A stretch of 15,749 bases of DNA. It comes from a virus. The notes below the pieces were generated by a model, which saw only the letters and a list, made by a program, of their open reading frames with translations, was not told the origin of the DNA and ran no database searches. The translations under genes and the position numbers were made by a program. This document shows, piece by piece, positions 1-15,749 of this stretch. How positions within the stretch are numbered: the stretch's first letter is position 1; the number at the start of each line of letters is the position of its first letter. The stretch is from UHGV virus genome UHGV-0120055. The stretch is one strand, 5' to 3'.

Positions 1-41
1 GGGGTATTGAATTCAGCCATCAGTAAAAACAAGGTGTTCAT
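1..41 (-). CDS. 5' end of a leftward gene that continues beyond the window (partial)
   Basis: Reverse-strand ATG at 41-39 preceded by GGAGA (rc of 48-52) at 5-nt spacing; reads MNTLFLLMAEFNTP to the window edge. Not in the ORF track because it is truncated. Confidence 0.3.
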   Translation of the reverse strand, partial: MNTLFLLMAEFNT

Positions 42-77
42 AATTTTCTCCATCAAAACCGGCTGCACCCGGGAAAA

Positions 78-650
78 TCATAATTCTGTGCTGGTGGCAG
101 GAATTAACTTCTGCCAGATAGCTGAAACATATTTTGCCTGATGACGAGCATCAGCCAGGGCGTTGTGCCGTTCGCCATCGAAAGGCATGTCCATTTTGGG
201 GGCGAATCCGATGGAACGCCCAAGCGTAACGATCGTGCGTACATCGTGATCATTCCAGTACGCCCATGGGCAGATTTGTCCTGCTCGTTCATAAGCTCCG
301 CGTAAAATTACGTTGTCGAAGGTGGCCCCGTTACCCCAAACTTTTAAATATTTCGTATTGCCTGCGTGCCGATTAATGAAATGGCTCAGTTCAGAGAGTG
401 CATCGCTGATCGACAAAGTATCATCAATACAGATTGCAGCTCGTGCTTCAGGGCTTTGTTTCAACCACCACAGGATGGTATCGCCGTCAGGTGTGGCCCC
501 TTGCTCCATAGCACTGTCCAGGCTGACAACCGTATAGAATTCTTGTCCGATGTCTCCGGTTTCTGGAGTGAAGAACACCGCGCCAATGGAAACGATCGGT
601 GCATCCTTATTTTTCCCCATTGTCTCAAGGTCGATCATTAAGTTGTTCAT
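78..650 (-). CDS. DEDDh-type 3'-5' exonuclease
   Basis: ORF track 78..653; IDLETMG (Exo I D-x-E) and H-x4-D near the C-terminus (HNALAD) seen in the translation. Start moved to ATG 650-648, which has an AGGAGG SD (rc of 658-663) and overlaps the upstream stop by 1 nt. Family assigned by motif recognition only. Confidence 0.7.
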   Translation of the reverse strand: MNNLMIDLETMGKNKDAPIVSIGAVFFTPETGDIGQEFYTVVSLDSAMEQGATPDGDTILWWLKQSPEARAAICIDDTLSISDALSELSHFINRHAGNTKYLKVWGNGATFDNVILRGAYERAGQICPWAYWNDHDVRTIVTLGRSIGFAPKMDMPFDGERHNALADARHQAKYVSAIWQKLIPATSTEL

Positions 651-1402
651 CACTTCACCTCCTGCGGCGGTTCCGGTAGCGGCATCCAGTGAGTTGCTTG
701 CTCAATACCATTACCCGGCTTAATCGTTGCATCTCCGCGCCGAAAGGTGCTTCCGGTATAGCGTGCGGAGCATATTAGCGGTTCAACCAGAGAGCTATCG
801 AAATTCACCGAAATAAGCACGTTCTGGCCCTTTTCAGGCATTCGATCACTACAGCTTATCCAACTATCCGGAGTTCCCGGAGAGTTGCCATTTACATCGA
901 AGTTTGGCTCTGCGTCCTGAACCAGGAGGATGTAACCATTCTTGGCTGTATCAAGTTCTAACGCCTCGGTGACGGTGCCGAAATAGCGATTACCTAAATC
1001 AGCATCACAAGTGCTTACATCAATGGAAACTTCCATGCCTTCGATTAATTCTGGCAAGTTGTAAGTTTGGCTTACAGGTTGGCTACCCTGAAGCATGGCG
1101 GCGCGGTGACACCAGATAATCCAGCCAAGCGCCATATCCCATGCCATGTATTCTCTATCGCCATTTTTTGCCCTACGGCGATCTACAGATTCCCCGAAAC
1201 GCTTCTCCATAAATAATTCATAGGCTGCTCGTTCATCCGATACTGCTGCCAGCGATGCCAGTGTAATTTTAAATGCGGTAAGTATGTTGTTAACCTGACC
1301 TATTTCGAATGCTATTTCACTACATACAAACGATTTATCGTCTATTATCGACTCAATTCCGGTAATCGTGTTCTGTAACCATTCTTTGGTAAGAGTATTC
1401 AT
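650..1402 (-). CDS. phage hypothetical protein with DUF551-like C-terminus
   Basis: 250-aa ORF ending ...THWMPLPEPPQEVK, which matches the conserved C-terminal signature of DUF551 phage proteins as I recall it. Start ATG 1402 lies 2 nt after the upstream stop. Confidence 0.6.
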   Translation of the reverse strand: MNTLTKEWLQNTITGIESIIDDKSFVCSEIAFEIGQVNNILTAFKITLASLAAVSDERAAYELFMEKRFGESVDRRRAKNGDREYMAWDMALGWIIWCHRAAMLQGSQPVSQTYNLPELIEGMEVSIDVSTCDADLGNRYFGTVTEALELDTAKNGYILLVQDAEPNFDVNGNSPGTPDSWISCSDRMPEKGQNVLISVNFDSSLVEPLICSARYTGSTFRRGDATIKPGNGIEQATHWMPLPEPPQEVK

Positions 1403-1404
1403 AA

Positions 1405-1596
1405 CTATTTCACTTTAATCTCAATATTTCGCAGCTTTAGCTCTACTGGCAGGTCTGACTTTCCTGTTAATGCTAATGCGAGATTTTCAGGAGTAATGAG
1501 AGCAGTTATTGTTTTCCCCATCGCCAGACGAATAATCATTCGTATCTCGCGATCGTCACATGCTCCCGGTCGAACAATTGATATTTGTCCGTTCAT
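1405..1596 (-). CDS. small hypothetical protein (63 aa)
   Basis: Internal ATG 1596-1594 with AGGAG SD (rc of 1603-1607); the longer track ORF 1405..1677 would overlap the upstream gene. Start is 1 nt beyond the upstream stop at 1598-1600. Confidence 0.45.
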   Translation of the reverse strand: MNGQISIVRPGACDDREIRMIIRLAMGKTITALITPENLALALTGKSDLPVELKLRNIEIKVK

Positions 1597-1597
1597 C

Positions 1598-2236
1598 TCA
1601 CTCTCCTTTGATGCGAATGCCTGCGGCGCGTGGCACATTAACTTCCACGATGCGCACTGTTGGTTTGTACATCTCAATCGCTGTCAACCAGTCAGCTCCT
1701 GTCATGCGCTTTTCCGCATCGCCATTAGTCCACTGAACCGGTACACCAATAGCCTTCATCGCGATTTCTATTTCCCCGGCAATGGCGCTTTTTCCGCAAC
1801 CAGTAAAACCAGAAACAACGACAAGAACTTCACCTTTGGCTGGTTTTATTTCCCGTGCTTCCAGTTCTGCAATGCGCTTACTTCCATCCGAGATAACACC
1901 TTCGTAATACTCACGCTGCTCGTTGAGTTTTGATTTTGCTGCTTCAAGCTCAACGCGCAGCTTCCCAACCGTAAGCGCAATATCCTCGTTCTCCTGGTCG
2001 CGGCGTTTGATGTATTGCTGGTTTCTTTCCCGTTCATCCAGAAGCGCCAGCACGGTTTCTGGTCCGGCCAGAAATTTGAAGGCGTTGAGCGCATCAATAT
2101 CCACACCGTAATCTTTAAGTTCCTGTTCACTTATCAGATCATCATCAACTGGCAACATTAACAGGCGTTCCATTGCCGGAATTGCACGTTCTGCCGCCTC
2201 ACGCAGCGCCAGTGTGTCGATGTCGATTTTGCTCAT
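1598..2236 (-). CDS. Ea22/Ead-like phage early protein
   Basis: N-terminus MSKIDIDTLALREAAERA... and a central coiled-coil-like region resemble lambda Ea22-family proteins. Start at ATG 2236-2234 with AGGAGG SD (rc of 2241-2246) and ATGA overlap with the upstream stop; the track start at 2260 has a weaker SD. Confidence 0.6.
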   Translation of the reverse strand: MSKIDIDTLALREAAERAIPAMERLLMLPVDDDLISEQELKDYGVDIDALNAFKFLAGPETVLALLDERERNQQYIKRRDQENEDIALTVGKLRVELEAAKSKLNEQREYYEGVISDGSKRIAELEAREIKPAKGEVLVVVSGFTGCGKSAIAGEIEIAMKAIGVPVQWTNGDAEKRMTGADWLTAIEMYKPTVRIVEVNVPRAAGIRIKGE

Positions 2237-2466
2237 TGTGCCTCCTCGATTTCGTCCCATTCCACCCAGGCATTCTCTCCATCAGCATCGATTTCACCTT
2301 TGTGACCGCATTTGGAACAAACGGCCTCATCACCCGCCCACAAAGAATCTTTGGTTACCGACCATCCTGTTACCTTGGCTTTGCCGTGCTGGCACTTAGG
2401 GCAATCATCAAGCCATTCGACTTCGACCGTTGAAGGACCAAATCCATGTTCAGTTCGGATGCTCAT
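2233..2466 (-). CDS. small zinc-ribbon protein (77 aa)
   Basis: Two Cys pairs (CPKC ... CSKC) in the translation; ATG 2466-2464 with AAGGAG SD (rc of 2472-2477); ATGA overlap with the upstream gene. Confidence 0.5.
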   Translation of the reverse strand: MSIRTEHGFGPSTVEVEWLDDCPKCQHGKAKVTGWSVTKDSLWAGDEAVCSKCGHKGEIDADGENAWVEWDEIEEAQ

Positions 2467-2807
2467 GACTGAACTCCTTTGCGAATCTGTTCCGCCCATT
2501 CTTCAAGGGATTTCTCTGCATATTCACCGGACAGGCCATCAATCGGATGCGATTCATTAGCTAACTCTTCTTTTGCTGACAGAATCATGCGTGTAACGTC
2601 GAAAACTTCAGCCAAAGGCTTATTGATAAATCCGTGATTGAAAGCAGCAGCAAGACGGCTTGCGGTATAGTTAATACCCTCGTTGCGAGCCTCAGCACGT
2701 ACTTCATCGAATTTACGCACCAGATACTCAGCATTTGTTTCATTCACTTTCAGATCTCGCGGTACACATTTCCCGCGAAGAAACCCTTCCATTTCGATAA
2801 CATTCAT
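2463..2807 (-). CDS. hypothetical phage early protein (114 aa)
   Basis: Track ORF 2463..2813; start placed at ATG 2807-2805, which overlaps the stop of the HD-domain gene (ATGA). No family recognised. Confidence 0.5.
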   Translation of the reverse strand: MNVIEMEGFLRGKCVPRDLKVNETNAEYLVRKFDEVRAEARNEGINYTASRLAAAFNHGFINKPLAEVFDVTRMILSAKEELANESHPIDGLSGEYAEKSLEEWAEQIRKGVQS

Positions 2808-3340
2808 GCGCATTTGCGTAACTCCGATAACTCGTTAAAACGTTCCATAAACATCCCATAGGCATGGCCTGGCGACAGTGGAATAACTTTGAACATCTCT
2901 GTTGCCGGGATACCTTCCAATACAGGCCAGAAAGAGCCATCATCAAGTCCGAGATCGCGGCGTTCGGTTGCCAGCATGATGAGATCGGCATATTTCACTG
3001 GCGTGCTCATAACCGGGGGTAACCCGTATTTCTCACGGATTACGGCGTCTATTTTTTCTTCCATCCGTTTATAGTCAGGAAGAAGGCGTTTCAGTGGAGC
3101 GGGGATGTCCTGGCAATACGCTTCTGTTGCATCATGCATTAACGCTTCAAAAGCAAATTCCTGCGGCACCAGCTGGCTGCAAAGAACCGCATGTTGGGCG
3201 ACGCTGTAGAAGTGCGAAAGATGACCGGCAAAGCGACAGATATTTGAAAGGGAAACCGCGATATCGTTAATATCGATGTCGTCTTTATTTATCTTGTCAT
3301 AATAAAAATGCTTCCCGGAAAAAGTTTTAATAAATGACAT
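2804..3340 (-). CDS. HD-domain phosphohydrolase (YfdR-like 5'-deoxynucleotidase family)
   Basis: His ... His-Asp motifs (VAQHAV, LMHDATEAY) typical of the HD superfamily; ATG 3340-3338 with GGAGA SD (rc of 3346-3350). Resembles CPS-53 prophage YfdR from memory. Confidence 0.7.
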   Translation of the reverse strand: MSFIKTFSGKHFYYDKINKDDIDINDIAVSLSNICRFAGHLSHFYSVAQHAVLCSQLVPQEFAFEALMHDATEAYCQDIPAPLKRLLPDYKRMEEKIDAVIREKYGLPPVMSTPVKYADLIMLATERRDLGLDDGSFWPVLEGIPATEMFKVIPLSPGHAYGMFMERFNELSELRKCA

Positions 3341-3467
3341 TTTGTTCTCCACGTATATGCACTGCACCGCGCTGAATTCTGGTAAAAGGAAGCCCTCACC
3401 ATTCGGTGATTATTGAGTTAATTACGTTTCCATAAATGCCCCCGCAGGGGCATTTGCAGTAATGAAA

Positions 3468-4292
3468 TCAGGCGGTGAAAGTACCAATAAAGGTTTCTAC
3501 TTTGCTGTCTTTGAATTTCTCAACAAGCAGATCACGAAATTCGTTAGCCATTTCTTCCTGCACCGCTTCCAGCTGAATAATGCGCAGAACCAGTACAGGA
3601 CGATCGCCAGTGATAATGCTGAGGCGTAATTTAAACGGACGTTCTTTCAGACCTTCAAACGGAACGCATTTAAATTCAAATGCCACTGGCATAATGTCTT
3701 TGGTCTTCGCTTCGACAGACTCCATCAGGGAGCGTTTGCCGCTGAAGTCATTATCTTCAAAATCAGCGGTCTGGTTCGCTTCAATTGTGATTTTACGGAT
3801 CGCCGCAGCCGCTTTGGTTGCCTGAATGGCGTCACCATTAGCATCAAAGCCCACAAGGTAGTCGGCCCAGTCTTCAATCCATTCTGCTAGTGACTTCTGG
3901 GAGTTACGCTCGCCGTTAACAGACAACAGGGCAGAGAACGGTGCTGTCTTTTTCAGTTTGAGAGTGGCGGTGTTATCTGCGTGACCTGGTTCATCAATAG
4001 TACCCAGGTTAAGCACACTGACTGCTCGCATATTATCGGCATCGATAAAGCAGCGGGTGCCTTCATCTGCAAGATCTTTAGAATAACGGGTAAAGTCATC
4101 GATGCTGGCAGTGGAAAGCGCACCACGGAAACGGAAGCGATTTAAATTAAATTTTTCCAGATCATGAATGCGGAAATTCTCAGGCAATGCCACAGCATCG
4201 GCACCAATCTTACTGATAATTTCATTAACACCCTGAGCAGAAATAAGGGCATGGATTTGATTAATTGCGGTTGCGTCTAAGTTCTGAGACAT
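3468..4292 (-). CDS. YfdQ-like phage protein (DUF2303-type)
   Basis: 274-aa ORF; ATG 4292 with GAGGA SD (rc of 4299-4303). Assigned by recollection of the yfdP-yfdQ-yfdR arrangement in E. coli CPS-53; not verified by search. Confidence 0.6.
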
Positions 4293-4357
4293 AATAAGTC
4301 CTCACTATATAAAGATATTCAGTGATGAGATAAATAATCAGTTAATTAAGAACGATA

Positions 4358-4720
4358 TTAATGACCTGCTGCGCGGAGTTTTCCGTCAGGTTCACCGGCA
4401 AGAGTCAGTAATTGTCCCTGGTCTTCCTGCAGAATAGTCAGGCGACCACCGCGATTGACATACATCGGCGTTTCGGTGGTGTCTTCTTCAGAAATTTTCC
4501 CGCGGTTAGTCGGGCGAACATATGAGAGTTTGTGTTTGATTTTCACACGGTTCTCATCAAATGGTTCGATTTCCAGGTTGAGTGAGACCTTACCTTTGGT
4601 TTTCGTGTTCATCACACCGGAAGCGACTTCACTGAGAACTGCGCCGATTTTGGTTTCAAATACGCCGCCGTCCAGCTCCCCGATAAATGCCTGCACATCA
4701 GTACTGCGTTCGCTAGCCAT
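4358..4720 (-). CDS. YfdP-like hypothetical protein (120 aa)
   Basis: Track ORF 4358..4951 trimmed to ATG 4720-4718 (MASERSTDVQ...) with GAGGAG SD (rc of 4727-4732); the upstream extension is low-complexity and overlaps the structured leader. Confidence 0.6.
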   Translation of the reverse strand: MASERSTDVQAFIGELDGGVFETKIGAVLSEVASGVMNTKTKGKVSLNLEIEPFDENRVKIKHKLSYVRPTNRGKISEEDTTETPMYVNRGGRLTILQEDQGQLLTLAGEPDGKLRAAGH

Positions 4721-4768
4721 TTTGCTGCTCCTCATCATATCGACCCTGCAAGGCCGATTAGTTTCTCC

Positions 4769-4903
4769 ACAAAACAGAGAAGAACACCTGCGGTGGCTGC
4801 CGCCCGGATGGATTGGGTTATGAGCCCGTCGTCCGGTGATGCTCTTCTCTGTTTTGTAAAAAGAGCGGTACCAGCCGGAAGCAAGGGTACAAACTGGTAC
4901 CGC
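4769..4903 (-). promoter_or_regulatory. structured pL-leader RNA element: boxA-like motif between two long hairpins (candidate nut/put-like site)
   Basis: Perfect 15-bp inverted repeat 4769-4783 / 4843-4857 (59-nt interior); perfect 10-bp inverted repeat 4865-4874 / 4894-4903 (19-nt loop); minus-strand CGCTCTTTTTACAAAAC (rc of 4851-4867) resembles the boxA consensus CGCTCTT(T)A. Confidence 0.3.
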
Positions 4904-5314
4904 CAAAGCAGTGGCTGTTGTGGTGGGGTTGTCACTCAGGCGTATGGTCAACCTGACAATCCGGTGTCCTCAACGGGGAAAGAGTAACCCCGCCATACTT
5001 ACCGCCGCGCCATTTCGCGGATTACCACAACGCTGAGAGCACTTAGCCAGTTACGGCACCACACTTTGTCGCGGCTCCATAAATGCCCTCATCGTTGCAC
5101 CCTGGTCTCTTCCCAGGCGTCAAACCGAATCGCCACGCTGGTTAGGCGTCTTATCAGCATCATCATTGACTTGCACATTCCGGCTACCTGGTTTGTTTGC
5201 CCGAGCAAGGAGTGGATTGTCCCCTTTAACGTCCCCAGACCGCTAACGACGCATGTGCCATACGCCGTGTTACAACCAAATTTTGTTAGTACCTTGTTTG
5301 TTTGTCTGGAAAGA

Positions 5315-5367
5315 AAGATAAAATGAAGTTGCGCATTATGCAAGTGTTTTTGTTGCGAGATATGCAA
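5315..5367 (-). promoter_or_regulatory. OL/pL-like region: two 15-bp operator-like sites overlapping a leftward promoter
   Basis: TTGCGCATTATGCAA (5329-5343) and TTGCGAGATATGCAA (5353-5367) share the pattern TTGCG-N5-TGCAA with the OR site at 6136-6150. Candidate minus-strand -35 TTGCAT (rc of 5338-5343) and -10 TATCTT (rc of 5315-5320) at 17-bp spacing. Confidence 0.4.
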
Positions 5368-5380
5368 TTTAAAGGGTAAT

Positions 5381-5402
5381 GAAAAGCCACCTTTGGGTGG
5401 CT
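5381..5402 (-). terminator. putative intrinsic terminator downstream of the repressor gene
   Basis: 7-bp stem AGCCACC/GGTGGCT with a 4-nt loop (5385-5402), followed on the minus strand by UUUC AUU; about 20 nt after the repressor stop. The U-tract is short. Confidence 0.35.
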
Positions 5403-5422
5403 AATTGATGAGGAGGTAAGGG

Positions 5423-6115
5423 TTAATTGTGTCGCTTAATGGTTTGTGACTGGCTGATTAAGACCTTTCCAAAGACCATAAACCGGTGTTCATTTTCGCT
5501 GGTAATTCCCCATTCACGGTAAATCTGGTTATCAGAAATCACCAGTAGTTTGTCAGGTATCATTTGCAGTCGTTTGACATAAATTTTATCATCAAAACCA
5601 AATACATAGATACCATCTCCATCAAACTGATTGATACTGACATCAACGAAGATGAGATCTCCTGGCTCAATGGTTGGACACATACTGTCCCCACGAACGT
5701 TGATAACTTTAATGTGATTGGCTGGCCGTCCACCAAACATCGATACAGCATTATCAGTTCTGTATTCAATGGCATGAATCACATCAATGACATCACCGCC
5801 CTGGATAAGGCCATTTCCCGCACTGGCACTGACATCCAGCATTTCAATACGGAATACATCCTTCACCTGCGCAACATCCTCACTAATACTGTTTTTACAT
5901 ACAGTATTACTTTTGAAGTCTGAGGTAAAGAGATCAGCAATATCAACACCTAAGCTCTTGGCAATATTACTCAGGGCTTGTTCAGTGAATTGTTTCTGCT
6001 TACCTGTTTCCAGGCGTGAGATATTCGCCGCATCCACTCCTATTGCTTCAGCGAGATCGGCGATTTTCATGTTCTTCGCCTGGCGAAGTTGTCTGACTCG
6101 GTTTCCTATGTTCAT
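5423..6115 (-). CDS. CI-type prophage repressor (HTH_XRE N-terminus, S24 LexA-like autopeptidase C-terminus)
   Basis: N-terminal HTH (KIADLAEAIGVDAANISRLE), Ala-Gly cleavage-site candidate (SASAGNG), Ser/Lys dyad context (RGDSM ... VKRL). ATG 6115 has no SD and sits 7 nt from a -10-like hexamer, consistent with a leaderless transcript as for lambda cI from pRM. Confidence 0.85.
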   Translation of the reverse strand: MNIGNRVRQLRQAKNMKIADLAEAIGVDAANISRLETGKQKQFTEQALSNIAKSLGVDIADLFTSDFKSNTVCKNSISEDVAQVKDVFRIEMLDVSASAGNGLIQGGDVIDVIHAIEYRTDNAVSMFGGRPANHIKVINVRGDSMCPTIEPGDLIFVDVSINQFDGDGIYVFGFDDKIYVKRLQMIPDKLLVISDNQIYREWGITSENEHRFMVFGKVLISQSQTIKRHN

Positions 6116-6212
6116 GCGTTTATTACATTTCTTTATTGCGCGTTAAGCAAATCAACTTGCGCAAAATATTTGCGTGAAATAATATGCTCATCACGCAATA
6201 TGTGGAGGTTAT
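6116..6212. promoter_or_regulatory. OR-like region with divergent promoters (pRM-like leftward, pR-like rightward) and operator half-sites
   Basis: Rightward: -35 TTGCGC (6157-6162), 17-bp spacer, -10 TAATAT (6180-6185), then GGAGG SD and cro ATG at 6213. Leftward: -35 TTGCTT (rc of 6145-6150), 17-bp spacer, -10 TGTAAT (rc of 6122-6127). Operator-like TTGCGCGTTAAGCAA (6136-6150), palindrome TTGCGCAA (6157-6164), weaker ATGCTCATCACGCAA (6184-6198). Confidence 0.5.
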
Positions 6213-6473
6213 ATGCAATCACCATTACGGAATGTGCGTAAGGCGCACGGATTTACTTTGCAGCATGTTGCTGCTGGCGTTCAGGTCAATCCAGCGACGC
6301 TGAGTCGTATTGAAAGACTGGAACAAATTCCATCTATCGATCTTGCAGAACGTCTGGCCAATTTTTTTAAGGGTGAAATCAGCGAAATGCAGATTCTTTA
6401 TCCGGCACGTTTTCAATCTAGCCAAAACCAGAATGGGTTTAAACCACAGGAACAGGAGGTAAGCCGTGGGTAA
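6213..6473 (+). CDS. Cro-like HTH_XRE regulator
   Basis: 86-aa ORF diverging from the repressor; HTH (FTLQHVAAGVQVNPATLSRIE); GGAGG SD at 6204-6208. Confidence 0.75.
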   Translation: MQSPLRNVRKAHGFTLQHVAAGVQVNPATLSRIERLEQIPSIDLAERLANFFKGEISEMQILYPARFQSSQNQNGFKPQEQEVSRG

Positions 6474-7017
6474 TCATCACTGGAAAGTGGAAAAACAGCC
6501 TGAGTGGTACGTGAAAGCTGTCAGAAAAACCATCGCGGCGTTGCCAGGGGGTTACGCTGAAGCTGCTGAGTGGCTGGATGTTACAGAGAACGCTTTATTC
6601 AACCGCCTTCGTGCAGATGGCGATCAGATTTTCCCGCTGGGATGGGCAATGATTTTACAGCGTGCTGCTGGCACTCACTACATTGCGGATGCTGTCGCAC
6701 AGTCTGCTGGTGGGGTGTTTGTATCGCTTCCTGAAATTGAGGAAGTAGAGAACGCAGATATAAACCAGCGCCTGCTGGAAGTCATCGAACAGATCGGGAG
6801 TTACTCAAAGCAGATTCGTTCGGCAATCGAAGATGGGGTAGTGGAGCCACACGAGCAGACAGCAATTAATGATGAATTGTATCTGTCAATTTCGAAGCTC
6901 CAGGAGCATGCGGCACTGGTCTACAAAATTTTCTGCGCTCCAGAAAAGAGTGACGCCCGCGAGTGTGCAGCTCCGGGCGTCGTGGCGTTTTGTGTCTGTG
7001 GAGAAACTAACGCATGA
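6466..7017 (+). CDS. CII-like / CP76-family putative regulatory protein
   Basis: 183-aa ORF directly after cro; GTG start 6466 with AGGAGG SD (6454-6459). Position and size match CII/CP76 or YdaT-like proteins, but the family call is from memory and tentative. Confidence 0.55.
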   Translation: MGNHHWKVEKQPEWYVKAVRKTIAALPGGYAEAAEWLDVTENALFNRLRADGDQIFPLGWAMILQRAAGTHYIADAVAQSAGGVFVSLPEIEEVENADINQRLLEVIEQIGSYSKQIRSAIEDGVVEPHEQTAINDELYLSISKLQEHAALVYKIFCAPEKSDARECAAPGVVAFCVCGETNA

Positions 7018-7162
7018 ACAGTTTAACGGCAAATAACCGTTTGTCGCAACAGCTGGTGGTCAGTGTCGCTGCACACCTGTTGTTACGGCATGAATGCAGA
7101 TTACCAAATCACCTGGCTGTAAGTAACCACAGAGAACTTTACCTGACTGTGGGGGGCGAGTT

Positions 7163-7342
7163 GTGCAGGAACTTAACCGCTGGTTTCGTGACGGAAGAGG
7201 ACTTTATGTTCATGTTATTCGTTGGGAGCCAGAAACACAGCGCGTTATCTATCTTCGCAAAGACTACCCGCATGAGTGCTTTAGTCCTTTGTGGAAATTC
7301 AGGCGTGATTTTGTTGAGTGTGAAGGACCACCAGCACATTGA
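7163..7342 (+). CDS. small hypothetical protein (59 aa, GTG start) in an alternative frame inside long ORF 7014..8165
   Basis: Frame-2 translation VQELNRWFRDGRGLYVHVIRWEPETQRVIYLRKDYPHECFSPLWKFRRDFVECEGPPAH has protein-like composition; a G6 run (7151-7156) lies just upstream and could serve as SD. Below the ORF-track length cutoff. Confidence 0.3.
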   Translation: MQELNRWFRDGRGLYVHVIRWEPETQRVIYLRKDYPHECFSPLWKFRRDFVECEGPPAH

Positions 7343-7619
7343 TTCTGCCATTCCGGGACGTTACACTGTTCAGGCACCTTATAAAGCGGGTGCCGGGATT
7401 GGCGTCCTGAAATTGATTACTGAGCATAACCGCGCTCATGCGGTTTTTTCGTGTCATGAGCATTGCTACGCCCAAATTATGGTGTGGCGTACAGGGCCGA
7501 CTTCGGTCGGGCCGGGTTCGGTAGTCTCCGGTAACGCCAACCCTGTACGTCTCACCACCTCTGTGATTGGCGTCCCATGTGGTGAGTTTTCTAAAAAACT
7601 GACTACCGGGGCTGTCACC

Positions 7620-8165
7620 ATGACTACTCTCCCAACCATCTCTCAACCTGAAATTGCCATCGTTGATGGTCAGGCTGTTACATCTTCTTTGGCTGTTGCT
7701 GACTTCTTCTCTAAACGTCATGACGATGTACTGAAAAAGATCCGCACGCTTGAATGCTCAGCATCATTCACTGCCCGCAATTTTTCGGTGAGTGATTACA
7801 CTGATTGCACAGGTCGCAAACTTCCTTGCTACCAAATCACACGCGACGGTTTTGCGTTTCTTGCTATGGGTTTCACGGGTAAACGTGCTGCCCAGTTCAA
7901 AGAGGCATACATCAATGCCTTTAACCAGATGGAGAAACAGCTTTCAAAGCCCTCTGTACCGAGCGACGTTGCACATAACGCCAGCGTTCTCTATTCCTAC
8001 ATTTCATCAATTCATCAGGTCTGGCTGCAGCAGCTTTATCCCATGTTGGCAAAAGCCGAATCCCCGCTGGCTGTAAGTCTGTATGACCGCATCAACGACG
8101 CGGCGCTACTGGCCAGTCTCATAAATTTGTCGCTGAACCCTTCAGAGGTAAGGGGGCGCAAATGA
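7620..8165 (+). CDS. Rha-family phage regulatory protein (start uncertain)
   Basis: Translation from ATG 7620 (MTTLPTISQPEIAIVDGQ...) contains the Rha-domain signature (KRHDDVLKKI ... YQITRDGFAFLAMGFTGKRAAQFKEAYINAF). The same frame is open upstream to ATG 7014, but those 202 residues are compositionally atypical (see findings). Confidence 0.65.
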   Translation: MTTLPTISQPEIAIVDGQAVTSSLAVADFFSKRHDDVLKKIRTLECSASFTARNFSVSDYTDCTGRKLPCYQITRDGFAFLAMGFTGKRAAQFKEAYINAFNQMEKQLSKPSVPSDVAHNASVLYSYISSIHQVWLQQLYPMLAKAESPLAVSLYDRINDAALLASLINLSLNPSEVRGRK

Positions 8166-8386
8166 TCCGGAATATTTTCAAACGGTTTACCAATCATACT
8201 TTCCGTTGTCCTCGTCCGGGTCAGTGGTACACCACGCCTGCAGGGCATGTTCTACGTGTTAGCCTGGTTGACCGTGAATGCCAGAAGGTGATTTGTGAAC
8301 CGCTGGGCCGTAATTACCGCGTCAGTATGCCGCTTATAGCCTTTCGCTCCGGAAAAAACATGAAGCATCTCGGAGGTGCGGCATGA
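8162..8386 (+). CDS. hypothetical protein (74 aa)
   Basis: ATGA overlaps at both ends (8162-8165 with Rha stop; 8383-8386 with the O-like start) suggest a translationally coupled real gene. No family recognised. Confidence 0.5.
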   Translation: MIRNIFKRFTNHTFRCPRPGQWYTTPAGHVLRVSLVDRECQKVICEPLGRNYRVSMPLIAFRSGKNMKHLGGAA

Positions 8387-9375
8387 GCCTGTTAATGACA
8401 TCCCAGCCCATTGTGATAAATCGTGATCTTGCATGCCGTATTGGTCTGAATGAGGCAATTGTGTTGCAGCAGCTTCATTACTGGCTGAATGAAACGAATT
8501 CAGGCACTGAGCATGGCGGAATTCGCTGGGTTTATAACACGACAGAACAGTGGCTGGAGCAGTTTCCGTTCTGGTCAGAGTCCACTCTGAAACGCACATT
8601 TGCAAGCCTGAAATCACTTGGGGTTTTGCGTCGCGAGCAACTCAATAAATCGAAGCGTGACATGACCAACTTCTACACGATCAACTATGAAAGTGAGCTT
8701 TTAGAAGAGGTCAAAGTGAACGAATCCATCAGGTCAAAATGCACCTCTCCATCGGGTCAAAGTGACCTGATGGATGAGCGCAAAATGACACGATCCATTG
8801 GTTCAAAACGACACGCTGTCATCGGGTCAAAATGGCCCAATGATCTTACAGAGAATACAACAGAGATTACTACAGAGAATAAAACCTCTTCTCGTCCGGA
8901 CGCTTCGCAACCGGACACGCAGATGGCTGAACAGGATTTTTTAACTCGCCATCCTGATGCGGTTGTATTCAGCCCTAAAAAGCGCCAGTGGGGAACGCAG
9001 GATGATTTGACCTGCGCACAGTGGCTCTGGAAAAAAATCATCGCTCTGTACGAGCAGGCCGCCGAATGTGACGGCGAAGTGGTACGTCCTAAAGAACCGA
9101 ACTGGACAGCCTGGGCAAACGAAATTCGCCTGATGTGTGTACAGGATGGGCGTACTCACAAACAAATCTGCGAGATGTACAGCCGCGTCAGCCGCGATCC
9201 GTTCTGGTGCCGTAACGTGCTCAGCCCGTCGAAGCTGCGGGAAAAATGGGATGAGCTTTCCCTGCGCTTATCGCCGTCCGTCAGCACGTACACAGAAAAA
9301 CGCGAAGACCCGTACTTCAAAGCCAGTTACGACAACGTGGACTACAGCCAGATCCCGGCAGGATTCAGGGGGTGA
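8383..9375 (+). CDS. replication initiator / replisome organizer (lambda O-like)
   Basis: N-terminal region (LNEAIVLQQLHYWLNE ... WSESTLKRTFASLKSLGVL) resembles phage replisome-organizer N-domains; GGAGG SD at 8372-8376; an iteron array lies in the linker-coding region as in lambda O. Confidence 0.75.
   Translation: MSLLMTSQPIVINRDLACRIGLNEAIVLQQLHYWLNETNSGTEHGGIRWVYNTTEQWLEQFPFWSESTLKRTFASLKSLGVLRREQLNKSKRDMTNFYTINYESELLEEVKVNESIRSKCTSPSGQSDLMDERKMTRSIGSKRHAVIGSKWPNDLTENTTEITTENKTSSRPDASQPDTQMAEQDFLTRHPDAVVFSPKKRQWGTQDDLTCAQWLWKKIIALYEQAAECDGEVVRPKEPNWTAWANEIRLMCVQDGRTHKQICEMYSRVSRDPFWCRNVLSPSKLREKWDELSLRLSPSVSTYTEKREDPYFKASYDNVDYSQIPAGFRG
8709..8890 (+). repeat. origin-like iteron array plus A-rich direct repeats inside the O-like gene
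   Basis: Four 17-bp iterons TCCATC(A/G)GGTCAAA(A/G)TG at 8725-8741, 8748-8764, 8794-8810, 8818-8834 and a partial copy at 8709-8719; iteron 2 extends into a palindrome (...GTGACCTGATGGA); then ACAGAGA x3 in an A-rich tract (8845-8885). Confidence 0.6.
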
Positions 9376-9377
9376 TT

Positions 9378-9866
9378 ATGAGTATTTTGAATGAAGTTCA
9401 GAAATTCATTGAAGCCCATCCGGGGTGTACTTCCGGAGACATTGCGGATGCTTTTGCAGGTTACTCACGGCAGCGCGTTCTGCAGTCAGCAAGCAAGTTA
9501 CGTCAGAGTGGGCGTGTGGCTCACCGTTGTGAAGGAGATACACGCAGACATTTCCCGCGCCTGACTGAGAGAGCGCAGGAACCGGAACCACAACCAGTTC
9601 GTGAAACCAGACCTGTGCGCAATTTCTATGTCGGCACTAACGATCCCCGTGTGATTTTGTGCCTGACCCGTCAGGCGGAAGAACTGGAGTCCAGGGGCTT
9701 ATACCGTCGTGCTGCAACCGTGTGGATGGCGGCATTCCGTGAAAGCCACTCCCAGCCAGAACGAAACAATTTTCTGGCGCGTCGTGAGCGGTGCTTACGG
9801 AAAAGCAGCAAGCGCGCTGCATCGGGTGAAGAGTGGTATCTGTCAGGGAATTACGTGGGGGCTTAA
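9378..9866 (+). CDS. putative transcriptional regulator (wHTH-like N-terminus; PerC-like C-terminal motif)
   Basis: ATG 9378 with GGGGG SD (9368-9372). C-terminal LESRGLYRRAATVWMAAF recalls the PerC/Pch motif; tentative. Confidence 0.55.
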   Translation: MSILNEVQKFIEAHPGCTSGDIADAFAGYSRQRVLQSASKLRQSGRVAHRCEGDTRRHFPRLTERAQEPEPQPVRETRPVRNFYVGTNDPRVILCLTRQAEELESRGLYRRAATVWMAAFRESHSQPERNNFLARRERCLRKSSKRAASGEEWYLSGNYVGA

Positions 9867-10519
9867 TGAGTAATAAATATTGCCAGGCGCTGGTGGAACT
9901 GCGGAACAAACCAGCCCATGAACTGAAGGAAGTGGGCGATCAGTGGCGCACGCCGGACAACATTTTCTGGGGAATTAACACCCTGTTTGGCCCGTTTGTT
10001 CTGGATCTGTTCACTGACGGTGATAACGCCAAATGTGCCGCGTATTACACGGCGGAAGACAACGCGCTTGCGCATGACTGGTCAGAACGTCTTGCGGAGC
10101 TTAAAGGTGCTGCCTTTGGTAATCCCCCATACAGCCGCGCCAGTCAGCATGAGGGGCAATACATCACCGGCATGCGTTACATCATGAAACATGCCAGTGC
10201 CATGCGTGATAAGGGCGGGCGCTATGTTTTCCTGATCAAAGCTGCCACCAGCGAAGTGTGGTGGCCGGAAGATGCAGATCATATTGCTTTTATTCGCGGG
10301 CGTATTGGTTTTGAACTGCCTGTCTGGTTTATCCCGAAAGACGAGAAGCAGGTACCGACAGGAGCTTTTTTCGCTGGTGCTATTGCTGTTTTTGACAAGA
10401 CCTGGAAGGGACCGGCAATCAGCTACATCGGGCGCGATGAACTTGAGGCATGTGGTGAGGCGTTTCTGGCGCAGGTTCGCCAGCAGGCGGAAAAACTGGT
10501 CAGGGAGATGGCGGCATGA
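9866..10519 (+). CDS. phage Dam-family DNA N6-adenine methyltransferase
   Basis: NPPY motif (GNPPYSR) and upstream WRTPDNIF ... FVLDLFTD pattern typical of phage Dam-family methyltransferases; ATG 9866 overlaps the upstream TAA (TAATG); GGGGG SD at 9856-9860. Confidence 0.8.
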   Translation: MSNKYCQALVELRNKPAHELKEVGDQWRTPDNIFWGINTLFGPFVLDLFTDGDNAKCAAYYTAEDNALAHDWSERLAELKGAAFGNPPYSRASQHEGQYITGMRYIMKHASAMRDKGGRYVFLIKAATSEVWWPEDADHIAFIRGRIGFELPVWFIPKDEKQVPTGAFFAGAIAVFDKTWKGPAISYIGRDELEACGEAFLAQVRQQAEKLVREMAA

Positions 10520-10842
10520 CGACGTTAACTCAATGCCAGCAGCAGGTGCTGGATATGCTGATTTCTTATCAGAAAGAACGTGGCTTCCCGCCAACCAATC
10601 AGGAGGTGGCAACCATGCTGGGATACCGTTCAGTGAATGCAGCGGTGGAGCATCTTCGCGCACTGGAGAAAAAAGGCGTCATCACGATAAAGCGTGGCGT
10701 GGCCCGGGGGATAACGCTTCATACCGCGGTGAAGGACGACGACAGCGAGGCGGTCGGGATTATCCGCGCACTGCTTGCCGGTGAGGAAAACGCAAGGCTG
10801 CGTGCAACCCACTGGTTACATGAGAGGGACCTGAAAGTATGA
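10516..10842 (+). CDS. LexA N-terminal DNA-binding-domain-like protein (no peptidase domain)
   Basis: MTTLTQCQQQVLDMLISYQKERGFPPTNQEVATMLGYRSVNAAVEHLRALEKKGVI closely parallels the LexA winged-helix N-domain ([56 protein letters not shown], from memory); only 108 aa with no S24 domain; ATGA overlaps at both ends. Confidence 0.7.
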   Translation: MTTLTQCQQQVLDMLISYQKERGFPPTNQEVATMLGYRSVNAAVEHLRALEKKGVITIKRGVARGITLHTAVKDDDSEAVGIIRALLAGEENARLRATHWLHERDLKV

Positions 10843-11228
10843 AGCTGATCCTGCCTTTTCCGCCCAGCGTGAACACGTACTGGCGACACCCCAACAAAGG
10901 GGCGTTTGCTGGTAAGAGTCTGATAAGCGCGGCGGGGCGAAAATTCCAGAGCGCGGCGTGCGCAGCAATAGTTGAGCAGTTACGTCGTCTGCCGAAACCA
11001 ACGTCGGCACCTGCTTCAGTGGAGATCGTGTTGTTTCCTCCGGATAACCGGATCCGCGATCTGGACAACTATAACAAGGCGCTGTTTGACGCCCTGACCC
11101 ACGCGGGTGTGTGGGAAGACGACAGTCAGGTGAAAAGAATGCTGGTGGAGTGGGGACCGGTTATCCCGGAAGGGAAGGTCGAGATCACTATCAGTAAGTA
11201 CGAGAAAACGGCGGGTGCAGCCGCCTGA
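10839..11228 (+). CDS. rusA: RusA Holliday-junction resolvase
   Basis: MKLILPFPPSVNTYW ... DLDNYNKALFDALTHAGVWEDD matches the RusA family signature; common in lambdoid nin regions. Confidence 0.85.
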   Translation: MKLILPFPPSVNTYWRHPNKGAFAGKSLISAAGRKFQSAACAAIVEQLRRLPKPTSAPASVEIVLFPPDNRIRDLDNYNKALFDALTHAGVWEDDSQVKRMLVEWGPVIPEGKVEITISKYEKTAGAAA

Positions 11229-11247
11229 TCAAGAGGAGAAACGAAGT

Positions 11248-12057
11248 ATGAATAATCTGATGGTCATTGATGGTATTGAAGTTCGTCGTGATGCTTATGG
11301 GCGTTACAGCCTGAACGATCTGCATCGCGCAGCAGTAGCATCTGGTGCAAATGCCAGAACCAAGGAGCCGGGAAAGTTTCTTTCCAGCCAACAAACTGTT
11401 GAGCTTGTTCATGAATTGACCAACACCCAGAATTTGGGTGTTGACCCGGTGAGTGTGATTCATGGGGGAAATGAACGGGGAACGTATGTCTGCAAGGAAC
11501 TGGTGTATGCCTATGCAATGTGGATCAGCCCGTCATTCCATCTGAAGGTGATCCGTACTTTCGATATGGTAACCAGCGCACCGGAAAAATTATCCGGACA
11601 GGCTGCTGACAAGATGCAGGCTGGCGTGATCCTGCTGGACTTTATGCGCCGGGAGTTAAACCTGTCTAACTCTTCAGTGCTTGGTGCCTGTCAGAAACTC
11701 CAGGAGGCTGTTGGCTTACCGAATCTGGCACCGCGCTATGCCATTGATGCTCCTGCTGACGCGCCTGATGGCTCAAGCCGCCCCACGCTATCATTGAGTG
11801 CACTGCTGAAGCAGTATGGTATCCGCCTGACAGCTAATCAGGCATATCACCAGATGGCGAAGCTGGGGATCGTTGAACAACGTGAACGATACAGCCGCAC
11901 TGCGATTAACAACATCAAAAAATTCTGGTCGCTGACGGCGAAAGGCTGCATGTTCGGCAAGAACATCACCAGTCCCGCAAATCCGCGCGAGACGCAGCCG
12001 CATTTCTTCGAATCCCGATTCCCTGAGCTGTTAAAGCTGCTCGATACCGTTCATTGA
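11248..12057 (+). CDS. KilA-N domain protein
   Basis: ATG 11248 with AGAGGAG SD (11232-11238); N-terminus MNNLMVIDGIEVRRDAYGRYSLNDLHRAA ... GTYVCKELVYAYAMWISPSFHLKV matches the KilA-N pattern; C-terminal half unassigned. Confidence 0.7.
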   Translation: MNNLMVIDGIEVRRDAYGRYSLNDLHRAAVASGANARTKEPGKFLSSQQTVELVHELTNTQNLGVDPVSVIHGGNERGTYVCKELVYAYAMWISPSFHLKVIRTFDMVTSAPEKLSGQAADKMQAGVILLDFMRRELNLSNSSVLGACQKLQEAVGLPNLAPRYAIDAPADAPDGSSRPTLSLSALLKQYGIRLTANQAYHQMAKLGIVEQRERYSRTAINNIKKFWSLTAKGCMFGKNITSPANPRETQPHFFESRFPELLKLLDTVH

Positions 12058-12058
12058 G

Positions 12059-13054
12059 GTGACCGTGAGAGCACTACTGACTCCTGAAATTGCCCCGCGT
12101 ATGGGGATCGTATTGTTCAGGCCAGGTTCAGAGCTGATGCCCCTGTTTATGCAGGGGCGTGTCCTGCTGGAGCCTGAGCCGGAACGTTATTCATCTTTCG
12201 CCAGTGGTGCCGTTCCGGCGGCATCACAACCGCTGGCGGATGATCCTGCCGTTCGGGCCGTGTTCCGCAATGAGGCAGTGATTCGTCGTGCTGGTGGCGT
12301 GGAATGTCTTGAAAGCTGGTTACTTCGTGAAAAAGGCTGCCAGTGGCCTCATTCCGACTGGCACAGCGAGAACATGACCACAATGCGACACGCGCCGGGC
12401 GCAATCCGTCTGTGCTGGCACTGCGATAACCAGCTGCGCGATCAGTTCACGGAACGGCTGGAATCAATGGCAACGGATAACTGTGCCCGCTGGGTGTTAT
12501 CTGTTGTGCGTCGGGATCTCGGTTTTGATGATAGTCACGTTGTGACAATGCCGGAACTGTGCTGGTGGCTGGTTCGTAATGATCTGGCGGATGCCTTACC
12601 GGAAAGCGCAGCCCGTAAGGCACTGAGATTACCGAAGCCTGTTGTGCCGTCTGTCACCCGGGAAAGTGACCTTGTGCCTTCGGTTCCTGCCACCAGCATC
12701 ATCCAGGATAAAGCGAAAAAGGTGCTGGCGCTGAAAGTGGATCCGGAGTCGCCGGAGTCTTTTATGTTACGCCCAAAACGTCGCCGCTGGGTTAATGAAA
12801 AGTACACGCGCTGGGTTAAGACGCAGCCGTGCGCATGTTGTGGAAAGCCTGCTGATGATCCCCACCACCTGATAGGTCACGGTCAGGGTGGAATGGGAAC
12901 AAAAGCGCATGACCTCTTTGTGTTGCCTTTGTGCAGAAAGCATCACGACGAGCTGCATGCGGATACCGTGGCATTTGAAGAGAAGTATGGTTCCCAGCTG
13001 GAGCTGATATTTCGTTTTATCGATCGTGCGCTGGCAATAGGCGTACTGGCGTAA
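12059..13054 (+). CDS. DUF968-family protein with C-terminal Cys/His (HNH-like) motif
   Basis: C-terminus PCACCGKPADDPHHL ... CRKHHDELH; resembles YdfU/DUF968 proteins found upstream of Q in Qin-like prophages. Start is GTG 12059 or 12065 (TGAGG SD at 12055-12059 favours 12065). Confidence 0.65.
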   Translation: MTVRALLTPEIAPRMGIVLFRPGSELMPLFMQGRVLLEPEPERYSSFASGAVPAASQPLADDPAVRAVFRNEAVIRRAGGVECLESWLLREKGCQWPHSDWHSENMTTMRHAPGAIRLCWHCDNQLRDQFTERLESMATDNCARWVLSVVRRDLGFDDSHVVTMPELCWWLVRNDLADALPESAARKALRLPKPVVPSVTRESDLVPSVPATSIIQDKAKKVLALKVDPESPESFMLRPKRRRWVNEKYTRWVKTQPCACCGKPADDPHHLIGHGQGGMGTKAHDLFVLPLCRKHHDELHADTVAFEEKYGSQLELIFRFIDRALAIGVLA

Positions 13055-13067
13055 GTGGAGAACGAGC

Positions 13068-13820
13068 ATGAACCTTGAAGCCTTACCGAAATATTACTCC
13101 CCGAAATCTCCAAAATTGAGCGATGACGCACCGGCGACAGGCTCTGGTGGTTTAACAATTACGGATGTAATGGCTGCGCAGGGTATGGTGCAGTCGAAAG
13201 CACCGCTTGGGTTTGCCTTATTCCTGGCAAAAGTTGGTGTTCAGGATCCTCAGTTTGCGATTGAAGGTCTGCTCAATTACGCGATGGCACTGGATAACCC
13301 GACATTGAACAAATTGAGTGAAGAAACCCGGTTACAGATCATCCCTTACCTTGTGAACTTTGCCTTTGCTGATTATTCCAGGTCTGCGGCAAGTAAGGCT
13401 CGCTGTGAGCATTGTGCTGGTACTGGATTTCATAATGTATTGCGCGAAGTGGTGAAACACTCCAGAAGCGGGGAATCTGTTATCAAGGAAGAGTGGGTGA
13501 AGGAACTGTGTCAGCATTGTCATGGTAAGGGAGAAGTCAGCACAGCGTGCAGAGGGTGTAAGGGTAAAGGTATTGTCCTGGATGAAAAAAGAACCCGGCT
13601 TCATGGCACGCCTGTTTATAAGGTTTGTGGGCGTTGCAATGGAAACCGGTTTAGCCGTTTACCAACCACACTGGCGCGGCTTCATGTCCAGAAGCTGGTA
13701 CCAGACCTGACGGATTATCAGTGGTACAAAGGATATGCAGATGTCATTGATAAACTGGTTACAAAGTGCTGGCAGGAAGAAGCATATGCAGAGATACAAT
13801 TGAGAAAGGTGACAAGATAA
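13068..13820 (+). CDS. late-gene antiterminator Q (phage 82 / Qin-type)
   Basis: 250 aa with Cys clusters (CEHCAGTG ... CQHCHGKG ... CRGCKGKG ... CGRCNG) and followed by a promoter plus strong terminator; GTGGAG SD at 13055-13060. Family by recollection. Confidence 0.7.
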   Translation: MNLEALPKYYSPKSPKLSDDAPATGSGGLTITDVMAAQGMVQSKAPLGFALFLAKVGVQDPQFAIEGLLNYAMALDNPTLNKLSEETRLQIIPYLVNFAFADYSRSAASKARCEHCAGTGFHNVLREVVKHSRSGESVIKEEWVKELCQHCHGKGEVSTACRGCKGKGIVLDEKRTRLHGTPVYKVCGRCNGNRFSRLPTTLARLHVQKLVPDLTDYQWYKGYADVIDKLVTKCWQEEAYAEIQLRKVTR

Positions 13821-13851
13821 ATGGTTTTCGCCGAAGATGACGACATGATGC

Positions 13852-13880
13852 TTGCGTTTTTCAAAAAATATGGATAAGAT
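13852..13880 (+). promoter_or_regulatory. candidate Q-dependent late promoter (pR'-like)
   Basis: -35 TTGCGT (13852-13857), 17-bp spacer, -10 TAAGAT (13875-13880), about 30 nt after the Q stop and about 45 nt before the terminator hairpin. Confidence 0.4.
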
Positions 13881-13926
13881 TTTTACAACGATGGGCTTTG
13901 TATGTCTACCGTTGATAAGATTTAAG

Positions 13927-13951
13927 AACCCGCCACTGAGCGGGTTTTTTT
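13927..13951 (+). terminator. rho-independent terminator (tR'-like)
   Basis: Stem AACCCGC / GCGGGTT (13927-13933 / 13940-13946) with loop CACTGA, followed by a T-run through 13951. Confidence 0.65.
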
Positions 13952-14073
13952 GTACCTGTAAACTTGGTGCAGTACAGTAAACACGCTGGTGGTCGTGAAT
14001 ACTGACTTTTTATCTTGCTGGCTTTTTAGACAAGAGTTATTGGTATGTCATGTTAACAAGAAGGGAAAAAGAC

Positions 14074-14277
14074 ATGCTAAAACAGCAAGATATGACAGAA
14101 ACCGCCGCCGCAGTCCTTCATTTCTTACCTGCTGACAAGTGGGTAACGCCACGCATGATGACGAGAACTACCGGAGTAAGCGAAGCCCGGTGCCAGTTAA
14201 TACTGACTCAGTTAGTTCTGGCGGGTCTGGCGAAGGATAACGGCGGGTACGGGAATAAATTCAGACGCTGCCAGTAA
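14074..14277 (+). CDS. small hypothetical protein (67 aa; possible winged-helix)
   Basis: Track ORF 14050..14277; internal ATG 14074 has AAGGGA SD (14061-14066). Segment TTGVSEARCQLILTQLVLAGLA is HTH-like. Confidence 0.4.
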   Translation: MLKQQDMTETAAAVLHFLPADKWVTPRMMTRTTGVSEARCQLILTQLVLAGLAKDNGGYGNKFRRCQ

Positions 14278-14427
14278 TGGCGGTTTCCTGCTGTGAAAAT
14301 GGGCGGCTGGTGGGTGTTGGTAGCACCTGCCAGCCATTCGCTCATGCTTACTGGTCACAAGCGAACCACGGCCCACTGCTTTAGCGCAAAAGCAGAGTGA
14401 GCCTACCAGAGTTACGCTTACTGATCC

Positions 14428-15477
14428 ATGAAAAACACTGTGAAAATAAACAGTGTTGATTTAATCAACGCTGATTGCCTGCATTTTATTCAGTCCCTGC
14501 CTGATGATTCCATTGACCTGATTGTTACCGATCCGCCGTACTTCAAGGTGAAACCCAACGGCTGGGACAATCAGTGGAAAGGGGACGAAGATTACCTTAA
14601 GTGGCTGGACCACTGTCTGGCGCAGTTCTGGCGGGTGTTAAAACCTGCAGGAAGCCTTTACCTGTTCTGTGGACATCGCCTGGCATCTGATATCGAAATC
14701 ATGATGCGTGAACGCTTCAGTGTGCTGAACCATATTATCTGGGCGAAGCCGTCCGGACGCTGGAACGGATGCAACAAGGAAAGCCTGCGGGCGTATTTCC
14801 CCGCCACAGAGCGCATTCTGTTCGCGGAACATTATCAGGGGCCGTATCGTCCGAAAGATGCCGGGTATGAGGCGAAGGGCAGGGAACTGAAACAGCATGT
14901 GATGACCCCGCTGATTGCTTACTTTCGTGATGCGCGCGCTGCCCTGGGGATAACGGCAAAACAGATTGCAGATGCCACAGGAAAGAAAAACATGGTGTCG
15001 CACTGGTTCAGTGCCAGTCAGTGGCAGTTGCCGAACGAAAGCGATTATCTGAAATTACAGGCGCTGTTTGCCCGGGTGGCAGAAGAGAAGCATCAGCGCG
15101 GTGAACTGGAAAAGCCCCACCACCAGCTGCTGAAGACGTATACTTCACTGAACCGGCAGTATGCGGAACTGCAGAGTGAATATAAGCATCTGCGGCGGTA
15201 TTTTGGCGTGACGGCGCAGGTGCCGTACACGGATGTGTGGACACATAAACCGGTGCAGTTCTATCCCGGGAAACATCCGTGCGAAAAACCGGCAGAAATG
15301 CTGCAGCAGATAATCAGCGCGAGCAGTCGTCCTGGTGACATGGTGGCGGATTTCTTCATGGGTTCTGGCTCAACCATAAAGGCGGCTATGGCGCTTGGGC
15401 GTCGTGCAATTGGTGTTGAGCTGGAGACCGGACGTTTTGAGCAGACAGTCAGGGAAGTTCAGGATTTAATCGTTTGA
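14428..15477 (+). CDS. DNA methyltransferase, beta-class N6-adenine/N4-cytosine (N6_N4_Mtase-like)
   Basis: Motif IV DPPY near the N-terminus (LIVTDPPYF) and motif I FxGxG near the C-terminus (DFFMGSGST), i.e. beta-class order; no adjacent restriction-endonuclease-like ORF in the window. Confidence 0.8.
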   Translation: MKNTVKINSVDLINADCLHFIQSLPDDSIDLIVTDPPYFKVKPNGWDNQWKGDEDYLKWLDHCLAQFWRVLKPAGSLYLFCGHRLASDIEIMMRERFSVLNHIIWAKPSGRWNGCNKESLRAYFPATERILFAEHYQGPYRPKDAGYEAKGRELKQHVMTPLIAYFRDARAALGITAKQIADATGKKNMVSHWFSASQWQLPNESDYLKLQALFARVAEEKHQRGELEKPHHQLLKTYTSLNRQYAELQSEYKHLRRYFGVTAQVPYTDVWTHKPVQFYPGKHPCEKPAEMLQQIISASSRPGDMVADFFMGSGSTIKAAMALGRRAIGVELETGRFEQTVREVQDLIV

Positions 15478-15526
15478 AACGGATGAGATTGCAGAATTAA
15501 TTACGCACCATTATTATTCTGCTCCC

Positions 15527-15602
15527 GGCCCTTTAGCTCAGTGGTGAGAGCGAGCGACTCATAATCGCCAGGTCGCTGGTTCAAATCCAGCAAGGGCCAC
15601 CA
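15527..15602 (+). tRNA. tRNA-Met or tRNA-Ile2 (anticodon CAU)
   Basis: Hand-folded cloverleaf: acceptor GGCCCTT/AAGGGCC, D-stem GCTC/GAGC, anticodon loop CTCATAA, T-stem GCTGG/CCAGC with T-loop TTCAAAT, discriminator A and encoded CCA. Met versus lysidine-modified Ile cannot be distinguished by eye. Confidence 0.85.
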
Positions 15603-15609
15603 TCACATA

Positions 15610-15686
15610 CCGCCATTAGCTCATCAGGACAGAGCGCCAGCCTTCGAAGCTGGTTGCGCGGGGGGCGGGTCCCCGATGGCGGTCCA
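15610..15686 (+). tRNA. tRNA-Arg (anticodon UCG) with atypical T-loop
   Basis: Acceptor CCGCCAT/ATGGCGG, D-stem GCTC/GAGC, anticodon stem CCAGC/GCTGG with loop CTTCGAA, T-stem CGGGG/CCCCG, encoded CCA. The T-loop is GGCGGGT, lacking the canonical T54/Psi55/A58 positions. Confidence 0.6.
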
Positions 15687-15699
15687 TTATCGGTATTCA

Positions 15700-15749
15700 G
15701 CGTTGTTAGCTCAGCCGGACAGAGCAATTGCCTTCTAAGCAATCGGTCA
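15700..15749 (+). tRNA. tRNA-Arg (anticodon UCU), 3' part truncated by window end
   Basis: Acceptor 5' arm GCGTTGT, TA, D-stem GCTC/GAGC, anticodon stem ATTGC/GCAAT with loop CTTCTAA; the sequence ends in the variable region. Confidence 0.6.

Follow-up and report, generated by a model that had tools for sequence, protein, structure and literature searches.

We lean towards reading the interval 4769-4903 as part of a roughly 590-nt non-coding pL leader in which independent, mobile RNA modules of the phage-tRNA-island type follow one another. The window, that is, the whole stretch of DNA analysed, comprises 15,749 nt of the viral genome UHGV-0120055. From 5' to 3' on the minus strand, the leader carries a pseudoknotted RNA domain ('module C'), the long stem H6, a variable domain, a terminator-like hairpin with a U5 tract, a long stem-loop (LSL), a small hairpin and the ribosome-binding site (Table 1). 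Because the modules occur independently of one another, one joint function is not implied. An earlier interpretation made from the letters alone (the sequence-only reading) had proposed a long untranslated leader with a boxA-like motif and no N gene; the structured, untranslated leader and the missing N gene stand, but the boxA does not.

Table 1. Features of the pL leader and its surroundings, in order of leftward transcription.
Feature	Position	Strand	Description and basis
OL, two operators TTGC-N7-GCAA	5329-5343 and 5353-5367		Motif also at OR, 6136-6150
Putative pL	5315..5343	minus	-35 TTGCAT 5338-5343, 17-nt spacer, -10 TATCTT 5315-5320; read from sequence
Module C, pseudoknotted RNA domain	5092..5272	minus	Covariation; covariance model R1
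Module C H1	5247-5267	minus	
Module C H2	5235-5239 with 5187-5191	minus	Encloses variable insert with UCCUUG
Module C invariant single strand	5170-5188	minus	GGUAGCCGGAAUGUGCAAG
Module C H3		minus	Variable hairpin
Module C H4	5135-5149	minus	Loop YUMACCA
Module C pseudoknot	5140-5143 with 5123-5126	minus	AACC with GGUU
Module C H5	5101-5117	minus	Loop GAAGAGA
H6, long stem	5028..5097	minus	CAACGAUGAGGGCAU / GUGCUCUCAGCGUUG, variable apex; compensatory variants
Variable multi-hairpin domain	4917..5031	minus	Closed by GUUGUGGU 5024-5031 / ACCACAAC 4917-4924
Intrinsic-terminator-like hairpin + U5	4858..4904	minus	13-bp stem 4864-4904, 15-nt loop, U5 4858-4862
LSL	4769..4857	minus	20-bp basal stem, 4838-4857 with 4769-4788; three-way junction on top
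LSL apical arm CCGG...CCGG	4804..4836	minus	Holds GGGCUCAUAACCC at 4815-4827
LSL second, variable apical hairpin	4790..4803	minus	GCGG-CAGCCA-CCGC; compensatory GC/AU/CG changes (helix 4)
Small hairpin	4741..4756	minus	Loop containing UGCAG, just 5' of ribosome-binding site; by recurrence in relatives
SD and yfdP-like first leftward gene	4358..4733	minus	SD GAGGAG 4728-4733, ATG 4720; PHROG 204, annotation in H7 and K-12

The operator motif occurs six times in the window against 0.61 expected. The putative pL received no call from a consensus promoter scanner; TATCTT or TATTTT is likewise found after the operators in the relatives L042 and L233. Transcription is inferred to start near 5307, and the cI gene, which ends at 5423, has its own terminator at 5385-5402. 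As the sequence-only reading had it, the approximately 590-nt gap between pL/OL and the ATG at 4720 is without a gene: it has no Pfam match, and no frame is kept in relatives. Further, 278 of the 296 indels carried by relatives in the leader (94%) are not multiples of three, and the reading frame of the conserved 3' arm differs between subfamilies. These frame-breaking indels, together with the covariation described below, bear out the view of the leader as a long, untranslated and conserved RNA structure. The small hairpin of the UGCAG type is seen in relatives with other stems (GGCGGUGGCAGCCGCC, GCGCCGGUGCAGAGGCGU). E. coli K-12 was considered as a test bed and set aside; its CPS-53 carries yfdP and has lost the leader.

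The perfect 15-bp inverted repeat 4769-4783/4843-4857 picked out in the sequence-only reading is genuine, and grows to 25 nt at 84% (4769-4793/4833-4857). It makes up the base of a stem 20-25 bp long, which in the window reaches out to 4764-4862. The minus strand of 4866-4760 folds at -51.2 kcal/mol (z -7.1), a value equalled by none of 200 shuffles. Across relatives, 94.8% of the LSL positions are paired, eight pairs are altered on both sides, and the covariation score was reached in 0/500 shuffles. That the LSL is sense on the minus strand follows from its G-U pairs and from the covariance model R2, with 126 bits there and 44 bits on the plus strand. The second apical hairpin varies in length from 14 to about 40 nt among relatives. 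Compensatory changes in homologues, which the sequence-only reading had named as the check on its two hairpins, are found for both, on the minus strand and in dozens of distinct relatives.

At the apex of the LSL, GGGCUCAUAACCC forms three G-C pairs and the loop CUCAUAA, and is identical to the initiator tRNA anticodon stem-loop. The E. coli tRNA-Met gene, present in four copies per genome, has the same 14-mer (CGGGCTCATAACCC / CGGGCUCAUAACCC), and the apex has the three consecutive G-C pairs closing a 7-nt NU-CAU-AN loop. This apex is invariant in the retrieved set, an invariance that is partly built in, as the retrieval motif included the tRNA-like loop; the copies free of that bias are P1, GZ7, L031 and L061 only. 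Divergent copies keep GGG-NN-CAU-AN-CCC (P1 GGGUUCAUAUCCC, GGGGUCAUAUCCC), and the variant GGGCCCAUAACCC likewise keeps the NU-CAU-AN loop pattern. Relatives of the LSL are also found in phage tRNA arrays, in tandem or distant from any start codon (P1, GZ7). In Klebsiella phage GZ7, the related RNA is 70 nt long, has an acceptor-like stem, ends in ACCA and lies immediately 3' of tRNA-Arg. These observations indicate that the LSL is very probably a tRNA-derived structured RNA. A true tRNA in the leader was ruled out by ARAGORN and the Rfam tRNA model, neither of which made a call in 4700-5400; the window LSL is without a CCA end, and two of its five anticodon-stem pairs are mismatches. Neither tool recognises the GZ7 relative as a tRNA. 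Descent from a tRNA gene may be the only reason why the LSL apex matches the initiator tRNA arm.

Directly 5' of the LSL lies the second inverted repeat of the sequence-only reading (4865-4874/4894-4903), which holds at 10 of 10 positions and is the stem of the terminator-like hairpin. The minus strand of 4912-4850 folds at -21.2 kcal/mol (z -3.9, 0/200 shuffles equal). The stem is followed by UCUUUUU on the transcribed minus strand, which gives the stable G+C-rich hairpin with a U-run directly 3' that marks an intrinsic terminator. Among 98 distinct relatives, 95 have a hairpin (median -25 kcal/mol) and T5-7 immediately 5' of the long stem. In ST64B the letters of the stem are changed and the pairing is retained (GUCGGCGUC/GACGCCGAC vs GGCGGUACC/GGUACCGC), with an invariant T-run, and some relatives have a textbook terminator, for example GCCCGC-UUUG-CGGCGGGC followed by U7. 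The terminator of the window is 95% identical to that of SfII, where the Rfam STnc100 model stops exactly on the terminator hairpin and U-tract (39.5 bits, E 2e-7). In addition, a terminator-like site lies at most 400 nt 3' of the upstream RNA domain at 85 of 135 distinct loci (63%), compared with 15/135 in the antisense control and 1/116 further downstream. The hairpin was not called by the consensus scanner, whose loop limit is 8 nt; the loop here is 15 nt. On this comparative evidence the hairpin is likely to be a terminator, with an unusually long 15-nt loop and five U only. The LSL lies downstream of the terminator and is therefore unable to act on it. The element UGCUGUGUGU, 5' of the terminator, is partly complementary to the 5' arm of the long stem, and the Rfam STnc100 model pairs 4 nt there. 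A switch pairing between the two was rejected, as no consistent covariation across subfamilies was seen by eye.

The most upstream module, module C, was missed by the sequence-only reading. Its helices, like those of the LSL, were set by hand and then tested, the automated MAFFT pair scan being too noisy (G/U richness). Pairing is kept at 94.4%, with 14 of 26 pairs altered on both sides and 0/500 shuffles as good, compared with at most 53% in slid controls. The R1 covariance model scores 138 bits on the domain, and Rfam has no match to it. An extra long-range partner for GGUAGCCGGAAUGUGCAAG, either GCAC in the H1 loop or GGC 5131-5133, was considered and dropped, both sides being invariant. 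Half of the copies (75/149) follow a same-strand cI-like gene at a median distance of 155 nt; 16 begin directly after tRNA-Ile2, and 24 end flush with tRNA-Arg(UCU). Downstream of module C, the H6 apex bears an initiator-tRNA-like loop in some relatives, and R2 matches H6 of L031 and L061. The variable domain, whose fold is no better than shuffles (z -0.6), is closed by a tRNA-acceptor-like helix and occupies the place of tRNA-Arg in phiV10-type phages. The Rfam search put forward in the sequence-only reading recognised no known family in the leader, with nothing in 4300-6500 at gathering score or at E up to 10.

On the favoured reading of a modular leader, pL would on induction first yield a structured RNA of ~450 nt, mostly ending at the terminator. 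Termination would give a defined RNA 3' end and attenuate entry into the early-left genes, which would then be expressed by read-through. The LSL would be a tRNA-derived element acting via its initiator-like anticodon arm. As a ligand or decoy it might engage a VapC-type initiator-tRNA nuclease, MetRS, or the 30S P site together with IF3; alternatively, it might be a processing signal. Any one specific target for it is unlikely. With a terminator standing between pL and all early-left genes, their expression requires read-through or antitermination.

The LSL may instead be a cis-acting mRNA element, an RNase III (or RNase P) site and 5' stabiliser that, with the UGCAG hairpin, governs how stable the early-left mRNA is or how it is translated. 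Such a site is familiar from the lambda N leader, where RNase III controls N translation. The nearly perfect 20-25-bp duplex 35-45 nt before the SD fits this role, as does its constant place in lambdoid early-left operons, after the promoter or terminator and ahead of the first ORF, whichever ORF that is; in L233 it is directly 3' of pL. However, this explanation leaves the invariant initiator-tRNA-like apex unaccounted for, and it sits poorly with the copies in tRNA arrays that are tandem or remote from start codons (P1; GZ7 with its CCA end). The mid-stem mismatch, conserved in 23 of 35 sequences, is atypical for a simple RNase III substrate, though compatible with one. We consider this role rather unlikely.

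Somewhat less probable still is RNA-only processive antitermination of the HK022 put type, in which module C would bind the transcribing RNA polymerase, carry it past the leader terminator and replace N. No N gene has been found (PMC3851460), a put-like mechanism has already been suggested for the ST64B-like phage LLS (PMC12315714), and half of the module C copies directly follow cI/pL. In L042, module C begins almost at the inferred transcription start, like putL (PMC9378689). The intrinsic terminators within 400 nt at 63% of loci would, unaided, block all early-left genes. By eye, H1 (CGGCG...CGUCG, then AGCG) resembles the lower stem I of putL, which is a lead only. However, the comparison with HK022 putL and putR suggested by the sequence-only reading found no similarity in either direction, and put homology was rejected three ways: R1 has no match in HK022, nhmmer has none, and the put model R3, built from two sequences only, recovers putL and putR at 94 bits and has no hit in the window at E up to 10 or in relatives. 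Searches with R1 and R2 found one copy each of module C and the LSL in the 15.7-kb window and no module C in the pR operon. The ban operon of P1 also has module C, there 2.3 kb away from the promoter and not followed by a terminator, and where module C is flush with tRNA genes, tRNA processing would excise it. Also against this mechanism, ST64B, SfII and L233 are without module C yet keep the terminator and/or the LSL, and the early-left operon shows no further strong terminator.

A bolder proposal takes the LSL as a phage-made initiator-arm decoy. Set free from phage tRNA arrays, or early on from pL, it would protect tRNA-fMet from VapC-type nucleases that cut this arm or occupy an arm-reading factor, and module C would be a second, unrelated new class of early phage RNA. 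An enterobacterial VapC cuts initiator tRNA (PMC5175351), and phage tRNAs have been proposed to escape tRNA-targeting defences (PMC10264068). We regard this proposal in full as improbable. If the arm is a decoy or ligand, it would be a new phage way of handling tRNA-targeting host systems.

Far less probable is a lambda-type nutL, at which an unrecognised N-like protein would act on boxA and a boxB-like hairpin; the data already contradict this. In its favour, CGCUCUUUUUACAA in the window resembles boxA, and its location, 3' of pL and ahead of the first gene, fits. The string on which the sequence-only reading had based its boxA, CGCTCTTTTTACAAAAC on the minus strand of 4867-4851, is indeed present, but its GCUC is the 3' strand of the covarying stem and the rest is the U-tract. 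Among the 98 distinct relatives, CGCTCTT is retained in 36 and the canonical GCTCTT(T)A in none; the remaining relatives have CCGTCC, CCGCCC, CCAGCC or GCCGCA ahead of the T-run. A boxB-type hairpin (a short 5-bp stem with a 5-nt loop) is absent 3' of the motif, where the 20-25-bp stem with its three-way junction is found instead. The lack of an N gene, as stated in the sequence-only reading, is upheld: none of the 25 ORFs scanned belongs to an N-type family, and the leader has no conserved ORF. A conserved small N-like ORF in the leader, which that reading had named as evidence against itself, was looked for and is absent. N families are diverse, and a novel one may have escaped the scan of 25 ORFs. 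The relatives SfII, SfV and SfIV (PMC3851460) and the ST64B-like phage LLS (PMC12315714) similarly have no N gene.

That small proteins are encoded in the leader, as plus-strand hypothetical CDSs in some phage records (mEp460 gp36/gp37, cdtI orf40) and ORFs on both strands matching the function-unknown PHROGs 33599 and 3651 would have it, is barely conceivable, since the PHROG matches fall on opposite strands of one hairpin, Pfam matches are lacking, the indels break the frame, the same nucleotides are in different frames across subfamilies, and the substitutions are compensatory at the RNA level.

Lambdoid prophages lacking N form a large group that includes the SfV/SfII-type serotype-converting Shigella phages, ST64B, and the cdtI and Stx2c toxin phages. 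To these the leader offers a conserved terminator ahead of every early-left gene, a large RNA before it and an initiator-tRNA-like hairpin after it. Module C is present in 30% of complete E. coli genomes, and the terminator with the LSL in 46%. Few other unannotated conserved elements of E. coli are as common as these two RNA families, which are absent from Rfam. They are partly annotated as hypothetical proteins on either strand (P1 upl/plp, two PHROG families), and recognising them as RNA would be a gain for annotation.

Among known systems, HK022 put is similarly a cis-encoded structured RNA heading an early transcript in a lambdoid phage without N, with a terminator downstream. put suppresses termination in cis and relies on the zinc-binding domain of beta'. 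It measures about 70 nt, folds into two stems and occurs downstream of pL as well as of pR (PMC9378689), whereas module C spans 180-260 nt, has a pseudoknot, occurs in pL only and is also found inside tRNA arrays. With lambda nutL and the RNase III hairpin of the N leader, the present leader shares its place between pL and the first gene, a long duplex before the first start codon and, in this one window, a boxA-like string; it differs in that the boxA is unconserved and part of the terminator, with no boxB and no N. STnc100 and PasD are prophage-borne RNAs of unknown function (PMC12370729; bioRxiv 10.64898/2026.05.13.724894). The full STnc100 model (RF02076) aligns to SfII at 39.5 bits and to ST64B at 35.1 bits, from GUUGUGGUGAAU through the U-tract of the terminator; both scores are under the gathering score of 47, and the window (at E up to 10) and ten other loci have no match. 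STnc100 was therefore rejected as the identity of the post-H6 domain, the closing helix and terminator being all that is shared. An AgvB-type anti-sRNA (CACAACA at 4917-4924) was also rejected, as AgvB genes, 51-60 nt in length, are found after pR', and so was a Pas sRNA, as Pas is located near structural or Q genes and not in the leader.

GOLLD and ROOL are likewise ornate pseudoknotted phage or prophage RNAs, often beside tRNA genes (PMC12286853). They measure 500-800+ nt, unlike the present RNAs, and their Rfam models have no match in the window at gathering score or E up to 10; the present RNAs were found, in the searches made, only in Enterobacterales. The thrS operator is an example of a tRNA anticodon-arm mimic. 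Unlike thrS-type mimics, the LSL copies the initiator tRNA arm, on a 20-25-bp stem and with no CCA in the window. Like them, it is a leader or mRNA hairpin that copies a tRNA anticodon arm, and its GZ7 relative adds an acceptor-like stem and ACCA.

The roughly 590-nt minus-strand leader between the pL/OL region and the first leftward gene carries both inverted repeats described in the sequence-only reading, and that observation is confirmed, as is the lack of a recognisable N gene: no N-type family was found among the 25 ORFs scanned. Genome papers report no N for SfII, SfV and SfIV (PMC3851460) or for the ST64B-like phage LLS (PMC12315714). The fold of the whole leader (5330-4700) beats that of every shuffle (z -4.5), and blastn against phage records resolves the leader into independently distributed blocks (see table). 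RNA annotation is absent from all of these matches, some of which bear a 'hypothetical protein' on one or other strand. Between the SD and the long stem-loop stands a small hairpin with UGCAG in its loop (4741-4756, minus), and this loop motif recurs in relatives on other stems and with other first genes.

Features of the early region and of the early-left leader
Feature	Coordinates	Strand	Details
cI-like repressor	5423-6115	minus	HTH + peptidase S24
cI gene's own terminator	5385-5402		
Two operators	5329-5343 and 5353-5367		TTGC-N7-GCAA; motif also at OR
Putative pL, from sequence	-35 5338-5343; -10 5315-5320	minus	TTGCAT, 17-nt spacer, TATCTT
Leader block	5025-5281		phiV10-type podophages (83%), P1 and P7 (79%)
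Leader block	~4909-5031		common to other prophages
Leader block	4721-4925		common to SfII, SfIV, SfV, ST64B, phiNP
13-bp stem around 10-bp repeat	4864-4904	minus	15-nt loop, -21.2 kcal/mol, z -3.9, then UCUUUUU
25-bp stem around 15-bp repeat	4764-4862	minus	-51.2 kcal/mol, z -7.1, branched apex
yfdP-like first leftward gene	ATG 4720; SD 4728-4733	minus	
Cro	6213-6473		
CII (CP76) protein	6466-7017		
Q antiterminator	13068-13820		
tRNA cluster	15527-15749	plus	CAT anticodon (Ile2/Met type), Arg-TCG, third tRNA truncated by window end

The window represents the early region of a prophage belonging to the lambdoid SfV / mEp460 / cdtI / Stx2c-phage type. The operator motif has six matches across it versus 0.61 expected. 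We infer a pL promoter at 5315-5343, a site that a consensus promoter scanner did not call; in two relatives an identical -10 is placed after the operators. The yfdP-like gene is followed by DUF2303/yfdQ and then by a YfbR-like 5'-deoxynucleotidase. As in Stx phages, Q and a DNA methylase precede the tRNA cluster, whose CAT and Arg types are those that flank a pseudoknotted RNA in P1 and phiV10. Elsewhere, Rfam places isrK (59 bits, 7374-7450) and C4 antisense RNA (78 bits, 7475-7562) on the plus strand within ORF 7014-8165 (383 aa), which is annotated in relatives as antirepressor or transcriptional regulator. A Pfam Phage_ASH match (aa 117-212, nt ~7362-7650), followed by Phage_pRha, spans exactly these two RNAs; either the true start lies after them, or the Ash family is partly translated RNA genes.

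The 10-bp repeat belongs to a hairpin that is a predicted terminator, with a 15-nt loop that is long for an efficient one. In an alignment with ST64B, phiNP and SfII, stem letters differ while pairing is kept (GGCGGUACC/GGUACCGC vs GUCGGCGUC/GACGCCGAC), and the U-run and following ACA are invariant. Among 98 distinct relatives, found via a motif in the neighbouring hairpin, 95 have a stable hairpin (median -25 kcal/mol) and 5-7 T directly 5' of the long stem, and some carry textbook terminators at the same site, e.g. GCCCGC-UUUG-CGGCGGGC followed by U7. The string earlier likened to boxA consists of the last four stem bases and the U-run of this hairpin. Canonical GCTCTT(T)A occurs in 0 of the 98 relatives; CGCTCTT is kept in 36, all close to the window, and the others have CCGTCC, CCGCCC, CCAGCC or GCCGCA instead. 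With boxA unconserved, no boxB after it and no N, a lambda-type nut site is not supported.

STnc100 is a prophage sRNA of unknown function. SfII aligns with its Rfam family over the full length, from GUUGUGGUGAAU to exactly the hairpin and U-tract. The model scores 39.5 bits (E 2e-7) on SfII and 35.1 bits on ST64B, against a gathering score of 47. Because the window and ten other loci have no STnc100 match, the kinship appears to be partial, with the closing helix and terminator in common. The STnc100 model itself looks tRNA-like: its Rfam consensus combines a closing helix UGGUGA...CACCA with a D-arm-like hairpin that follows AAU, and CCGGG-AGGCA-CCCGG forms a hairpin immediately before CACCA.

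The 15-bp repeat forms the base of a long stem-loop. The proposed structure, in which a basal stem of 20 bp carries an apical arm plus another small hairpin, was tested on 36 aligned sequences, 35 of them distinct, with mutual identities all below 95%. Pairing reaches 94.8%, compared with at most 52% for slid partners, and eight pairs are altered on both sides (e.g. GC 19 / CG 16, CG 25 / AU 7 and AU 30 / GC 5); the covariation score was reached by 0 of 500 shuffles. Given the frequent G-U pairs and the 126 bits that its covariance model (R2) scores on the minus strand versus 44 on the plus strand, the sense of the stem-loop is that of pL. The apical arm is nearly invariant, although within the set of 98 relatives this is partly circular, as the retrieval motif contained the CUCAUAA loop; divergent copies found with R2, and not selected by the loop motif, keep GGG-NN-CAU-AN-CCC. 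The arm holds GGGCUCAUAACCC (4815-4827), in which three G-C pairs close the loop CUCAUAA, an element identical to the initiator tRNA anticodon stem-loop of E. coli. Across all 5426 complete E. coli genomes, the 77-nt initiator tRNA sequence matches at 100% identity a gene annotated as tRNA-Met, with about four copies per genome, and the 14-mer CGGGCTCATAACCC is common to that gene and the window.

Copies of the stem-loop are also found outside lambdoid leaders. The P1 ban operon has two, GGGUUCAUAUCCC and GGGGUCAUAUCCC, on the operon sense strand and underneath the oppositely annotated upl and plp, whose function is unknown. They are located between tRNA-Thr and tciA (P1 locus L003, minus, 5112-5190 and 5362-5483; record 70005-70083 and 69712-69833), and the order of the ban leader is dicF-like, tRNA-Asn, tRNA-Thr, two stem-loops, tciABC, tRNA-Ile, pseudoknotted RNA, ban. 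In Klebsiella phage GZ7 (L268, 1209-1278) a copy stands downstream of Q, directly after tRNA-Asn and tRNA-Arg(UCU), as a tRNA-sized, 70-nt RNA that ends in ACCA and has an acceptor-like stem of 6 bp. This element, not called by ARAGORN, has a long anticodon-like arm (loop CUCAUAA) and a T-arm-like hairpin but no D arm, and a strong terminator lies 3' of it. From these copies we conclude that the stem-loop is probably a tRNA-derived, tRNA-like element; in lambdoid early-left leaders its basal stem is much extended and CCA is missing. The unit of terminator and stem-loop is present, with as many as five copies, in 2495 of the 5426 complete E. coli genomes, either unannotated or labelled hypothetical protein; K-12 CPS-53 has lost it.

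A further domain, a pseudoknotted RNA at the head of the predicted pL transcript, was unnoticed in the sequence-only reading and was reached through the block common to P1 and phiV10; its core spans 5272-5092. In IMG/VR, an exact-motif scan located it in at least 120 DNA stretches, with at least 107 distinct core sequences among the matches listed (50-100% identity to the window). A second, independent motif turned it up in 22 species-representative genomes, all Enterobacterales save one contig labelled Bacillota MAG. Five helices were tested on 53 sequences below 96% identity: H1, H2 (enclosing a variable insert with conserved UCCUUG), H4, a pseudoknot formed by the H4 loop, and H5 with its GAAGAGA loop. 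Pairing in them reaches 94.4%, versus at most 53% for slid partners, and both sides are altered in 14 of 26 pairs (123 cells); the observed values were reached by 0 of 500 shuffles. Variants of H2 span UCUGG/CCAGG to UCCACUGAU/AUCAGUGGG, and the long joining strands (GGUAGCCGGAAUGUGCAAG, GGCGAU..GGUGUGAC) are invariant. The long stem H6 has compensatory variants, and in some family members its apex is a copy of the stem-loop (GGGCCCAUAACCC). After H6, GUUGUGG pairs with CCACAAC ~100 nt downstream, closing a variable domain. The leader of SfII (L128, ~3455-3490, minus) starts in a manner resembling that of the window (AAAAUCUGGUUGCAACACGGUG...CAUGUGUCGUAAGCAG), with H1 partly deleted and the remaining domain swapped for a block with the oppositely oriented ORF SfII_36; it looks like a deletion/insertion derivative of the leader seen in the window.

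The upstream-domain family is present in 1638 of the 5426 complete E. coli genomes. Half of the copies (75/149) are in the pL leader position, a median 155 nt downstream of a same-strand cI-like gene. The 3' end of tRNA-Ile2(CAU) is directly followed by the domain in 16 copies (in P1, ahead of ban), and in 24 copies the domain runs exactly up to the 5' end of tRNA-Arg(UCU), the arrangement of phiV10. The phiV10 unit carries a promoter-like site of its own, with a terminator and a small gene downstream. Terminator-like sites lie within 400 nt downstream at 85 of 135 distinct loci, compared with 15/135 on the antisense strand and 1/116 at 1.5-1.9 kb. One viral contig (L022) has two diverged copies on the same strand ~800 nt apart (3995-4153 and 4800-4958, minus).

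With a predicted terminator in front of all early-left genes, some form of read-through is needed. The long hairpin cannot suppress the terminator, because it lies downstream. The upstream domain could be a new RNA antiterminator unrelated to put, as this large conserved RNA stands immediately upstream of a terminator that precedes all early-left genes. We consider this unlikely, because the domain is present in P1 with no terminator after it, and in phiV10 and P1 it is placed where tRNA processing would cut it free. Its contexts fit better with a stable, separately acting RNA. With HK022 putL and putR placed by matching the numbering of a cryo-EM paper to the sequence (PMC9378689), neither the covariance model of the upstream domain (R1) nor an nhmmer profile matched at put. 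A model made from putL and putR together (R3) recovers both at 94 bits, yet at E up to 10 it gave no match to the window or to five relatives. The window has a single copy of each RNA element and zero in the pR operon. H1 (5247-5267) and HK022 putL (L181, 784-804) do have in common a stem CGGCG/CGUCG with a G-U pair in the same place, then AGCG, corresponding to lower stem I of putL (C10-G14 / C30-G34 and G38-G40); covariance models gave no support for homology. The proposal of nut- or put-like antitermination was only partly right, in that a large conserved RNA does lie just upstream of a terminator, but the nut and put features were not found.

The leader is not protein-coding. Pfam gave no match for any ORF in the gap, and stop-free frames occur on both strands, as expected of G+C-rich sequence. 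Among relative indels, 278 of 296 for the upstream domain and 43 of 47 for the stem-loop are not multiples of three, and the reading frame of the conserved 3' arm of the stem-loop differs among subfamilies. ORFs 4735-4935 (minus) and 4793-4987 (plus), on opposite strands of one hairpin, match phrog_33599 and phrog_3651, which is the look of translated RNA genes; both families were probably built from mis-annotated RNA sequence.

Upon induction, pL would first yield a ~450-nt structured RNA (~5307 to 4858), with the terminator setting its 3' end and limiting how much transcription reaches yfdP and later genes. Transcripts that read through would bear the tRNA-like stem-loop in their 5' UTR. Because its conserved feature is the initiator-type anticodon arm, the stem-loop is expected to act by recognition of that arm, and candidate partners are initiator-tRNA nucleases, MetRS, the 30S P site with IF3, or a processing enzyme. 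Enterobacterial VapC cuts initiator tRNA (PMC5175351), and phage tRNAs have been proposed to counteract defences that target tRNA (PMC10264068).

The content of the leader is more unusual than previously supposed, and directly testable. Rfam has no match for the upstream domain; both RNA families are absent from Rfam 15 and unannotated in RefSeq, and no description of either was found in the searched literature. They fall among the structured or tRNA-like RNAs of phages, and the leader modules look as if parts of phage tRNA islands had been recruited to pL. A comparable context is that of GOLLD and ROOL, RNAs of unknown function that are also phage-borne, pseudoknotted and tRNA-adjacent (PMC12286853).

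Follow-up and report, generated by a model that had tools for sequence, protein, structure and literature searches.

The window analysed here, the whole 15,749-nucleotide stretch of UHGV virus genome UHGV-0120055, corresponds to a lambdoid prophage's early region. Leftward early genes and a gene for a cI-type repressor with HTH and S24 domains (5423-6115, minus strand) are followed by cro- and cII-like genes and by genes for a Rha/Ash protein, a replication protein and a PerC-family protein. Then come a Dam-family methyltransferase gene, the reading frame that we call lexN, rusA, and genes for a KilA-N protein, a DUF968 protein and the antiterminator Q (13068-13820). A further DNA methyltransferase gene lies downstream of Q at 14428-15477, and lysis genes come next in relatives. 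The features on which the analysis turns are as follows.

9866-10519, plus strand: gene for a phage Dam-family N6-adenine methyltransferase (PF05869, E = 1.1e-45); its stop overlaps the lexN start
10516-10842, stop included, plus strand: lexN, encoding a 108-aa standalone LexA-type DNA-binding protein (open reading frame list, Pfam, PHROG)
10516-10719, plus strand: LexN residues 1-68, winged helix-turn-helix (AF2 pLDDT about 88; Foldseek)
10633-10671, plus strand: LexN recognition helix, residues 40-52 (VNAAVEHLRALEK), with S39 just before it (alignments to LexA)
10720-10737, plus strand: LexN residues 69-74, flexible hinge (pLDDT below 50 at 71-74; length and sequence variable across the family)
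10738-10824, plus strand: LexN residues 75-103, two-helix tail (75-87 and 93-103; AF2 and family alignment)
10839-11228, plus strand: gene for a RusA Holliday-junction resolvase (PF05866, E = 6e-15); its start overlaps the lexN stop
5884-5909, unstranded: candidate target, a perfect extended SOS-box palindrome, TAATACTGTTTTTACATACAGTATTA, in the cI-like repressor gene
7117-7132, unstranded: third exact CTGT-N8-ACAG core, in the rha/ash gene; a weak candidate with flanks that are poor for a LexA box
14434-14457, unstranded: candidate target, the SOS-type palindrome AACACTGTGAAAATAAACAGTGTT, codons 3-10 of the methyltransferase gene downstream of Q

The lexN reading frame is intact and lies where the original prediction had placed it, with an ATG start and a product of 108 aa. 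Its ATG shares bases with the stop codon, TGA, of the Dam-family gene before it (..GGCATGACG..), and the lexN TGA in turn shares bases with the ATG of rusA (..GTATGAAG..). These stop/start overlaps, together with the Pfam matches of the two neighbours, bear out the earlier claim that lexN is translationally coupled between a Dam-type methyltransferase and RusA, and the RefSeq annotation has the identical Dam-lexN-RusA arrangement. A promoter scan from the replication genes to Q predicted no plus-strand promoter, and in a terminator scan around lexN the only plus-strand terminator-like sites were weak and lay at 12483 or beyond. On this basis lexN has the appearance of a delayed-early gene within the rightward operon. 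As weak evidence, the two scans are consistent with a single transcription unit. Homologues with 46-55% identity in Cronobacter, Salmonella and Atlantibacter are embedded in the same gene order, [methyltransferase]-lexN-RusA-[KilA-N or Rha/ANT]-DUF968-Q, and the methyltransferase directly upstream of lexN belongs to three Pfam families (PF05869, PF02086 and PF00145) across Salmonella, Atlantibacter, Cronobacter and E. coli. The Klebsiella and Enterobacter prophages encode a longer homologue of 130-135 aa with no methyltransferase upstream, which still precedes DUF968 and Q.

On sequence comparison, the homology of LexN to LexA is certain and far beyond chance. The Pfam profile for LexA's DNA-binding domain (PF01726) is matched over its full length, positions 1-65 of 65, with an E value of 2.9e-19 and a score of 69 bits, the cutoff being 23.7. 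Pfam found no S24 peptidase (PF00717) in LexN, which stops at residue 108, and the predicted combination of a LexA winged helix with no peptidase domain was thereby confirmed. Against the NCBIfam lexA equivalog TIGR00498, LexN scores 70.6 bits, under the cutoff of 110.95; since the match covers only positions 1-91 of the 203 in this profile, the C-terminal domain is confirmed to be missing. A sequence search of the PDB returned LexA entries only (1lea at E = 6e-16; 1jhh, 3jso and 8trg). BLASTP against an E. coli LexA sequence consistent with the PDB matches gave 43% identity over residues 1-90, and Foldseek gave about 50% identity across a 68-residue core; the original description of a match "almost residue by residue" was therefore an overstatement.

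LexN belongs to a very common phage family that has long been annotated, a circumstance that the original prediction overlooked. PHROG 362 is matched over the full length of the protein, tail included (E = 3.8e-59, residues 1-108 against profile positions 1-106 of 106), and its label "transcriptional repressor" (~106 aa) is an annotation; the names "LexA family transcriptional regulator" and "LexA DNA binding domain protein" already exist in databases. With PADLOC, lexN gave only a weak match to a CARF-associated wHTH (E = 3.6e-4) and no defence-system assignment. A literature search found no functional study of a lambdoid LexN protein, and in papers on Stx phages the term 'LexA family regulator' mostly denotes cI-type S24 repressors. 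A scan of genome contigs with the lexN family alignment mostly recovered chromosomal lexA from Halomonas and its relatives; a locus in Shigella and another in Citrobacter were also returned, and the scan added little family diversity.

An AlphaFold (AF2) model of LexN, built on an alignment of 29 family members, has a mean pLDDT of 82.5. In its winged helix-turn-helix, helices span residues 6-22, 28-35 and 40-52, and strands at 56-58 and 66-68 form a β-hairpin wing (56-68). The best Foldseek matches are the LexA structures 1lea and 3jso, with an rmsd of 1.0-1.3 Å over 67-70 columns, and the superposition on the LexA N-domain that had been proposed as a check on the prediction thus gave a close fit. 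What the original prediction overlooked is that the wing is followed by a hinge and a family-conserved two-helix tail. The tail is kept in relatives that are only 40-57% identical, with the pattern ..EAxxLLRALLxGExxARxRAIxFLxxxG.., and its residues A97 and L101 are invariant across the family. A Pfam scan of the tail alone assigned it to no family and returned only a sub-threshold match to the NIL domain. The protein ends in ..DLKV. We infer that the tail is the evident candidate for a dimerisation module in its own right, and it may confer stability as well.

The residues that would face the operator were compared in turn. In a review that cites the LexA-DNA crystal structure, reading of CTGT is ascribed mainly to S39, N41, A42 and E45 (PMC11442139), and in the alignment all four are identical in LexN and E. 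coli LexA. An older list of DNA contacts adds E44 (PMC3091678); this position is Val in LexN and is never Glu across the lexN family. The invariant positions of the winged helix in the family, Q8, G23, P26, E30, G36, S39, N41, L50, K53, R64, G65 and I66, are identical in E. coli LexA; over the whole family S39 is strictly invariant and N41 nearly so. Positions 44/45 differ by subfamily (AVEH, AAEH, AVDH, ATDM, ANDH, ALTH, VLLH and VFIH), and the Klebsiella clade, in which the gene stands behind an SOS promoter, has Leu at position 45. The family as a whole is thus LexA-like in its scaffold and in part of its half-site reading, and the full set of direct-readout residues is kept in some subfamilies only, that of LexN included.

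The search of the prophage for LexA boxes that had been suggested along with the prediction returned three exact CTGT-N8-ACAG sites in the window, at 5889, 7117 and 14438. This is above expectation: about 0.17-0.26 such sites would be expected, and three or more occurred in none of 200 shuffles. Among CTGT/ACAG spacings of 0-20 in the window, spacing 8 alone is enriched, and of the dyads with 5-bp arms and an A+T-rich spacer, ACTGT-N8-ACAGT alone is present twice. The palindromes at 5884-5909 and 14434-14457 are extended, at 24-26 bp. The first occupies codons 71-76 of cI, in the linker that joins the HTH domain to the S24 domain, and its 20-mer (5887-5906) differs by one base from the K-12 umuDC operator, TACTGTATATAAAAACAGTA, read directly from NC_000913. 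One O157:H7 prophage and 12 further loci have a variant of this box that matches the umuDC operator exactly, and homologous cI genes of Salmonella and Citrobacter prophages have a box at the same position. For the palindrome in the methyltransferase gene, the variant TACTGTAAAAATAAACAGTG is found in 20 related loci, and 11 relatives have a further box, TACTGTATTTATGAACAGTG, overlapping the start of the KilA-N gene directly 3′ of rusA.

In Klebsiella and Enterobacter relatives, the gene lies downstream of an SOS-box promoter. In Klebsiella prophages a textbook SOS promoter (TTGAAC, 17 nt, TACTGT, with the box TACTGTTTATTTATACAGTA) stands ahead of dinI, a known SOS attenuator, and the lexN homologue lies two genes downstream of the dinI gene that this promoter drives; in an Enterobacter prophage a similar SOS promoter and box are located 440 bp upstream of the lexN homologue.

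How closely lexN and the boxes go together was assessed in several collections. All 13 phage records with the cI allele of the window carry lexN, as do 32 of 42 IMG/VR prophages in which the cI box comes with a flank of 7 kb or more, at a distance of 2.75 to 5.25 kb. When the count was started from lexN, 20 of 46 loci with adequate flanks lacked a strong SOS box in the interval from -6 to +7 kb, and no SOS box was found at the Cronobacter and Atlantibacter loci. The co-occurrence of lexN with the cI box may be explained by linkage and common descent, the two features being a few kb apart, and host LexA alone could account for every SOS box in the prophage. We regard the association as suggestive and short of decisive.

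lexN is a real, maintained gene. All 82 related loci are intact; their 47 DNA alleles encode only 14 protein variants, and the mean pairwise dN/dS of 0.087 indicates purifying selection. At an identity of at least 95%, lexN is present in 2233 of 5426 complete E. coli genomes (41%), and the exact LexN protein occurs on at least 1000 contigs. Fifty phage records contain it, among them SfV (orf42), SfII, SfIV, mEp460, cdtI and Stx2a-, Stx2c- and Stx2k-converting phages. Standalone LexA DNA-binding-domain proteins are frequent in many phage groups, and one of them, gp6, has been characterised; BFVD holds examples of 65-150 aa from caudoviruses, tectiviruses and a mycobacteriophage. What distinguishes lexN is the conserved tail, the retained CTGT-reading residues and a very high prevalence in E. 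coli, including its Shiga-toxin phages.

Our leading interpretation, held tentatively, is that LexN acts as a RecA-insensitive mimic of LexA that would occupy SOS-type operators, a role that the original prediction had also raised and that is plausible; we consider this a good possibility while stopping short of calling it probable. Because lexN belongs to the early rightward operon, with the replication genes before it and Q after it, its product would be made after induction or infection, at a time when host LexA is being, or has been, destroyed. In the Klebsiella/Enterobacter clade the homologue would be made from an SOS promoter. The winged helix of LexN would read the CTGT half-site, the hinged two-helix tail would replace the C-terminal domain of LexA as the dimerisation element, and the resulting dimer would bind palindromic CTGT-N8-ACAG operators. 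LexN has no S24 domain, and therefore RecA* would be unable to inactivate it. As a result, LexA operators would be re-occupied in the host SOS regulon, in co-resident SOS-controlled elements and in the phage itself, where the presumptive targets are the box within cI and the one at the methyltransferase gene that follows Q. What has been observed is the fold, the lack of a protease, the conservation of the contact residues, the purifying selection, the place in the operon and the boxes; from here we infer dimerisation through the tail, SOS-box binding and every physiological consequence that may follow.

Precedent for a repressor of this kind comes from LexA itself. The N-terminal fragment left by LexA cleavage (residues 1-84) resembles LexN in being a DNA-binding domain with no protease; it binds operators weakly, with an affinity reduced 10-1000-fold, exerts residual repression, and has to be broken down by ClpXP before SOS induction is full (PMC11442139). 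Since the fragment retains residual binding and has to be removed, a stable LexA-type head with its own dimeriser would be a credible repressor. Whereas the cleavage fragment is degraded by ClpXP, LexN ends in ..DLKV and carries a conserved tail that may make it stable. The architecture of LexN, in which a winged helix, a hinge and a helical hairpin follow one another, parallels the winged helix, hinge and dimerisation domain of LexA, and by analogy we count this in favour of the mimic. E. coli LexA (1lea, 1jhh, 3jso) shares with LexN the winged-helix fold, the hinge after the wing, K53 and R64-G65-I66. LexN differs in having no S24 peptidase/dimerisation domain and no Ser119/Lys156, and in having Val in place of E44 and a two-helix tail. 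It is also encoded by a phage in an early lytic operon, whereas E. coli LexA is autoregulated behind its own SOS box.

The closest characterised relative in kind is gp6 of GIL01, a tectivirus of Bacillus thuringiensis, a truncated LexA homologue that is about 44% identical to the N-domain of host LexA (PMC6182141). Like LexN, gp6 is phage-encoded and consists of a LexA DNA-binding domain with no LexA C-terminal domain. It is made from early transcripts after SOS induction, in a phage that also carries boxes for host LexA, and it binds an operator, GaCACAnnTGTGaC, that overlaps the -35 element of the late promoter, where it activates transcription (PMC6182141). gp6 ends shortly after the wing and has no helical tail, in contrast to LexN. 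The two also differ in that lexN forms a separate enterobacterial lineage, in lambdoid phages with Q antitermination, and has kept the CTGT-reading residues, whereas the specificity of gp6 has diverged.

This precedent gives substance to the main alternative, whose phage-specific operator the original prediction had also raised: LexN would be a phage-specific transcription factor, derived from LexA and re-targeted to an operator of its own, which would time phage genes, and not the host SOS regulon, as an activator or repressor in the manner of GIL01 gp6. We consider this possible, if on the unlikely side. The single characterised phage-encoded truncated LexA homologue that we found does not bind LexA boxes, but recognises a distinct palindrome and activates a late promoter (PMC6182141), and by analogy we count it against the mimic. 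The replacement of E44 by Val weighs in the same direction, as does the variation of 44/45: base-facing positions that differ among subfamilies are what would be expected of proteins co-evolving with phage operators, and would be unexpected if every member of the family bound one conserved host operator. The lexN loci with no nearby box (20 of 46), the abundance of standalone LexA-type proteins of 65-150 aa in many phage groups and the 'transcriptional repressor' label of PHROG 362 also accord with a dedicated phage operator. Against such an operator, the searches made here brought out no other repeated dyad. Counts of all 4-mer dyads at spacings 0-14 over 294 kb of de-duplicated related loci consisted largely of GC-rich terminator stems, with variant copies raising the totals, and were uninformative. 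A search with half-site variants (TTGT, ATGT, CTAT and others) at spacings 7-9 revealed no alternative operator-like family, and a search for repeated 5-bp-arm dyads inside single loci of other lexN subfamilies gave nothing convincing. The gp6 operator core, CACANNTGTG, had no match in the window. LexN moreover keeps all four of the CTGT contacts from the crystal structure, and a late activator like gp6 would be unneeded in lexN phages because the antiterminator Q controls their late genes. We count the LexA fold and sequence, the four contacts, the enrichment of boxes, the relatives behind SOS promoters and the co-occurrence with the cI box in favour of the LexA mimic.

An extension of the mimic hypothesis, which we consider doubtful, would join LexN with the umuDC-type LexA operator inside the phage's own cI in a relay of two LexA proteins. 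Host LexA would hold the SOS boxes of the phage in the lysogen, and its RecA*-driven loss would open them briefly. Expression of the early operon would then supply uncleavable LexN, which would shut these boxes once more and with them the host SOS regulon and competitors under SOS control, for example colicin plasmids and prophages that depend on an antirepressor. If so, the induced phage would benefit from an SOS response confined to a timed pulse and would have the cell to itself.

The position of lexN raises the improbable alternative that LexN is a DNA-binding accessory factor for its neighbours (the methyltransferase, RusA or the DUF968/HNH-like protein) that might, for example, target or modulate methylation or junction resolution instead of regulating transcription. 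The overlap of its start and stop codons with Dam and RusA, and the presence of methyltransferases of three Pfam families directly upstream with RusA downstream, hint at more than inherited synteny. Against this, the Klebsiella/Enterobacter members have no upstream methyltransferase, and conserved gene order is common in lambdoid nin regions in the absence of functional coupling. We know of no precedent for a LexA winged helix as an accessory factor to DNA-transaction enzymes. The earlier suggestion that LexN heterodimerises with host LexA, as a poison subunit or partner, found no support and is highly improbable: the two share only the N-terminal fold, LexA dimerises through its C-terminal domain, which LexN lacks, and the LexN tail has no similarity to that domain. 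That LexN is a decoy substrate, cleaved in trans or competing for the S24 active site, is scarcely credible and was rejected: Ala88-Gly89 does align with the Ala84-Gly85 cleavage site of LexA in BLAST and HMMER (LLAGE vs VAAGE), but the pair is not conserved in the family (AN, VG, NG, DD, EE), lies at a predicted helix end rather than in an extended loop, and belongs to a protein with no protease that could cut such a site.

The consequences depend on which operators are bound. If LexN represses SOS operators, ~40% of complete E. coli genomes would carry a RecA-proof substitute for LexA that is switched on during prophage induction, its carriers including O157:H7 and Stx2-converting phages. 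The duration of the SOS response after antibiotic treatment or DNA damage would then be affected, as would SOS mutagenesis, the timing of colicin and Shiga toxin production and competition among co-resident prophages. In evolutionary terms, lexN would represent a second, independent capture of the LexA DNA-binding head by phages after GIL01 gp6, one that retains LexA specificity and adds a new dimerisation tail. If LexN instead recognises an operator of its own, lexN would be an ordinary uncharacterised early-operon regulator. A protein of this kind is unsurprising in a phage, and the hypothesis is testable and medically relevant.

SOS modulators carried by mobile elements have already been described, and LexN as proposed would join DinI homologues, GIL01 gp7 and plasmid-encoded PsiB in this class. 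These proteins act on RecA* or on the LexA protein, whereas LexN would act at the DNA, and in the Klebsiella prophages a gene of the first type, dinI, is co-located with the lexN homologue.

The repressor gene cI carries an SOS box within the stretch that codes for the linker of its product, and the sequence of this box differs by one base from the operator of the K-12 umuDC operon. O157:H7 and 12 other loci have a variant of the box that matches the umuDC operator exactly, and in prophages of Salmonella and Citrobacter the homologous cI genes likewise contain an SOS box. We found no description in the literature of a umuDC-like SOS box within a prophage cI. The similarity to umuDC extends to the promoter layout on the cI sense strand:

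5884-5909, within cI (5423-6115), minus strand: SOS-box palindrome, perfect over 26 bp
about 5935-5860, minus strand: umuDC-like promoter layout, TTTACC, 17 nt, TACTGT

Past the box, the first start codon in frame is a GTG at codon 84, which is preceded by GAGGA. Given this start and the promoter layout, a LexA-repressed internal promoter could give rise to a 147-aa cI fragment, which would retain the hinge, a putative Ala-Gly site and the S24 domain and lack the HTH.

Further palindromes lie within coding sequence elsewhere in the window:

7117-7132: exact CTGT-N8-ACAG core CTGTAAGTAACCACAG, within the rha/ash gene
11421-11443: 23-bp palindrome CAACACCCAGAATTTGGGTGTTG, within the KilA-N gene
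14434-14457: SOS-type palindrome AACACTGTGAAAATAAACAGTGTT, spanning codons 3-10 of the gene for the N6_N4 DNA methyltransferase that follows the antiterminator gene Q

The CTGT..ACAG core of AACACTGTGAAAATAAACAGTGTT is retained in 20 related loci despite synonymous variation. The CTGTAAGTAACCACAG core is found in 34 related loci, and its flanks are unlike those of a LexA box.

Outside the window, 11 related prophages carry an SOS box, TACTGTATTTATGAACAGTG, over the start codon of the ORF directly 3′ of rusA (among them L019:6014, L036:10765 and L045:5640), an arrangement that resembles LexA-controlled antirepressor modules. In L019 this ORF reads through as a KilA-N protein. In L019-type relatives, a sequence related to CAACACCCAGAATTTGGGTGTTG lies a short way upstream of this SOS box.

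Homologues of lexN, the standalone LexA-type gene, also lie near SOS promoters. In Klebsiella prophages (L003-L005:5360-6393), dinI is driven by a canonical SOS promoter with its box, and the lexN homologue lies two genes further downstream; in an Enterobacter prophage (L172:6530-7408), the homologue lies 440 bp downstream of an SOS-box promoter. Judged by these upstream promoters, the lexN family would be SOS-induced in this clade.

In E. coli, Cronobacter, Salmonella and Atlantibacter, a DNA methyltransferase gene always directly precedes lexN, with its Pfam family varying (PF05869, PF05869+PF00145 or PF02086), and a yfdN-like PerC-family gene keeps its synteny with lexN across several genera:

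9372-9866: PerC-family transcriptional activator gene (yfdN-like), immediately upstream of Dam
L006-8:4829-6004, L169:4403-7004, L170:6167-6991: methyltransferase-lexN neighbourhoods in relatives

An exhaustive search recovered proteins of 140-350 aa with two tandem LexA DNA-binding domains per chain (P0130, P0131, P0148, P0150, P0153, P0156 and others), possibly single-chain pseudo-dimers. Predicted Dam-LexN or LexN-RusA fusions (P0121, P0254, P0026, P0092, P0274, P0293, P0253) are rare, mostly form single-member clusters, and probably reflect frameshifts or gene-calling artefacts at 4-nt gene overlaps.

Follow-up and report, generated by a model that had tools for sequence, protein, structure and literature searches.

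The window, by which we mean the whole stretch of 15,749 nucleotides analyzed here, comes from the virus genome UHGV-0120055. Towards its 3′ end lie the gene of the late-gene antiterminator Q, a tR′-like intrinsic terminator, a small ORF, a second hairpin, a structured leader, a methylase gene and a tRNA cluster of the ileZ/argN/argO type (15527–15749), all on the same strand (Table 1). The methylase gene is thus located between tR′ and the tRNA cluster, as stated in the original prediction, and is preceded by two hairpins, a strong terminator and a weaker, terminator-like one. A consensus promoter/terminator scan returned no terminator in this region, a result that we set aside because folding reveals a clear hairpin 3′ of Q; a rho-independent terminator is annotated at the equivalent offset 3′ of Q in phage SfV, where a terminator is also annotated 3′ of the methylase gene. 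RefSeq names the Q gene of a ~99%-identical prophage "antitermination protein" and the Dam-family gene of the early region "phage N-6-adenine-methyltransferase". The Dam-family protein (PF05869) and the methylase (PF01555) belong to different families, so the prophage does carry two unrelated methyltransferases, as had been proposed.

Table 1. Features of the methylase locus and related genes, with their positions in the window.
Feature	Coordinates	Strand	Description or evidence
Dam-family methylase, early region	9866–10519	+	PF05869 Dam, E = 9.7e-46
DUF968 ORF	12059–13054		Marginal HNHc_6 match, 26.9 bits vs 26.6 cut-off
Q late-gene antiterminator, 250 aa	13068–13820	+	PF03589 Antiterm, E = 6.7e-53
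tR′-like intrinsic terminator, GC hairpin + U7	13924–13956	+	RNAfold dG −14.0 kcal/mol, then TTTTTTT
Small ORF, 67 aa	14074–14277 (open from 14050)	+	phrog_331, E = 3e-26
Second hairpin, contains the small-ORF stop codon, then short U-rich run	14264–14292	+	dG −11.9 kcal/mol
Structured 5′ leader of the methylase, SD-less, ~140 nt	14285–14427	+	Covariance model, covariation
Methylase ORF	14428–15477	+	349 codons, predicted M.EcoGII-family N6-adenine methyltransferase
tRNA, CAT anticodon (RefSeq tRNA-Ile)	15527–15602	+	ARAGORN, Rfam, RefSeq
tRNA Arg TCG	15610–15686	+	ARAGORN, Rfam, RefSeq
Third tRNA (Arg), cut by the window end	15700–15749	+	ARAGORN, Rfam, RefSeq

The methylase ORF opens at its earliest possible start, ATG 14428, with an in-frame TGA two codons 5′ of it. 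Its product contains a DPPY motif (residues 35–38) and an F-M-G-S-G (FxGxG) motif (residues 310–314), both of which are unchanged throughout an alignment of the family (n = 47). An N-terminal DPPY followed by a C-terminal FxGxG is the beta-class order, and the enzyme therefore belongs to the beta class. The Pfam profile PF01555 (N6_N4_Mtase) gives a single match spanning residues 29–340 (E = 2.4e-43), in which some 150 residues have no counterpart among the 221 positions of the profile. An intact beta-class DPPY...FxGxG methyltransferase of 349 residues had been predicted, and ORF, motifs and Pfam match all bear this out. When a structural model of the protein was compared to the PDB with Foldseek, the best matches were the beta-class enzymes CcrM, M.BceJIV, MboIIA and RsrI, the similarity being confined to the core; solved beta-class enzymes were retrieved with E values of 1e-15 to 1e-12 by Foldseek and of 2e-25 and below by phmmer.

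The methylase is identical at 320 of 349 positions (91.7%), over a gap-free alignment, to M.EcoGII, the non-specific adenine methyltransferase of E. coli O104:H4, which likewise counts 349 residues (PMC5778455). The M.EcoGII sequence was taken from Table S1 of the paper describing SUPREM (PMC11551740), which was machine-read with few errors; the gene that we recovered from the O104:H4 chromosome NZ_CP136552.1 agrees with this table save for evident reading errors. Of the 29 substitutions between the two proteins, twelve affect residues 1–62 and eight the second linker helix (residues 235–254). M.EcoGII methylates adenine in any context in double-stranded DNA, single-stranded DNA and, less well, RNA, and it also acts on DNA:RNA hybrids in vitro; up to 99% of the adenines of duplex DNA are modified, and many restriction enzymes are blocked (PMC5778455). 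The same authors named phage 1720a-02 as the carrier of "a very similar MTase" and reported that constitutive expression of M.EcoGII slows growth, while the native lysogen does not express it (PMC5778455). M.EcoGI, which is identical to M.EcoGII at 333 of 349 positions (95%), is likewise reported to be non-specific (PMC4659465), and SUPREM, a reconstructed ancestor that shares at least 72% identity with the methylase of the window, is still non-site-specific (PMC11551740). The methylase is thus bracketed by non-specific relatives, M.EcoGII and M.EcoGI on one side and SUPREM on the other, and it probably modifies adenine in any sequence context. The expectation of an uncharacterized enzyme with a target motif to be found is contradicted by the 91.7% identity to M.EcoGII: judging by its sequence, the enzyme is already known and is an M.EcoGII orthologue at the usual prophage position.

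[quoted passage not shown] Our AlphaFold (AF2) model of the methylase, a monomer computed from a shallow alignment with a moderate mean pLDDT of 69.8, places the helices of the insert at residues 146–173, 177–184, 190–194, 204–223 and 234–255, with the same layout as published for M.EcoGII; confidence is low at residues 104–128 and 258–286, which overlap the reported dimer-interface regions. According to this model, the long insert noticed between the two motifs is the published target-recognition domain, i.e. a helix-turn-helix-containing helical bundle with its charged linkers. The HMM search of the insert that had been recommended was run: it returned a sub-threshold HTH_3 match at residues 167–195 and no other domain, the comparison of the insert alone (residues 105–272) to the Pfam HMMs giving nothing beyond this match and coiled-coil noise. 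These features fit a family-specific module rather than a borrowed domain. The core of the recognition bundle differs from that of M.EcoGII at two positions only (S191P and A212S), and residue 179 is Q, as across the M.EcoGII clade, a state associated with low RNA activity (PMC11551740).

At the nucleotide level, prophages of two complete E. coli chromosomes carry a gene that is 100% identical to the methylase gene. Of 5426 complete E. coli genomes, 2662 contain homologues, a single genome having as many as eight. Phage matches are best for 1720a-02 and a large number of Stx2a/c/d-converting phages. The order found in the window is that of the M.EcoGII locus of O104:H4, where DUF968, Q, the small ORF, a leader of ~140 nt, the methylase and tRNAs Ile/Arg/Arg follow one another, and it is common to SfV, mEp460, Morganella IME1369_02, Hafnia yong2 and many Stx2 phages. 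Phage 933W, in which Q/pR′ leads straight to the tRNAs, has no methylase gene, which indicates that the cassette is optional. Note that the StxS small RNA and the 933W-type late region are not applicable here, since they belong to another Q/pR′ module that is devoid of the methylase. With a dN/dS of 0.11–0.14 against three phage alleles, the methylase is under purifying selection. Its gene is mosaic, the N-terminal third being of the Stx2c-phage type and the middle being almost identical to the 1720a-02 type (dS 0.06).

No restriction endonuclease was found among the 20 window ORFs scanned with Pfam, which comprise most of the longest ORFs per stretch of the window and a 75-aa ORF. A prophage with full annotation, that of strain 2017.17.03CC, has none either; its methylase gene is 100% identical to that of the window, and its flanks are ~99% identical. 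For these two sets, the statement that the methylase has no partner endonuclease stands, and the locus is devoid of the adjacent cognate nuclease by which a Type II restriction-modification system would be recognized.

The 150 nt that separate the small ORF from the methylase ATG are as conserved as coding sequence, and a covariance model built for this region matches positions 14285–14436 with a score of 170 bits. This leader lies 5′ of the ATG from Escherichia to Yersinia, Providencia and Lonsdalea (80 loci in one-per-species genomes), a range over which the methylase protein is 63–66% identical. The model detects exactly one leader per locus, on the methylase strand and abutting the methylase start, and no copy in 933W. 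In Xenorhabdus and Photorhabdus, which have methylase homologues of ~65% identity, the scores are marginal, at or below significance, so that the leader does not extend to every member of the wider methylase family. A pattern scan of IMG/VR retrieved 120 contigs, and the methylase gene lies 60–62 nt 3′ of the pattern in all 118 contigs that could be assessed, i.e. those with enough downstream sequence. Searches with Rfam 15 gave nothing at the gathering score in the window and nothing at E ≤ 1 over 14285–14436; a literature search for the leader sequence gave no match, and keyword searches on the regulation of late-region methylases returned nothing relevant. The leader is thus possibly new, a point to be kept separate from the methylase itself, which is known.

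Two mutually exclusive folds can be drawn for the leader. Fold A consists of four helices (numbering of the columns of alignment A3): P1 (18–22/95–99), the hairpin P1a (23–36/44–56), P2 (58–63/83–88) and P3 (100–106/114–120). Over 47 sequences, 91% of the cells are paired and 15 pairs display compensatory changes, a level reached by none of 500 shuffles; sliding the pairing partners lowers the pairing to 30–45%. For instance, pair 60:86 in P2 (14343:14367 in the window) is CG in 26 sequences, AU in 9, UA in 6 and UG in 4, and its variation is seen again in an independent viral set. G-U pairs are frequent, which assigns the leader to the methylase strand. Fold B fits the sequences just as well: 93% of the cells are paired, and helix P1′, 99.6% paired, connects GGUCAcAAGCG with CGCUUacUGAUC (14357–14367 with 14412–14423), ending 2 bases before the AUG. 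The energy of Fold B is below that of Fold A in 44 of the 47 sequences. A leader peptide was considered and rejected: the ORF that starts at an invariant AUG is as short as 3 codons in some sequences and longer than 43 in others, and it stops after 7 codons in 23 of 47 sequences, indicating that it is non-coding.

The small ORF that precedes the leader probably starts at ATG 14074, the start favored by the alignment of its homologues (MLKQQDMT), and belongs to a PHROG family of unknown function. Its AF2 model (pLDDT 84.7) is a single winged-helix domain with the topology H-H-H-strand-strand, for which Foldseek returned only generic winged helices (Zalpha, IclR, SelB; E about 4e-3); some relatives are labeled as TrmB/IscR/DprA-like winged helices, and the ORF has no significant sequence match in the PDB and no PADLOC match. 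Of 134 non-redundant leaders, 108 have a homologue of the small ORF just 5′ of them; in 88 of the 134 loci, a GC-rich hairpin followed by a T run, as defined by strict criteria, directly precedes the leader.

The methylase start was described as having a weak or absent SD, which is what we find. The predicted duplex with the anti-SD has an energy of −2.4 kcal/mol, whereas the values for the Q, Dam and RusA genes of the window are −6.3 to −8.4 kcal/mol. The absence is conserved: none of the 47 aligned leaders contains a four-base SD core (GGAG, GAGG, AGGA or AAGG) in the 16 nt nearest the start, and a bare GGA is present in 7 of the 47. The leader thus combines features expected of a translational operator or a riboswitch, namely covarying helices, a strict association with the 5′ end of the methylase gene and an alternative pairing that would occlude the start. 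We read it as a putative element that controls, in cis, the translation of a toxic enzyme, although it may instead enhance translation rather than repress it. More specifically, we put forward, as a possibility that we rate somewhat below an even chance, that at least 170 Enterobacterales loci share an undescribed RNA of ~140 nt that replaces the ribosome-binding site and, through its two exclusive folds, acts as a translational switch timing methylase synthesis, this switch being riboswitch-like or protein-operated, possibly via the winged-helix protein. As for the effector, we can only guess at SAM or SAH, the methylase itself or the product of the winged-helix ORF.

The pR′ promoter of Stx phages is active at all times, but its transcripts terminate at tR′ until Q acts (PMC7547250). 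The consensus scan detected no promoter above chance 5′ of the methylase gene (2 sites found vs 2.1 expected), and the gene order suggests that methylase expression would be late and Q-dependent. The terminators, the lack of an SD and the leader would all accord with silence of the gene in the lysogen. Relatives present a similar picture: in ST131, a 99% homologue (M.EcoMV) was judged inactive, with no expression detected by RT-PCR under the conditions tested (PMC4659465), and homologues of O111 strains at 92–93%, listed as "nonspecific", yielded no motif (PMC6602927). The term "moron" applied to the gene is fair insofar as the gene is optional accessory cargo of the late region, which 933W lacks; the sense of a gene expressed in the lysogen finds no support, given the absence of an above-chance promoter, the terminators and the silence of the homologues. 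The comparison of the methylomes of a lysogen and a cured strain, proposed earlier as a means to define the target motif, is expected to show nothing, so that the lack of a motif is the expected outcome for this methylase; given a non-specific enzyme and a silent lysogen, both this experiment and the use of "no new motif" as a refutation would mislead.

Altogether, we consider it very probable that the gene encodes an orthologue of M.EcoGII and M.EcoGI, i.e. a non-specific m6A methyltransferase that is carried as cargo of a late, Q-dependent cassette, protects the progeny against restriction and is silent in the lysogen. This proposal combines the identity, architecture, synteny, purifying selection and leader structure described here with the non-specific activity, toxicity and lysogen silence reported in the literature, Q-dependence, the anti-restriction role and regulation by the leader being what we infer. 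The enzyme would use SAM to convert adenine to N6-methyladenine essentially without sequence preference, its Rossmann core being split into residues ~1–135 and 260–349, between which a positively charged helical module would grip the nucleic acid without reading the bases. The optional cassette, made up of the small winged-helix ORF, the leader and the methylase as its main cargo, would open the late operon, following Q and the terminator and preceding the tRNAs and lysis genes. In a lysogen, transcription would end at the terminator, and any read-through message would have no ribosome-binding site, with the bases before the AUG able to pair, so that the toxic enzyme would remain unmade. Upon induction, the Q-modified polymerase would pass the terminator, and the methylase would then hypermethylate replicating phage DNA ahead of packaging; as a result, progeny DNA would resist m6A-sensitive restriction of Types I, II and III in the next host. 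An anti-restriction role, which we favor for the methylase of the window, was likewise suggested by the authors who described M.EcoGII (PMC5778455). Densely methylated DNA is, conversely, the target of m6A-dependent Type IV nucleases, and the benefit should therefore depend on the host.

The original prediction implied a different enzyme, namely an orphan methyltransferase that recognizes a specific target motif of its own and exerts epigenetic control in the lysogen. Such a function would be in keeping with the site specificity of most PF01555 enzymes and of those with the closest structures (CcrM, M.BceJIV and RsrI all read defined sites), and 29 substitutions do separate the methylase from M.EcoGII. 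Yet the overall identity is with a proven non-specific enzyme and the recognition bundle is near-identical to that of the latter; moreover, non-specificity is kept even at ~72% identity, as seen with SUPREM, homologues give no methylation signal in lysogens, and the gene lies behind terminators and is devoid of an SD. We therefore regard sequence specificity as very unlikely. We give next to no credence to the idea that the methylase is the modification component of a restriction-modification system and that the nuclease is encoded beyond the window or has escaped recognition, for instance as the DUF968 protein. The best PADLOC model for the methylase is indeed "Type II methyltransferase" (MTase_II, E = 5e-161), and the DUF968 ORF exceeds the HNHc_6 cut-off, if marginally; however, the neighbors of the methylase gene in the 2017.17.03CC prophage are Q, tRNAs, lysis genes and head genes, with no nuclease, the DUF968 ORF has no PADLOC match and its gene adjoins Q in O104:H4 and other phages as well, and a methylase acting on every adenine neither needs nor can match a site-specific nuclease.

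The silence of the homologues in lysogens and the missing SD could also betray a decaying or inactive prophage remnant, all the more so as a PerC-like neighbor gene is marked as a pseudogene in a related ~99%-identical prophage. This is hard to reconcile with a full-length ORF, invariant motifs and a dN/dS as low as that given above, or with the fact that viable phages carry the same gene; in addition, the absence of an SD is conserved along with a covarying leader, which argues for regulation rather than decay, and we hold the remnant hypothesis to be extremely unlikely. Another alternative concerns the target rather than the enzyme: during lytic growth, the methylase might act mainly on RNA or on the host chromosome as part of a host takeover, instead of protecting phage DNA. 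The activity of M.EcoGII on single-stranded RNA and DNA:RNA hybrids in vitro and the harm caused to the cell by its constitutive expression are compatible with this scheme, but the RNA activity of M.EcoGII is far below its DNA activity (V0 of 0.12 vs 11.1; Table S3, PMC11551740) and the methylase has Q179, the low-RNA-activity state, which renders a host takeover unlikely. Protection of progeny DNA by a non-specific, late-expressed methylase thus remains our preferred reading.

If this reading is correct, it has consequences for annotation, since databases call this protein a "site-specific DNA-methyltransferase" when a near-identical relative has no site, and for motif hunts in lysogen methylomes, where this methylase would leave none to be found. 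As about half of the complete E. coli genomes carry a copy, the phage DNA that exits these strains may be broadly protected from restriction, and this matters for how Stx phages and other lambdoid phages spread. The leader switch, if true, would explain how an enzyme that is toxic, and is widely used as a chromatin-footprinting reagent, is naturally silenced, and it would add a class of regulatory RNA from very well-studied bacteria.

Compared to known systems, the locus is closest to that of M.EcoGII (GenBank EGT69837.1, E. coli O104:H4 C227-11): the two enzymes have the same motifs, and their leaders share ~86% nucleotide identity. M.EcoGI, M.EcoMV (ST131) and M.Eco95JB1I/II (O111) are, similarly, encoded by prophages, their lack of specificity being either predicted or demonstrated, and they give no methylome signal in lysogens, but they are other alleles than the methylase of the window and reside in other prophages. 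As for the leader, conserved multi-helix 5′ leaders with alternative pairings beside the start codon are found in the SD-less leader of E. coli rpsA and in riboswitch expression platforms. CcrM (6pbd), M.BceJIV (8urk), M.RsrI (1eg2) and M.MboIIA (1g60) share the split Rossmann core and the motif order with the methylase; in contrast, they are only 18–22% identical to it, each of them reads defined sites, and their recognition modules are unrelated to its helical insert. Finally, the promiscuous adenine methylases of the Hia5 type (Drozdz et al., cited in PMC5778455) are phage- or prophage-borne like the methylase of the window, but their description as alpha-class enzymes, with the reversed motif order, sets them apart from it and points to an independent origin.

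The start of the methylase gene, which encodes an M.EcoGII-family N6-adenine methyltransferase, lacks a Shine-Dalgarno sequence and is directly abutted by a conserved, covarying RNA. The alignment of this leader is compatible with two mutually exclusive folds, in one of which pairing reaches to 2 nt before the AUG. At every locus that yielded the leader, it abutted the methylase start; in IMG/VR this holds for 118 of 118 assessable contigs. No family in Rfam 15 matches it, and our literature searches found no description of it.

Coordinates and supporting features of the elements discussed
Feature	Position	Strand	Remarks
CI-like repressor	5423-6115		part of the module differing from the E. coli 2017.17.03CC prophage
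isrK	7374-7450	+	Rfam match above gathering score, 59 bits
C4 antisense RNA	7475-7562	+	Rfam match above gathering score, 78 bits
DUF968 protein	12059-13054	+	adjoins Q
Small ORF	14074-14277	+	67 aa; phrog_331, function unannotated
Structured leader RNA	14285-14427	+	~140 nt; conservation, covariation

Positions 14422-14425, 2-5 nt ahead of the methylase ATG, form a Dam site (GATC) that is invariant in 43 of the 47 aligned leaders (alignment columns 150-153). It may simply belong to the start-proximal helix. A Dam-family methylase is also encoded by this prophage.

Upstream of the leader, the small ORF ends with a stop codon that falls within the loop of a hairpin resembling a terminator (14264-14292), and a homologue of this ORF is found upstream of 108 out of 134 non-redundant leaders. 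Its product is predicted to fold as one winged-helix domain and, speculatively, might bind nucleic acid and regulate the cassette formed by the small ORF, the leader and the methylase. Further upstream, behind the Q antiterminator gene, a textbook hairpin followed by a U7 run is present at 13924-13956, the place equivalent to that of an annotated terminator in SfV. A consensus terminator scan of 13700-15749 nevertheless returned zero terminators; its negatives are not reliable alone. The DUF968 protein on the other side of Q has a marginal HNH-nuclease-like Pfam match (HNHc_6, 26.9 bits for a cut-off of 26.6); it was weighed as a nuclease partner of the methylase and rejected.

Compared with the prophage of E. 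coli 2017.17.03CC, the window is ~99% identical over 1-3451 and 8879-15749. The intervening immunity/early-regulation module (3452-8878) differs, which is ordinary lambdoid mosaicism; besides the repressor, it contains DUF2303 and Rha/Ash genes, and the isrK and C4 matches lie within or adjoining the Ash/Rha-domain ORF (7014-8165) of the early region. The methylase gene (14428-15477) is itself mosaic relative to the three phage alleles compared (L001, L004 and L005): approximately its first third agrees with the Stx2c-phage allele (dN 0.010) and its central third is near-identical to the 1720a-02/Stx2a allele (dS 0.06), a pattern of matches that implies intragenic recombination. Finally, the whole cassette is absent from the archetypal Stx2 phage 933W (record 20205-21462), where the tRNAs and stx2 come directly after Q/pR'. 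This makes the cassette an optional module, associated with Q types other than that of 933W.

Follow-up and report, generated by a model that had tools for sequence, protein, structure and literature searches.

The window, by which we mean the whole 15,749-nt stretch analyzed here (virus genome UHGV-0120055), ends with three tandem tRNA genes on the same strand whose anticodons are, in order, CAU, UCG and UCU, as found by ARAGORN and Rfam and, for the third gene, in a complete copy in a relative. The cluster is a member of the ileZ-argN-argO family on every criterion that could be tested, and it is very likely a copy of the operon of extra tRNAs that lambdoid prophages of Escherichia carry, an operon known in Shiga toxin (Stx) phages under these gene names (taken here from the GenBank annotation of AP012536.1). 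Its outer two genes seem to be maintained by selection and its middle gene is decaying. The three genes are listed below; the E values were computed for the whole window.

15527–15602, plus strand: tRNA1, tRNA-Ile2 by its sequence, anticodon CAU, CCA encoded, ileZ homolog (ARAGORN; Rfam RF00005, 72.5 bits, E = 1.5e-14)
15610–15686, plus strand: tRNA2, tRNA-Arg, anticodon UCG, argN homolog (ARAGORN; RF00005, 45.3 bits, E = 4.8e-07)
15700–15749, plus strand: tRNA3, tRNA-Arg, anticodon UCU, argO homolog, first 50 of 77 nt (RF00005, 30.6 bits, E = 0.0055)

The anticodons are read at 15560–15562 (CAT), 15644–15646 (TCG) and 15734–15736 (TCT), and the genes are separated by spacers of 7 and 13 nt. 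The third is truncated at its 3' end by the edge of the window, so that it covers positions 1–47 of the 71 positions of the RF00005 model; it is complete (77 nt, 16701–16777) in locus H31/L002 of E. coli 2017.17.03CC, hereafter L002. The initial annotation had given the coordinates, strand, anticodons and truncation of the third gene, all of which hold in ARAGORN, Rfam and a direct reading of the sequence, and it had proposed scanning for tRNAs as a check; ARAGORN accepts the first two genes and the Rfam model all three.

Its parallel with the cluster of Stx phages is also borne out, since true homologs of all three genes are annotated just 5' of stx2AB in phage Stx2a_1447 (AP012536.1), in the order methylase-ileZ-argN-argO-stx2A-stx2B. 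tRNA1 is identical to ileZ of this phage (76/76), tRNA2 matches argN at 71 of 77 positions, and the visible part of tRNA3 is identical to argO (50/50) as well as to the complete gene in L002. Order, strand, anticodons and the preceding N6_N4 methylase gene are shared. The differences are spacers of 9 and 13 nt in Stx2a_1447, a Q protein of another type (113 aa, compared to 250 aa and a PF03589 domain in the window), an identity of only about 91% for the region overall, and the presence of stx2AB after the cluster, which the nearest relatives of the window do not have. A scan of species-representative genomes yielded four loci: one in E. coli, one in Escherichia sp., one in a MAG, and one in a contig assigned to Collinsella that is probably mis-binned. 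In its exact present form the cluster is essentially confined to Escherichia.

By Pfam matches and ORF content, the window is the early/regulatory half of a mosaic lambdoid prophage. It contains Cro-like and CII-like genes, a Dam methylase, a LexA-like gene, RusA, KilA-N and DUF968, in addition to the following features.

5423–6115, minus strand: CI-like repressor
13068–13820, plus strand: Q, late-gene antiterminator, 250 aa (Pfam PF03589, Antiterm, E = 6.7e-53)
13852–13880, plus strand: candidate late promoter pR' (TTGCGT, 17 nt, TAAGAT), proposed from the sequence only
13924–13951, plus strand: tR'-like intrinsic terminator (CCCGC/GCGGG stem, then T7), from RNA folding
14050–14277, plus strand: small conserved ORF of 75 aa from the ORF list, with a hypothetical protein at the same spot in relatives
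14428–15477, plus strand: N6_N4 (N6/N4) DNA methyltransferase, 349 aa (Pfam PF01555, E = 2.4e-43)
15489–15517, plus strand: putative sigma-70-like promoter of the tRNA cluster (TTGCAG at 15489–15494, 17 nt, TATTAT at 15512–15517)

Coverage of the window by any one complete E. coli genome reaches at most 85%. Only E. coli 2017.17.03CC matches the last 2750 nt with 100% identity, and the remainder of its prophage is 99.1% identical to the window, except for the immunity region. Since the Q gene lies in the window, and the holin, lysozyme and Rz genes follow in L002, the cluster is located between Q/pR' and the lysis cassette. A protein identical to Q is annotated in RefSeq as antitermination protein, ydfT. 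The candidate pR' matches the consensus weakly and was not reported by a generic promoter scan; it directly follows Q, with a strong hairpin coming next, a placement that agrees with the pR'-tR' arrangement of lambdoid phages. The hairpin has a folding energy of −14 kcal/mol (z = −4.17), which none of 200 shuffled sequences equaled, and weak Rfam matches of the leader/terminator type fall at 13843–13953. The generic scan of 13700–15749 reported promoters at chance level only and no terminator, the tR' hairpin being missed probably because the A/U extension of its stem consumes the T run. No Pfam match was found for the 75-aa ORF. An N6_N4 methylase gene stands before ileZ in Stx2 phages too, as it does in 65 of 111 IMG/VR clusters.

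The tRNAs had been placed downstream of Q, following the late promoter. Q does lie upstream, with its end at 13820, but the 75-aa ORF and the methylase gene lie in between, and because tRNA1 begins just 49 nt past the methylase stop codon, the cluster is 1.7 kb downstream of Q rather than adjacent to it. A position directly after the late promoter does not hold, given the interposed methylase gene and the conserved −10 box of the cluster itself.

Because the CAU anticodon may belong to either a methionine or an isoleucine tRNA, the body of tRNA1 was compared with both. It is identical at 68 of 76 positions to K-12 ileX, which like ileY is a chromosomal gene for a lysidine-bearing tRNA-Ile2, compared to 52 of 77 for metT/metU. 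With ileX it shares the anticodon loop and acceptor pairs 1–5, including C4-G69 and C5-G68, where metT has U4-A69 and A5-U68. The eight differences from ileX include a compensatory change of the 6:67 pair, and the 27:43 pair is A27·C43 where ileX has G27·U43. In the alignment, tRNA1 carries G1-C72, C4-G69, C5-G68, U12-A23, C29-G41, A37, A38 and A73, which are determinants for IleRS and TilS. The ileX-like body, together with the annotation of the tRNA1 homolog as tRNA-Ile by RefSeq/PGAP, argues that tRNA1 is a tRNA of the Ile2 type and not a tRNA-Met; the initial annotation, which had named a lysidine-modified Ile2 tRNA as a condition for the decoding of AUA, was right in this respect. An extra elongator or initiator tRNA-Met, the reading suggested by the ARAGORN label and by the annotation of the homolog in several phage records, was rejected as scarcely credible on the identity values, the ileX-like 4:69 and 5:68 pairs, the PGAP call and the G1-C72 pair, which makes tRNA1 no initiator. 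The ARAGORN label is drawn from the CAU anticodon alone.

tRNA2 and tRNA3 both have D-loops reading ..GGACA with A20, and both anticodons have C35; A20 and C35 are the major determinants for ArgRS. The tRNA-Arg set of K-12 comprises only the anticodons ACG, CCG, UCU and CCU, and our analysis confirmed the presence of these four; tRNA2 (UCG) is without a counterpart in the host. Its acceptor stem opens with C1-G72 and its discriminator base is an unusual U73. tRNA3 shares with the host argU gene (tRNA-Arg, UCU) the anticodon loop, A20 and G73. However, only 55–56 of 77 nt of argO/tRNA3 are identical to argU and the anticodon stem is entirely different; an identity of 55/77 shows that tRNA3 was not copied recently from argU.

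Conservation was assessed in 131 IMG/VR clusters (101 unique), retrieved by a search anchored on exact parts of ileZ and argO. The anchoring biases this sample to intact copies of both genes; the bias was mitigated, though not removed, by considering the unanchored parts and a reciprocal sample anchored on argN. In the 51 nt of ileZ outside the anchor, the mean minor-allele fraction was 0.004, and in unanchored argO 0.007–0.02; argN reached 0.106, with 35 of 77 columns varying in more than 5% of sequences, and the 100-nt flanks 0.22–0.23. Identical ileZ sequences were found in 114 of the 131 copies and in 18 of 19 evaluable loci of the reciprocal sample. Eight copies of argO had a compensatory double change (C51G/G65C). 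Such patterns are evidence for purifying selection on tRNA1 and tRNA3 and speak for their being functional.

Codon usage points in the same direction. The 20 main ORFs of the window were compared with 15 K-12 genes (4934 codons, including highly expressed and housekeeping genes). ATA was over-used 2.1-fold (p = 0.01), while the ratios for AGA (8.7-fold, p = 2e-5) and AGG (6.3-fold, p = 8e-4) are upper estimates, probably inflated by the small size of the K-12 sample and its many housekeeping genes. Against genome-wide K-12 values the enrichment of AGA/AGG would be about two- to three-fold. CGA (1.4-fold) and CGG (1.5-fold) did not differ significantly. Hence the point of the initial annotation about rare codons stands: compared with the K-12 sample, the prophage uses AUA and AGA/AGG in excess. 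The early and late genes of L002 have the same bias, and stx2AB contains 36.8 ATA and 14.7 AGA per 1000 codons. An over-use of AUA and AGA/AGG, but not of CGA/CGG, by the phage could explain why ileZ and argO are near-invariant and argN decays.

The cluster probably has its own promoter of the sigma-70 type. TATTAT ends 9 nt upstream of the mature 5' end of tRNA1, and its six positions are 97–100% invariant in the 101 unique clusters, while neighboring columns vary by 15–50%. K-12 ileX has a −10 box, TATAAT, at about the same distance, ending 10 nt before the tRNA 5' end. The −35 element is weak (3/6) and the site was not reported by the generic scan. The invariant hexamer and its analog at ileX suggest transcription from this site, not read-through from Q alone.

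We therefore envisage the following mechanism, each step of which is deduced from sequence and conservation. The cluster would be transcribed from its own conserved promoter and, during lytic growth, would receive additional read-through by Q-modified RNA polymerase arriving from pR', some 1.6 kb upstream. RNase P and 3' processing enzymes of the host would then cut the transcript across the 7-nt and 13-nt spacers, the CCA end being gene-encoded. Host TilS would convert tRNA1 to lysidine-34 tRNA-Ile2, which reads AUA; ArgRS would charge tRNA3, allowing decoding of AGA (and AGG); and tRNA2 would read CGA/CGG. tRNA-Ile2 and tRNA-Arg(UCU) are the scarcest decoders in E. coli. As the prophage and many cargo genes over-use AUA and AGA/AGG several-fold, the cluster may raise the translational capacity for these codons.

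Supplementation of host tRNAs has also been proposed for the tRNA-Asn (GUU) and tRNA-Thr (UGU) genes downstream of Q in phages 21, Sf6, ST64T and SfI (PMC3636060), which occupy the same slot between Q and the lysis cassette; their isoacceptors differ from those of the window cluster. For one of these tRNAs another role has been demonstrated experimentally: tRNA-Thr(UGU) of phage 21 resists cleavage by P2-OLD and rescues lambda from P2 interference (PMC12445682). By analogy with this gene in an equivalent post-Q position (PMC3636060), the window tRNAs might be nuclease-resistant replacements for host Ile2 and Arg tRNAs that counter a colicin D-like Arg-tRNA anticodon nuclease or an OLD, retron or PARIS-type effector, and nuclease-resistant replacement has been argued for in general (PMC10264068; PMC11555353). 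This explanation, which is compatible with codon supply, could draw on the divergence of argO from argU, as an entirely different anticodon stem could alter recognition by a nuclease. However, in the anticodon loop tRNA1 does not differ from host ileX, nor tRNA3 from host argU, in contrast to escape tRNAs with mutated loops (PMC10264068), and we came across no nuclease known to act on tRNA-Ile2 or tRNA-Arg(UCU) in such a setting. Moreover, the codon-usage pattern already accounts for which members are conserved and which decay. Given the host-identical loops and the lack of a matching nuclease, we consider the anti-defense role unlikely. We know of no comparable anti-nuclease role for the ileZ-argN-argO cluster.

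The middle gene behaves differently from the outer pair. The initial annotation was correct that a tRNA-Arg(UCG) gene is present, but it overlooked the non-canonical T-loop. This loop reads GGCGGGT (15664–15670), compared to TTCGAGC in argN of Stx2a_1447, so that four of the six differences between the two genes (6/77) fall inside the 7-nt T-loop. Read as G54 G55 C56 G57 G58 G59 U60, it departs from the canonical T54-psi55-C56-R57-A58 pattern by the loss of T54, psi55 and A58. The Rfam score is 45.3 bits compared to 55.9 for the Stx2a gene, and the minimum-energy fold is a cloverleaf with a T-loop shrunk to 5 nt. On the other hand, the four stems of this variant (v14) are intact with no broken pairs, the D-loop ATCAGGACA contains GG (G18-G19), the anticodon loop has 7 nt, A20 and the UCG loop are kept, and both PGAP and ARAGORN still accept the gene as tRNA-Arg. 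Judging from these features, impairment of this copy is somewhat better than an even bet; tRNA2 is probably weak or non-functional, although with all its stems intact and its acceptance by the tools it may retain some function. A sequencing error as the source of GGCGGGT was rejected, as an independent complete genome and one IMG/VR contig carry the identical 77-nt variant, and one-step intermediates (TTCGGGT, GTCGGGT) are present in other prophages. These intermediates indicate a real mutational series.

Among 130 copies of argN in IMG/VR, the following states were distinguished.

43 of 130 copies: intact stems and a canonical T-loop
15 of 130 copies: intact stems, altered T-loop
40 of 130 copies: one to four broken stem pairs
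32 of 130 copies: no longer tRNA-like (anticodon arm replaced, G-run of 5–14; ARAGORN negative)

No compensatory change in the stem pairs of argN was found among the 130 copies. Two complete genomes carry further rearrangements, neither of which is called by PGAP: strain CAU16175 has a hybrid of the argN 5' part and the argO 3' part, formed by loss of the sequence from one anticodon loop to the other, and SCAID URN1 has a 7-nt duplication in argN. Thus argN is a dispensable member of the cluster that is decaying across prophages. Published comparisons describe tRNA genes between q and stx as a common but variable feature, some phages being without the middle or the last tRNA (PMC7366253).

Canonical argN is found in eight of nine stx-linked clusters and in 23 of 84 clusters without stx (Fisher p = 5e-4), an association that, as the copies are phylogenetically non-independent, is only a lead. 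Selective retention of argN in inducible Stx phages, or a functional class of variants with altered T-loops, seems to us decidedly improbable. Such a class may comprise the GGCGGGT and GTCGGGT forms and a poly-G "alt" form with 5–14 G; if functional, these could be tRNA-like RNAs that resist a T-loop-directed nuclease or have a role outside translation, and the G-run could serve as a hypermutable switch.

The initial annotation likened the cluster to the toxin/lysis locus of Stx phages and suggested looking downstream for stx or lysis genes. Of 5426 complete E. coli genomes, 3062 have a match to the methylase-tRNA block (15250–15749), with up to 13 places per genome and 7730 in all; the 3062 include the non-STEC strains UTI89, APEC O1, S88 and the type strain ATCC 11775. 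A pattern anchored on the ileZ 3' end and the argO 5' half gave 92 IMG/VR clusters whose downstream sequence extends for 1.5 kb or more, and only nine of these have stxA within 4 kb. In L002, the sequence behind tRNA3 comprises a terminator hairpin (z = −3.2), the STnc100 sRNA (138 bits), a DUF6645 ORF and the holin, lysozyme and Rz genes; no stx was found downstream of its cluster. By the condition that the initial annotation itself had set for refutation, the implied link to a toxin does not hold. After the same terminator, different genomes carry stx2AB, TerB/DUF3927, IraM or only STnc100. As the sequences diverge right past the terminator, the site, located past the end of the window, is a variable cargo slot, which holds stx2AB in a minority of phages.

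It is very unlikely, then, that the cluster marks a locus of Shiga toxin or other virulence cargo with stxAB just past the end of the window. The idea is understandable, given that Stx2 phages have exactly the arrangement methylase-ileZ-argN-argO-stx2AB, that 124 records of Stx2a phages match the region at about 91%, and that the slot behind the cluster is variable. Yet this identity of about 91% compares with 100% over 2750 nt for the stx-less prophage of E. coli 2017.17.03CC. The only IMG/VR locus with the argN variant of the window (L015) has DUF6645 and holin genes downstream and is stx-less too, while the stx-linked clusters, themselves few, mostly have the canonical argN that the window does not. 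The sequence beyond the window is most probably not stx.

That the tRNA genes are functionless passengers, i.e. host DNA acquired by imprecise excision and kept as a recombination block between mosaic modules, can be dismissed as most unlikely: the suggestion that tRNA genes may mark a captured chromosomal region (PMC7366253), the mosaic junctions in the cluster or immediately behind it (the hybrid of argN and argO in CAU16175, the divergence past the terminator) and the clear decay of argN are consistent with it, but it is contradicted by the constraint on ileZ and argO, whose variability is lower than that of the flanks by a factor of 10 to 50, by the compensatory double change that keeps the pairing of argO, and by the invariant −10 box.

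The cluster itself is correctly identified but ordinary and already known. Knowledge of it goes back to the late 1990s, and its annotation is a matter of routine; that of the Stx2-converting phages was reportedly first described for 933W. An ileX-type tRNA adjoining stx2 is attributed to Schmidt et al. 1997 in PMC3636060. A full-text literature search for the names ileZ, argN and argO and for the 933W tRNA genes and rare codons returned nothing relevant, and a paper on satellites targeting prophage late genes (PMC10111431) contained nothing relevant to the cluster.

In summary, our analysis adds to the initial annotation the conserved promoter that the cluster appears to have of its own, the weakness of its link with stx, and the degraded T-loop of this copy of the UCG tRNA. 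It carries little weight as a discovery, and its practical points are three. A CAU-UCG-UCU cluster after Q is no evidence of a Shiga toxin phage, being a general feature of Escherichia lambdoid prophages. The name tRNA-Met that ARAGORN gives to the first gene of the cluster misleads, since the gene is of the Ile2 type. Finally, strong constraint on the two tRNAs whose codons the phage over-uses, next to decay of the third, makes the cluster a small and clean example from nature of selection on phage tRNAs for codon supply.

About one quarter of the clusters from IMG/VR carry an altered form of argN, the middle tRNA gene (for example, variants v1, v6, v41 and v47), in which the acceptor and D arms of argN are retained, the anticodon arm is replaced by GACGAC-11 nt-GTTGTT, and the T arm contains a run of five to 14 G. 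This altered gene in the IMG/VR clusters is not recognized by ARAGORN. The T arm of argN in the window (GGGGGGCGGGT) is similar to that of the altered form, and this sequence similarity suggests recombination or common descent. Two further altered middle genes were observed in complete genomes:

5604-5700 of the CAU16175 locus (L145, E. coli), hybrid of the 5' half of argN and the 3' half of argO
3360-3457 of the SCAID URN1 locus (L146), argN with a 7-nt duplication in the T arm

A deletion that ran from the anticodon loop of argN to the similar loop of argO produced the hybrid. In both CAU16175 and SCAID URN1 the middle gene is uncalled in the PGAP annotation; the cargo following the cluster is TerB/DUF3927 in the former and IraM in the latter.

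An exact Escherichia-type cluster, from ileZ to argO, was also found on the 56-kb contig UQIB01000015.1, binned as "uncultured Collinsella sp." (Actinomycetota); this contig probably comes from an E. coli prophage and was assigned to the wrong bin. The window itself ends (position 15749) inside a tRNA gene of which one E. coli genome can hold as many as 13 copies, as would fit a break of the assembly contig at a repeat. In the locus of E. coli 2017.17.03CC, which is identical to the last 2750 nt of the window and extends beyond it, a small RNA starts 105 nt past the third tRNA, flanked by the terminator of the tRNA cluster on one side and the DUF6645 ORF on the other:

16882-17074 of this locus (L002), STnc100 sRNA (Rfam RF02076, 138 bits)

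Opposite the first tRNA gene (15527-15600, minus strand), Rfam reports a match to "Plastid-ycf2 5'UTR" with 36 bits, below the gathering score of 65.7. If this family overlaps the plastid trnI-CAU gene, as may be the case, the match would be a database artefact, incidentally in keeping with the Ile2 identity of this tRNA.

The prophage encodes two dissimilar DNA methyltransferases, one in the nin-like region and the other directly 5' of the tRNA genes:

9833-10519, Dam-type methyltransferase (PF05869)
14428-15477, N6_N4-type methyltransferase (PF01555)

Finally, an RNA pair is located within an ORF of 383 aa (7014-8165):

7374-7562, plus strand, isrK and C4 antisense RNA in tandem (Rfam, 59 and 78 bits, respectively)

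The Pfam match "Phage_ASH" (aa 117-212 of the ORF), which is followed by a Rha domain, coincides exactly with the span of the two RNAs. This "Ash" match may reflect the RNA genes read as protein. The region looks like a c4-antirepressor immunity module of the P1/P7 type, here adjoining a lambda-type CI/Cro/CII region.

Follow-up and report, generated by a model that had tools for sequence, protein, structure and literature searches.

A rare non-canonical T-loop allele of argN, the middle gene of a prophage tRNA operon

Can a phage tRNA gene whose stems all pair still yield a working tRNA when its T-loop lacks T54, Psi55 and A58? The question is raised by positions 15610-15686 of a 15,749-nt stretch of the virus genome UHGV-0120055, here called the window. 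A preliminary description, made from the letters alone, had placed a tRNA-Arg(UCG) at these positions and had offered three options for it: a pseudo-tRNA, a tRNA with altered folding, or a tRNA-like element with another role. It missed that the gene is a known one, argN, that the odd T-loop is specific to one allele, and that one-step intermediates exist.

argN and its operon

The features of the window on which the argument draws are the following.

13068-13820, + strand: Q-type late antiterminator gene, ydfT-like (ORF; 'antitermination protein' ydfT in L001, the closest public relative)
14428-15477, + strand: DNA methyltransferase gene (ORF directly upstream of the tRNA operon; annotated in L001)
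15489-15517, + strand: candidate tRNA-operon promoter pT, TTGCAG-N17-TATTAT, ending 10 nt before ileZ
15527-15602, + strand: ileZ, tRNA with anticodon CAU (ARAGORN; Rfam 72.5 bits)
15610-15686, + strand: argN, tRNA-Arg(UCG), 77 nt, with T-loop GGCGGGT, discriminator U and encoded CCA
15644-15646, + strand: argN anticodon TCG, inside the 7-nt loop CUUCGAA
15659-15675, + strand: argN T arm, stem CGGGG/CCCCG, loop GGCGGGT at 15664-15670
15684-15686, + strand: argN CCA, encoded
15700-15749, + strand: argO, tRNA-Arg(UCU), 5′ two-thirds, the gene being cut by the window end (Rfam 30.6 bits)

ARAGORN called a tRNA-Arg(tcg) at exactly 15610-15686, and Rfam RF00005 scored it at 45.3 bits (E = 4.8e-07; gathering score 29), which upholds the call of the preliminary description. 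The gene reads, in order, CCGCCAU-UA-GCUC-AUCAGGACA-GAGC-G-CCAGC-CUUCGAA-GCUGG-UUGCG-CGGGG-GGCGGGU-CCCCG-AUGGCGG-U-CCA. Its stems of 7, 4, 5 and 5 bp are Watson-Crick in 21 of 21 pairs and CCA is present, again as had been claimed. The D-loop, read from the sequence, is A14 U15 C16 A17 G18 G19 A20 C20a A21, and the anticodon loop (15642-15648) is C32 U33 U34 C35 G36 A37 A38, with U33 and a purine at 37. E. coli ArgRS uses A20, C35 and G/U36 as identity elements, and the corresponding A20, C35 and G36 are all in place.

The T-loop is G54 G55 C56 G57 G58 G59 U60 and retains only C56 and R57 of the consensus T54-Psi55-C56-R57-A58, so that T54, Psi55 and A58 are indeed missing. Rfam set GGCGGGU against the consensus UUCgAaU with high posterior probability; since this alignment is unambiguous, no other register restores a canonical T-loop, and the covariance-model alignment of that kind with which the preliminary description had reckoned was not obtained. 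The cloverleaf was both the MFE and the centroid structure in folding predictions, which added a G54-U60 pair that reduces the T-loop to 5 nt. Of the four genomes that carry the identical 77-mer, three were examined for their RefSeq annotation (made for nearly all records by NCBI's PGAP pipeline); in each of them it is labelled tRNA-Arg and is not flagged as a pseudogene. A G-quadruplex or terminator role of the G-rich hairpin was also considered and dropped, because there are two G tracts only and a U run is absent downstream.

Much of this would suit a fully functional tRNA-Arg(UCG) whose odd T-loop is tolerated or compensated, for example by the very stable all-G/C T stem and the G19-C56 pair, and which would give the phage a gain in CGA/CGG decoding. 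The intact cloverleaf is also the fold of minimum free energy, the score exceeds the Rfam gathering threshold, RefSeq raises no pseudogene flag, and A20, C35, G36, G18, G19, C56, G57 and CCA are all there. The predicted G54-U60 pair with its 5-nt loop speaks against full function, as does the fact that U54-A58 and Psi55-G18 are core contacts of the tRNA elbow (PMC4810234). We regard full function as unlikely, also in the light of the allele distribution described below.

The element is argN, the middle gene of an ileZ-argN-argO operon in a lambdoid prophage, an identity that follows from the tRNA calls, the ileZ-argN-argO synteny, the named phage genes and the homology to phage 933W. At the level of sequence, its position, homology, anticodon and identity bases place it in the argN family. 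The gene before it, ileZ, was labelled Met by ARAGORN and is a tRNA-Ile (AUA) in RefSeq and in the 933W record; the Ile (AUA) label presumes lysidine at C34. The gene after it, argO, is present in full length in the 100% identical stretch of L001 and then scores 70.1 bits (Rfam). Beyond argO, L001 has a hairpin resembling a terminator (3312-3329), then a DUF6645 gene and lysis genes, and stx is missing. L001 and the window are 99.85% identical over the methyltransferase part. The trio of tRNA genes is compactly arranged, between a promoter-like site that is conserved and the hairpin of terminator type. The candidate pT aligns with the 933W feature 'pT; putative tRNA promoter', with both hexamers identical; in a consensus promoter scan it fell below the threshold (3/6 + 5/6). 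The Q-type gene upstream places the tRNAs in the late-transcription region, and the layout of the window agrees with the Q-pR′-tRNAs arrangement of 933W.

In the 933W record (GenBank AF125520), the order is Q, pR′ and terminators; pT; ileZ (AUA), argN and argO (AGA; 'AGG?'); a terminator; and stx2. The argN of 933W occupies the same slot between ileZ and argO, downstream of Q, and shares with the window gene the anticodon UCG, the acceptor, D and anticodon arms, the discriminator U and the encoded CCA; 71 of 77 positions are identical. In contrast, 933W has the canonical T-loop TTCGAGT and a G51-U63 pair, where the window has G54, G55, G58, C63, A17 and U44. Unlike 933W, the window also carries the methylase gene between Q and the tRNAs, and its nearest relative, L001, lacks stx after the cluster. 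argN has been known since 1999, when it was reportedly named in the description of 933W by Plunkett et al. (J Bacteriol 181:1767); the window adds one more allele, a rare derived one with a non-canonical T-loop.

The cluster itself is widespread. A 270-nt query spanning the three tRNA genes matched 289 phage records, mostly Stx-converting, in which the genes are named ileZ, argN and argO, and it located the cluster in 3061 of 5426 complete E. coli genomes. Over these 270 nt the window is 100% identical to NZ_AP027829.

T-loop alleles and contents of the argN slot

Comparison with the phage homologues, which the preliminary description had proposed as a check, identified the gene as argN and showed that 933W and most relatives carry TTCGAGT or TTCAAGT. 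Among 150 argN-type 77-mers from IMG/VR contigs, collected by Hamming distance, the T-loops were distributed as follows.

TTCGAGT: 74 of 150 copies
TTCGGGT: 37 of 150 copies
TTCAAGT: 30 of 150 copies
CTCGGGT: 4 of 150 copies
GTCGAGT: 2 of 150 copies
TTCGAGC: 1 of 150 copies
TTCGAGA: 1 of 150 copies
GGCGGGT (window allele): 1 of 150 copies, on contig L039

The odd T-loop is a property of one rare allele, not of the argN gene. In this sample, position 54 is T in 143 copies and position 55 in 149, while position 58 is A in 108 and G in 42. G58 by itself is thus common in the family, a point in favour of a functional tRNA. The G at 55, confined to the GGCGGGT allele, the prevalence of T54 and the great rarity of the allele count against it.

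The window allele stands at the end of a one-step series, TT, GT and GG at positions 54-55, on a G58 background. The T-loop TTCGGGT occurs on 77-mers otherwise identical to that of the window (L017, L033 and L073), from which the window differs by TT to GG. GTCGGGT, one base from the window allele, was found on an otherwise identical 77-mer (L123-L127) in E. coli 14EC001, NMBU-W12E19, SHP24, LZHX12 and JNEC-KY204; the intermediate was confirmed in these 5 of the 9 genomes listed at one mismatch. Rfam scores dropped stepwise along the argN T-loop series, from 58.4 bits for TTCAAGT and 56.0 for TTCGAGT to 54.0 for TTCGGGT, 48.9 for GTCGGGT and 45.3 for GGCGGGT.

The exact GGCGGGT 77-mer was found in 4 of the 5426 complete E. 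coli genomes (2017.17.03CC, ZH48, ZH49 and CUPS TF 6/1_01) and was absent from 50,697 phage records. The last 3.3 kb of the window are 99.85% identical to NZ_AP027829, and the last 1.45 kb are 95% identical to L039 and 87% to ZH48 and CUPS, the latter two carrying another Q gene than the window. The allele therefore sits on at least three prophage backbones, 5-13% apart in the adjacent methylase region, which argues that it is real and no sequencing error. An artefact in which T was read as G beside a G run would fit the error-prone context, as the two changes lengthen the run from four to six. This reading is effectively refuted by the same allele on diverged flanks: the four complete genomes that share the identical 77-mer with an IMG/VR contig and with the window stem from different laboratories, they came from a human (Viet Nam) and from pigs (China, Thailand), and the one-step intermediate GTCGGGT is present in five further genomes. 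We give it a negligible probability.

The allele has either spread between at least three prophage backbones or persisted in them. Its identity on such diverged backbones is compatible with a functional tRNA; the same persistence suggests that the allele is not strongly counter-selected, which is equally expected if it is functional.

The argN family as a whole is somewhat atypical, beyond the window allele alone. In every argN allele seen, U15 and G48 replace the usual G15-C48 Levitt pair (window positions 15624 and 15658), and C1-G72 and discriminator U73 are likewise present throughout. The best argN alleles reach only 56-58 bits on Rfam, against ∼70 for ileZ and argO.

Across 121 related loci, ileZ is almost invariant and its neighbours vary: nucleotide diversity was 0.059 for argN, 18 positions of which were held fixed by the way the loci were collected, against 0.007 for ileZ. 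Only 76 of the 150 argN copies are fully canonical: G18G19 and CCA are present, all 21 stem pairs are formed and the T-loop is canonical. Common alleles combine the mismatches A6-A67 and A52-C62 with G58, and one of these scores 43.4 bits (Rfam). Among 47 alleles of the argN family, stems were paired in 96.6% of cells; compensatory double changes were limited to tRNA-Lys derivatives, and argN alleles proper vary through G-U or broken pairs. Covariation as a sign of ongoing structural selection was rejected, since argN proper lacks compensatory double changes.

A second sample of 120 loci was gathered by an ileZ pattern. About 49 of these contain the exact argN anticodon arm, as judged from the locus ids shared with the argN scan, and the slot contents of the remaining 71 were tabulated.

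Class B, anticodon arm replaced by a hairpin of 7 bp with a 3-nt loop, missed by ARAGORN: 29 of 71 loci
tRNA-Lys(UUU) on an argN-like scaffold: 18 of 71 loci
argN with anticodon-arm variants: 17 of 71 loci
Anticodon-arm deletions: 3 of 71 loci
argN/argO fusions: 3 of 71 loci
argN with anticodon UCU: 1 of 71 loci

These sequences indicate that the argN slot is decaying across the population. Such variation has been seen before, in that a 2026 paper on stx2i prophages mentions clusters annotated 'tRNA-pseudo-tRNA-Arg', not Ile-Arg-Arg (PMC13641118); an analysis of ileZ-argN-argO cluster variation was not found in the literature searched.

Several of the replacements are of some interest by themselves. 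The UCU variant (L142 2133-2209) yields two UCU tRNA-Arg genes in tandem. In the argN/argO fusions (L137, L152 and L177), one gene was lost via recombination in the shared anticodon-loop region. The tRNA-Lys(UUU) genes (L131 7270-7502; also L128, L149-L151, L154, L160 and others) have the acceptor, D and T arms of argN, with U7-A66 changed to C7-G66 and two compensatory changes in the anticodon stem; in L131 the gene is followed by tRNA-Thr(UGU) and tRNA-Gly(UCC). By its sequence, the tRNA-Lys(UUU) on the argN scaffold looks like anticodon-arm swapping inside a phage tRNA gene.

The largest class in the table, class B, is an 80-nt tRNA-like remnant without an anticodon in the argN slot (e.g. 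L132, L156, L166, L075 and L196). It was found in 1813 of 5426 complete E. coli genomes, with one exact 80-mer in 912 of them, and also in phages mEp460 and phiP27. It is mostly without RefSeq annotation, except for 'tRNA-OTHER' in Stx2e prophages when the T-loop is canonical, and ARAGORN gave no tRNA call for it. In class B the acceptor, D and T arms persist along with CCA; its acceptor stem, D arm, CCA and flanking spacers are as in the window. The anticodon arm is swapped for CAGACGACACGATAACAGGGTTGTTGGTG, predicted to fold as a 7-bp hairpin with a 3-nt loop; the characteristic CAGACGAC...GGTTGTTGGTG is absent from the window, which alone of the two has a normal arm, CCAGC-CUUCGAA-GCUGG.

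A G-rich T arm was present in 25 of the 29 sampled class B copies. In 22 of these it is CGGGG-GCGGGT-CCCCG, so that the window has one G more than the commonest class B form; in two, L156 and L166, it is CGGGG-GGCGGGT-CCCCG exactly as in the window, and one other copy has a longer G run. In L075, a class B copy taken from the first scan, the T arm contains nine G in a row, and the run lengths seen in class B are 5, 6, 9 or 12. A canonical T arm occurs in few class B copies (L153, L173 and the Stx2e/phiP27 form). The T arm of the window is thus the hallmark of copies unable to decode, and this association of the G-rich T arm with genes that have no anticodon arm argues against a functional tRNA. 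The window allele, in which the G-rich T arm is joined to an intact anticodon arm, is a rare pairing. Each of the two kinds of anticodon arm is found with each of the two kinds of T arm, and the flanks offer no discriminating sites; the mutation could have arisen in argN and then been transferred to class B, or the window allele could have come from class B by recombination.

The abundance of class B brings up a tRNA-like RNA with a non-decoding role, for which the G-rich T arm (GGCGGGU or GCGGGU) common to class B would be selected and of which the window allele would be the form still bearing an anticodon. Such an RNA might act as a module for processing, spacing or stability as RNase P and RNase E free ileZ and argO, or as a decoy or donor that evades the ribosome, TrmA/TruB or tRNA-targeting nucleases. 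It would explain why class B retains the acceptor, D and T arms and CCA after losing the anticodon arm, why a single 80-mer recurs in 912 complete E. coli genomes and is carried by viable phages, mEp460 among them, and why the slot is rarely deleted outright (three argN/argO fusions in 120 ileZ-anchored loci). An identical prophage segment would, however, also become widespread by horizontal transfer and by hitch-hiking with ileZ and argO, and the varying G run of class B (5, 6, 9 or 12), together with deletions in other copies, looks like decay. Covariation gave no support for a new structure, and the literature searched contained no experimental hint of such a role, which we therefore hold to be very improbable. 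Among the three options of the preliminary description, the evidence favours a pseudo-tRNA or altered folding, and nothing that we found supports a separate tRNA-like role.

Decoding need and the fate of the allele

To our knowledge, tRNA-Arg(UCG) is absent from E. coli K-12, which has only ACG, CCG, UCU and CCU. The tRNA-Arg genes of the host are argQVYZ (ICG), argX (CCG), argU (UCU) and argW (CCU). These have A20, C35 and the class I cloverleaf in common with argN, and the ICG and CCG tRNAs share its codons CGA and CGG. They differ in having no UCG anticodon and in having canonical T-loops, G15-C48 and discriminator A/G73, where argN has U15, G48 and U73. The 933W record gives for argN 'codons recognized: CGH; CGG?', and the UCG anticodon probably reads CGG as well as CGA. 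Codon use, compared between the prophage and 50 kb of host genes, was as follows (per 1000 codons).

AUA: prophage 6.4-9.3, host 1.1
AGA: prophage 3.4-7.0, host 0.4
AGG: prophage 3.2-5.3, host 0.4
CGA: prophage 3.4-5.7, host 1.9
CGG: prophage 7.5-13.9, host 4.3

Prophage use of the codons of the three tRNAs is two- to seventeen-fold above that of the host, with the smallest excess for CGA and CGG, the codons of argN. This suggests that the cluster tops up scarce host tRNAs during phage gene expression; supplementing scarce host tRNAs is also said to have been the rationale given for the cluster in the 933W study. The host tRNA-Arg(ICG) and tRNA-Arg(CCG) already read CGA and CGG. This coverage and the smallest codon excess may explain why argN alone of the trio drifts, and why a damaged argN is tolerated.

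Our preferred reading, to which we give a probability of about three in four, is that its T-loop changes have weakened or inactivated this copy of argN, a phage tRNA gene that is dispensable. Judging from the 933W annotation and the conserved layout, the operon would be transcribed both from its own pT and by Q-antiterminated late transcription; the transcript would stop at the hairpin after argO and be cleaved into three tRNAs, which would decode AUA, CGA/CGG and AGA/AGG. The T-loop probably changed stepwise from TTCGAGT through TTCGGGT and GTCGGGT to GGCGGGT, that is, by U54 to G, U55 to G and A58 to G relative to the reference gene. These changes would abolish two contacts, Psi55-G18 and the reverse-Hoogsteen pair U54-A58 by which the T-loop is closed, and would leave the host modification enzymes TrmA and TruB without their substrate base. 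All four stems are kept, together with the anticodon loop, the G19-C56 pair and the identity bases for ArgRS. The elbow would probably fold badly and the tRNA be weak or without function, with argN drifting as the dispensable member of the trio.

Elbow contacts serve RNase P, the ribosome and tRNA chaperones (PMC4810234, PMC8051267), and in a human mitochondrial tRNA the mutation U54C disturbs Psi55 and the conformation of the tRNA (PMC11538713). For argN, the searchable literature contained no expression, processing or charging data on any allele. In vitro work on tRNA-Phe transcripts by Nazarenko, Harrington and Uhlenbeck in 1994 reportedly found many conserved tertiary nucleotides dispensable for EF-Tu binding and elongation. 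Among natural tRNAs, the staphylococcal non-proteinogenic tRNA-Gly species of cell-wall synthesis have a T arm that departs from the GTPsiC consensus, is conserved and has been linked to EF-Tu exclusion. In contrast, the departure in the window is a rare allele in a decaying family, with no sign of conservation.

The direct importance of the finding is small, as it adds a probably impaired allele to a known prophage tRNA gene. Annotation pipelines treat the GGCGGGT allele as a normal tRNA-Arg despite the loss of three nearly universal T-loop bases, so the number of phage-supplied tRNAs counted in E. coli may be slightly too high. More generally, the trio evolves unequally: ileZ is almost frozen, and the argN slot mixes intact, damaged, anticodon-switched (UCU, Lys-UUU), fused and anticodon-less forms. 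Such a pattern agrees with the idea that phages retain only the tRNAs for codons that the host decodes poorly (AUA, AGA/AGG), and it lets the usefulness of phage tRNAs be ranked. Should the allele be functional after all, it would represent a natural bacterial elongator tRNA that works without T54, Psi55 and A58.

The surrounding prophage

None of the fetched records is identical to the whole window. NZ_AP027829 (L203) is 99.1% identical to it over 1-3451 and 8879-15749, and mostly unrelated or weakly related over 3452-8878, which is typical of lambdoid mosaicism. The NZ_AP027829 prophage adjoins zur and a fragment of a tRNA-dihydrouridine synthase gene, taken as dusA, and has its integrase at the far end.

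In the early region of the prophage, the window has two neighbouring small RNAs, isrK at 7374-7450 on the + strand (Rfam, 59.3 bits) and a C4 antisense RNA at 7475-7562 on the + strand (Rfam, 77.7 bits). The pair resembles an antisense immunity module of the P1/P7 type or an IsrK/anti-Q-like one. In many relatives, the sRNAs STnc100 and AgvB (anti-GcvB) are found 3′ of argO (L017 2647-2901; also L022, L101, L015, L102 and L106); the matching stretch in the nearest relative (L001 ∼3420-3700) is annotated only as a fragmentary hypothetical protein.
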